Shown here: positions 1 to 35,189 of the stretch, one piece after another
Layout of the letters: every line of letters starts with the position of its first letter
Numbering within the stretch: position 1 is the first letter of the stretch
Notes under the pieces: model-generated
Told to the model about the DNA's origin: nothing
Seen by the model: only the letters and a program-made list of their open reading frames with translations
Database searches by the model: none
Assembly (NCBI GenBank): GCA_964420785.1
Contig: CAYQVE010000002.1
Span: forward strand, 1 to 35,189
Length of the DNA stretch: 35,189 nt
Source: an uncultured Enterobacteriaceae bacterium
GTDB lineage: Bacteria > Pseudomonadota > Gammaproteobacteria > Burkholderiales > SG8-39
Direction of reading: 5' to 3'
Translations under genes and position numbers: made by a program

Positions 1-840
1 GCGGCGGGCGAGATCGCCAAGCGCACGAACAACCGCTACACCGTGGATGTGTTCCCGGCGTCATCCCTGGGCAACGAAACGCAGATCAACCAGGCGCTCT
101 CGCTGGGCACGGTAGACGTGATCTACACGGGGCAAGCGTTCGCTGCGCGCACCTACCCGCCGCTGGGGATCGGCGGCGCGCCCTACATGTTCCGCGACTT
201 CGGCCATTGGAAGAAATACTCCGAGAGCGCGGTGCTCCATGACCTCGAGGAGGCCTACTACAAGAAGGGCGGCAACAAGCCGATCGCGGCCGTCTACTAC
301 GGTGTGCGCCACACGACCGCGAACAAGCCGATCGTGAAGCCCGATGACATGAAGGGCCTGAAGCTGCGCGTGCCGGACGCGCCGCTCTACATCATGTACC
401 CCAAGGTGGTCGGCGCGAACGCCACGCCGATCGCATTCGCCGAGGTCTACCTCGCGCTGCAGAACGGCACCGTGGATGCGCAGGAGAATCCCCTGCCGAC
501 GATCCTCGCGAAGAAATTCTACGAAGTGCAGTCGCACATCAACCTCACCGGCCACATCACCGAGATGCTGCTGGTCATCGTCAGCGGGCCGCTGTGGAGC
601 CAGCTCTCCGTGGGCGAGCGCGAAGTATTCCAGGATGTGTTCCGCGAGGCCTGCGCCAGGGCAACCGCCGAGATCGCCGCGTCGGAGATCCGGCTGGTCG
701 ACGAATTCGCGAAGAAATACGGCAAGACCGTGGTGAAATCGGATCGCACCGCATTCAAGCGGGCGTTCACGAAATTCCTCGTCGGCCCGGACGTGGCCTG
801 GGACAAGGCGCTCTACGACAAGGTGCAGGCGCTGAAGTAG
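1..840 (+). CDS. dctP: TRAP transporter substrate-binding protein, DctP family (5' end cut by window edge)
   Basis: Frame 1 is open from base 1 (AAGEIAKRTNNRYTVDVFPASSLGNETQ...) to TAG 838-840. DctP-type motifs: LGNETQINQALSLGTVDV, LKLRVPDAP, ALQNGTVDAQENPL. DctQ and DctM genes follow directly. Confidence 0.9.
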   Translation, partial: AAGEIAKRTNNRYTVDVFPASSLGNETQINQALSLGTVDVIYTGQAFAARTYPPLGIGGAPYMFRDFGHWKKYSESAVLHDLEEAYYKKGGNKPIAAVYYGVRHTTANKPIVKPDDMKGLKLRVPDAPLYIMYPKVVGANATPIAFAEVYLALQNGTVDAQENPLPTILAKKFYEVQSHINLTGHITEMLLVIVSGPLWSQLSVGEREVFQDVFREACARATAEIAASEIRLVDEFAKKYGKTVVKSDRTAFKRAFTKFLVGPDVAWDKALYDKVQALK

Positions 841-852
841 CGCGGAGCTCGG

Positions 853-1434
853 ATGAGTGCTTCTGCGGGGGGTGAAGGGGGCGCCGACCACGTCCTCGGC
901 GCCGACGGACGCTTCCACGCCGTGGACGAGGAGGTCCGGCTCTCGATCTACGGCTGGGAGGACTGGATCGTCCTTGCAGTGTTCTGGATTCTCGCTTTTG
1001 TCGTCTTCCACCAGGTCTTCACGCGGTATGTCCTGAACGACGCGGCGGGCTGGACCGAGGAGATCGCCCGCTACCTGCTCATCGCCGTCACTTTCCTCGG
1101 CGGCGCGATGGCGGTGCGACGGAACACGCACATCCAGGTGGATTTCGTCTACCGCTTCCTTCCGCGCGCGGCAGGTCGCGCCCTTTCTCTCCTCGTCGAC
1201 GCCGTGCGAGTCGCCTTTTTCGGCTACGCGGTGTGCCTGACCTGGCTGCTGATGGACCGGATCGGATCGCAGAGGATGGCGGTCGTCGAGCTGCCCATCG
1301 GCCTGGTGTTCGGCGCCATGCTCACAGGGTTTGCGCTCATGTTCGGCCGCGCGCTGCAGGTCGCATGGAAGCACTGGCGCCGGGGCTACAGCGTGCTCGA
1401 GCGCCCGGACGTGCTTCAGGAGGACAAGGCGTGA
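853..1434 (+). CDS. dctQ: TRAP transporter small permease, DctQ family
   Basis: ATG 853 lies 5 nt after GGAG (844-847). The 193-aa hydrophobic protein has about 4 TM segments (WIVLAVFWILAFVVF, YLLIAVTFLGGAMAV, etc.) and sits between the DctP and DctM genes. Confidence 0.85.
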   Translation: MSASAGGEGGADHVLGADGRFHAVDEEVRLSIYGWEDWIVLAVFWILAFVVFHQVFTRYVLNDAAGWTEEIARYLLIAVTFLGGAMAVRRNTHIQVDFVYRFLPRAAGRALSLLVDAVRVAFFGYAVCLTWLLMDRIGSQRMAVVELPIGLVFGAMLTGFALMFGRALQVAWKHWRRGYSVLERPDVLQEDKA

Positions 1435-2705
1435 CCGCAGTGCTGCTGGTCGGCTTTATCGTGCTCATGCTCGCAGGAGTACCCGTCGCGCTGGCGATGA
1501 TCGTCGCATCGCTCGCTTACGTGATGATCTCCGGCACCGTTCCGGACTTCGTCGTCATCCACCGCATGTACGGCGGCATCGATTCCTTCCCGCTGCTCGC
1601 GGTGCCCTTCTTCATCCTCGCAGGTAATCTGATGAATTCCGCGGGAATTACCAACCGCATCTACAACTTCGCCCTGGCGCTGGTCGGATGGCTGAGGGGC
1701 GGGCTCGGGCACGTGAACATCGTCGGCTCGATGATCTTCGCCGGCATGTCGGGAACGGCGATCGCCGACGCCGCCGGCCTGGGGACGATCGAGATCAAGG
1801 CGATGAAGGACCACGGCTATCCGATAGATTTCTCCGTCGGCGTGACCGCCGCCTCGGCGACGCTCGGCCCTATCATTCCGCCCTCGCTGCCTTTCGTCAT
1901 CTATGGAATGATGGCCGGCGTTTCCATAGGACAGCTCTTTCTCGCGGGCGTGATACCGGGGATCGTCATGGGCCTGTTCATGATGGCGACCGTGACCTGG
2001 TACGCGCACCGGCGCAACTACGGACGCGACACGGCGTTTTCCTGGCTCGCGCTCGGCAGCACCTTCGCCGATGCCTTCCTCGCCCTGATGACGCCGGTGA
2101 TCCTGTTGGGCGGAATGACCGTCGGCGTGTTCACTCCGACCGAAGGCGCGATCATCGCCTCGGCCTATGCCCTCGCCCTGGGGCTCGTCTGGTACCGCAC
2201 CCTCTCCCTGAAGATGCTCGTGAAGATCTCGATGGACACGATCGAGACGACCGCAACGGTGCTGCTTATCGTCGCGGCCGCATCGATTTTCGGGTGGCTG
2301 CTCACGGTCACGCGCGTGACCGATGCGGTCGCGGCCTGGGTCCTCGCCTTCACCCACACGCCCTGGGTGTTCCTGCTGCTCGCGAACGTGCTGATGCTCG
2401 TGGTCGGCTGCTTCCTCGAGCCGGTGGCGGCGATCACGCTGCTCGTGCCCATCCTAGCCCCGATCTGCAAGACCCTCGGCATCGACCTCGTCCACTTCGG
2501 CCTGGTGATGGTGCTCAATCTCATGATCGGCCTGCTGCACCCGCCGCTCGGCACGGTGCTGTTCGTCCTGTCGCGCACCGCAAGGCTCTCGGTGGAACGC
2601 ACTACCACGGCGATACTGCCCTGGCTCGTGCCGCTCCTTGCAGCGCTCATCGTGTGCACCTACGTTCCCGAGATCGTGCTGTGGCTGCCGCGGCGGTTTT
2701 TCTAG
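1431..2705 (+). CDS. dctM: TRAP transporter large permease, DctM family
   Basis: GTG 1431 overlaps the dctQ stop (GTGA). Translation MTAVLLVGFIVLMLAGVPVALAMIVASLAYV... is a typical DctM N-terminus in a polytopic 424-aa protein. The longer ORF-track start at 1233 would overlap dctQ and is Arg/Pro-rich junk. Confidence 0.9.
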   Translation: MTAVLLVGFIVLMLAGVPVALAMIVASLAYVMISGTVPDFVVIHRMYGGIDSFPLLAVPFFILAGNLMNSAGITNRIYNFALALVGWLRGGLGHVNIVGSMIFAGMSGTAIADAAGLGTIEIKAMKDHGYPIDFSVGVTAASATLGPIIPPSLPFVIYGMMAGVSIGQLFLAGVIPGIVMGLFMMATVTWYAHRRNYGRDTAFSWLALGSTFADAFLALMTPVILLGGMTVGVFTPTEGAIIASAYALALGLVWYRTLSLKMLVKISMDTIETTATVLLIVAAASIFGWLLTVTRVTDAVAAWVLAFTHTPWVFLLLANVLMLVVGCFLEPVAAITLLVPILAPICKTLGIDLVHFGLVMVLNLMIGLLHPPLGTVLFVLSRTARLSVERTTTAILPWLVPLLAALIVCTYVPEIVLWLPRRFF

Positions 2706-2718
2706 GATCGCGCCCGCC

Positions 2719-3699
2719 ATGAAGATCGTCATCACCGGAGGCGGAGGCTTTATCGGCTCGAAGCTGGCAAAGGCGTTGCTCGCGCGAGGAACGCTCGCCG
2801 CGGAGAGAATCGCGCGCCTGACGCTCGTCGATCAGGCATTTCCGCCCGATCTGCCCAAAGATCCGAGGCTCGAAGCGCTCGCGGGCGACATCTCCGATCC
2901 GAAATTCGCCGCTCACGCGATCTCGCCTGACACGGGCTCGGTGTTCCATCTCGCCGCGGTGGTCTCGGGCGCCGCGGAGGCGGACTTCGACCTCGGAATG
3001 CGGGTCAACCTGCAAGGCATGCGCAACGTGCTCGATCAGGCGCGACGCATTTTCGACGCGGCTGCGCGGCCGCCGCGCCTGGTGTTCGCCAGCTCGGTCG
3101 CGGCCTTCGGCGGGGACCTGCCCGGAGTTCTCGACGACTCGACCACGCCCGCGCCGCAGACTTCCTACGGCACGCAGAAGGTAATCGGCGAATATCTCGT
3201 GAGCGACTTCTCGCGCAAGGGCTACGTCGACGGCAGGTCGCTGCGCCTTCCGACCATCGTCGTGCGACCCGGAAAACCGAACGCCGCGGCCTCGTCTTTT
3301 GCGAGCGCCGTCGTGCGCGAGCCCCTGAACGGAATCGCCTACGAATGCCCGCTTCCGCCCGAAACCGGCGTGTGGCTGCTTTCACCCCGCAAGGTGGTCG
3401 AGGCCTTCATCCATGCGCACGATCTTCCAGCCTCGGCTTGGGGTTCCAGCCGCGTGGTGAACCTGCCCGGGATCACGGTGACGGTCGCCGAGATGATCGC
3501 GGCCATGGGGAAGATCGCGGGGTCCCGGGTCGTCAAGCGCGTGTCCTGGAAGCTCGACGCGCGCATCGATGCGATCGTGAAGACCTGGCCGGTGCGCTTC
3601 GCGACGGCGCGCGCGCTGGCGCTCGGCTTCAAGGCCGATCCCGGCATCGACGCCGTGATCCGCGACTACATCGCGGACGAGAACGTCAGGATCGGCTAG
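2719..3699 (+). CDS. NAD-dependent epimerase/dehydratase family protein (extended SDR)
   Basis: ATG 2719 gives MKIVITGGGGFIGSKLAKALL (Rossmann GxxGxxG). A YGTQK (YxxxK) catalytic motif is present. Same strand, 13 nt after dctM. Resembles sugar-acid dehydrogenases often linked to TRAP systems; the substrate is not inferable. Confidence 0.85.
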   Translation: MKIVITGGGGFIGSKLAKALLARGTLAAERIARLTLVDQAFPPDLPKDPRLEALAGDISDPKFAAHAISPDTGSVFHLAAVVSGAAEADFDLGMRVNLQGMRNVLDQARRIFDAAARPPRLVFASSVAAFGGDLPGVLDDSTTPAPQTSYGTQKVIGEYLVSDFSRKGYVDGRSLRLPTIVVRPGKPNAAASSFASAVVREPLNGIAYECPLPPETGVWLLSPRKVVEAFIHAHDLPASAWGSSRVVNLPGITVTVAEMIAAMGKIAGSRVVKRVSWKLDARIDAIVKTWPVRFATARALALGFKADPGIDAVIRDYIADENVRIG

Positions 3700-4553
3700 C
3701 CGAAGAGCGCAGGCGCCTGGTCGAAGAACGCAAGCGTTCTGGCCTCGATGCTCTGGCGCGGCGGCGCGCCCTCCGGGGTGTTCGGATCGTCGAACGAGCT
3801 GTGCGCGGTGAAGCGTGCGCGCCCGTCCTTCGCCGAGTCGTACACCTTGAAGACCAGGGCCTCGTCGCGCCGCATCCGGGGAAAGTAGAACCAGCGGTGT
3901 TCCGGGTTGTAGCCGACGCGGTAGGTCTCACCCACGCGGTTCGGATAGCGGCGCTCGGCGCGGATCAAGTCCTTCGGCGCGAGGCTCCGCGCATCGGCGA
4001 TGGCGAGCGGGTTCGACTGGATCGGTTGGTTGATCGCGCGCCACACTTGGATGATGGCGAAGCGCCTTTGCAGCAATGCCTCCGCTTCGTCCGGCAAGAG
4101 GTCGCGCACGCGCTGCGGCCCGGACCACTCGGTGTAGTCGTTGTGCACGTTCAGCACCGGCTCGCGCACCAACCGCGCCTCGCGCTCGGCCTCGTCGCCC
4201 GAGCGAAGCGTGTGATCGAAGACGACGACGCGGGAGGCGCGGGAAACCTTCCTTATCAGCGCCTCGACCTCGGGGTAATAGACGCGCTTCAGCTCCTCGG
4301 CATCGAAGAAGTCGCGGACCTGCGTCTCGTGTTTCACGAACTCGAAACCGGTGACCTCGAGGTCGAATTCGTTCGCGAGCGGCCGGCCGTTTCGGATCGT
4401 CATCTGCCGCACTTCATGTTCGCCCGAGACTCGACGGCGGATGTTGTTGGGGCCGAAGGTCTCGTTCACCGGCTTCACGCCGGTGTCGACGGTGTAGTGG
4501 AGACCGGCGGTCACCGCGCCGGCTTCGGCCTTCGGGGCTGCTGTTCCACTCAT
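3696..4553 (-). CDS. CmcJ/NvfI-family oxidoreductase-like protein
   Basis: 285-aa translation (…HYTVDTGVKPVNE…VFDHTLR…LNVHNDYTEWSGPQRVRDLL…FAIIQVWRAINQPI…PLAIADARS…) matches my recollection of the CmcJ/NvfI hydroxylase-like family. ATG 4553 is preceded by AGGGAAG. Confidence 0.75.
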   Translation of the reverse strand: MSGTAAPKAEAGAVTAGLHYTVDTGVKPVNETFGPNNIRRRVSGEHEVRQMTIRNGRPLANEFDLEVTGFEFVKHETQVRDFFDAEELKRVYYPEVEALIRKVSRASRVVVFDHTLRSGDEAEREARLVREPVLNVHNDYTEWSGPQRVRDLLPDEAEALLQRRFAIIQVWRAINQPIQSNPLAIADARSLAPKDLIRAERRYPNRVGETYRVGYNPEHRWFYFPRMRRDEALVFKVYDSAKDGRARFTAHSSFDDPNTPEGAPPRQSIEARTLAFFDQAPALFG

Positions 4554-4560
4554 GGCTTCC

Positions 4561-5061
4561 CTATTCGTGGGACTCGGACGAGTCGGTCGCGACCACGCTC
4601 GCGTCGACGATGTCCCCGCGATTGAAGAAATCGTCGATTGCGCGCGGCTCGTGCTGGATCTCCCACCAGTTGTTGTCGAGGTCCTGGAAGTAGAAGCCGT
4701 AGGCGCCGTGGCGTTCGAGCACCTTGTTGATTTTCCGTATTCCGTACCTGTCCTTCAGCCGGTGCGCCTCGGCGTGCGCGCGCTCGACTTCCGCGCGCGT
4801 GGCGACGTTCACACCCCAGTGGGTGAGGACGTGCTGGTTGGGGACGTTCTCGCCGATGCACACGGCGACCACGTACATCCCCGTCCTCAGGCGCAGCATC
4901 ATGGCGGGCCGCGCATGACGCACCACGTCCAGCCCGAGAAATTCCTCGTAGAAACGTCGCGAGTTCGCGAGGTTCTTGCACATCAGGGTGCCGTGCGAGA
5001 GCAGCATCGGATTGACGATCGATGACTTGTTCTTTTGCTGAGCGGCGAGGACCTGAGTCAT
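4561..5061 (-). CDS. VOC (glyoxalase/bleomycin-resistance/dioxygenase) family protein
   Basis: ATG at 5061 (CAT 5059-5061) gives the 166-aa MTQVLAAQQKN…LSHGTLMCKNLANSRRFYEEFLGLDVV…HWGVNV…YGFYFQDLDNNWWEI, a typical VOC beta-alpha-beta-beta-beta module. It lies 7 nt upstream of the CmcJ-like gene. The upstream part of the 265-aa ORF has no coding character. Confidence 0.8.
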   Translation of the reverse strand: MTQVLAAQQKNKSSIVNPMLLSHGTLMCKNLANSRRFYEEFLGLDVVRHARPAMMLRLRTGMYVVAVCIGENVPNQHVLTHWGVNVATRAEVERAHAEAHRLKDRYGIRKINKVLERHGAYGFYFQDLDNNWWEIQHEPRAIDDFFNRGDIVDASVVATDSSESHE

Positions 5062-5086
5062 ATTTCCCCCAAATCGGCTTCGGGCA

Positions 5087-5092
5087 ATTATA
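5087..5092 (-). promoter_or_regulatory. Candidate -10 element (perfect TATAAT on minus strand) for the VOC/CmcJ-like operon
   Basis: Plus-strand ATTATA at 5087-5092 reads TATAAT on the minus strand, 25 nt upstream of the VOC start, inside the 94-nt divergent spacer 5062-5155. No convincing -35 was seen. Confidence 0.35.
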
Positions 5093-5155
5093 GCCCGGCG
5101 CGACGCGCTTTCCCCCGGAGGCGGGGGTCTGATAGTCTCTCGGCGAGGAGGAATC

Positions 5156-6106
5156 ATGAGACGGACCACGGCGGTTCTCGTGTGGGTGCTGACGCTCGCC
5201 GCGAGCGCGGCGGCGCAGGAATTCCCTTCGAAGCCCGTGAGGCTCGTCGTTCCGTTCCCCCCGGGAGGTCCGCTCGACATCTCCGGGCGCCTGATCGGCA
5301 AGGAACTGCAGGACCGCTGGGGACAGCCGGTCGTCGTCGAGAACAAGCCCGGAAGCACGATCGGGCCCGAGCACGTCGCGAAGAGCGCCCCCGACGGCTA
5401 CACGCTCATGATCATCAGCTCGACCCCGCTCGTCACGCTGCCGCACCTGCAGAAGGTGCCCTACGACGTGCTGAGGGATCTGGTCGGCGTGACTCAGACC
5501 ACGCTCCTCACTTATGCCTTCGTCGTCAATCCGGCGAGCGGGATCGGCTCGATCCAGGATCTGATCGCCCGCGCGAAGAAGGAACCGGGGCGGCTCAACT
5601 ACGCGAGCGCCGGAAACGGCTCCGGGCAGCACCTCTACGTCGAGCTGCTGAAGAGCGCCGCGGACATCGACCTGACCCACGTGCCCTACAAGGGTGCGGC
5701 ACCCGCGCTCCAGGCGGTGCTCTCGGGCGAGCCTCCGATCATGCTCGACGTGACCGTCGCGGTGATTCCCCACGTGAAATCGGGGAAGTTGCGCGCCCTC
5801 ATGGTGACGGGCGGCGTGCCGCTCGAGCAGCTGCCCGGCGCTGTTCCGTTCGACTCGCTCTTTCCGGGCCTGGGTATACCAGGATGGCACGGCATCTTCA
5901 CCAACGGCGGTACGCCGAAGCCGGTGCTCGACAAGCTCGCCGCCGATATTCGGCAAGTGCTGCAGTTCCCGGGAGTGGCGAACCGCTTCCGCGACCTCGG
6001 TGTCGAGCCCTCCGGAGTCTCGGGCGACGAGTTCAACGCGATCGTGCGGCGCGACTACGCGCGCTGGGGCGAGATCATCCGCGCGAACAAGCTGCGCGCG
6101 GATTGA
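5156..6106 (+). CDS. Bug-family (TctC-like) tripartite tricarboxylate transporter substrate-binding protein
   Basis: ATG 5156 follows GAGGAGG. Signal peptide MRRTTAVLVWVLTLAASAAAQ, then the Bug hallmark FPSKPVRLVVPFPPGGPLD and …HVPYKGAAPAL…. Confidence 0.9.
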   Translation: MRRTTAVLVWVLTLAASAAAQEFPSKPVRLVVPFPPGGPLDISGRLIGKELQDRWGQPVVVENKPGSTIGPEHVAKSAPDGYTLMIISSTPLVTLPHLQKVPYDVLRDLVGVTQTTLLTYAFVVNPASGIGSIQDLIARAKKEPGRLNYASAGNGSGQHLYVELLKSAADIDLTHVPYKGAAPALQAVLSGEPPIMLDVTVAVIPHVKSGKLRALMVTGGVPLEQLPGAVPFDSLFPGLGIPGWHGIFTNGGTPKPVLDKLAADIRQVLQFPGVANRFRDLGVEPSGVSGDEFNAIVRRDYARWGEIIRANKLRAD

Positions 6107-6115
6107 TCCGCGTCG

Positions 6116-6766
6116 CTACCACGTCCGCGGCAGCGCGCGGGCGATGGTGATGCGGTCGCCCTTGACCTCGATGTAGCCGCCCTCGGCGAGGTCGTCGAGG
6201 ATCTTGCCGATCATTTCGCGGGAAGCGCCAGCGCGGGCGGCCATCTCCTGCGGCTTCGGCCGGTTTTCGACGACCAGAACGCCGTCGCGCTCCACGGCGA
6301 GATCGAGAAGCATGCGCGCCACGCGGCCGTACACGTCCATGAGCCCGAGGGTCTTCACGTCGTTGGTGAGCGTGCGCACCCGCTTGATCAGCTTCAGGAT
6401 GAGGTGCAGCGCGAATTCCGGGCTCTTCGTCACGAATTCCTTGAAGTCCTCCTTCGGCACGACCAGGAACTGCGTCGGCACGAGCGTCATCACCGAGGCC
6501 GAGCGCGGACCCTCGTCGAGCACCATCTCCCCGAAGTACTCCCCGGGCCCGGCCTCGCCGAGCGCGACCTCCTTACCCTCGTCGCTGACGTAGATCTTCA
6601 CGCGTCCCGCGACGATGATGTACAGCGAATCGGTGCGCTCGCCCTCCCTGACGACGACGGTGTTCTTCGGATACGACCGCGTCACCGCGCGCCGGGCGAA
6701 GTCCCTGAGATCGATTACGTCCAGGAGCTCGTCGGGTGACGGGCCCTTAGGCTTGCGTTTTTCCAT
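6116..6766 (-). CDS. Crp/Fnr-family transcriptional regulator (cNMP-binding domain + C-terminal HTH)
   Basis: 216 aa. Cyclic-nucleotide-binding signature …GEYFGEMVLDEGPRSASVMT… and HTH …QEMAARAGASREMIGKILDDLAEGGYI…. Last gene of the minus-strand array. Confidence 0.85.
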   Translation of the reverse strand: MEKRKPKGPSPDELLDVIDLRDFARRAVTRSYPKNTVVVREGERTDSLYIIVAGRVKIYVSDEGKEVALGEAGPGEYFGEMVLDEGPRSASVMTLVPTQFLVVPKEDFKEFVTKSPEFALHLILKLIKRVRTLTNDVKTLGLMDVYGRVARMLLDLAVERDGVLVVENRPKPQEMAARAGASREMIGKILDDLAEGGYIEVKGDRITIARALPRTW

Positions 6767-6784
6767 CGGCTCCCCCGGATCTCC

Positions 6785-7693
6785 TCAGCCCGCGAAGCGC
6801 GGCTCGGGTACGCCGCGGATTCCGAGGCCGGTGATGCGGAAGAGGCTTCCCGCGAGGAACTGCGGTTTCGCTTCTCGTGCGAACCGGCCGTGCGCTGCGG
6901 GGTGCTTCACGCGCGCCATCGAGGTCACGTAGATCTCGTCGAGCTTGTCCCCGCCGAAAATGACGCTGGTGATGTTCCTCACCGGCATGCCGATGCGCCT
7001 CTCGACGCTCCCGTCGGGCGCATAGCGCACCAGGTCGCCCGAGATCAGCTGCGCGTTCCAAACGCAGCCCTCGGCGTCGACGGTCGAGCCGTCGGCGACG
7101 CCGGTGTCGTTCTTGAACGAGGCGAAAAGCCGCTTGTTGGCTGGCGTGCCCGTCGCGAGGTCGTAATCGTAGCGCCAGATCTCGCCCTGGAAGGTATCGG
7201 AGAAGTAGAAGGTCCTGTCGTCGGGGCTCCAGCACGGGCCGTTGGAGCAGATGATGCCGTCGTCGACCAGGGTGACGGAGAGATCGGGATCGAGGCGCCA
7301 CAGCCCGCAGATCTTCAGCTCCTCTTTGTCGTCCATGCCGCCTGCGAAGAAGCGCCCGTTCCGATCGCACTTGCCGTCGTTCAGGCGCGTGCGCGGCTGC
7401 CCCGCGTGGACGAGCCGGATCGCGTCGAGCTTGCCGGATTGGAAGTCGAAGAAATGGAAACCGTCGTCGAGCGCGAGCACCGCGCCGCCTTTGCGCCTGA
7501 GCGCGAGCGCCCCCACGTCGCGCGTGAGCGCCCAGTTCTCGGTCCTGCCGCTCTTCGGATCGAGCCGCCAGATCGAGGGTTTGCCGACGCGCCGGCCGGT
7601 CCCGTCAACCCAGTAGAGGCGGCCTTCCTCGACGTCCCAGACCGGGCCCTCGCCGAGATGGTTGGCGCACTCGAGGACGCACTCGATCCGCAC
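6785..7693 (-). CDS. SMP-30/gluconolactonase/LRE family protein
   Basis: 302 aa with a GTG start. ECANHLGEGPVWDVEEGRLYWVD and the repeated beta-propeller pattern are typical of SMP-30 lactonases. Confidence 0.85.
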   Translation of the reverse strand: MRIECVLECANHLGEGPVWDVEEGRLYWVDGTGRRVGKPSIWRLDPKSGRTENWALTRDVGALALRRKGGAVLALDDGFHFFDFQSGKLDAIRLVHAGQPRTRLNDGKCDRNGRFFAGGMDDKEELKICGLWRLDPDLSVTLVDDGIICSNGPCWSPDDRTFYFSDTFQGEIWRYDYDLATGTPANKRLFASFKNDTGVADGSTVDAEGCVWNAQLISGDLVRYAPDGSVERRIGMPVRNITSVIFGGDKLDEIYVTSMARVKHPAAHGRFAREAKPQFLAGSLFRITGLGIRGVPEPRFAG

Positions 7694-7700
7694 AGCCGGT

Positions 7701-8147
7701 TCAGCAGTCCCCGGCGCGCCGCGCCGCGATCCGGCTGACCGACCCGGTTCGCTTGGCCGCTTTCGGATCGCCGAGGCTGAAGTCCAGATTCACCGTGCCC
7801 TGCAACGTGTCCGGCGTGTAGTCGACGGAGCCGTGGCCCCCGATCGCGAAAATACCCTCGCACTTCACGTCGAATTCGAAGTGCCCGGCCGATCCGGTAT
7901 TGCCTGAAATCGCGCAGCCCGTCGCGCCGGGCACCGACATTTCCGCGAGCAACCGGCTGGGGTCGCGCGCGTCGGCGGCCGTGAGGCACTGATGGCGCGA
8001 GATCGCGGGCTGTTTGAATGCCGGATCCGCAGGAACCGAGAACTCGACGCTCATATCCCACAGGCCGGGCCGGATGTCGGCCTGCGCGGCGACGAACGGG
8101 CTTGTCGCGAGCCCCAGTACGAGCAGGCCCAGGCGAATTTGCGGCAC
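7701..8147 (-). CDS. DUF3617-like small exported protein
   Basis: 148 aa with a GTG start 2 nt after the upstream stop. Signal peptide MPQIRLGLLVLGLATSPFVAAQA, then the PGLWDMS…HQCLTAADARDPSRLL…C…GNT…C pattern recalled for DUF3617. Confidence 0.7.
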   Translation of the reverse strand: MPQIRLGLLVLGLATSPFVAAQADIRPGLWDMSVEFSVPADPAFKQPAISRHQCLTAADARDPSRLLAEMSVPGATGCAISGNTGSAGHFEFDVKCEGIFAIGGHGSVDYTPDTLQGTVNLDFSLGDPKAAKRTGSVSRIAARRAGDC

Positions 8148-8149
8148 GG

Positions 8150-9136
8150 TCAGGCTCCTCGTGAAATGCGCAATGACAACGCGGCCTGGCGCGCTTTTCC
8201 GGCGTGATCGAGCAGGCCCGCGGCAACGAGCGCTTTGCGGATGCGCTCGATCTCGGCTTGCGGAATCCTAACGAGCGGCGGGCGCGCTACCGCGCGCGGA
8301 AGCTTGCCCATCATCACCAGCGCTTCCTTCATTCGGTTGTGCATGTCGACCCAGGGCTCAGAGTAGAACGCTTCCGCCGTCGGCCAGATGCGGTCGTTGA
8401 TCTCCCGCGCGGTGGCGAGGTCGTTCGCACGCACCGCGCGAAAGAGCCGGGCCTGCAGATCCGCGATCACCGAGCCGCTTCCCGAGAGCAGGCCGTTGCA
8501 GCCCATCACGAGCGAGCTCATCAGCCACGAGCTGTGCGTGGTGAGCACGTTCACCGGAGGATTCAGGGACTGCAGGGTCCGGATTTGCCGCTCGTGCAGC
8601 TGCGGGCTCGCGCACCAGTCCTTGATCGCCGCCACCTGCGGCACCGCCTCGATGAGCTTCAACAAGGTCGCGAGCGGATAGCCCTGGCCGCCTGCGAGCG
8701 GGTACTGGAAGGCGATGATCGGGAGGGCCGCCGCGTCGGCGACGCGCCGGAAGTGCTCGACCGCCATTTCGGGGCCTTGGCCCATCGTAAAGGGCCCGGG
8801 CGGGAAAACGAGCAGCGCCGCCGCGCCGCCCTCCGCCGCCATCTTTGCGATGCGCGCCGCCTCGAGGCTGCCTTCGGCGTATACGCCGTGCACGATCGGG
8901 AGCCGCCCGCCGATCTCGTCCCTCGCGATCGCGAGAACGCGCCTCTGCTCTTCGAACGTGCAGGAAGCAACCTCGGTCGAGTGCGCGTTGATGGTGATCG
9001 CGGACAGTCCTTCGACCGAGGCGACGTCGCGCAAGTGCGCGCGGAAGGACGGCTCGTCGATCGACAGGTCCTCGTGGAACGGCAGCAGCACAGCGGGGAT
9101 GACCCCCTGCGGAATCCACTTCGCGTCGCGTGCCAT
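8150..9136 (-). CDS. Dihydrodipicolinate synthase (DapA/NAL) family lyase
   Basis: ATG 9136 follows AAGGAG with 5-nt spacing. The 328-aa protein has a TIM-barrel DapA-family pattern (GVIPAVLLPF…, Schiff-base lysine context VAAIKDW). Confidence 0.85.
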   Translation of the reverse strand: MARDAKWIPQGVIPAVLLPFHEDLSIDEPSFRAHLRDVASVEGLSAITINAHSTEVASCTFEEQRRVLAIARDEIGGRLPIVHGVYAEGSLEAARIAKMAAEGGAAALLVFPPGPFTMGQGPEMAVEHFRRVADAAALPIIAFQYPLAGGQGYPLATLLKLIEAVPQVAAIKDWCASPQLHERQIRTLQSLNPPVNVLTTHSSWLMSSLVMGCNGLLSGSGSVIADLQARLFRAVRANDLATAREINDRIWPTAEAFYSEPWVDMHNRMKEALVMMGKLPRAVARPPLVRIPQAEIERIRKALVAAGLLDHAGKARQAALSLRISRGA

Positions 9137-9146
9137 GGTGACTCCT

Positions 9147-10115
9147 TTACTCGACCCGGATATTGTAATCGCGGATCACCTTCGCCCACTTCTCCGACTC
9201 GACGCGCGCAAACGCGAGGAACCCTTCGGGCGTGCTTCCGACGACGTCGAACCCTTGAGCATCGAGCTTGCCGCGCACTCCCGTATCGGCGAGCGCCTTC
9301 GTCGCTTCGGCGTTCAGCCGCGCGACGATCTCCCTGGGCGTTCCTGCCGCCACGAGCATCCCCACCCAGGATTGCGCCGCGAACCCGGGGAGCGTCTCGG
9401 CGACGGTCGGCACATCCGGCAGCTGGGGGATGCGGCGCGCGGCTCCGATCGCGAGCGCCTTGATGCGTCCGGCCTTCACCTGCGGAATCGCCTGCGGCGC
9501 GGACACGAACATGACGTTCACCTGGCCGCCCGCCAGGTCGATCATCATCGGCGCGCCGCCCTTGTAAGGCACGTGGGTCATTTCGATCCCGGTGCGGTTG
9601 GAAAGCAGCAGCGCGTTCAGGTGGTTCGAGCTTCCCGCGCCCACCGTGGCGTAAGTCACCCTGCCCGGGTTGGCTTTCGCGAAGGCCACGAGCTCCGGCA
9701 CGGAGCCCGGCGCGAAGTTGGTCGCGCCGACGAGCACCTGAGGCGAGGTCACAAGGAGGCTCACGTGCTCGAAGGACTTGAACGGGTCGTAGCCGAGGTT
9801 CTTGTAGAGCAGATGATTGACGGCGTGGGTGTCGAACACGAGCAGCACGGTGTGGCCGTCGGGAGGCGCCTTCGCGGCCTCCGCCTGCCCGATCGAGCCG
9901 CCCGCCCCCGCCTTGTTCTCGACGACCACAGGGCGGCCCAGACCCTCGCTGAGCTTCGGGCCGATGACGCGCGCGACGCCGTCCACCGTGCCGCCCGCCG
10001 GCCAAGGCACGATCAAGCGTATCGGCTTCGCGGGATATTGAGCAAGGGCCACCGCCGCAAGTACCGAGGCGACGAACCCCGCTGACACCACTCGCACGCA
10101 TTTCATCGAGCGCAT
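9147..10115 (-). CDS. Bug-family (TctC-like) substrate-binding protein
   Basis: Signal peptide followed by QYPAKPIRLIVPWPAGGTVD and HVPYKGGAPMM. An alternative start lies 9 nt downstream (MKCVRV…). Confidence 0.9.
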   Translation of the reverse strand: MRSMKCVRVVSAGFVASVLAAVALAQYPAKPIRLIVPWPAGGTVDGVARVIGPKLSEGLGRPVVVENKAGAGGSIGQAEAAKAPPDGHTVLLVFDTHAVNHLLYKNLGYDPFKSFEHVSLLVTSPQVLVGATNFAPGSVPELVAFAKANPGRVTYATVGAGSSNHLNALLLSNRTGIEMTHVPYKGGAPMMIDLAGGQVNVMFVSAPQAIPQVKAGRIKALAIGAARRIPQLPDVPTVAETLPGFAAQSWVGMLVAAGTPREIVARLNAEATKALADTGVRGKLDAQGFDVVGSTPEGFLAFARVESEKWAKVIRDYNIRVE

Positions 10116-10122
10116 TCCGCCT

Positions 10123-10533
10123 TCAATAGGTCATCGATGCGGCGTTCAGGATCCCTATCGCGAGCGAGATGGTGCCGAGAAGCAGGCCTTGCGCGACCTT
10201 TCCCTCCGGGATGTCCCGCGCCAGGGTGGGCACGATCATCCGGACGGCGAAGTACGAGAGGAGCTGAACCACCAGGGCCACCGCCCCCCAAAGCAACATA
10301 TCCCACCACGCGACGCTGTGCGCGATCGCGCTGGCAAGCGGAATGACAAATCCGAGCAACGCGCCGGACAGGGAAAGAGCCGCGGCGACGTTGCCTTGCC
10401 GGATCAGCGCGATTTCGCGATACGGCGTGACCCACGTGTAGACCGCAATAAAAACGGCCACCAGGGCCAACGCCATCAGGAAGTAAACAAGGAAATCGTC
10501 CACCCCACCGACGGAAGCGATGAAATCACTCAT
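10123..10533 (-). CDS. DUF350 (YjfL-like) inner-membrane protein
   Basis: 136 aa with about 4 TM segments. It aligns along its whole length with my recollection of E. coli YjfL (…TPYREIALIRQGNVAAALSLSGALLGFVIPLASAI… …GILNAASMTY at the C-terminus). Confidence 0.85.
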   Translation of the reverse strand: MSDFIASVGGVDDFLVYFLMALALVAVFIAVYTWVTPYREIALIRQGNVAAALSLSGALLGFVIPLASAIAHSVAWWDMLLWGAVALVVQLLSYFAVRMIVPTLARDIPEGKVAQGLLLGTISLAIGILNAASMTY

Positions 10534-10569
10534 GAGGCTGCCCCTTCTTCTGCTTCTCGGAACGTAGAG

Positions 10570-11733
10570 TCATTCGAAATAATGCGGCACGAACCTGCTG
10601 CTGTTTTTCGTGATCGGAGAATCGTCTTCGCGGATTCCGATGCCCGCTGCCCGATCGTCCACGATCCATGCCCCGATGACCGCGTAGTTTCCCTCGAAAC
10701 GCGCGAGCGGCGCGTATTTCTGGAAGACGTATCCCTCCTTGCCGTAGGTTCCGCCCGTCATGAGCGCGCCGCTGTTGCGCCGCAGGCTGATGTTGGAGCC
10801 CTCCCGGGCGAGGATAGGTTTCCTGACGTAATCGGCTCCCGCCAGGGGAGCCGAATCGAAATAGCACGGCAGAAGGTTAGGGTGCTCCGGAAACAGTTCC
10901 CAGAGAATCGCGAGGACCGCCTTGTTGGAAAGCAGCATCTTCCAAGGCGGCTCGATCCAGAAGCGGGGCTCCTCCAGGATGTGAAGGCCGAAGCTCTCGC
11001 GCGCCAGCCATTCCCACGGGTAGAGCTTGAACAGGGCCTCGATCGCATTTCCCTCCAGGTCGACGAAGCAGGCAGCGTCTGCGCTCCAGCCGATGTCCTC
11101 GATGAATATGAATTGCGTGGCGGCGCCCCCCTGGACCGCCGTGTCGCGGAGGTAATGGGTGTTGCCGTAGTCCTCTTCATGATCGCGGACACACGTGAAA
11201 TAGAGCGTCTTCGGACCCAGGGCACCGTTCATGTTCCTCCACCGCTCGATGAGCTTTTCGTGCAGCGAGTTGAACTGATCGGCGCTCTCGCCTATCGCGC
11301 CGCTCGCGGTGGATTCCAACCGTTTGCGGTCTTCCAGCCAGAACCACTGCGCCACGCTCGCCTCGATGAGCGCGGTCGGCGTATCGGCGTTGTATTCTAG
11401 AAGCTTGGGCGGCCCCTGGCCGTCCCAGGCGAGATCGAATCGGCCGAAAACAGAGGGGTCGCGCCGAGCCCAGGAATCGGCGACGTAAGCCCAAAAAGCC
11501 TCAGGGATCGCGAGCTCGGCACAGCGCCTCTTGCGCACGATGTGCTCGCATGCCTCCAGGCAGAGGCGCTGCAATTCCTCGGCGGCCGCCTCCAGGATGT
11601 CGATCTCTTCGCTGGAAAAGACATAGCAGGCCGTTTCCTCCCAATACCGCCCGCCGAGAGAGTGAAAGGAGAAACCGACGTCCTCGCAGCGGCGCTGCCA
11701 GTCCTCCCGGGGTGGCGTCGAGCTGCGCCTCAT
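10570..11733 (-). CDS. Glutathionylspermidine synthase-like ATP-grasp protein (YgiC/YjfC family)
   Basis: 387 aa, with a length and pattern typical of the YgiC/YjfC synthetase-only homologues: MRRSSTPPREDWQRRCEDVGFSFHS…RFDLAWDG…PKLLEYNADTPT…KPILAREGSNI…. Confidence 0.85.
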   Translation of the reverse strand: MRRSSTPPREDWQRRCEDVGFSFHSLGGRYWEETACYVFSSEEIDILEAAAEELQRLCLEACEHIVRKRRCAELAIPEAFWAYVADSWARRDPSVFGRFDLAWDGQGPPKLLEYNADTPTALIEASVAQWFWLEDRKRLESTASGAIGESADQFNSLHEKLIERWRNMNGALGPKTLYFTCVRDHEEDYGNTHYLRDTAVQGGAATQFIFIEDIGWSADAACFVDLEGNAIEALFKLYPWEWLARESFGLHILEEPRFWIEPPWKMLLSNKAVLAILWELFPEHPNLLPCYFDSAPLAGADYVRKPILAREGSNISLRRNSGALMTGGTYGKEGYVFQKYAPLARFEGNYAVIGAWIVDDRAAGIGIREDDSPITKNSSRFVPHYFE

Positions 11734-11757
11734 GCGGCGGCGCCTGCCATCGCCCGC

Positions 11758-12075
11758 TCAACCGCCACCGCTGTGGAACGCCGACGATGATCCAAACCCG
11801 CCGCGATTGACGGATGTGGTGCCGACCGCCCGCGAACTGCGCGCCGCATTGGAGTTCGAGCCGTAGCCCGGGCCGTACCAGACGCGTGACGCTCCCGCGG
11901 GACCCGAGCGGTATCCCGGTTCGCAGTATTCCGGACGCCCCCAGTCCTTCTGGCATTCTTCCGCACTGGCATACATGTCCCGATTGGTGTAGCGCGGTCC
12001 GCTGTCGCACGCGGACATTGCGGCCGCTCCCAGCAGGACTACGCTGACGCGCAAACTGGATTTCCGCTGACGCAT
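11758..12075 (-). CDS. DUF1190 (YgiB/YjfM-like) small lipoprotein
   Basis: ATG at 12075 gives the 105-aa MRQRKSSLRVSVVLLGAAAMSAC|DS… (lipobox-like MSAC). It has a YASAEECQKDWGRPEYCE Cys pair and a RGGFGSS…GGG tail resembling E. coli YgiB. Only the last 105 codons of the 535-aa ORF-track entry are credible. Confidence 0.75.
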   Translation of the reverse strand: MRQRKSSLRVSVVLLGAAAMSACDSGPRYTNRDMYASAEECQKDWGRPEYCEPGYRSGPAGASRVWYGPGYGSNSNAARSSRAVGTTSVNRGGFGSSSAFHSGGG

Positions 12076-12098
12076 GGGCCGACAGTATACGAGCGCTT

Positions 12099-13514
12099 TC
12101 ATAGCACGACACGCCGCTCCTCTTTCCGCACCGCCATCAGTTGCGCGACGCGCGCCGCATCGTCGAGCTTCTCCATTCCGAGCACGGCGTCGCACAGCTG
12201 CGCACTCCGTCCCCGCGGGAGCGCGTGCGCAGCGAGCTTCTCGAATTTCGCAACGACCTGCGCCTCGCCCGCGAAATGGGGCTCGCTGCCACGCGAGGCG
12301 TCCACCGTGCGCTCCAGGCGGCTGCCGTCGTCGAGAATCACCTCCACCCGCACGCTGTGGCGGTATTTCGCGCCCTTCGCGCTGATTTCCGGGTCCGGCC
12401 GGACTTCGACCTTTTCGGCGAGCGCCATGCGTTCCGGGTCGGCGACGATCCTCTCGCTGAACTGATCGACGAAGCAATCGCCTTCGAGCAGGAGCGTCGC
12501 CGCGCAGAAGGCGAGGTTCATCTGCGCCGAAGCGAGGCTTTCCGGCCGGTATTTCCAGCCGGCGTGATCCATGGTCACCTGCGAGGCGTGCACGATGATT
12601 TTTTTCACGTCCCTCGCGCCGAATGAACGCTCCGCCTGCATCTCGCGCAGGGCGTCGAGCGTGGTGTGGTTGCTGCCCACGCAGGAATAGAATTTGAGCG
12701 CGACGCCCATCGTCTGCCAGACTTCGCCGAAGCCCGCGGTCAGGTCCGCCAGCCGGAACCGATCCTGCGAGCGCGAAAAGGTGGTGCAGAAGCCGCCGTA
12801 CTCGCTCTCGAACACGTCCGCGATCCCGGTGAAGCCGGCCTCCGCGAGGAGCGCGCCGTAGAGCCCGCTCTGCGAGGAGCGCCCGGCGTGCATGCGCTTC
12901 ACCATCGCGCCGTACTGCGCGGCCATCAGCCCCGCCGCCTGCGTGCCGGCGATGCCGAGCGCGTGCACCGTCTTGTCCGCGTCGAGCTTCAGGCCGCGTG
13001 CGGCGCCGGCGCCCGCCGCGAAAACGCCGAGCGTCGCGCCCGAGTGCCAGCCCTGGCCGATGTGCTCCTGCCCCATGCACAGTCCCACGCGCGGGCCGAC
13101 CTCGTAGCCGGCTACGGCCGCCGTCAAGAACTCGCGTCCGTTCATTCCGCGGCGCAGTTCGGCGACCGCGACGAGCGCCGGCAGCACCACCGCGCCGACG
13201 TGCAGCACGCCTTCCCGATGCACGTCGTCCAGCTCGAATCCCTGGACCTGCGTGCCGTTCGCGAGCGCCGCGTGCGGCGCCGAGAGCCGCTGCGCGGTTC
13301 CCCACACGCCGGAAGCGGTGGAGCCGTCCAGCCTCTTCAGGGTGCGCCGCAGGATCCTGCACCATTCGAGATGCGTTCCGTAGAGCGCGCAGCCGAGCGA
13401 ATCGAGGATGAGCAGCTTGATGCGCTCGCGCACCTCGCCCGGGATCGCTTCGTACCGGAGTCCGGAAACGAATTCGGCGACGCCGCGCGTGTAAGGGTTG
13501 GAGCTCTTGCTCAT
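12099..13514 (-). CDS. MmgE/PrpD family protein (2-methylcitrate-dehydratase-like)
   Basis: 471 aa. MSKSSNPYTRGVAEFVSGLRYEAIPGEVRERIKLLILDSLGCALYG is a canonical MmgE/PrpD N-terminus. The start overlaps the upstream Bug stop (ATGA at 13511-13514). Confidence 0.9.
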   Translation of the reverse strand: MSKSSNPYTRGVAEFVSGLRYEAIPGEVRERIKLLILDSLGCALYGTHLEWCRILRRTLKRLDGSTASGVWGTAQRLSAPHAALANGTQVQGFELDDVHREGVLHVGAVVLPALVAVAELRRGMNGREFLTAAVAGYEVGPRVGLCMGQEHIGQGWHSGATLGVFAAGAGAARGLKLDADKTVHALGIAGTQAAGLMAAQYGAMVKRMHAGRSSQSGLYGALLAEAGFTGIADVFESEYGGFCTTFSRSQDRFRLADLTAGFGEVWQTMGVALKFYSCVGSNHTTLDALREMQAERSFGARDVKKIIVHASQVTMDHAGWKYRPESLASAQMNLAFCAATLLLEGDCFVDQFSERIVADPERMALAEKVEVRPDPEISAKGAKYRHSVRVEVILDDGSRLERTVDASRGSEPHFAGEAQVVAKFEKLAAHALPRGRSAQLCDAVLGMEKLDDAARVAQLMAVRKEERRVVL

Positions 13515-14467
13515 TCCAGCCGGATCTTCGCTTCCCGGATCAATTTGCCGAGGCGCTCTTTTTCCGAGCGGATGTGGGCGGCGAACTGCTCCGGAGTGCC
13601 GCCGATCGGCTCCGCACCCTCCGCGAGCAGGCTCGTCCTCACGTCGGGCTGCGCCAGCGCTTTCACCAGCTCGGCGTTGAGTCTCGCGACGATTTCCCGC
13701 GGCGTTCCCGCCGGCGCGAGCACGCCGTACCAGGAGCTCGCTTCGTAGCCGGGGAGGCCCGATTCCGCGATCGTCGGAAGGTCCGGCATCGAAGCCAGGC
13801 GCCGCGTCCCCGTCACCGCGATGGCTCTCAATTTTTCCGCCTTGACGTGAGGCAGGATCGCAACCACGCTGCTGAACATGAGCTGCACCCGGCCGCTCAG
13901 GAGGTCGGTGAGCGCCGGCGACAGTCCCTTGTAGGGCACGTGGACCATGTCCACGCCCGTCATCGAATCGAACATCACCGCGGCGAGGTGGGACGAGCTG
14001 CCGTTGCCGTTCGAGGCGTAGTTGAGCTGCCCCGGTCTGGAGCGCGCGAGAGCGACGAAGGCCTTGAACGAATCGGCCGGAACCGACGGATGCACCACCA
14101 GCACGAGCGGCGCCGATGCGAGCAGCGCCACGGGCGCGAAGTCGTGGATCGGGTCGTAGGGAAGACTATCGTTCAGATTCGGATTGACAGCGTGACTCCC
14201 GACGCCGCCGAGGAACAGCGTGTAGCCGTCGGGCGCGGCCTTCGCCGCGAGCTCCGCGCCCAGCGCGCCTCCTGCTCCAGGCCGGTTGTCGATGACGAGC
14301 GGCTGGCCGAGGCTGTCGGACAGTCGCTTGCCGACCAGGCGCGCGACGTTGTCGTTCCCGCCTCCCGCGGCGAACGGAACGATGAGGCGGATCGGCTTCG
14401 CCGGATACTGAGCGAGCGCGGCCGCCGCTGCGACCGACGCGGCGAATGCCGCGAGCGACGCAGCCAT
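13511..14467 (-). CDS. Bug-family (TctC-like) substrate-binding protein
   Basis: ATG at 14467 gives MAASLAAFAASVAAAAALAQYPAKPIRLIVPFAAGGGND…. A GTG 9 nt upstream (14476, VSRMAAS…) is an equally plausible start. The 577-aa ORF-track extension is not credible. Confidence 0.85.
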   Translation of the reverse strand: MAASLAAFAASVAAAAALAQYPAKPIRLIVPFAAGGGNDNVARLVGKRLSDSLGQPLVIDNRPGAGGALGAELAAKAAPDGYTLFLGGVGSHAVNPNLNDSLPYDPIHDFAPVALLASAPLVLVVHPSVPADSFKAFVALARSRPGQLNYASNGNGSSSHLAAVMFDSMTGVDMVHVPYKGLSPALTDLLSGRVQLMFSSVVAILPHVKAEKLRAIAVTGTRRLASMPDLPTIAESGLPGYEASSWYGVLAPAGTPREIVARLNAELVKALAQPDVRTSLLAEGAEPIGGTPEQFAAHIRSEKERLGKLIREAKIRLE

Positions 14468-14574
14468 CCGACTCACGCGGCCCAGTCCCACACGCGCCCG
14501 ATCGGTGCATCGAGATGCCAGTGCGTGACGAGGACATATTGCTTCATGCGGGCATACTCCGATCACACCTCGGA

Positions 14575-14584
14575 ATGCTAGCAT
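14575..14584. promoter_or_regulatory. Perfect 10-bp palindrome ATGCTAGCAT in the divergent Bug/Bug promoter spacer
   Basis: It lies 34 nt upstream of ATG 14618 within the 150-nt spacer 14468-14617 and contains the -10-like TAGCAT. Its function as operator or promoter is untested. Confidence 0.25.
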
Positions 14585-14617
14585 GGCGATGTTCGGGCCC
14601 TTCACGCAACCCGCCAA

Positions 14618-15574
14618 ATGCGCCGCGCATTCCTTTCCCTGCTCGCCGCTCTCGTTCTCGCGGATATGGCGATCGCGCAGAGCTGGCCTTCGCGCCCGGT
14701 CAGGATGATCGTTCCCCAGGCGCCGGGCGGGATGGCCGACATCGTCGCGCGCGTCATTTCCAGCCGGCTGTCGCGGGAGCTGGGCCAGCAGGTCCTCGTC
14801 GACAACCGCGCGGGCGACGGAACCACAGGCGCGCAGGCGGCCGCACGCGCCGCGGCCGACGGCTACACCTATTTGTTCGCCCCGGCCTCGGTGCTCGCAG
14901 TCAATCAGTTCATGGCGAAGGTCCTTCCCTACAGCCCGGAGGACGATTTCGCGAGCGTCGCGATGGTCGGCTCGAGTCCGCTCGCGCTCATCGCGAGCCC
15001 CGAGCTGAACGTGAATACGCTCGCGGAGCTCATCGCGCTCGCAAAGGCCAACCCCGGCAAGCTCGCCTTTGCGAGCCCCGGCCTGAGAACGCTCCCCGGA
15101 ATGTTCGGCGAGATGCTCAAGATCCGCGCGGGCATCAGTTTGCTGCACGTCCCCTACAAGGGCGCGCAGGGCGTGCAGGACACGATCGCCGGCCGCACCC
15201 AGCTCACTACGCAGGGAATTCCGGCGATCGCCGCAATCGTCCAACGCGGGCAGCTTCGCGCGCTGGCGGTGAGCTCACCCCGCCGCCTTCCCGAGCTGCC
15301 CGATGTTCCGACCCTTTCCGAGACCTTGCCGGGGTTCGAATTCAACGCCTGGTTCGCGGTGGTCGCACCGACCGGAACGCCGCGCGAGGCGATCCAGCGC
15401 ATGAACATGGAATTCAACCGCATCCTCCTGGACGGCCAAATCGAACCTAAACTCCGCGCGCTCGGGATCTATACCGAGGGCACGGGGCCGCCCGAGGAGA
15501 TCGACGCGTTCCTGAGGAACGAGCGCGCGTTCTGGAGCCGCGTCGTGCGGGACCTGAAGATCGAGCCGGAGTAG
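14618..15574 (+). CDS. Bug-family (TctC-like) substrate-binding protein
   Basis: 318 aa. Signal peptide MRRAFLSLLAALVLADMAIAQ, then SWPSRPVRMIVPQAPGGMAD and HVPYKGAQG. Confidence 0.9.
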   Translation: MRRAFLSLLAALVLADMAIAQSWPSRPVRMIVPQAPGGMADIVARVISSRLSRELGQQVLVDNRAGDGTTGAQAAARAAADGYTYLFAPASVLAVNQFMAKVLPYSPEDDFASVAMVGSSPLALIASPELNVNTLAELIALAKANPGKLAFASPGLRTLPGMFGEMLKIRAGISLLHVPYKGAQGVQDTIAGRTQLTTQGIPAIAAIVQRGQLRALAVSSPRRLPELPDVPTLSETLPGFEFNAWFAVVAPTGTPREAIQRMNMEFNRILLDGQIEPKLRALGIYTEGTGPPEEIDAFLRNERAFWSRVVRDLKIEPE

Positions 15575-15632
15575 CGCACCAGTCACCGGCGCTGAGCGGA
15601 CCGGCGCGCACCTCGAGGAAGGGACGGGATCA

Positions 15633-17246
15633 GTGGGGATCAAGCAGCTCCTGGCCGGTCCGGGTTATCCCGATGACGCAGAGCGCGACGCGCTCGCGCG
15701 CATCTTCAATATCGTCTGCCTTGCGGTGATCCTGGCGCTGGGCGTCGCCATGTTCACAAACCTTTTTTTCAGCCGGGCCGGCTTCCCGGTCGTTCTGCCC
15801 GCGGTTTTCGCGTGCGTCGCCGCGCTGATCGCCGCGGCACGCCTGGGCTACCTCCGGGTCGCGAGCAACTTGTTGCCGGCTGTCATTCTGGCGGGATCCG
15901 CGAATCTCCTGCTCACCCGGGACGGCGTGCACGACACCGGTGTCATCACCATCGCCGGAATGCTGGTCGTCAGCGGCATCCTGCTGACGCGGCGCACGCT
16001 TATGATTTTCACGATGGCTGCGTTGGCGGTGGTCGTGTCCACGGGCTACGCGGAGATCTCGGGCCTGTTGCACAACCGTTTCAGCTCGTTCACGGATCTG
16101 CGTTATGTGGTAGGGGTGTGCCTTGTTTTCGTCATCATCGCCGTCACCGTCCACCTTCTCGCGGAAAGCCTGTTCACGAGTCTGCGCCAGGCCCAGGAAA
16201 AAAGCGCTGCGCTCGGCGAATCGGAGGCGCGCCTTGCGAAGATGATCGAGGCAAGTCCGGAGGCGATCACGATTGCGAGCGTCGAGGACGGGACGTTCAT
16301 TCTGGTGAATCCCGCCGGCCAGCGGCTTTGCGGCTACACCCGCGAGGAGTTGATCGGCACGAGCGCCCTGAAGCTCGGGTTCTATGCCGATCCGGAGGAC
16401 CGGGACAGAATCGTCGCGGATCTGCGGCGCGACGAAGTCGTACATGGGCGTGAAATCCGCCTGCGGCACAAGAGCGGAGAATTGCGCGACATACTCATTT
16501 CGGCGGCCCTGATCGATTTCAAAGGCAAGAAGCTCATCCTGTTCCAGGGGATAGACATCACCGAGCGAAAGAACGCCGAGAAAGCGCTTCGCGAGCACGA
16601 AGAGCTGCTGCGGGAATTGTCCGCGCATCACGACTCGGTGCGCGAAGGAGAGCGCGCCCGCATCGCGCGCGAGATCCACGACGAGCTGGGCCAGGCCCTC
16701 ACGGCGCTCAAGATGGACCTCTCCGTCCTGACCCTGAAGTTCGGCGAAGCCACGCCCCAGATCAGGGAACAGGTGCAGGACCTGAAGGGACGGGTCGATG
16801 CCATCATCCAGGTCGTGAGGGACGTGGCGACCGCCTTGCGGCCGGCTGCGCTCGACCTCGGTATCGTGCCGGGCGTGGAGTGGCTGGTCGAGGAGTTCCA
16901 GAGGCGAAGCGGAGTCCGCTGCACGGTCAGCGTCGCGGACAGCGACATTGCCCTGGGCGAGGACCGGAGCATCGTGCTGTTCCGCATCGTGCAGGAATCG
17001 CTGACGAACGTCTCCCGGCACGCCGGCGCGCGCAACGTGCAGATCCTGCTCGATCACGACGCCGAGCGCATTCGGCTGGACGTCGAGGACGACGGGGTCG
17101 GATTCGACGTGGACGCGGCGCGCCGCAAGAAAACCTTCGGTTTGCTCGGCATGCATGAGCGGGTGATCATGCTGCGCGGGGAGTTGAGCATCACCAGCGC
17201 GCCCGGCGGCGGTACCCGCGTCTCCGTGTCCATGCCGATCGCGTAG
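15633..17246 (+). CDS. Sensor histidine kinase: six-TM membrane module + PAS + HisKA_3 + HATPase (NarX/LiaS-type)
   Basis: GTG 15633. About six closely spaced TM helices with almost no periplasmic loops. PAS region (…MIEASPEAITIASVEDGTFILVNPAGQRLCGYTREELIG…). H-box ERARIAREIHDELGQALTALK. N/G boxes (ESLTNVSRHAGA…, DDGVGF, GLLGMHERV). Confidence 0.9.
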   Translation: MGIKQLLAGPGYPDDAERDALARIFNIVCLAVILALGVAMFTNLFFSRAGFPVVLPAVFACVAALIAAARLGYLRVASNLLPAVILAGSANLLLTRDGVHDTGVITIAGMLVVSGILLTRRTLMIFTMAALAVVVSTGYAEISGLLHNRFSSFTDLRYVVGVCLVFVIIAVTVHLLAESLFTSLRQAQEKSAALGESEARLAKMIEASPEAITIASVEDGTFILVNPAGQRLCGYTREELIGTSALKLGFYADPEDRDRIVADLRRDEVVHGREIRLRHKSGELRDILISAALIDFKGKKLILFQGIDITERKNAEKALREHEELLRELSAHHDSVREGERARIAREIHDELGQALTALKMDLSVLTLKFGEATPQIREQVQDLKGRVDAIIQVVRDVATALRPAALDLGIVPGVEWLVEEFQRRSGVRCTVSVADSDIALGEDRSIVLFRIVQESLTNVSRHAGARNVQILLDHDAERIRLDVEDDGVGFDVDAARRKKTFGLLGMHERVIMLRGELSITSAPGGGTRVSVSMPIA

Positions 17247-17249
17247 CCG

Positions 17250-17882
17250 ATGAAAACGATCAGGATACTCGTGGCCGATGACCACGCCGTGGTGCGGCGG
17301 GGCTTGAGGCACATACTGGACACGACGCCCGATCTCGCCATCGCCGGCGAGGCCGCAAGCGGCGCGGAGGTCCTCGAGAAGCTGCAGGCCGGCGAGTTCG
17401 ACGTCCTGCTGATGGACATCACGATGCCCGCCACCAATCCTGTCGAGCTGATCGCGCGCATCAAGGCGCAGCATCCTCACGTCGCCATGCTCGTTCACAG
17501 CATGCACGCGGAGGGACCTGTCGCCTCGCGAATGCTGAAAGCGGGTGCGTCCGGCTACATCACCAAGGACAGCGAGCCCGAGCAGCTGCTTGCGGCCCTG
17601 CGAAAGGTCGCCGCGGGCGGAAGGTACATCGGTGCGGAACTCGCCGAGCAGCTCGCCTTCGGCAACAGTGCCGGCAGGCCGCTGCACGAGCTGCTCTCCG
17701 ACCGGGAGAGCCAGGTATTCTTCCTGCTCGCCTCCGGAAAGACCCTCAAGGCCATCGCGAGAGAGCTCCACCTCAGTCCGAAGACGGCGAGCACCTATAA
17801 AACGAGAATCATGCAGAAGCTCAATCTGCAATCCGACGCCGAGCTCATCCGCTACGCCCTCGCAAACCACCTGGTGAAGTAG
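17250..17882 (+). CDS. NarL/FixJ-family response regulator (REC + LuxR-type HTH)
   Basis: ATG lies 3 nt after the kinase stop. MKTIRILVADDHAVVRRGL…VLLMDITMP…GYITKD… plus HTH LSDRESQVFFLLASGKTLKAIARELHLSPKTASTYKTRIMQKL. Confidence 0.92.
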   Translation: MKTIRILVADDHAVVRRGLRHILDTTPDLAIAGEAASGAEVLEKLQAGEFDVLLMDITMPATNPVELIARIKAQHPHVAMLVHSMHAEGPVASRMLKAGASGYITKDSEPEQLLAALRKVAAGGRYIGAELAEQLAFGNSAGRPLHELLSDRESQVFFLLASGKTLKAIARELHLSPKTASTYKTRIMQKLNLQSDAELIRYALANHLVK

Positions 17883-17898
17883 CCGGGCCGCGGCCCGG
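17883..17898. repeat. Perfect 16-bp GC palindrome CCGGGCCGCGGCCCGG immediately after the regulator stop codon
   Basis: Read directly; it is its own reverse complement. No U-tract follows, so it could be a hairpin transcript-end or REP-like element, or a protein site. Confidence 0.4.
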
Positions 17899-17965
17899 GA
17901 CCCCGGGGCCCTCCCCGTTCGTGACGTTTGCCGCGCGGTTGCGGCGACATGTAGGAATTTCCCTA

Positions 17966-18016
17966 CGCGCCGGTGCGCCGATTCCCACAGGGAAGTAGGC
18001 GCGCGCTGATTTTTTT
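17966..18016 (+). terminator. Candidate nested hairpin plus T7 tract (weak intrinsic-terminator-like or regulatory structure)
   Basis: CGCGCC (17966-17971) pairs with GGCGCG (17998-18003). This encloses TTCCC-ACA-GGGAA (17982-17994). TTTTTTT at 18010-18016 starts 6 nt after the stem, which is not canonical spacing. Confidence 0.25.
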
Positions 18017-18066
18017 CTCTTTTCCCCTCGATCACAATACCCGCTCATACGAAGAGGGACGAAGCG

Positions 18067-18699
18067 ATGCCGATCACGACTTTGATTGCCGACGACCACA
18101 CGCTGGTGCGCGAGGGTCTGCGCTCGCTGCTCGCGGCGCACGCGAGCATCGACGTCGTCGGCTTTGCCGCGAACGGCCGCGAGGCGGTGCGCGAAGCGCT
18201 GCGACTGCGGCCTGAAGTCGTGCTCATGGACATCTCGATGCCCGAGCTGAACGGCATCGACGCGACCCGGCAGCTCCTCGACCGCCATCCCGCGGCCAAG
18301 GTGATCATCCTGTCCATGCACGCCACGATCGAGCACTACCACCGCGCGGTCGGCGCCGGCGCCCGGGGCTATCTGCTCAAGGAATCCGCCACCGAGGAAA
18401 TCGCCGAAGCGGTACGCACCGTGCACATCGGCCGGCAATTCCTCAGCCGCAGGATCGCTGCCAGCTTTCAGCCCCGGTCCGACACGGAGTCGCCGCTCGA
18501 CAGCCTGTCGCGGCGCGAGCGCGAGATTCTCCAGCTGGTCGCGGAGGGCCACTGCAGCGCGAAGATCGGGGCCCTCATCTGCATCTCGCCGAAGTCGGTC
18601 GACACCTACCGCAGCCGCCTGATGCAGAAACTGGGAATGCGGGGCATGCCCGACATGGTGAAATTTGCCATCCGGCACGGGCTCACTTCGCTCGAATGA
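18067..18699 (+). CDS. NarL/FixJ-family response regulator (REC + LuxR-type HTH), no adjacent kinase
   Basis: ATG 18067 follows GAGGGA. MPITTLIADDHTLVREGL…VVLMDISMPELNG…GYLLKE… plus HTH LSRREREILQLVAEGHCSAKIGALICISPKSVDTYRSRLMQKL. Confidence 0.92.
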   Translation: MPITTLIADDHTLVREGLRSLLAAHASIDVVGFAANGREAVREALRLRPEVVLMDISMPELNGIDATRQLLDRHPAAKVIILSMHATIEHYHRAVGAGARGYLLKESATEEIAEAVRTVHIGRQFLSRRIAASFQPRSDTESPLDSLSRREREILQLVAEGHCSAKIGALICISPKSVDTYRSRLMQKLGMRGMPDMVKFAIRHGLTSLE

Positions 18700-18816
18700 T
18701 CCGGGAACCTGTAACGGGCGCAGGCGGCATTCAAGGTTTCCCGACAGATCGGCCCTGTGTCCGCCGCTAAACTGCGGCGACTCTTGATTACAGACTCTCA
18801 TTCGACGAAAGAGACG

Positions 18817-19218
18817 ATGAACGGTACACCCCACCCAGCCCGACCTTCGATCCTGGTCGTCGAAGACCATCGATCCCTGCGGCTCAGCGTCGTGAACTGG
18901 CTCCAGCTCCGGTTTCCCGGAAGCTTGGTCCAGGGCGTCGAATCCGGGGAAGAGGCGCTCGCGCATGCCCGTGCCGCCTGCCCGGAGGTCGTGCTCATGG
19001 ACATCAACCTCCCGGGCATCGACGGACTCGAGGCAACCTGCCGCATGAAGGCCCAGGCGCCGAAAACAGCCGTCGTGATACTCAGCACGCACGACACTCC
19101 CCGTCACCGCCTCGCGGCCGCAAAAGCCGGCGCCGCCGGATACATCGCGAAGCGCGACATGGAAACGCTGCTCGAGGCGACTGTCGAATGCCTGCTTCAG
19201 TCGCGCCCGCGCTCATGA
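18817..19218 (+). CDS. Stand-alone receiver (CheY-like, NarL-type receiver without an output domain)
   Basis: ATG 18817 gives MNGTPHPARPSILVVEDHRSLR…VVLMDINLPGIDG…AAGYIAKRD (133 aa). The stop overlaps the next start (ATGA at 19215-19218). Confidence 0.85.
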   Translation: MNGTPHPARPSILVVEDHRSLRLSVVNWLQLRFPGSLVQGVESGEEALAHARAACPEVVLMDINLPGIDGLEATCRMKAQAPKTAVVILSTHDTPRHRLAAAKAGAAGYIAKRDMETLLEATVECLLQSRPRS

Positions 19219-21041
19219 CTCACGACGTCCTCACGATGATCAGGGTACGACCCATCTCGCTGCTGCGCTGCGTTGCGCGGCTCCTGAAGAAGATCGCTCC
19301 CGCGCACGCCGTTTCGGCAAGACCGCGCGCGAGCGCGGCGGAAATCGAGCGGGGCGAATTGCTGCGCCGCTGCTCGCTCGAGGGCCTGTGGGATTGGGAC
19401 CTCCGCAACGACAGAGTCCATTACTTTCCCCGTTTCCGCGAGCTGCTGGGGTACTCCGCGGAAGAACCCTTGAACCGGTTCCAGCTGGCCTTTCATTCAG
19501 AGGACGTCGAGCGCATGAGACAGTCGATGCGCCGCCTTTTCGAGGAACAGGTTCCGATCGACGAGGAATTCCGGTTGCGATGCAAGAACGGCAGCTTCCG
19601 CTGGTTCCGCGGGCGCGGACACGCGGTCTGGGACGCTCGCGGCAAGCCCCTGCGTTTCGCCGGATCCATCACCGACATCAGCGGCTACAAGGAGACCGAG
19701 CTGCGCCTGCTCTACCTCGCCGATCACGACGTACTGACCGGTCTGCCCAACCGGCGCCTGTTCCTTTATCGCCTGTGCCAGGGCATCTCCGGCGCGCGAG
19801 ACTCAGGCCGCTCGCTCGCGGTTCTCTTCATCGATCTGGACCGGTTCAAGCAGATCAACGACGTCCTCGGACACGACGCAGGAAACCAGGTCCTCTGCGA
19901 GGCGGCCAAGCGCATACGCGGCGCCGTGCGCGACGAAGACACAGTTTCGCGGCTCGGCGGCGACGAATTCACGGTTCTCCTGGAAGGGGTCGAGGCGGAG
20001 TCGCGCGTTTCCGCGGTCGCGGACCGGATCCGCTCGGAGCTCAATCGTCCGTTTGCACTGGCCGAGCGCGAGGTCTACATCTCCGCGAGCATCGGGATCG
20101 CCGTCTTTCCCCGCGACGGCGAGTCGGCCGAAGAGCTGCTCAAGCGCTCAGACGTGGCCATGTACCAGGCGAAAAAGCACGGCCGCGACAACCACCAGTT
20201 CTACTCCGCAGAGTCCGAGACCCGCATTTCCCGCGGGCTCGACATGGAGACCCGCCTGCGCCGTGCGCTCGAGTACGGCGAGCTCGAAGTTCACTATCAG
20301 CCGCAAGTCGGCTTCGCCAGCGGTGAGATCAATTCGGTCGAGGCGCTGCTCCGCTGGAACAACCCGGAGCTCGGCTGGGTTGCGCCGGCGCAGTTCATAC
20401 CGCTTGCCGAAGAGACCGGGCTCATTCAGCCGATCGGCGCGTGGGTCCTCGAGACCGCCTGCGCGCAGGCGAAGGCCTGGCAGGACGCCGGCCTCCGGCC
20501 CATCAGGATGTGCATCAACGTGTCCGCGCGGCAGCTCGACGCGAGGTTCGTCGAGACAGTCTCCCGGGCGCTCGCCGAGACGGCGCTTGCGCCTGCGCGC
20601 CTCGAGCTGGAAATCACCGAGGGCGTCATGGTCGGCAAGGACCCCGACACCGAGGCCGTGCTCCAGGCGATGCGGGCACTGGGCGTCGGTTTCGCCATCG
20701 ACGACTTCGGCACCGGCTATGCGACCTTCGATTATCTCAAGCGCTTCCCCGTGCACACCCTGAAACTGGACGGATCGTTCGTTCGCGGCGTTTGCGACAG
20801 CAGCAACGACGTCGCTATCGTCGATGCGACCATCGCCTTGGCGCGAAGCTTCGGCCTCAGGGTCGTTGCAGAGGGCGTAGAGACCGCCGAGCAGCATGGG
20901 CTGCTCAAGGAACTGGGCTGCGACGACTGCCAGGGCTATTACACCTTCAGGCCTCTCCCGGCCGCGGCGCTGGAAAAACTGCTGGCCCCGAAGCATCAAG
21001 TTTTCCCTACAGACCGGCAGGGGCCTGCGACTGCAGACTAG
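19215..21041 (+). CDS. PAS-GGDEF-EAL protein (putative c-di-GMP synthase/phosphodiesterase)
   Basis: PAS region (GLWDWDLRNDRVHYFPRFRELLGY…HSEDVERM…). GGDEF intact at nt 19956-19970, with an RDED I-site-like motif 5 aa upstream. EAL intact at nt 20340-20348, plus DDFGTGY and EGVETAEQ motifs. No receiver domain of its own. Confidence 0.92.
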   Translation: MTHDVLTMIRVRPISLLRCVARLLKKIAPAHAVSARPRASAAEIERGELLRRCSLEGLWDWDLRNDRVHYFPRFRELLGYSAEEPLNRFQLAFHSEDVERMRQSMRRLFEEQVPIDEEFRLRCKNGSFRWFRGRGHAVWDARGKPLRFAGSITDISGYKETELRLLYLADHDVLTGLPNRRLFLYRLCQGISGARDSGRSLAVLFIDLDRFKQINDVLGHDAGNQVLCEAAKRIRGAVRDEDTVSRLGGDEFTVLLEGVEAESRVSAVADRIRSELNRPFALAEREVYISASIGIAVFPRDGESAEELLKRSDVAMYQAKKHGRDNHQFYSAESETRISRGLDMETRLRRALEYGELEVHYQPQVGFASGEINSVEALLRWNNPELGWVAPAQFIPLAEETGLIQPIGAWVLETACAQAKAWQDAGLRPIRMCINVSARQLDARFVETVSRALAETALAPARLELEITEGVMVGKDPDTEAVLQAMRALGVGFAIDDFGTGYATFDYLKRFPVHTLKLDGSFVRGVCDSSNDVAIVDATIALARSFGLRVVAEGVETAEQHGLLKELGCDDCQGYYTFRPLPAAALEKLLAPKHQVFPTDRQGPATAD

Positions 21042-21059
21042 CTGCACCGACGGATGGCC

Positions 21060-21069
21060 CGAACGTTCG
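21060..21069. promoter_or_regulatory. Perfect 10-bp palindrome CGAACGTTCG upstream of the first chemosensory-cluster gene
   Basis: Located in the 60-nt spacer 21042-21101, 32 nt upstream of ATG 21102. Function unknown. Confidence 0.2.
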
Positions 21070-21101
21070 CAAACCACGAAAACGACGAGTCCGAGGAAAC
21101 C

Positions 21102-21857
21102 ATGAATTCAACCAGCGTTGCCGTGATCGGTTTCAGCGCCCAGGAACGAAACGTCTTGAAGGGCATATTCGATCTCACCTCGCGGCGCCCGACCTCGTTC
21201 GCCCCGTTCGATCCGGACATGGGCGAAGAGCCCGGCCTGTTCCTGGTCGACGCGAGCAGCAAGGAATTCGTGAATGAAACACTCAGCGTCGTCGTCACGC
21301 ACCCCGTTCCGGTCGTGCTGGTGGGAGACTCGAACTGCGGCACTCCCTACCCTTTCGTCAAGCGACCGATCAAATGGGTGCAGCTGCTCAAGCTCCTGGA
21401 AAACTCGGTCGCACCCGCCGCGCCGTCCCAGCCCCGGGCCCGCGAAATCGACTCCGCGCTGGTCGTGGATGACAGCCTGCCCGTGCGCAAGTTCATGGAA
21501 TTGAAGCTCGCGCCCTACTCCATCGGCGTGGACTTTGCCGAATCGGGCGAAAAGGCCATAGCTCTCGCCGCCGAGAAACACTATACCTGCGTGTTTCTCG
21601 ACGTGATGCTCCCGGGCGTGGACGGATACCAGGTCTGCAAAGCGATCAAGAAGAAGAAGCATGAAGGAAAGCCGACCGCCGTGGTCATGCTCACCGGGAA
21701 GACGTCGCCCTTCGACAAGATCCGCGGCACCATGGCCGGCTGCGACGCCTATCTGACCAAGCCGGTTGACGAGGAAAGACTGCTGGAAGTCATTTTGAAG
21801 TTCATTCCGAGGCGCGAGCGTGCCGATGCCGCCTTCGATGCAACCCAATCGACCTGA
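21102..21857 (+). CDS. PilG-like response regulator with an N-terminal pseudo-receiver extension
   Basis: ATG 21102 follows GAGGA. The C-terminal REC (res ~117-235; DD at VVDDS, acceptor FLDVMLP, TGKTSPFDKIRGTMAGCDAYLTKP) resembles P. aeruginosa PilG (SSKDGLFDKAKG…DQYLTKP). The N-terminal ~100 aa have a receiver-like beta/alpha periodicity, but GF replaces the acidic DD pair. Confidence 0.85.
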   Translation: MNSTSVAVIGFSAQERNVLKGIFDLTSRRPTSFAPFDPDMGEEPGLFLVDASSKEFVNETLSVVVTHPVPVVLVGDSNCGTPYPFVKRPIKWVQLLKLLENSVAPAAPSQPRAREIDSALVVDDSLPVRKFMELKLAPYSIGVDFAESGEKAIALAAEKHYTCVFLDVMLPGVDGYQVCKAIKKKKHEGKPTAVVMLTGKTSPFDKIRGTMAGCDAYLTKPVDEERLLEVILKFIPRRERADAAFDATQST

Positions 21858-21919
21858 TGCGCGCGGCAAATCGCGTCGACACCCGTATCGAATCAAACCT
21901 ACAGCAAAGGAGAAACAAC

Positions 21920-22282
21920 ATGGCAATTCGCAAAGTCCTGATCGCGGACGATTCATCGACCGATCTCAAGAATCTGGAGCAGATCGTCTCCGGCGCCGGC
22001 TATCACGTCATCACGGCCGCATCCGGCAAGGAAGCGCTGGCCAAGGCGAAAACCGAGCGCCCTGACGCGATACTGCTCGACGTCATCATGCCCGACATGA
22101 ACGGCTTCCAGGCGTGCCGTGCGATCACGAGCGACGCCGAGACCAGGAACATCCCGGTGATACTCGTTTCCAGCAAGGGCGAGAAAACCGACAAGGTGTG
22201 GGGTGAAGAGCAGGGTGCGAAGAGCTACGTCACCAAGCCCTACACGCCCGATCACATCCTGAGCCAGCTGCGGGCGCTCTAG
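21920..22282 (+). CDS. PilH/PixH-like single-domain response regulator (copy 1)
   Basis: ATG 21920 lies 7 nt after AAGGAG. The 120-aa protein reads MAIRKVLIADDSSTD…ILLDVIMPDMNG…VSSKGEKTDKVWGEEQGAKSYVTKP. This is the SSKGE..D..WG..QGA..Y..KP signature of PilH/PixH-type CheYs. Confidence 0.92.
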   Translation: MAIRKVLIADDSSTDLKNLEQIVSGAGYHVITAASGKEALAKAKTERPDAILLDVIMPDMNGFQACRAITSDAETRNIPVILVSSKGEKTDKVWGEEQGAKSYVTKPYTPDHILSQLRAL

Positions 22283-22327
22283 CGCGCTCCCCGAAAACAA
22301 ACGCACGTCATCGAAAAGGACAAAGCC

Positions 22328-22690
22328 ATGGCAATCCGCAAAGTACTGGTGGCCGACGATTCGACCACCGACCTCAAGAACATGGAGCACATCTGCTCCG
22401 GCGCAGGCTATCAGGTGATCACCGCCGCATCCGGCAAGGAGGCCGTGGCCAAGGTGAAGGCCGAGCGTCCGGACGCGGTGGTCCTCGACGTCATCATGCC
22501 GGAGATGAACGGCTTCCAGGCGTGCCGCGCGATCACGAGCGACGCCGACACCAAGAACATCCCGGTGATACTCGTTTCCAGCAAGGGCGAGAAAACCGAC
22601 AAGCTCTGGGGCCAGGAACAAGGCGCCCGCGGCTACGTCACCAAGCCCTTCACGTCCGACGATCTGCTCAAAGAGCTCAAAGCCCTGTAA
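22328..22690 (+). CDS. PilH/PixH-like single-domain response regulator (copy 2, tandem paralogue)
   Basis: 120 aa, about 79% identical to copy 1 by hand alignment (25 differences in 120 residues), with the same length and motifs. Confidence 0.92.
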   Translation: MAIRKVLVADDSTTDLKNMEHICSGAGYQVITAASGKEAVAKVKAERPDAVVLDVIMPEMNGFQACRAITSDADTKNIPVILVSSKGEKTDKLWGQEQGARGYVTKPFTSDDLLKELKAL

Positions 22691-22704
22691 CCGCGAGCGA
22701 GCCC

Positions 22705-23253
22705 ATGAACCTTGTCGAACCATCGCAGCCCCCGCTTTCGCCCGTCGCGGCGCTCGCCGGCGAGTTCGTGCTGCCCGAGAGCGGCGCCGCCGGGGAGTCG
22801 CGCGCGGATTCGGCGGAGCGGCTTGCATTCCGGGTCGGCCCCGTCGGGATGCTGTGCGCGTCGGACGCGGGGCGCGAAGTCGTGCTGCCGCCGCCGGTGA
22901 CGCGCCTGCCGCACCTGCCGGCGTGGATGCTCGGGGTCACCAACGTGCGAGGCACCCTGCTCCCCGTCGTCGATCTGGCCGCGGCCTACGGAGTGGAGCA
23001 CGAGACCGCGCTTCACCCCTACCTGCTTGTCATGGGCACCGCCGAGGATCCGCTCGGCCTGCTGGTGGACGGGTTGCCCGTGATCGCGCGCCTCGATGAG
23101 AAGGAAAGAATGCGCGGCGTGCCGCCGCACCCTGAGCGTCTGACCGGGCACGTCGCGGGCGGCTACGAACGCGAAGGAGTGGTGTGGCTCGACGTCAATG
23201 CGGGGTGGCTGTTCGCAACCCTGGGAAATGCATCGCAGCTCGAGCGCGAGTGA
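22705..23253 (+). CDS. CheW-like coupling protein (PilI-like)
   Basis: ATG 22705 gives a 182-aa protein with the CheW pattern …LAFRVGPVGMLCASDAGREVV…LPHLPAWMLGVTNVRGTLLPVVDLAAAYG…LLVMG…LGLLVDGLPVI…. The ORF-track N-terminal extension overlaps the preceding gene. Confidence 0.88.
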   Translation: MNLVEPSQPPLSPVAALAGEFVLPESGAAGESRADSAERLAFRVGPVGMLCASDAGREVVLPPPVTRLPHLPAWMLGVTNVRGTLLPVVDLAAAYGVEHETALHPYLLVMGTAEDPLGLLVDGLPVIARLDEKERMRGVPPHPERLTGHVAGGYEREGVVWLDVNAGWLFATLGNASQLERE

Positions 23254-23292
23254 AAGATATCTTTGGAACTGTCCTGGACTTTAATCGATTAA
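23253..23292. promoter_or_regulatory. AT-rich spacer carrying three palindromes (AAAGATATCTTT, GTCCTGGAC, TTAATCGATTAA) upstream of the MCP gene
   Basis: Perfect 12-mers at 23253-23264 and 23281-23292, and a 9-mer at 23271-23279. This is the only clearly AT-rich intergenic stretch inside the cluster. AAGGAG lies 7 nt before GTG 23311. Confidence 0.4.
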
Positions 23293-23310
23293 TCATTTAA
23301 GGAGCGAATC

Positions 23311-24873
23311 GTGTCACAACAAGGAAGCATGGCGATATTCAAGAAATTCAGCATCCGGAGTCGTCTCGCGATGATGGCGGGGCTCATGACCGTGCTGCTG
23401 CTCGGCATCGGCCTGCTCGGCTTGATCGCTCTGGGCAATTTTCAGGACCGGTCGGCAACGAACGTGGATTCGGGCGCCTTGTCGATTAAGGCGGTCGATA
23501 CCGCGAGAAGCGCTCAGGTCCATTTTAAGAAACAGGTGCAGGAGTGGAAAGACCTCTTGTTGCGTGGCTTCGAGCGCGAGAACTTCGACAAGTACCTCGC
23601 TCAATTCACCAGCGAAGAGGCGGCGGTCCAGCGGGAACTCTCAACGCTCAAGGATCTCATGAAGCGGCAGAGTCTGAGCACTGACGCCGTGGATCGCCTA
23701 CTCAATGTTCACAAGGAATTGGGCGCCAAGTATCGCGAGGCTTTGAAGAGCTACGACCAGGGGTCCCGCGTCGTGGACGGACTCGTCAAAGGAATGGACC
23801 GCGCGCCGACGGATGCCATGGATGCGGTCGTAAAGGACATCCAGGACCGGGCGAGCGCTAGCTTTACGGACATGAAGGCGCAATCGGTCGCGGAATACAG
23901 CTTTTCGAGGAACGTGATGGTTGCTATGGTCGTCGCTGCCCTTGCGCTCGGTGCTCTGCTCGCGTTTTTCACCGCGCGCCACATCACGCGCGCCGCCGGC
24001 CAGCTCGCCACCACGGTGGGCAAGGTCTCGGCCGGCGACTACGAGGCGCGCTCGAAGGTGAAGAGCGGCGACGAGCTCGAAGCCCTGAGCGCCGCTTTCG
24101 ACACCATGCTGGACGAGCGCGTCGCGACGCTGGCGAAAAAGGAAAAGGACAGCGAAGCGCTCAACAACTCGATCATCGACATCCTGCGCGCGGTCGCCAA
24201 GGCGGCGCAGGGTGACTTGACGATACAAGCCCCGGTGCGAGAGGACATCACCGGCGCGCTCTCGGACGCCATCAACTCCATGTCCAGCGCGACCGCCAAG
24301 ACGCTTGCGGGCGTGAACAACGTTTCGCACGAAGTGCGTTCCGCCTCCCAAGATGGCCGCGACACGGTGCTGCAGACCGCGCGCGGAATGAATGAAATCC
24401 GCGGTTCGATCCAGGAAACCGGCAAGCGCATCAAGCGCCTGGGAGAGCGCTCGCAGGAAATCACCGGCATCGTGAAGCTGATCGACGATATTTCGGAACG
24501 CACCTCGGTGCTCGCGCTGAACGCCAACATGCAGGCGGCCATGGCGGGCGAAGCCGGGCGCGGGTTCCGCGTGGTGGCCGACGAAGTGCAGCGCCTGGCC
24601 GAGCGCTCCAAGCAGGCGACCGACCAGATCGGCAAGCTGGTGACCACCATTCAGTCGGAGACCAACGACACCATGGCGACCATGGACCGGGCGATCGGCG
24701 AAGTGGTCAAGGGCGGCGAGCTTGCCGAAAAGGCGGCGCAACAGGTGACGCACCTGGACGAGCTCGGCGGCCAGCTGATCGAATCGATCCAGGCATTCAA
24801 GCTGCCGGCGGAACTGGTCGGCGGATCGGCCGCTGCCAAGCAGCGTGCGGGCGAAACCCGCCGGGCGGCGTAG
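23311..24873 (+). CDS. Methyl-accepting chemotaxis protein (PilJ-like position): 4-helix-bundle-type periplasmic domain, HAMP, short signalling domain
   Basis: GTG 23311 has a strong SD. TM1 (res ~20-42), a helical ~155-aa periplasmic region, TM2 (~201-221), HAMP (…[26 protein letters not shown]), a second HAMP-like GDLT segment, and the tip [38 protein letters not shown]. Confidence 0.92.
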
Positions 24874-24877
24874 GGCC

Positions 24878-27769
24878 ATGCCCCGTCTGGAAGCCCTGGC
24901 GGTCCTCGCCGACGAGGTCGGCGAGGTCGCGGACCGGATGTCGGCCGCCCTCGCCGACCTGAACGACTCCTCCAACGACGAGCGTTTGCGCGAAGCGCTC
25001 GATTTCTTCGCCGAGCAGAACGGGAGGATAGTCACCGTCACCGAGATGCTCAACCTGACGGGCTTGCGTCGGCTGTGCGCCCGAATACAGGAGAACGTCG
25101 CGCTGCTGCAGGCCGCCGGCGTCCCCCCGCGCGAGCCGCTCGCCGTGTTCCTGCGGGGTCCCAACCTGATCGTGGAGTATCTGCGCGCGCCCAAGGACCC
25201 CGCAAGCTGCGCGGCGCTCACGCAGTACCTGAGCAATCCCCTCTGGCCGCAGCCCGCCCGAGCAGCTGAAGCGGCAGAGATCCAGGCCCTGCTCGCCGAC
25301 ATCGACGAGTCGGCCTCGGAAGCCGAGCTCATGCCCGAGCGGCCCGCCGAGGCCAGCCCCGAAGACGTCGCGCTCGATGTCGCACCGGACGTGAACCCCG
25401 AGCTCCTGGAAGCATTTCTCGCCGAGGCGCCGCTGCAGGCCGGCGCATATACGAGCCTGGTGGAGCAGGTGACTTCGGGCGGCGGCGCGCCCGGCGAAAT
25501 GCTCAACGAGGCGCGGCGCATCGTCCATACGATCAAGGGCGCGGCCAACACGGTCGGCGTGCGCGGCGTGGTCACGCTGACCCATCATCTCGAAGATCTG
25601 CTCGAATATCTCGCCGAAAGCGCGCTCAGGCCGCAAGGCAGGCTCGCCAAACTCCTCATGGACGCGGCCGACTGTCTGGAGATGATGCTGGAGTCGCTCA
25701 TCGGCGCCGAAGTTCCACCCCAGCAAGCGCACTCGGTGGTGCAGCGCCTCCTCGACGCAGCCAACGCCATCGATCGCGGCGAGGATCCGGGGGCGGCAGT
25801 GGCGGAGAAACCCGATTCCGGGATCACGCCCTCGCCTGCCGGGAAAGGCGCAAAGCCCGAAGCGACGGCGCCCAAGGCGGAGCCCGCGCCCAAGGTGGAG
25901 TCCAGACCCGAAGCCCCTCCATCCAAGGAACCGGCGGCGAAAATTCGCGTCGCCGGGGCGACCATAGACGAGATGCTGCGCCTGTCGGGAGAAATGACCA
26001 TTGGCCGGGCGCACGTCCAGGAGCGCCTGCACCAGGCCACCGGTCTGGCAGCCGAGATGAGCGAGCGCCACGGCCTGCTGCAAAAGCGCGCGAGCGAGAT
26101 CGATCACATCATCACCGTGCGCGGCGTCGCCGCAGGCGAGAAGCTGGGCGCCGTCGCCCAGGCGGCCGGCACCTCGGTGTTCGACGCGCTCGAGCTCGAC
26201 CAGTACAGCGAGCTGCACGGCGCGGTGCACGGTTTCCTCGAGACCATCGCCGACTTGCAGACGCTGGAGTCGCGGCTGCTCGACACCCTGTCGGGGATCG
26301 AAACCTCTATCACCCAGGAAGGGCTCATCAACAACGAGCTGCACGAGCACGCCATGCGCGCCCGCATGGTGCCCGCCGCCAGCATCGAGCCGCGGCTCGC
26401 GCGCACCGTACGCCAGGTGTGCGAGGCCACGGGGAAAGCCGCGCGCTTCGAGCTCCGCGGCGGCGACGTGATGCTCGACGATCACGTGATCAACGACATT
26501 ATCAGTCCGCTTTCGCACCTGTTGCGCAACGCCGTTGACCATGGGATCGAGGAGCAGAAAGTGCGCGCGACGCTCGGCAAACCCGAAGCAGGCGCGATCG
26601 TGCTTTCATTCTCGCGCGAGGGCAATCATCTCGTGATCCGCTGCGAGGACGACGGCGCCGGCCTCGATTTGCGGCGCATCCACACCTCCGCCGTCGAACG
26701 CGGGATCGTGCGCGGTGATGTGAGCTTGAGCGAGTCCGAGATCGCGCAGATTATTCTTGTTCCAGGCTTCAGCACGCGCTCGACCGCCTCGGAAGTGTCC
26801 GGGCGCGGCGTCGGCATGGACGTGGTGAACGTGGCGGTGAGCAAGCTCAAGGGCACGATCGACATTTCCACCGTCCCCGGCAAAGGCTGCCGCTTCACCC
26901 TGCGGCTGCCGCTCACGCTGGGCACGGCGCACTGCCTGGTGGTGCGCGCGGGCGGCGAGATTGCCGCGATTCCGACCGACATCCTCGACCGTGCCGTTTA
27001 CCAGGGCGCGCTGAACGTCGTGCGCCTTGGCGAGCAGTATGTCTACCGCGAGGAGAACGAAAGTCTCGAGGCGCGGGACCTCGCCCATCTGCTCGGTTCC
27101 GCGGGCGAGCGCTCGCTCGGCGACGCGGAGGACAACCGCCCGGTCATCGTGGTGAACGACACCAGAGGCAAGAAGGCGGTGGTGGTGGACGCGCTGCTTT
27201 CCGGGCGCGACCTCGTGGTCAAGAGCCTTGGCCAGTACCTGGCGAGCGCCAAAGACGTCATCGGCGCCGCGGTGCTCGGCGACGGGCGCGTGCTGCCGGT
27301 GCTCGACCTGCAGGCGCTGCTGCGCGCTCAGCATGGCACCACGGCTGTCGCGCGGCCCTACCTCGTGCACAGCAGCCCTGCGGCGCGCGAGGCGCGGACC
27401 GTCGACATCCTGGTGGTGGACGATTCCCTCAGCGTGCGCCAGGCCTTGACCCTGCTCTTGAACGGCGAAGGCTATTCGGTGCACACCGCGAAGGACGGCG
27501 TCGAAGCGCTCGAACAGGTCGCCAAGAACCGGCCGGCGGCCGTGGTGGCCGATCTCGAGATGCCGCGCATGAACGGGCTCGAGCTCACCTCGCGGCTGCG
27601 CGCCGATCCGCGCACGCGCGGATTGCCGGTGATCATGGTCACCTCGCGCTCCAGCGACAAGCACCGCCAGCAGGCGCAGCTCGCGGGCGTTGATGTCTAC
27701 CTCACCAAGCCGTACCGCGACGCCGAGCTCCTGTCGAAACTGCAAGCCATGCTGAGCAAGGCGGCATAA
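24878..27769 (+). CDS. CheA-like hybrid histidine kinase (ChpA/PilL-like): His-free N-domain, one Hpt, dimerisation, HATPase, CheW-like P5, C-terminal REC
   Basis: ATG 24878 lies 4 nt after the MCP stop. Hpt motif RRIVHTIKGAANTVG (His codon 25526-25528). LLRNAVDHGIE, DDGAGLD and GRGVGMDVV boxes. P5 region (AHCLVVRAGGEIAAIPTD…VVVDALLSGRDLVVK…VLPVLDLQAL). REC (ILVVDDSLSVR…VVADLEMPRMNG…VYLTKP). Confidence 0.93.
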   Translation: MPRLEALAVLADEVGEVADRMSAALADLNDSSNDERLREALDFFAEQNGRIVTVTEMLNLTGLRRLCARIQENVALLQAAGVPPREPLAVFLRGPNLIVEYLRAPKDPASCAALTQYLSNPLWPQPARAAEAAEIQALLADIDESASEAELMPERPAEASPEDVALDVAPDVNPELLEAFLAEAPLQAGAYTSLVEQVTSGGGAPGEMLNEARRIVHTIKGAANTVGVRGVVTLTHHLEDLLEYLAESALRPQGRLAKLLMDAADCLEMMLESLIGAEVPPQQAHSVVQRLLDAANAIDRGEDPGAAVAEKPDSGITPSPAGKGAKPEATAPKAEPAPKVESRPEAPPSKEPAAKIRVAGATIDEMLRLSGEMTIGRAHVQERLHQATGLAAEMSERHGLLQKRASEIDHIITVRGVAAGEKLGAVAQAAGTSVFDALELDQYSELHGAVHGFLETIADLQTLESRLLDTLSGIETSITQEGLINNELHEHAMRARMVPAASIEPRLARTVRQVCEATGKAARFELRGGDVMLDDHVINDIISPLSHLLRNAVDHGIEEQKVRATLGKPEAGAIVLSFSREGNHLVIRCEDDGAGLDLRRIHTSAVERGIVRGDVSLSESEIAQIILVPGFSTRSTASEVSGRGVGMDVVNVAVSKLKGTIDISTVPGKGCRFTLRLPLTLGTAHCLVVRAGGEIAAIPTDILDRAVYQGALNVVRLGEQYVYREENESLEARDLAHLLGSAGERSLGDAEDNRPVIVVNDTRGKKAVVVDALLSGRDLVVKSLGQYLASAKDVIGAAVLGDGRVLPVLDLQALLRAQHGTTAVARPYLVHSSPAAREARTVDILVVDDSLSVRQALTLLLNGEGYSVHTAKDGVEALEQVAKNRPAAVVADLEMPRMNGLELTSRLRADPRTRGLPVIMVTSRSSDKHRQQAQLAGVDVYLTKPYRDAELLSKLQAMLSKAA

Positions 27770-28270
27770 ATGTCAGCGGTGCTCAAATCCGATCCCGCCT
27801 CCGTCGCGGCCCCAGTCGAAGGCTGGCTGGTGCTGGCGATGGAGGAACTGCGGCTGGCGCTGCCGCAGAGCGAAGCGCTCCAGATCGAGCTTGCTTTCGA
27901 CCTCGAGCATGTGGACGACGGAGGGCCGGAGATCGGCCAGCTCTCGCGCCGCAACGGCAAGCCCTGGCCCGCCTACTGCCTGGATTGGGCGCTTCGCGTG
28001 CGGAGCTCGACTCCGGCGGAGCGCCGCCTGTGCGTCTTTTTCGGCACGCAGGACGACGCACGCGGCATCTTGTGCGACCGGGTGTGGCCTCTTGCCGCGG
28101 ACGCGGATCTCCGCCCGGAGCCGCCGCGGAGATGCATGAGCGGCCCGCGTTCGCCGACGATCGGTTTGGCGAGATTCCAAGACGGCGTTGCGGTCGTAAC
28201 GAGTGCCGCCGAGCTGAAGGCTTATCTCGATTTTCTCGCGGAGGAAGATCATGGCAGGCGCCGCGACTAG
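27770..28270 (+). CDS. Divergent/degenerate CheW-like protein (ChpC-like position)
   Basis: ATG 27770 directly abuts the ChpA-like stop (TAAATG). GC3-rich codons in this frame. The 166-aa protein has a CheW-like spacing of hydrophobic strands (GWLVLAMEELRLALPQSEALQIE…, RLCVFFGTQDDARGILCDRVWPL, GLARFQDGVAVVTSAAELKAYL) but lacks the N(L/V)RG motif. Confidence 0.6.
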   Translation: MSAVLKSDPASVAAPVEGWLVLAMEELRLALPQSEALQIELAFDLEHVDDGGPEIGQLSRRNGKPWPAYCLDWALRVRSSTPAERRLCVFFGTQDDARGILCDRVWPLAADADLRPEPPRRCMSGPRSPTIGLARFQDGVAVVTSAAELKAYLDFLAEEDHGRRRD

Positions 28271-29504
28271 GGGCTGGGTCATGGATGTCGGCGCGGGTTG
28301 GCGCGTGGCGGTCGGCGCCCATCGGGTCGTCGAGTATCTGCTGTCGCCGCCCACTCACAGCCTGCCGCGCATGCCGGCGCATTGCCTGGGCGTCCTCATC
28401 TGGCAGGAACGGATGATACCGCTGCTCGATCTCGCCCCGGTTCTATCGGAGCGAGCTCGAGCGCAGGAGCACGGCGTGCGCCGCGCAGTGGTCCTCGCCT
28501 ACCAGGAAATGCCCGGGCAAGCCTTGCGCTACGGAGCCTTGGTGGTGCGCGCGGCGCCGGTCGAGGTCTGGGCGAGCGACGACATGGCTTGCCCGTTGCC
28601 CGAAGATCCCCCGGCGCTCAAGCATTTCAGCTGCTCCTGTTTCCTGCATCAAGAAAAAGCGATACCCATCCTGGATACGACGCGGCTCTTCGCGACGGCG
28701 CTGACTTTGGCCCCGGGGCAACGCAAGGATGAAGCTGAAGCGAACACCATCGTGGAGGCAAGCCCTCCGCCGAGGCGCTCCGCGGACTTTGAGAATACGC
28801 AACCGCTGGAGGTCGCAGCCGCGGCGCCCCTTTCTCCCGCACCACAACCGGAAACCTTCGCGGAGCCCGCCCAGTCTGCAGTCGAAGCCCCGCAGGTTTC
28901 GGCGACGCCTGCCGAGGCGAGCGTCGACCGGCGGCCGAGCGTTGAACCGCTGCCGGCGGTTTCCGCGGAAGACGTTCCTGCCGCGGAAACGCAAGACCGG
29001 AATCAAAATGCCGATCTTCCTCGCGACATCGGCCGCAAACTGTCCGCCGCGACTCGATCCTGGCTCCTCGGCGCGGCGCTCGCGGTCACACTGCTCGCCA
29101 CAGCATTGCACCCATTTTCGCCGGGTTCCCTCCGTGACGTGTCGGAACCCGCTGCTTGGACGCCGTCCGCAACAGGTCCCGCGAGCGACGCCGCGCCCCA
29201 GCGAGTCGTCGCGATCGAGTCCGAGGAGCTGACCCTGACGGTCGAACGCCTCTCCGGAGGCGACGCGCGACCGGCCTTCGCGAAACCCGCTGCGCCCGCG
29301 AGCGGCGCGCCGCCGAGACCCGTGAATCCCGACACTCGCACGCACGTCGTGGTGCGCGGCGACACGCTGTGGGACATCGCGAAGAAATATGTCGGTGATC
29401 CTTTCCGTTATCCGGAGCTGCGGGAGCTCAGCAATATCCGGAACCCCGATCTGATCCATCCGGGCGACATCGTTCGCATCGAGATTCGAGAGAATCGCAA
29501 GTAA
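28251..29504 (+). CDS. CheW-like domain / acidic Pro-Ala linker / single TM / C-terminal LysM domain fusion protein
   Basis: ATG 28251 lies 5 nt after GGAGGA and overlaps the previous gene by 20 nt. Res ~15-150 are CheW-like (VVEYLLSPPTHSLPRMPAHCLGVLIWQERMIPLLDLAPVL…YGALVVRAAPVEV…AIPILDTTRLF). Res ~150-260 are a low-complexity P/A/E linker. The TM is WLLGAALAVTLLATAL (nt ~29058-29114), with R/K on its N side. The LysM is HVVVRGDTLWDIAKKYVGDPFRYPELRELSNIRNPDLIHPGDIVRI (nt ~29343-29480). Confidence 0.85.
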   Translation: MAGAATRGWVMDVGAGWRVAVGAHRVVEYLLSPPTHSLPRMPAHCLGVLIWQERMIPLLDLAPVLSERARAQEHGVRRAVVLAYQEMPGQALRYGALVVRAAPVEVWASDDMACPLPEDPPALKHFSCSCFLHQEKAIPILDTTRLFATALTLAPGQRKDEAEANTIVEASPPPRRSADFENTQPLEVAAAAPLSPAPQPETFAEPAQSAVEAPQVSATPAEASVDRRPSVEPLPAVSAEDVPAAETQDRNQNADLPRDIGRKLSAATRSWLLGAALAVTLLATALHPFSPGSLRDVSEPAAWTPSATGPASDAAPQRVVAIESEELTLTVERLSGGDARPAFAKPAAPASGAPPRPVNPDTRTHVVVRGDTLWDIAKKYVGDPFRYPELRELSNIRNPDLIHPGDIVRIEIRENRK

Positions 29505-29528
29505 ACACAACCCAACTAAGGAGCCTTC

Positions 29529-29894
29529 ATGCCAATCAAGAAAATCCTGATCGTCGACGATTCACCGACCGACCGCCAATTCCTGCTTGAGAAGCTCTCC
29601 AAGCACGGCTACCAGTGCGTGACCGCCGAGAGCGGAGCCGAGGCGATCGCCAAGTCGAAGAGCGAGCAGCCGGACCTCATTCTAATGGACGTCGTCATGC
29701 CCGGCACGAACGGGTACGAGGCGACGCGCGCCATCGCCCGCGACGACTCGACCCGGCACATCCCGGTGATCATCTGCACCGGAAGAAAGCAGGAGACCGA
29801 CCGCCTCTGGGGCCTGCGCCAGGGCGCGATCGACTATCTGATGAAGCCGATCGACCACCACGTGCTCCTGGAGAAAATCGCGGCCTTGGCATGA
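29529..29894 (+). CDS. PilH/PixH-like single-domain response regulator (third copy, diverged)
   Basis: ATG 29529 lies 5 nt after AAGGAG. The 121-aa protein reads [19 protein letters not shown]…[13 protein letters not shown]…[25 protein letters not shown]. Confidence 0.92.
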
Positions 29895-30277
29895 CGCCCG
29901 AACCTGTCATCAACTACACGATCCGCCTGGACGGCGATCTGTTGCGGGCCCACATATGGGGCAGAGAAACCGACAATCCTCCGTCTCACATTTGCAGGGC
30001 GATCCTCCAAGAATGCCGTCGAAACGGGCTGAAGCGCATCCTGGTCGAGCTAACTCAGAGGCGGCCGCTCTCCGACGCGAGCCAGTACCTTCTGGTGGAA
30101 AGGCTGCCCGCCCTCGGGCTCACGCACGAGCACCGGATCGCTCTCGTCCATCACACGCCCGGACTCTACAAGGCGAACGACATGATCGATCTCGTCGCCG
30201 AGAATCGCGGCATCAACGTGCGCAACTTTCCCGACGTGCGCTCGGCGACCGAGTGGCTGCAGTCGCCCGCTCCCTAG
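29891..30277 (+). CDS. Hypothetical protein, possible STAS/SpoIIAA-like fold, translationally coupled to the third CheY
   Basis: ATG 29891 overlaps the CheY stop (ATGA). The 128-aa globular-looking translation (YTIRLDGDLLRAHIWGRE…LKRILVELTQRRPLS…HRIALVHHT…VRNFPDVRSATEWL) follows the pattern of SpoIIAA-like/DUF-type STAS proteins as I recall them. The fold assignment is unverified. Confidence 0.65.
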   Translation: MTPEPVINYTIRLDGDLLRAHIWGRETDNPPSHICRAILQECRRNGLKRILVELTQRRPLSDASQYLLVERLPALGLTHEHRIALVHHTPGLYKANDMIDLVAENRGINVRNFPDVRSATEWLQSPAP

Positions 30278-30431
30278 CCCCGGCGGAGATCCTCCAATGA
30301 TTCGTCGCATGCTGCTCGCGGTCAGGAATCGGCGGCAGTTCCGCATGAGCTGGCACGCCGCCTGGATCTTTGCCGGCGGGCGATGAGCTCGGATCGGTGA
30401 GGTCGCGGGGTCAGGCCGTGCGGCGCGGGGC

Positions 30432-30460
30432 TTGACGTTCCCGCGGGCCGGGCCGAGGAT
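30432..30460 (+). promoter_or_regulatory. Weak sigma70-like promoter candidate (TTGACG-17 nt-GAGGAT) upstream of the formamidase-family gene
   Basis: TTGACG at 30432-30437 and GAGGAT at 30455-30460, in the 215-nt spacer 30278-30492. The -10 matches only 3 of 6 positions. Confidence 0.2.
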
Positions 30461-30492
30461 ACGCCCTCGAACAAACCACAGAGGGGATCCCC

Positions 30493-31575
30493 ATGCGGCA
30501 CCGCCGTTCCACGATGCATGCGATGTTCATCGCCGCTTTCGCGCTCTCGGCCAGCGGCACGGTTCTGGCGCAGCAGAAAGGCGGCAAGCACCACACGCTC
30601 GCCGCGACGCTCGATACGGTGCAGTGGGGCTGGCTCGATCCGAACGAGCCGCCCAAGCTCAGAGTGAATTCCGGCGATACGGTCTCCATCGAGACCATGA
30701 TGCACGCGCACGACAAGGTCAAGCCCGGCGCCACGATGGACGACATCGTCGCGCTGCGCAAGGCCAACCCCGGCGGCGGGCCGCATTCGATGACCGGGCC
30801 CATCTACGTCGAGGGCGCCGAGCCCGGCGATGTGCTCGAAGTGCGCATCCTCAAAATCGTGCCCAAGCCTTTCGGAGTCAACTTCAATCTCCCGGGCAAG
30901 GATTTCCCGACGATCGGCGCGCTCGCTCCGGAGATGCCCGACGGCTTCGTGCGCTTCATGACGCTCGACCTGAAAACACGCACCGCCGAGTTCAAGCCCG
31001 GGATCACCATCGACCTGAAACCCTTTCCGGGCACGCTCGCGGTCGGCATCGACCCCGCCGATCCCTCGCCCCGCAAGGGCGGCGTGAAGGACAACCCGAT
31101 GGCGCCGGTGTCGACTCTGCGCCCGTGGAAGAACGGCTCGAACATGGACATCAACGAGCTGCAGGCCGGCTCGACCGTCTTCTTCCCGGTATTCCTGAAA
31201 GGCGGGCTCATCTGGACGGGCGACTCGCACTGCCGCCAGGGGAACGGCGAGGTGAACCTTACCGCGCTCGAGTGCTCCTTCAAGGAAATCAGGATTCAGC
31301 CGATCGTTCGCAAGGACATGAAGCTCGAGTGGCCGCGCATCGAGACGCGGACCCATTGGATCTCGGTCGGATTCGACGAAGACCTCAACAAGGCGATGGT
31401 GAACGCGGTGCGCGAGGCGGTGGATTTCCTCGCGGCGCAGAAAACGGTGCCGCTCACACGCTACGAGGCCTACTCGATCGTCTCGATGGTGGGCGACTGC
31501 CGCGTGTCGCAGATCGTGGACGTGCGCAAGGGCGTGCACTGCATGATCCCGAAGTCGGTGTTCACGAAGAAGTGA
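30493..31575 (+). CDS. Acetamidase/formamidase family protein with an N-terminal signal peptide
   Basis: ATG 30493 follows AGAGGGGA. MRHRRSTMHAMFIAAFALSASGTVLAQQ signal-like leader. FmdA/AmdA-type core (…SGDTVSIETMMH…GPHSMTGPIYVEGAEPGDVLEVRI…NMDINELQAGSTVFFPV…GDSHCRQGNGEV…). Confidence 0.85.
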   Translation: MRHRRSTMHAMFIAAFALSASGTVLAQQKGGKHHTLAATLDTVQWGWLDPNEPPKLRVNSGDTVSIETMMHAHDKVKPGATMDDIVALRKANPGGGPHSMTGPIYVEGAEPGDVLEVRILKIVPKPFGVNFNLPGKDFPTIGALAPEMPDGFVRFMTLDLKTRTAEFKPGITIDLKPFPGTLAVGIDPADPSPRKGGVKDNPMAPVSTLRPWKNGSNMDINELQAGSTVFFPVFLKGGLIWTGDSHCRQGNGEVNLTALECSFKEIRIQPIVRKDMKLEWPRIETRTHWISVGFDEDLNKAMVNAVREAVDFLAAQKTVPLTRYEAYSIVSMVGDCRVSQIVDVRKGVHCMIPKSVFTKK

Positions 31576-31600
31576 GTTAAAAGAGGTTGCGCCGCTTCGC

Positions 31601-31978
31601 CTAGCTGGAACGCTTGAGGCTCAATGCGCCCGGGCCGAGCGCCCAGAGCACGAGAAGCCCGCCCGTGATGGCGACGTTCTTCATGAAATGAGCCATCGCT
31701 TCCTGTCCGGCCGCCGGGTTGTGAAACACCAGGGTGACGGGAATCATCCACAACACTAGCGCCGCCGCGGCCCAACGGGTATTCCACCCGGCGATGATCG
31801 CGAGCGCCGCCACAACCTCGAGGATGGCGGAGACGATGAGCAGCGTTTCGGGAAACGGCAGGCCGGCCTTGGTCATGTAGCCCAGGGTCGGGGCGTAATG
31901 CACGAACTTGTCGATTCCCGACAGCAGGAAGATCAGCGCGAGGAGTATGCGGCCGGCGAGCGCGGCGAGGCTGTTCAT
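31601..31978 (-). CDS. DoxX family membrane protein
   Basis: ATG at 31978 gives the 125-aa MNSLAALAGRILLALIFLLSGIDKF…, four TM helices in the typical DoxX pattern. The upstream part of the 194-aa ORF is non-coding-like. Confidence 0.8.
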   Translation of the reverse strand: MNSLAALAGRILLALIFLLSGIDKFVHYAPTLGYMTKAGLPFPETLLIVSAILEVVAALAIIAGWNTRWAAAALVLWMIPVTLVFHNPAAGQEAMAHFMKNVAITGGLLVLWALGPGALSLKRSS

Positions 31979-32015
31979 GGGTGGGCTCCGTGGAGTGTGA
32001 GCGGGAATTGAAGCA

Positions 32016-32021
32016 TACAAT
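32016..32021 (+). promoter_or_regulatory. Candidate -10 element TACAAT for the aldolase/Ldh_2/Bug operon
   Basis: TACAAT lies 21 nt upstream of ATG 32043 in the 64-nt divergent spacer 31979-32042. No clear -35. Confidence 0.3.
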
Positions 32022-32042
32022 AGCCGTCCCCGGGAGTAACCC

Positions 32043-32849
32043 ATGTCCGCGCGCCCCAGCGAAATCGTACGCAACAACGTCAAGGAGAAGCTCGCGCGCG
32101 GCGGGGTCGTGTCTTCGATGACCGTGCGCCTAGTGCGCTCGATCGAGATCGCGCGCATCGCCAAGACAGCCGGCTTCGATTCCATCTACGTGGACGTCGA
32201 GCACTCGAGCGTGTCGCTCGAGACGACCAGCCAGATCTGCATCGCCGCGCTCGAGATCGGCGTAGCGCCCTTCGTGCGCGTGCCGAGCACGCGGCCCGAG
32301 CACGTAGCGCGGGCGCTCGACGGCGGCGCGCTCGGCGTGATCGCGCCGCACATCAGCTCGGCGGCCGAGGCGCGCGAAGTCGTCGCCTCGGCGAAATATC
32401 CCCCCTTCGGCGAGCGCTCCATGGGGGGCTCGCTGCCGCATCTGCACTACCGCTCCTTCCCGGCCGCTGAAGCGAACGCCGCCATGAACGAGGCGACCAT
32501 GGTGGTGGTGCAGTCCGAGACAGCCGACGCGATCGACAAGGCCGAGGAGATCGCCGCCGTCGAGGGCGTGGACATCGTGCTGATCGGCACCAACGACCTC
32601 CTCGCAGACATGGGACTTCCCGGGCAATACGAGCACGAGCGCGTGCGCGAAGCCTACGCGCGCACGATCGCCGCCTGCCGCAGGCACGGCAAGCACGTCG
32701 GCGTGGGCGGCCTCGCGACCCGCCCCAAGCTCGCCGCCGAGTTCGTCAAGATGGGCGCGCGCTACGTTTCGACCGGCACGGACCTCGCGTTCCTGCTGGC
32801 CGAATCTACCGAGCGCGCGAAGCAGGTCCACGAGATCGCGTTGCGATGA
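32043..32849 (+). CDS. HpcH/HpaI family aldolase (2-keto-3-deoxy-acid aldolase-like)
   Basis: 268 aa. …ARIAKTAGFDSIYVDVEHSS…APFVRVPS…ALDGGALGVIAPHISSAAEAREVVASAKYPPFGERS… is the canonical HpaI/HpcH pattern. Confidence 0.88.
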   Translation: MSARPSEIVRNNVKEKLARGGVVSSMTVRLVRSIEIARIAKTAGFDSIYVDVEHSSVSLETTSQICIAALEIGVAPFVRVPSTRPEHVARALDGGALGVIAPHISSAAEAREVVASAKYPPFGERSMGGSLPHLHYRSFPAAEANAAMNEATMVVVQSETADAIDKAEEIAAVEGVDIVLIGTNDLLADMGLPGQYEHERVREAYARTIAACRRHGKHVGVGGLATRPKLAAEFVKMGARYVSTGTDLAFLLAESTERAKQVHEIALR

Positions 32850-33934
32850 GCGAGCGCGTATTCGTCGAGCACGACGAGGCCGACGCCTTTGCTAGGGCGC
32901 TGCTCGCGGCGCACGGGGTTCCGAAGAAGGACGCCGCGACCGTCGCGGCGTGCCTGGTGCGCGCCGACCTGCGCGGCGTGGACACGCACGGCCTCACGCG
33001 CCTGCCGGGCTATCTCGACCGCCTTCGCCGCGGCCTCATCAACCCCAAGCCGAAGCTTTTCCCGAAACGCGTCGCGCCCGCCGCGGCGGCGCTCGACGGC
33101 CAGAACGGCTTCGGATTCGTGATCGGCACGCGCGCCATGGCGGAAGCGATCTCGCTCGCCCGCAGATCCGGGATCGGGATCGCCTCGGCGCGGAGGAGCA
33201 CCCACTTCGGCATGGCCGCGTCCTACGTGCTGCAGGCGCTCGATGCGGGCTTCGTTTCGCTCGTGTTCACGAACGCCTCGCGCGCCATGCCGCCCTGGGG
33301 CGGGCGCGAGGCTCTTCTCGGCACGAGCCCGCTCGCCGCGGGCGCCCCGGGGGGAAAGCTCGCGCCTTTCGTGCTCGACATGTCGCCCGCAATCGCCGCG
33401 CGGGGCAAGATCCGGATCGCCGAGAAGCGCGGCGAGAAAATTCCCCTGGGCTACGCGCTCGACGCGCAGGGGCGTCCCACGACCGACCCGACGGAGGCCC
33501 TGAAGGGCGTGGTGCTTCCGATCGGAGGGCCGAAGGGCTCGGGCCTTTCGATGCTGATGGACATCTTCGGAGGCGTGCTCTCGGGTGCGGGCTTTGCCGG
33601 CGACGTCACCGATCAATACAGGGTTTTCGACCGGCCGCAGAACGTGGGACACTTCTTCCTCGCGATGAGGCCGGACCTGTTCGTTTCGAAAAAGGAATAC
33701 CGTTTGCGCATGGACACGCTGGTCGAGCGCGTGCGTGCCTGCGCGAAGGCGGAGGGCTTCGACGAGATCCTGATGCCCGGGGAGCTCGAGGCGCGCGAGG
33801 AAGAGAAGCGCGAGAGGGGCGGCATCCCGTACAGCGCCGCCGAGATCGACCCGCTGCAGGATGAGGCCGCGCGCGCCGGTGTCGCGAAGCTCGACGTTTC
33901 GGCCCAGCCCTTGGATTCCCGGGGAGCGACATGA
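32846..33934 (+). CDS. Ldh_2 family (malate/L-lactate/ureidoglycolate dehydrogenase-type) oxidoreductase
   Basis: ATGA overlap with the aldolase stop. 362 aa with …DLRGVDTHGLTRLPGYLDRLRRGLINP…STHFGMAASYVLQAL…GGPKGSGLSMLMDIFGG…. Confidence 0.88.
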   Translation: MSERVFVEHDEADAFARALLAAHGVPKKDAATVAACLVRADLRGVDTHGLTRLPGYLDRLRRGLINPKPKLFPKRVAPAAAALDGQNGFGFVIGTRAMAEAISLARRSGIGIASARRSTHFGMAASYVLQALDAGFVSLVFTNASRAMPPWGGREALLGTSPLAAGAPGGKLAPFVLDMSPAIAARGKIRIAEKRGEKIPLGYALDAQGRPTTDPTEALKGVVLPIGGPKGSGLSMLMDIFGGVLSGAGFAGDVTDQYRVFDRPQNVGHFFLAMRPDLFVSKKEYRLRMDTLVERVRACAKAEGFDEILMPGELEAREEEKRERGGIPYSAAEIDPLQDEAARAGVAKLDVSAQPLDSRGAT

Positions 33935-34887
33935 AGAGGATCGCGATCGCCGCCCTGCTCGCCGCCGCAGGCGCGGGCGCGATGGCGCAAACGTTCCCCG
34001 CGAAGCCCGTGCGCATCGTCGTCGCCTTCCCGGCGGGCGGGGGCACGGACATCGTCGCGCGCATGCTCGCGCCCAAGCTCACCGACCTCTGGGGCCAGCA
34101 GGTGATCGTGGACAACCGCGCCGGGGCGAGCGGGGTGATCGGCACCGAGTTCGCCGCGCGCTCGGCGCCGGACGGCCACACCCTCTTCCTGGGAACGCTC
34201 GGCAACCTCGCGGTCAACCCGCACCTGATCGCGAAGATGCCCGTCGACCCTTTGCGCGATTTCGCTCCGGTCACTCAGGTCGTCGCGGTGCATTTCGTGA
34301 TGGTCGCGCACCCCTCGCTGCCCGCCCGCAACGTGGGCGAGCTGATCGCGCTCGCAAGATCGCGTCCCGGGGAAATCAACTACTCGTCCTCGGGCCCGGG
34401 CGGCGCGCCGCATCTCGCGGGCGAGCTCTTCAAGAGCATGGCGAAGGTGAACATTGTTCACGTCCCGTACAAGGGCAGCGCGCCGAGCTTCCAGGATTTG
34501 CTCGGAGGGCAGGTATCGCTCACCTGCGACAGTCTGGTGCAGGCGCTGCCCTACGTACGCGACAAACGGCTCGTCGCGCTCGCGGTGCTCGGCGCCGCGC
34601 GCTCGCCGCTGCTCCCCGAGGTGCCGACCGTCGCCGAATCGCTTCCGGGTTACGAGCTCACCAACTGGTTCGGCCTGGTCGCGCCCGCGGCCGTGCCCCG
34701 CGCGATCATCGGGAAGGTTCGCGCCGACGTGGTCAAGGTGCTGCAGGGCGCCGGGGTGTCGGAAAGACTCGCCGCGATGGGGGCGACGGCGGTCGGCAAC
34801 ACTCCCGAGCAGTTCGGCGCGGTGATGCGCGCGGATTCCGAGAAATGGGCCAAGCTGATCCGGGAAGCCGACATCCGGGCGGAGTGA
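33931..34887 (+). CDS. Bug-family (TctC-like) substrate-binding protein
   Basis: ATGA overlap with the Ldh_2 stop. MKRIAIAALLAAAGAGAMAQTFPAKPVRIVVAFPAGGGTD…HVPYKGSAPS. Confidence 0.9.
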   Translation: MKRIAIAALLAAAGAGAMAQTFPAKPVRIVVAFPAGGGTDIVARMLAPKLTDLWGQQVIVDNRAGASGVIGTEFAARSAPDGHTLFLGTLGNLAVNPHLIAKMPVDPLRDFAPVTQVVAVHFVMVAHPSLPARNVGELIALARSRPGEINYSSSGPGGAPHLAGELFKSMAKVNIVHVPYKGSAPSFQDLLGGQVSLTCDSLVQALPYVRDKRLVALAVLGAARSPLLPEVPTVAESLPGYELTNWFGLVAPAAVPRAIIGKVRADVVKVLQGAGVSERLAAMGATAVGNTPEQFGAVMRADSEKWAKLIREADIRAE

Positions 34888-34889
34888 AA

Positions 34890-35189
34890 ATGGAAGCGAT
34901 CAAGCTGGAAGACTACGAGATCGACGTCCTGATCCAGGGCTTTCCCGGCAGGATGGTCTGCCACGGGGGACTGGGCTGGAGCACGATCGCGCTGATCCGC
35001 GGGCGCGGGCACGTTGCTCTGGTGGAGCTGGGCAGATTCAGCATGAGGAAACGGCTCATCGCGCAGCTCGCGAAGCGCAGCCTTGAACCCGCCGACGTGA
35101 CCGACGGCATCCTCACGCATTCTGACTACGATCACTCGCTCAACTGGATCCTGTTCCGCCAGGCGCGAATAATCATCGGCGCAAGGGAG
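34890..35189 (+). CDS. MBL-fold metallo-hydrolase-like protein (3' end cut by window edge)
   Basis: ATG 34890 lies 5 nt after GGAG. The frame is open for 100 codons to the window end, which is why it is absent from the ORF track. MEAIKLEDYEIDVLIQGFPGR…GILTHSDYDHSLNW resembles the N-terminus and motif-2 region of lactonase-type MBL proteins. Confidence 0.65.
   Translation, partial: MEAIKLEDYEIDVLIQGFPGRMVCHGGLGWSTIALIRGRGHVALVELGRFSMRKRLIAQLAKRSLEPADVTDGILTHSDYDHSLNWILFRQARIIIGARE

Follow-up and report, generated by a model that had tools for sequence, protein, structure and literature searches.

Related chemosensory systems

The Pil-Chp system of Pseudomonas aeruginosa (PilG, PilH, PilI, PilJ, PilK, ChpA, ChpB and ChpC) belongs to the Tfp class and is composed of response regulators, a CheW, an MCP, a CheA-REC hybrid kinase and a further CheW-type adaptor, with PilI and ChpC providing a precedent for two non-equivalent adaptors in one system (PMC13599512). 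The same series of parts is found in the cluster considered here, which comprises ten genes (g1–g10) in a window of 35,189 nucleotides, that is, the whole stretch of DNA analysed, from an uncultured soil betaproteobacterium represented by metagenomes only; both systems use PilG-like and PilH-like receivers and more than one non-equivalent adaptor. However, ChpA has many Hpt/Xpt domains whereas the kinase of the cluster has one Hpt, and PilJ is a 40-heptad (40H) receptor whereas the MCP of the cluster has about 24 heptads and a four-helix-bundle (4HB) sensor. The cluster also differs in having neither PilK nor ChpB and no pilus genes in view, in carrying three PilH-like proteins and an extra N-terminal receiver-like domain on its PilG-like protein, and in possessing two extra adaptors, each in a family of its own, of which one is predicted to be anchored by the membrane and by LysM.

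A second relevant system is Flm of Comamonas testosteroni (FlmE, FlmD, FlmC, FlmB and FlmA), likewise from a betaproteobacterium, which is a PilG/PilH-type pathway with neither CheR nor CheB and with an MCP devoid of methylation sites (PMC6391922). It sets a precedent for a Tfp-class system without these enzymes that controls biofilm and not detectable twitching (PMC6391922), and this likeness would extend to the cluster if the output proposed below holds. Unlike the cluster, Flm has one CheW and two receivers, its receptor is 40H, MiST HMMs assign it to Tfp (PMC6391922), and it lacks g7/g8-type adaptors and LysM. Moreover, the control of biofilm by Flm is reported to be independent of c-di-GMP (PMC8880074), which counts against a c-di-GMP output for the cluster.

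Three other systems show more partial likenesses. Wsp (ACF class, Pseudomonas) combines a CheA-REC hybrid kinase with a pair of CheW-type proteins, WspB and WspD, and has a non-motility output tied to c-di-GMP, as may also apply to the cluster; in contrast to the cluster, it has CheR and CheB (WspC and WspF), its regulators are not matched by the PilG/PilH-like ones found here, and its sole output is the REC-GGDEF fusion WspR, whereas the cluster has a separate receiver beside a PAS-GGDEF-EAL protein. In the HubP/FimV-ParC-ParP systems of Vibrio and Pseudomonas putida, a periplasmic LysM on a membrane protein is linked to the array via the CheW-like ParP, and a distant relative of the cluster (L096) encodes a ParA-like ATPase directly after its g8-like CheW. 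Nevertheless, LysM-TM (HubP/FimV), ATPase (ParC) and CheW-like (ParP) elements are three proteins there, whereas in g8 a single chain carries CheW, TM and LysM, arranged in the reverse order. [quoted passage not shown]

Organization of the cluster

The ten ORFs are all intact, all lie on the + strand and extend from 21054 to 30277, with intergenic gaps from g1 to g10 of 62, 45, 14, 57 (or 75), 4, 0, -20, 24 and -4 nt. This agrees with the ten co-directional genes spaced by -20 to +62 nt described in the first-pass annotation, unless g5 begins not at 23311 but at 23329 (gap 75), the ATG used by its orthologue; the start of g1 is also ambiguous (21054 or 21102). Every domain call made at that stage was correct, those of a degenerate CheW and a STAS-like protein among them (Pfam; Foldseek for g7 and g10), and so was the description of a two-component and GGDEF-EAL block immediately upstream (15633–21041). 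On the same strand, this block consists of a PAS-HisKA_3 kinase (Pfam) and two NarL-type RR-GerE regulators identified from their translations (15633–18699), a stand-alone receiver (RR; 18757–19218) and a PAS-GGDEF-EAL protein (19188–21041; Pfam PAS_3, GGDEF and EAL), whose start overlaps the receiver ORF by 31 nt and whose end lies 12 nt before g1.

As had also been noted, adaptation and pilus genes are not in view: a Pfam scan of the 20 likeliest flanking genes returned no CheR, CheB, CheD, CheZ or pil gene, with the high-GC3 ORFs at 7701–8147, 9147–10115 and 10123–10533 and an overlapping pair at 1233–2705 falling outside the scan or having no match. Those related loci (designated by L numbers) that have called genes likewise showed no pil gene in the 10 kb or so around the cluster.

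Receivers and sensor core

The receivers, all of them called as REC by Pfam, are distributed over g1 (21054 or 21102–21857; Pfam REC at residues 136–247), g2 (21920–22282), g3 (22328–22690), g9 (29529–29894) and the C-terminus of the kinase g6, and all five keep the DD...D...T/S...K residues in an alignment. With verified P. aeruginosa proteins as the reference, the one closest to PilH among the three PilH-like CheYs is g9 (52.5% identity), followed by g2 and g3 (45%), which are tandem duplicates with 86% nucleotide identity; the same proteins share 29–32% identity with E. coli CheY, and the JGI annotation names their orthologues PilH. The REC domain of g1 is 39.5% identical to PilG. The proposed PilG/PilH-like character of the receivers was thus upheld, as was the count of five phosphorylatable receivers. 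The additional pseudo-receiver postulated at the N-terminus of g1 is plausible rather than proven: this domain aligns over its full length with receivers but has no acidic pair, and hhalign against the REC profile gives an E value of 3e-4 with a probability of only 39%. Orthologues of g1 have 258–259 aa in L085, L086, L093 and L096, and the N-terminal domain is missing in L088.

The sensor core is of a different kind. The adaptor g4 (22705–23253) is a canonical CheW (Pfam E 2e-18) that shares 28% identity with a 178-aa CheW of P. aeruginosa, probably PilI, and 32% with E. coli CheW. The transmembrane MCP g5 (23311 or 23329–24873; Pfam TarH-like, HAMP and MCPsignal, plus TM segments) has a 4HB sensor, a HAMP and a second HAMP-like segment, as judged from Pfam, TM prediction and alignment to solved MCPs, followed by a short signalling hairpin, each arm of which has about 12 heptads (about 24 in total); a search of g5 for the methylation consensus found none. 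The kinase g6 (24878–27769; Pfam Hpt, H-kinase_dim, HATPase_c, CheW and REC) has a single Hpt with HTIKG at H217, then P3, P4, P5 and the receiver, and its core matches Thermotoga maritima CheA with an E value of 2e-62. Orthologues of CheA, MCP and CheW carry generic JGI names rather than ChpA, PilJ and PilI. By sequence comparison, therefore, the response regulators are PilG/PilH-like but the sensor core is not Pil-Chp-like, and the Pil-Chp/Tfp-like core proposed at first pass holds for the receivers only.

Pilus genes are often unlinked to pilGHIJ-chpA, and the cluster might accordingly be read as a true Pil-Chp (Tfp-class) orthologue in control of type IV pili, with pilus genes elsewhere and with its extra receivers and adaptors as lineage elaborations. 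The gene order G-H-H-I-J-A and the PilG/PilH-like receivers fit this reading, as do the presence of Tfp-class systems in all betaproteobacterial orders (PMC13599512) and the equal lack of CheR and CheB in Comamonas Flm (PMC6391922). It is nevertheless judged unlikely in view of the single Hpt, of a 4HB MCP of about 24 heptads where PilJ and FlmB are 40H (PMC6391922), of a g4 at least as distant from the probable PilI as from E. coli CheW, and of the names given to the orthologues; furthermore, betaproteobacterial Tfp systems nearly always have one adaptor (PMC13599512) as opposed to three here, and pil genes were found neither among the genes scanned in the window nor in the 10 kb or so around the cluster in related loci with called genes.

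The extra CheW adaptors

Two further adaptors are encoded directly behind the kinase. The first, g7 (27770–28270), has no Pfam match, yet its AlphaFold model (pLDDT 77) retrieves with Foldseek only CheW or CheA-P5 structures among its 18 best PDB matches (E 3e-7 to 1.5e-4), and weak Pfam CheW matches appear in five of 17 g7 homologues. A g7 profile finds 322 clusters (50% identity) at E<=1e-10, all of about 150–175 aa, and only 529 at E<=1e-3, and is therefore a distinct family rather than a generic CheW. The second, g8 (28251–29504; Pfam CheW and LysM, TM prediction), consists of a CheW domain (residues 1–165), a low-complexity linker, a TM helix at about 271–290 and a periplasmic LysM at 365–410. 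It is a mosaic: residues 262–417 are 61% identical to an orphan CheW-LysM protein (P0015) that is unrelated to the N-terminal domain of g8. Among g8 orthologues, some have no tail, some a soluble tail and some a TM without LysM. Going by these alignments, the TM-LysM tail was grafted on in a lineage-specific manner, and since LysM is missing from most orthologues, peptidoglycan anchoring cannot be essential to this type of system.

In contrast, g7 and a g8-type CheW follow CheA in all 17 related loci with a readable junction (L085, L086/L087, L088, L089, L093/L094, L095 and L096, plus the short contigs L101–L104, L106 and L107; among partial contigs, the sequences of L105 and L108 stop within g7 or shortly past it, and that of L109 starts within it). 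These loci come from beta- and gammaproteobacteria and span Burkholderiales-like and Competibacter lineages, and because both genes follow CheA wherever the junction is visible, g7 and the CheW domain of g8 can be counted as core parts. They are system-specific and strongly diverged CheW paralogues that most likely fill baseplate positions.

Alternatively, the cluster would be an auxiliary module that supplies input to, or buffers, a different chemotaxis pathway of the cell; the PilH-like CheYs would serve as phosphate sinks, g7 and g8 would join a shared array and there would be no dedicated output. Many single-domain receivers and the absence of an obvious effector domain from the cluster (Pfam) would suit such a role, as would the L097 locus, where a canonical CheA cluster is followed by g7-g9-g10. 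However, arrays are not shared between receptors that differ in heptad class (PMC13599512), and an MCP of roughly 24H would stay separate from arrays of the 36H or 40H type, and g7/g8 strictly co-occur with g6-type CheA except in the L097–L100 clade, where deletion or replacement is recent; an auxiliary role thus seems distinctly improbable.

Variable genes and losses in relatives

The region 27770–30277 had been singled out as an undescribed accessory block, but it does not behave as one unit: g7 and the CheW domain of g8 are core, whereas the TM-LysM tail, g9 and g10 vary. The CheY g9 is frequent without being universal, as it is present in L085 and L086 and missing after g8 in L089 and L096. 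The last gene, g10 (29891–30277), which overlaps g9 by 4 nt, has no Pfam match, and its AF2 model (pLDDT 92) matches SpoIIAA, RsbS, STAS and DUF3478 with Foldseek, indicating a STAS/SpoIIAA fold. It has 122 homologues in soil Burkholderiales MAGs, those at 62% identity sit in unrelated gene contexts, and it is missing from the L085 and L086 clusters; g10 is therefore probably a neighbour rather than a component of the system.

Loss of the downstream genes in relatives had been considered a possible objection to the cluster as a unit, and the pattern found was an unforeseen one. In sister strains of about 90% nucleotide identity, g1–g6 and g8 are deleted with remnants left, and g7, g9 and g10 are kept; the system is therefore dispensable. 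In one of these strains, L097, the slot is taken by a cluster of canonical type, CheY-CheY-STAS-CheA-MCP-CheW-CheR-CheD-CheB, and g7, g9 and g10 come after it; hence g7 and g9 can sit behind another kinase. These deletions, together with a shift of the locus relative to conserved neighbours, could suggest a decaying or functionally silent accessory island on its way to loss. Yet none of the ten ORFs is broken, every one of the twelve catalytic and motif residues checked is in place, GC3 is 0.74–0.88, and each of g1–g9 is under purifying selection (dN/dS 0.13–0.43) against its orthologue in the L085 cluster, which has 78% nucleotide identity and no g10, so that decay is very improbable.

Candidate output and proposed mechanism

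The PAS-GGDEF-EAL protein has intact GGDEF, RxxD I-site, EAL and DDFGTG motifs, and the 12-nt gap that separates its gene from g1 shows no terminator excess. The RR and PAS-GGDEF-EAL pair is conserved in L085 (where the RR orthologue is 59% identical), in L086 and also in the deletion strains L099 and L100, and a paralogous copy lies inside the L086 cluster. The linkage of the two-component block further upstream is partly conserved, with RR-GerE orthologues ahead of the cluster in L085, L086 and L088. In L097 the 3' end of the GGDEF-EAL gene adjoins the cluster slot, and the distant Competibacter-type cluster L093 has a GAF-PAS-GGDEF-EAL gene two genes away; the surroundings of the cluster in L088, L089, L095 and L096 show no GGDEF-EAL gene. 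As the pair persists where the kinase is deleted, it does not depend on the kinase. The stand-alone RR is a candidate partner or output receiver, and the PAS-GGDEF-EAL protein is likely to be an output or input partner. The earlier suggestion of a c-di-GMP or surface output gains support from this pair, which is adjacent, conserved in near relatives and duplicated inside one cluster, and for these reasons a c-di-GMP output is favoured, although the output itself is still deduced from gene context.

In the proposed mechanism, the membrane MCP g5, with its periplasmic 4HB sensor and its very short, methylation-site-free hairpin, would couple through the CheW g4 to the CheA-REC kinase g6, with g7 and g8 occupying baseplate positions much as ChpC does alongside PilI in Pil-Chp. 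Phosphoryl groups would pass from the kinase to the PilG-like g1, to the PilH-like g2, g3 and g9, and to the kinase's own receiver; because CheR and CheB are absent, the surplus receivers probably serve as antagonistic outputs or as sinks for phosphate. The TM helix and periplasmic LysM that g8 has gained in this strain would tether the array to peptidoglycan. The best candidate for the output is the co-transcribed RR and PAS-GGDEF-EAL pair just upstream, through which signalling would reach c-di-GMP turnover and surface behaviour. On balance, the cluster is somewhat favoured to be an intact chemosensory pathway without adaptation enzymes, of a type so far undescribed, whose output is most likely non-flagellar and may be c-di-GMP turnover.

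Organization of the chemosensory cluster

Ten genes (g1 to g10) lie in the same direction on the + strand within positions 21054-30277, and ORFs and translations bear out the spacing of -20 to +62 nt given by the first-pass annotation; the largest gap becomes +75 nt if g5 begins at the ATG used by its orthologue. Pfam assigns REC domains to g1, g2, g3 and g9, a CheW domain (67 bits) to g4, and a TarH-like sensor, HAMP and MCPsignal domain (104 bits) to g5, the methyl-accepting chemotaxis protein (MCP). The g6 product, a CheA, carries Hpt, HATPase_c and CheW domains above cut-off, a REC domain, and an H-kinase_dim match of 20.2 bits, which is below cut-off; g8 combines CheW and LysM with a single transmembrane (TM) helix. 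Two proteins that Pfam misses, g7 and g10, had been read as a degenerate CheW and a STAS-like protein, and AF2 models compared by Foldseek show both readings to be right. Alignment places the phospho-acceptor residues in all five receivers proposed to be phosphorylatable, and the four CheW-type domains counted earlier correspond to three adaptors plus the P5 domain of CheA. The finding is therefore real: an intact MCP-CheW-CheA-REC core is accompanied by PilG/PilH-type receivers and two private CheW paralogues.

Neither CheR, CheB, CheD, CheZ nor pil genes were detected with Pfam among the genes scanned in the 35-kb window, so that the reported absence of adaptation enzymes and pilus genes holds for these genes; likewise, those related loci for which genes were called show no pil gene up to ~10 kb from the cluster. 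All cluster ORFs in the window are intact, and dN/dS ranges from 0.13 to 0.43 for g1-g9 when compared with the near relative L085. The g2 and g3 genes form a tandem duplicate (window 21919-22218 and 22327-22626) with 86% nucleotide identity and a spacing of 408 nt, both copies being present in L085, L086 and L088, and a single CheY gene being found in the distant L093 and L096. The window has a G+C content of ~65% and many TctC-family receptors in its flanks. Outside metagenome assemblies, exact copies of the cluster proteins are known from a single 95-kb NCBI MAG contig. This distribution, and the Betaproteobacteria or Burkholderiales labels of the MAGs with g10 homologues, mark the host as an uncultured betaproteobacterium of soil, probably a member of Burkholderiales. 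NCBIfam gives no family-specific names for the cluster proteins, and a promoter and terminator scan returned nothing exceeding shuffled expectation.

Tfp-like regulators and a different sensor core

The receivers were compared with the PilG and PilH sequences of Pseudomonas aeruginosa, confirmed by exact look-up, and with E. coli CheY. The closest to PilH is g9 (52.5% identity, against 32.2% to PilG and 28.9% to CheY), followed by g2 (44.8%, 36.5% and 29.2%) and g3 (44.8%, 39.1% and 31.6%), while the REC domain of g1 is nearest to PilG (39.5%, with 36.3% to PilH and 28.1% to CheY). PilG-type and PilH-type receivers precede CheW, MCP and CheA, and the three CheY orthologues in L085 bear the JGI name PilH; on these grounds, the regulators and gene order are Tfp-like. 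When the receivers and g1 were compared with PDB sequences, only generic receivers matched, and no PilG or PilH structure was among them. The N-terminal ~115 aa of g1, annotated as a pseudo-receiver, do align in register with receivers and lack the acidic pair, but the hhalign match (E 3e-4, probability 39%) makes this a weakly supported assignment. An alternative identity as a PATAN domain, known from cyanobacterial PatA/PixG, was dropped, given that no Pfam match appears at E≤10 and the segment aligns to receivers instead.

The sensor core is a complete one: CheA with Hpt, dimerisation, ATPase and P5 domains, an MCP with a hairpin tip, and a CheW adaptor. The CheA has an HTIKG histidine motif at residue 217, its P3-P5 region matches Thermotoga maritima CheA (E 2e-62), and the 19-residue tip motif of g5 aligns without gaps to solved MCPs. 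Nevertheless, the original assignment to the Pil-Chp/Tfp class, which fits the regulators and gene order, does not appear to extend to this core. In its 963 aa, g6 contains a single Hpt domain rather than the multiple Hpt/Xpt domains of the ChpA type, and relaxing the threshold to E≤10 for the first 341 aa reveals no other. The sensor of g5 is TarH/4HB-like and a second HAMP-like segment precedes the hairpin, whose tip at residue 414 and helix end at ~497 yield ~12 heptads per arm, that is, a ~24H-type receptor by our own estimate rather than by HMM assignment; the PilJ receptor and FlmB, the MCP of the Comamonas Flm pathway, are of the 40H type (PMC6391922). The g4 adaptor is not nearer to PilI, as it scores 48 bits against E. 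coli CheW and 43 bits against a 178-aa CheW of P. aeruginosa, probably PilI itself. Together with the generic JGI names of the CheA, CheW and MCP orthologues in L085, these scores are proxies that point away from Tfp for the three proteins.

Betaproteobacterial Tfp systems almost always have one adaptor (PMC13599512), in contrast to the three adaptors plus P5 of this cluster. When compared with ACF/Wsp-like systems, a CheA-REC is present and a REC-GGDEF fusion is absent, with an adjacent, conserved pair of receiver and PAS-GGDEF-EAL genes. The picture suggested by these comparisons is one of Tfp-type regulators placed on an ACF-like CheA-REC core. In tblastn searches against plasmids, the best match of CheA was a response-regulator/CheA-like gene of Sinorhizobium meliloti pSymA with 32% identity, g1 retrieved generic receivers only, and g7 had no match.

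A conserved adaptor pair

The g7 protein has no match to the CheW family PF01584 even at E≤5, and five of its 17 homologues match weakly (best E 0.0023). However, its AF2 model (pLDDT 77) is predicted to adopt the two-subdomain β-barrel CheW fold, the top 18 Foldseek PDB matches all being CheW or CheA P5 (probability 1.00, TM 0.5-0.6). A g7 profile retrieves 322 clusters (50% identity) at E≤1e-10 but only 529 at E≤1e-3 among 1.84 billion representatives, which argues for a separate family and not generic CheW; the matches listed measure ~110-290 aa, mostly 150-175. Loci carrying g7 were sought with the closer of two alignments (A2), which led to 13 metagenome loci, the remote one (A4) being too diverse for a pattern scan.

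The 681-kb contig L085 (78% nucleotide identity) holds genes for RR-GerE, RR and PAS-GGDEF-EAL followed by g1-g9 in the same order, with 57-88% amino-acid identity, but its g8 has a TM helix and no LysM domain, and g10 is absent. The same arrangement is seen in L086, also with 78% nucleotide identity, except that its g8 is a soluble protein of 152 aa and a second RR and GGDEF-EAL pair lies between g8 and g9. In L088 and L089, of the same clade and with a g7 48-53% identical, CheA is followed by g7 and then by a CheW that measures 207-214 aa. The order RR (258 aa), CheY, CheW, MCP, CheA (1326 aa), g7 and a g8-like gene characterizes the Competibacter-type locus L093, where a solute-binding-protein gene sits between CheW and MCP. 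Two further loci are more distant: L096 shares this skeleton, its CheA being 1273 aa long and its g8 being followed by a ParA-like gene, and L095 has CheA, g7 and a g8-like gene.

Thus, g7 and the CheW domain of g8 belong to the core of a recurrent system type, in which the TM-LysM tail, g9 and g10 are variable. The proposal that the downstream half of the cluster constitutes one unit does not survive this comparison, and the novelty should be sought not in "four accessory genes" but in the g7/g8 adaptors, which are conserved as a pair, in the grafted LysM domain and in a locus that behaves as a cassette. By analogy with ChpC, for which a place beside PilI offers a precedent for adaptors at the baseplate (PMC13599512), g7 and g8 may occupy baseplate positions beside g4.

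Probable exclusion of g10 from the system

As an integral component of the system, g10 (29891-30277) was rejected, since 62%-identical homologues occur among unrelated genes and it is missing from both L085 and L086. Its AF2 model (pLDDT 92) has a STAS fold, with SpoIIAA, STAS, RsbS and DUF3478 as the top Foldseek matches (E 2e-4 to 1e-2), while Pfam gives no STAS sequence match at E≤10. The homologues come from MAGs labelled Betaproteobacteria or Burkholderiales. Within the family, Leu60 is invariant and Ser61 is conserved in >90% of members. Both residues cap the N-terminal end of helix 62-71, a position that may correspond to the phospho-serine site of SpoIIAA-type STAS proteins. No partner kinase or phosphatase is encoded nearby.

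The LysM tail of g8

The LysM domain of g8 is above the Pfam cut-off (37.2 bits; cut-off 20.9), and the single TM helix (~271-290) has Arg and Lys on its N-terminal side, a topology from which the LysM domain is predicted to be periplasmic. Residues 262-417 are 61% identical to the tail of an orphan CheW-LysM protein, P0015, while the CheW domains of the two proteins are unrelated; g8 is thus a mosaic.

Stand-alone CheW-linker-TM-LysM proteins of 440-770 aa are found in at least 35 GTDB species (loci L003-L047; for instance L031:8027-10171 and L014:421-1983), with hosts among Ectothiorhodospiraceae, Chromatiales, Thiohalophilus, Desulfobacterales and others, and with no che genes up to 10 kb away. 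The orphan gene is part of the conserved housekeeping locus lptD-surA-pdxA-ksgA-[X]-apaG-apaH in 10-12 of the loci from gammaproteobacteria. The P0015 gene itself (542 aa), from another Burkholderiales-like MAG, is followed 18 nt on by a GGDEF-EAL gene (L083:10001-13666 and L084), which echoes the c-di-GMP linkage; in other taxa, such proximity is seen in only two of the 35 loci. These orphan proteins came to light in a contig scan with the CheW-LysM alignment, which used LysM peptide patterns only; as no che cluster accompanied any of its 80 loci, the scan is uninformative on synteny. Literature searches confined to open-access papers brought up nothing specific on a CheW-LysM protein or this cluster type.

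By analogy with the HubP/FimV-ParC-ParP route, the LysM tail would tie the array to peptidoglycan; that route consists of three proteins, whereas g8 joins CheW, TM helix and LysM in one polypeptide. If g8 does tether arrays in this manner, the occurrence of the same architecture in stand-alone genes of at least 35 species would suggest a general, unstudied way to position or gate arrays.

Deletion and exchange in sister strains

Four sister-strain contigs (L097-L100) have ~90% nucleotide identity to the window and are collinear with it except for gaps in the core. Positions 20991-27747, comprising g1-g6, are missing in L099 and L100, and positions 28260-29482, comprising g8, in all four. At the L099 and L100 junctions, the last ~20 nt of g6 are kept, at a short AAACTGC microhomology; the g8 junction of L100 retains the first 9 and the last ~22 nt of that gene, with the same breakpoint in L097-L099. 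These remnants imply deletions from a full cluster, and the opposite possibility, an insertion of g1-g6 into the window strain, is rejected by the g6 remnants in L099 and L100 and by both g8 ends in L100.

In L097 (480-9999), the slot corresponding to 21031-27767 of the window is filled by a canonical set of CheY, CheY, STAS, CheA, MCP, CheW, CheR, CheD and CheB, while the genes behind it, g7', g9, g10 and FmdA, are unchanged. Here, one chemosensory cassette has been swapped for another, with the junctions fixed. Taken with the deletions, this shows the core behaving as a dispensable, exchangeable cassette, in a slot bordered by the GGDEF-EAL gene and g7.

A block encoding an epimerase, a glyoxalase, TctC, a Crp-like cNMP-binding regulator, SGL, DHDPS and PrpD lies upstream of the cluster in the window (2638-14098) and directly downstream of it in L085 (11479-20869) and L086, so that, with respect to these neighbours, the entire regulator-plus-che block has moved.

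Output of the pathway

Of the neighbours of the cluster, the receiver and PAS-GGDEF-EAL pair (18757-19218 and 19188-21041) is the most consistent. It ends 12 nt upstream of g1 with intact GGDEF, I-site and EAL motifs; near relatives keep it, L086 has a duplicate of it, and the surroundings of the Competibacter-type cluster echo it. On the basis of this adjacency, the motifs and the conservation, the output is best guessed, if tentatively, to be c-di-GMP turnover. Against it, the GGDEF-EAL linkage is not universal (L088, L089, L095 and L096), the pair outlives the kinase deletion in sister strains, and the Comamonas Flm pathway is reported to act independently of c-di-GMP (PMC8880074).

The second pair in L086 (11063-12753), which lacks PAS, shares 70-73% nucleotide identity with window positions 18841-20983. 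At L086:1-56, upstream of the regulators, a gene running off the locus is called as a protein of 1532 aa in which several PAS domains are joined to ILVD_EDD (dehydratase) and SBP_bac_3; it is either an unusual fusion or an artefact of gene calling.

The g5 MCP has no methylation consensus, and without a methylation system the extra receivers might act as sinks or antagonistic outputs. The most far-reaching reading would make g8 a peptidoglycan-tethered baseplate adaptor, replacing the HubP/FimV-ParC-ParP route or letting the state of the wall influence the kinase, and g7/g8 the mark of a new class in which Tfp-type regulators are combined with an ACF-type kinase and a split receiver/GGDEF-EAL output conveys the signal to c-di-GMP; as a whole, this combination is rather unlikely.

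Implications

Chemosensory systems comprise 19 classes, and few of the non-flagellar ones have been studied. The signature described here, namely a PilG-like double receiver, one or more PilH-like CheYs, CheW, MCP, CheA-REC and two private CheW paralogues, defines a type that recurs in beta- and gammaproteobacteria and appears undescribed. Function is inferred throughout, and the host is uncultured. The mixture of Tfp and ACF hallmarks could blur the boundary between these classes or be that of a class of its own, and a LysM-anchored CheW offers a simple, testable hypothesis for how arrays may be fixed to the envelope. With a full cluster, a clean deletion and a canonical che replacement at the same junction, the sister strains provide a natural experiment, and the series shows gain, loss and exchange of chemosensory modules within a species-level population.

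Follow-up and report, generated by a model that had tools for sequence, protein, structure and literature searches.

An understanding of how chemosensory arrays are placed and immobilised is limited to a few model species, the ParC/ParP/HubP system of Vibrio being one example. Arrays of Escherichia coli are placed by stochastic nucleation or by curvature. In Vibrio, the CheW-like domain of ParP becomes part of the array, which it tethers (PMC5706961), and polar targeting of HubP requires its periplasmic LysM domain, which is also sufficient for it (PMC8789113). Vass et al., surveying CheW proteins, record 111 Pfam architectures and leave LysM unmentioned, and the literature that we searched yielded no functional description of a CheW–LysM fusion.

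The gene described here lies in a 35,189-nt stretch of DNA (the window), which has 66% G+C and many TctC genes. Its predicted product carries a CheW-like domain and a LysM domain on one chain, separated by a transmembrane (TM) helix. The features to which we refer are as follows:

19188–21041, plus strand: PAS-GGDEF-EAL protein, first in the cluster (Pfam; a 74% identical orthologue has the same place in the sister cluster L010)
21054–21857, 21857–22282 and 22328–22690, plus strand: three receiver proteins, the first with an N-domain of no known kind (Pfam)
22705–23253, plus strand: soluble canonical CheW of 182 aa in a pilI-like position (Pfam CheW, 67.6 bits; start codon read)
23311–24873, plus strand: transmembrane methyl-accepting chemotaxis protein (MCP) with 4HB/TarH, HAMP and signalling domains (Pfam, sequence, hydropathy)
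24845–27769, plus strand: CheA-REC hybrid kinase with Hpt, dimerisation, HATPase, P5/CheW and receiver domains (Pfam)
27770–28270, plus strand: protein X, 166 aa, with a predicted cryptic CheW fold (AlphaFold2 and Foldseek)
28240–28245, plus strand: GGAGGA, Shine-Dalgarno-like, 5 nt ahead of the ATG (read off the sequence)
28251–29504, plus strand: CheW-linker-TM-LysM gene, an open reading frame (ORF) with an ATG start and a bitopic product of 417 aa
28266–28712, plus strand: cytoplasmic CheW-like domain, 'type A', aa 6–154 (Pfam, AlphaFold2, Foldseek)
28713–29045, plus strand: disordered, acidic Ala/Pro-rich linker, aa 155–265 (pLDDT below 50, composition)
29045–29503, plus strand: tail apparently acquired from an orphan CheW-TM-LysM family, 'type B' (nucleotide and protein identity)
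29046–29120, plus strand: single transmembrane helix, aa 266–290 (hydropathy, AlphaFold2)
29199–29249, plus strand: conserved periplasmic beta-hairpin, aa 317–333, '...LTLTVER...' (AlphaFold2)
29334–29486, plus strand: periplasmic LysM domain of TsaP/YgaU-like subtype, aa 362–412 (Pfam, AlphaFold2)
29529–29894, plus strand: single-domain receiver 3' of the CheW-LysM gene (Pfam; kept in L010, L013 and L014)

Parts of this layout recur in described systems. ParP resembles the window protein in linking an array-integrating CheW-like domain flexibly to a position-fixing module; its CheW-like domain, however, is C-terminal, and it is soluble and needs ParC and HubP, whereas the window protein has its CheW at the N-terminus, spans the membrane and carries its own LysM. 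There is no ParA/ParC-like gene among the annotated ORFs of the window. The resemblance to ParP would therefore be functional, and not one of family membership. With HubP/FimV, the window protein has in common a periplasmic LysM domain, one TM helix and, in the cytoplasm, a long acidic stretch of low complexity, but LysM is N-terminal in those proteins (PMC8789113) and C-terminal here, and a CheW domain is built in instead of being recruited. Pfam gives CheW and LysM only, with no TPR or FimV C-terminal motif, and by these comparisons the protein does not appear to belong to the HubP/FimV family. Likeness to TsaP, the secretin-associated protein of type IV pili, is confined to the LysM region, TsaP having no CheW domain. 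Finally, the CheW fold, and a gene placed in a chemosensory operon beside an ordinary soluble CheW, are shared with CheW, PilI, ChpC and CheV; these are soluble, CheV adding a receiver domain and no membrane or wall anchor, and the residues aligned with R62 and G63 of E. coli CheW appear to differ in the window protein.

By analogy with ParP–ParC–HubP, we incline to the view that the product is an inner-membrane coupling protein that tethers an array to peptidoglycan through one polypeptide. Inserted at the receptor tips, the CheW domain would form part of the CheA/CheW baseplate; the linker would return along the receptors to the membrane and the LysM domain would bind peptidoglycan, a single protein in this way pinning or nucleating the array at a fixed site on the sacculus. 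The Vibrio chain of ParP (CheW-like), ParC and HubP (LysM-TM) would then be condensed into one protein, and TsaP, as a peptidoglycan-anchoring protein, may be counted as a precedent.

The preliminary description had argued that the gene is real, citing a strong Shine-Dalgarno sequence (GGAGGA, 5 nt) and a 20-nt overlap with the preceding gene. Both are present in the sequence, the ORF starting inside the upstream ORF (27770–28270), and the conclusion is borne out by homologues of the plus-strand product and by dN/dS below 1. An identical gene is found on two Logan contigs, and three orthologues (P0002–P0004) are 75–81% identical to the window protein. Comparison with three orthologues gave dN/dS of 0.34–0.45 for the whole gene, 0.22–0.32 for the CheW domain, 0.07–0.21 for LysM, the most constrained part, and 0.5–0.8 for the linkers, with 0.48–0.66 for the Ala/Pro-rich linker between CheW and TM. 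The values of 0.07–0.32 indicate that purifying selection acts on both folded domains. A 355-aa antisense ORF (28443–29510) was rejected because the plus strand has homologues and dN/dS below 1; it is a by-product of the 66% G+C.

The proposed anatomy of four parts (CheW, linker, TM and LysM) is upheld by Pfam, hydropathy and an AlphaFold2 model, and the Pfam check suggested for it placed both domains above their gathering cut-offs. The CheW match (PF01584) spans aa 13–148, with E 4.5e-10 and 39.7 bits (cut-off 23.5). In the model, aa 1–150 are all-beta with pLDDT above 90, and a Foldseek search of the PDB with this N-domain returned CheW or CheA-P5 in all of the top 17 matches (TM up to 0.77), the best being E. 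coli CheW (6s1k_C; E 5.6e-8, TM 0.76). The N-terminal 150 or so residues, assigned earlier to CheW, are thus predicted to have the CheW fold of two SH3-like beta-barrel subdomains. This fold had to be taken from the model because sequence searches of the PDB were empty (phmmer with the N-domain) or weak (E of only 0.14–0.65 for the type A profile against solved CheWs). The domain is, as judged from its sequence, divergent, which counts against an array tether. An hhalign alignment to E. coli CheW, covering 33 columns at low probability, keeps G57 (as G47) and replaces R62 by Q52 and G63 by E53; the type A consensus has Arg where the window protein, on this same alignment, has Gln. Since R62 of E. 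coli CheW is implicated in the binding of both CheA and receptor (PMC13098124), the apparent differences at R62 and G63 are a further point against the tether.

Ala, Pro and Glu are abundant in the linker (22, 17 and 12, respectively, over residues 151–264), where acidic residues outnumber basic ones (D+E 19, K+R 10), and aa 154–265 are disordered in the AlphaFold2 model. Among about 216 proteins, the shortest stretch between CheW and TM is 93 aa for type A and 107 aa for type B (median 183 aa), the shortest of all giving a contour of at least 33 nm, reckoned at about 0.36 nm per residue. Measured heights from membrane to baseplate are 27.5–31 nm (PMC6759762), and for the 520-aa MCP of this cluster we estimate about 22–26 nm. 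A linker of at least 93 aa is long enough to reach the baseplate of a receptor array. Stretching a 118-aa coil over about 25 nm has an entropic cost, which speaks against the tether.

Hydropathy shows one peak, at aa 271–290, and no second or N-terminal hydrophobic segment in the window protein; aa 266–285 are helical in the model. The peak is borderline, with a Kyte-Doolittle 19-residue mean of 1.65, and this too was weighed against an array tether. In the 15-aa flanks, K+R number 4 on the N-side and 1 on the C-side, a bias repeated in 47 homologues (135 versus 58) and in a set of 200 proteins (437 versus 277), and exactly one hydrophobic segment separates CheW from LysM in 200 of 206 family members. 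From hydropathy and the positive-inside analysis, rather than from a dedicated topology predictor, CheW is predicted to be cytoplasmic and LysM periplasmic, in agreement with the orientation first suggested.

About 70 periplasmic residues precede LysM, including the hairpin, whose strands (317–323 and 327–333) are modelled with pLDDT 76–92 and whose 'TLTVERP' is present in the consensus of the orphan type B family. The C-terminal LysM domain, likewise recognised in the preliminary description, matches PF01476 at aa 365–410 (E 2.8e-9, 37.2 bits; cut-off 20.9) and is modelled with the expected beta-alpha-alpha-beta fold (strands 362–366 and 407–412, helices 373–381 and 388–394). The nearest solved LysM domains are those of TsaP (6ve2_O, E 1.5e-9; 3jc8, E 2.6e-8). 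E. coli Kbp/YgaU, which binds potassium (PDB 7pvc), has the same LysM subtype, so that LysM need not mean peptidoglycan binding.

The CheW-LysM gene lies between the genes for X and a receiver, downstream of those for CheW, MCP and CheA-REC, and this operon arrangement is conserved in L010–L014. Sister lineages of the same cluster have a membrane anchor without LysM. The order REC-REC-CheW-MCP-CheA(REC) fits the Pil-Chp (Tfp) class, with one Hpt by Pfam as against the multi-Hpt ChpA; among the annotated ORFs and Pfam matches of the window there are no genes for a pilus, CheR or CheB. The MCP has its tip motif near aa 400–431, and the true start of CheA-REC may be a few codons downstream of 24845. 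Its best annotated CheA relative among plasmids, on a Sinorhizobium meliloti megaplasmid, is only 32% identical.

Protein X had been taken for a degenerate CheW, which its predicted fold supports and its sequence does not. It has no Pfam or NCBIfam match, hhalign finds no similarity to the type A CheW (probability 0.1%) and its profile retrieves nothing from the PDB; the model (pLDDT 80.6, pTM 0.76) nevertheless gives CheW or CheA-P5 as all of the top 18 Foldseek matches. It has 24 homologues, from metagenomes only. X is always paired with the anchored CheW, and has the same position in L010–L014.

The two ends of the window protein have different relatives. The CheW domain is 55–82% identical to TM-anchored CheWs from clusters of this type and about 28% identical to type B proteins, whereas the tail from TM to C-terminus is 64–66% identical to these same type B proteins. 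At the nucleotide level, the 3' segment is 74–76% identical to the 3' ends of type B genes in L004–L007, and homology to L010 breaks off at 28603 and resumes at 29527. Only aa 150–417, approximately, align with type B, and the 20 proteins collected by an HMM of type A include no member of type B. The orphan family thus shares architecture and tail with the window protein and differs in its CheW domain and its location, and full-length membership of the window protein in it is not indicated. That the gene is a recombinant, joining a tail-anchored CheW of the cluster to a TM-LysM tail from a family of orphan paralogues, is well supported by these alignments; the ancestral cluster CheW would have exchanged its TM and tail for those of the paralogue. 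This mosaic origin shows the anchoring tail to be a portable module. Because L004 and L006 run CheW-LysM, GGDEF-EAL, DctPQM and the window starts with DctPQM, a type B orphan was suspected immediately 5' of the window; the idea was rejected, DctM being only 33% identical.

At E ≤ 1e-30, a profile of the CheW-TM-LysM layout retrieved 918 representatives, of which the best 150 align end to end; both Pfam domains were found in 10 of 10 sampled. In sequence space the layout is common among environmental bacteria, occurring in hundreds of diverged clusters. The suggestion that the architecture was new is overstated as regards occurrence; the proteins bear generic names only, and the literature that we searched gave no functional description of them. 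Type B examples are P0015, P0116 ('LysM peptidoglycan-binding domain-containing protein', Desulfobacteraceae MAG) and P0118 ('chemotaxis protein CheW', Thiohalomonadaceae MAG), and a scan of genome contigs with the window protein gave, among the matches listed, a type B gene of a Thiohalophilus MAG (L001:8459–10207). A tblastn search of plasmids gave LysM-only matches, in actinobacteria, and none with CheW. Most of the genes are orphans outside chemosensory clusters and far from any che genes, which tells against the tether. More tentatively than for the window protein itself, we suggest that CheW-TM-LysM proteins could form a widespread and unrecognised class of trans-envelope array anchors, with the linker of at least 93 residues as a ruler.

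It is the membrane tether, for instance one that nucleates or retains the kinase at the membrane, that may be primary, with LysM an optional extra means of retention. LysM is absent from 16 of the 20 type A proteins, which have, in the same type of cluster, a TM anchor and a periplasmic tail of 1–54 aa, and P0006, which keeps the borrowed TM without hairpin and LysM, seems to have lost it. For these reasons LysM is not essential to the cluster. We nevertheless regard this account as rather unlikely for the window protein, as LysM is its most constrained part in the comparison of three orthologues and is kept in at least 200 type B proteins.

That the protein has no place in an array, its CheW fold instead bringing a different partner (a c-di-GMP enzyme or a receiver, for example) to a wall-fixed site, we consider improbable. 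It would accord with the orphan location of type B genes outside che clusters, with the GGDEF-EAL genes that adjoin them in L004–L007 and lie two genes off in L017, with the PAS-GGDEF-EAL gene heading the window cluster and with the apparent lack of conservation of R62 and G63; the window gene is, however, embedded among those for CheA-REC, X and a receiver, the type B consensus retains an F-R-G motif at the R62/G63 position, the uniformly long linkers suit a geometry that reaches the baseplate, and we know of no CheW-like domain whose partner lies outside arrays. A ligand-binding module in the periplasm and a signalling module in the cytoplasm, both on one chain, also invite the idea of a trans-envelope sensor, in which LysM would sense the condition of peptidoglycan or muropeptides and relay it across the membrane to the kinase. 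About 115 disordered cytoplasmic residues and low-confidence periplasmic spacers leave no rigid path for such a signal, and the linkers evolve almost freely, making this very improbable. The mosaic origin might, lastly, betray a non-functional product of recent recombination, either a chimeric pseudogene or an assembly chimera, but we give this hardly any credence: the same mosaic recurs in four 90%-identity clusters, at 75–100% identity and from independent samples and sources, the frame is intact with a strong Shine-Dalgarno sequence, and neither of the folded domains reaches a dN/dS of 0.35.

If the protein is an array-to-peptidoglycan tether, linkers should be longer where receptors are longer, and the array should come free when LysM is deleted. 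Protein X, if its modelled fold is correct, shows that censuses of CheW based on sequence miss members. Should the tether be confirmed, a coupling protein tied to the wall would constitute a simple additional mechanism of array placement, present in hundreds of diverged lineages, and would let many bacteria that do not have ParC, ParP and HubP position, immobilise and hand down their arrays by means of one protein. The window would then show the anchor module transplanted, through a swap of tails, onto a different CheW.

The open reading frame at 28251–29504 on the forward strand encodes a protein of 417 residues from an ATG start codon. The sequence GGAGGA lies 5 nt ahead of this ATG and the frame overlaps that at 27770–28270 by 20 nt, in line with the strong Shine–Dalgarno sequence and gene overlap read in the preliminary description; this is a real gene. 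Pfam places a CheW domain at residues 13–148 (39.7 bits; curated cut-off, 23.5) and a LysM domain at residues 365–410 (37.2 bits; cut-off, 20.9), bearing out both domain identities. The interval between them contains a 114-residue Ala/Pro/Glu-rich stretch (19 Asp and Glu versus 10 Lys and Arg) and the sole hydrophobic segment of the protein, residues 271–290, whose hydropathy of 1.65 is borderline. This segment is flanked by four Lys and Arg residues on its N side and one on its C side, and hydropathy and charge together establish the predicted topology, cytoplasmic CheW and periplasmic LysM, as originally proposed.

In an AlphaFold2 model built from 35 homologues, the N-terminal domain is all-β with pLDDT above 90, residues 154–265 are disordered, residues 266–285 form a helix and residues 362–412 adopt the β-α-α-β arrangement of LysM. 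Ahead of the LysM domain is a conserved periplasmic β-hairpin (residues 317–333, window 29199–29249 on the forward strand; pLDDT 76–92) with the family consensus sequence TLTVERP. A Foldseek comparison of the N-terminal domain with the PDB returned only CheW or CheA-P5 chains among the top 17 matches, led by the CheW chain of the Escherichia coli core signalling unit (E = 5.6e-8, TM score 0.76), so that the CheW fold assigned earlier stands. Among solved LysM domains, those closest to the query domain are from TsaP, which binds peptidoglycan and partners the type IV pilus secretin.

The gene is situated near the end of a long signalling block, all on one strand:

15633–17246, +, PAS-HisKA_3 kinase
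17250–17882 and 18067–18699, +, two REC-GerE regulators in tandem
18757–19218, +, receiver
19188–21041, +, PAS-GGDEF-EAL protein, head of the cluster
21054–21857, 21857–22282 and 22328–22690, +, three receivers
22705–23253, +, canonical soluble CheW (67.6 bits)
23311–24873, +, 4HB-HAMP MCP
24845–27769, +, CheA-REC hybrid
27770–28270, +, protein X
28251–29504, +, CheW-TM-LysM protein (the query)
29529–29894, +, receiver
29891–30277, +, 128-residue protein without a Pfam match

CheR, CheB, pilus and flagellar genes are all absent from the window. The kinase, REC-GerE and receiver genes at 15633–19218 (+) lie directly upstream of the chemosensory genes, and this block and the cluster hold at least nine receiver domains, including the one fused to CheA, within about 14 kb of one strand. 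The frame at 29891–30277 (+) overlaps the stop of the preceding receiver gene by 4 nt and is also called on two Logan contigs, L002 and L003. The first 130 or so residues of the receiver at 21054–21857 (+) match no Pfam family, and this protein keeps its place in the sister cluster L010. The adjoining single-domain receivers at 21857–22282 and 22328–22690 (+) each match the other's L010 counterpart at about 70–82% nucleotide identity; judged by sequence, they are tandem paralogues in a pilG/pilH-like position. Window 2718–14098 is syntenic with L010 11479–20869 over roughly 10 kb that carry metabolic genes (epimerase, Crp-type regulator, SGL, DHDPS, TctC and MmgE/PrpD; 79–84% identity). In L010 this block comes immediately after the che cluster, on its downstream side; in the window it is some 8–16 kb upstream of the chemosensory genes, and the region has therefore been rearranged.

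Protein X, the 166-residue product of the gene directly before the query, gave no match in Pfam or NCBIfam, and a profile comparison with the adjacent CheW domain showed no similarity. All 24 of its homologues are metagenomic, and its gene is always directly upstream of an anchored-CheW gene. With the model of X (pLDDT 80.6, pTM 0.76), the first 18 matches of a structure search were to CheW and P5 only. On its modelled fold, X is a cryptic CheW-like family that sequence censuses would overlook, so that the operon encodes four CheW-type folds.

The joining of CheW to LysM, taken at first for a rarity, proves to be widespread. A profile of type B, an orphan CheW-TM-LysM family, searched against 1.84 billion representatives clustered at 50% identity, matched 918 proteins at E ≤ 1e-30, of which the 150 best-scoring all align over their whole length with at least 305 bits. 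Pfam CheW and LysM both exceed threshold in 10 of 10 sampled representatives. Exactly one hydrophobic segment separates the domains in 200 of 206 CheW-TM-LysM proteins; in the 15-residue flanks of the segment, Lys and Arg total 437 towards CheW and 277 towards LysM. The names given at source are generic: 'chemotaxis signal transduction protein/LysM repeat protein', 'LysM peptidoglycan-binding domain-containing protein' (Desulfobacteraceae MAG) and 'chemotaxis protein CheW' (Thiohalomonadaceae MAG); one such gene is also present in a Thiohalophilus MAG. A literature search found no paper describing a CheW–LysM fusion, and the CheW-architecture survey of Vass et al., which cites 111 Pfam architectures, makes no mention of LysM. 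The layout is common and uncharacterised, not rare, and the query belongs to a large family that apparently nobody has studied. The architecture and topology of the earlier interpretation hold and its claim of rarity does not; it also overlooked a mosaic origin and sisters devoid of LysM.

An HMM of the query CheW domain defines a set of 20 proteins, type A, of which only four (P0001–P0004, 75–100% identical) have TM and LysM. Among the other 16, all with a complete C-terminus have a TM anchor followed by 1–54 periplasmic residues and no LysM; their genes occupy the same type of cluster, with an X homologue upstream (L010, L011 and L012). The remaining query matches arise through its C-terminal part and are type B: CheW, long linker, TM, TLTVERP hairpin and LysM, encoded by orphan genes in unrelated neighbourhoods. 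The window is 78–80% identical in nucleotide sequence to L010 up to 28603, with homology resuming at 29527, and from TM to stop (29045–29503) it is 74–76% identical to type B 3′ ends in L004–L007. At the protein level, the query tail is 64–66% identical to type B and its CheW domain only about 28%, the latter being 55–82% identical to type A. A tail swap by recombination is the economical explanation, because under vertical descent the conservation of the tail would not so far exceed that of the folded CheW domain.

A chimera of this kind might be a dead gene. This is unlikely, since both folded domains are under constraint (dN/dS 0.22–0.32 for CheW and 0.07–0.21 for LysM; 0.48–0.66 for the cytoplasmic linker and 0.54–0.76 for the periplasmic spacer) and the mosaic recurs in independent samples, where its orthologues retain the X and receiver context; the mosaic gene is maintained. 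A close relative, P0006 (354 residues, from a metagenome; CheW 82% identical), retains the TM and juxtamembrane segment of the borrowed, type-B-like kind and ends in '...APQHVLSRQNRK'; it looks as if an in-frame deletion took the hairpin and LysM, sparing the last residues. Because most type A relatives are without LysM and P0006 has apparently lost it, the core function of the cluster's CheW may be membrane anchoring, with wall anchoring an add-on. Since the membrane helix has a disordered linker on either side, LysM is unlikely to act as a sensor.

The query CheW domain is divergent in sequence. Its lineage has Gln and Glu at the positions aligned with R62 and G63 of E. coli CheW; the Arg is kept in the type A consensus and F-R-G in that of type B. 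R62 matters in CheA and receptor contacts alike (PMC13098124).

A GGDEF-EAL gene adjoins the type B gene in L004–L007 and is two genes off in L017 (L004/L006, 11.4–13.7 kb; L017, 5496–7292; compare the window PAS-GGDEF-EAL gene, 19188–21041 (+)). Three contexts besides the window place such a gene next to or two genes from an orphan CheW-TM-LysM gene, and the family may, on this small sample, be linked to c-di-GMP signalling.

The query is a CheW-type scaffold with its own membrane anchor and a predicted wall anchor. Its CheW domain would enter the baseplate of the array that the MCP and CheA of this cluster build, and LysM would grip peptidoglycan. Across about 216 proteins the linker from CheW to TM has a median of 183 residues and minima of 93 (type A) and 107 (type B); even the shortest thus has a contour length of 33 nm or more. 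Heights measured from membrane to baseplate are 27.5–31 nm (PMC6759762), and that of the cluster's MCP is estimated at about 22–26 nm (tip motif, residues 400–431; HAMP end, residue 268), so that the geometry fits CheW in the baseplate and LysM on the wall. The closest functional precedent is found in Vibrio, where ParP inserts its CheW-like domain into arrays and, through its opposite end, tethers them to ParC (PMC5706961), and where the periplasmic LysM of HubP is necessary and sufficient for polar targeting (PMC8789113). Function as an array-to-wall tether is plausible, and the ParP–ParC–HubP chain, multi-protein in Vibrio, would here be reduced to a single polypeptide.
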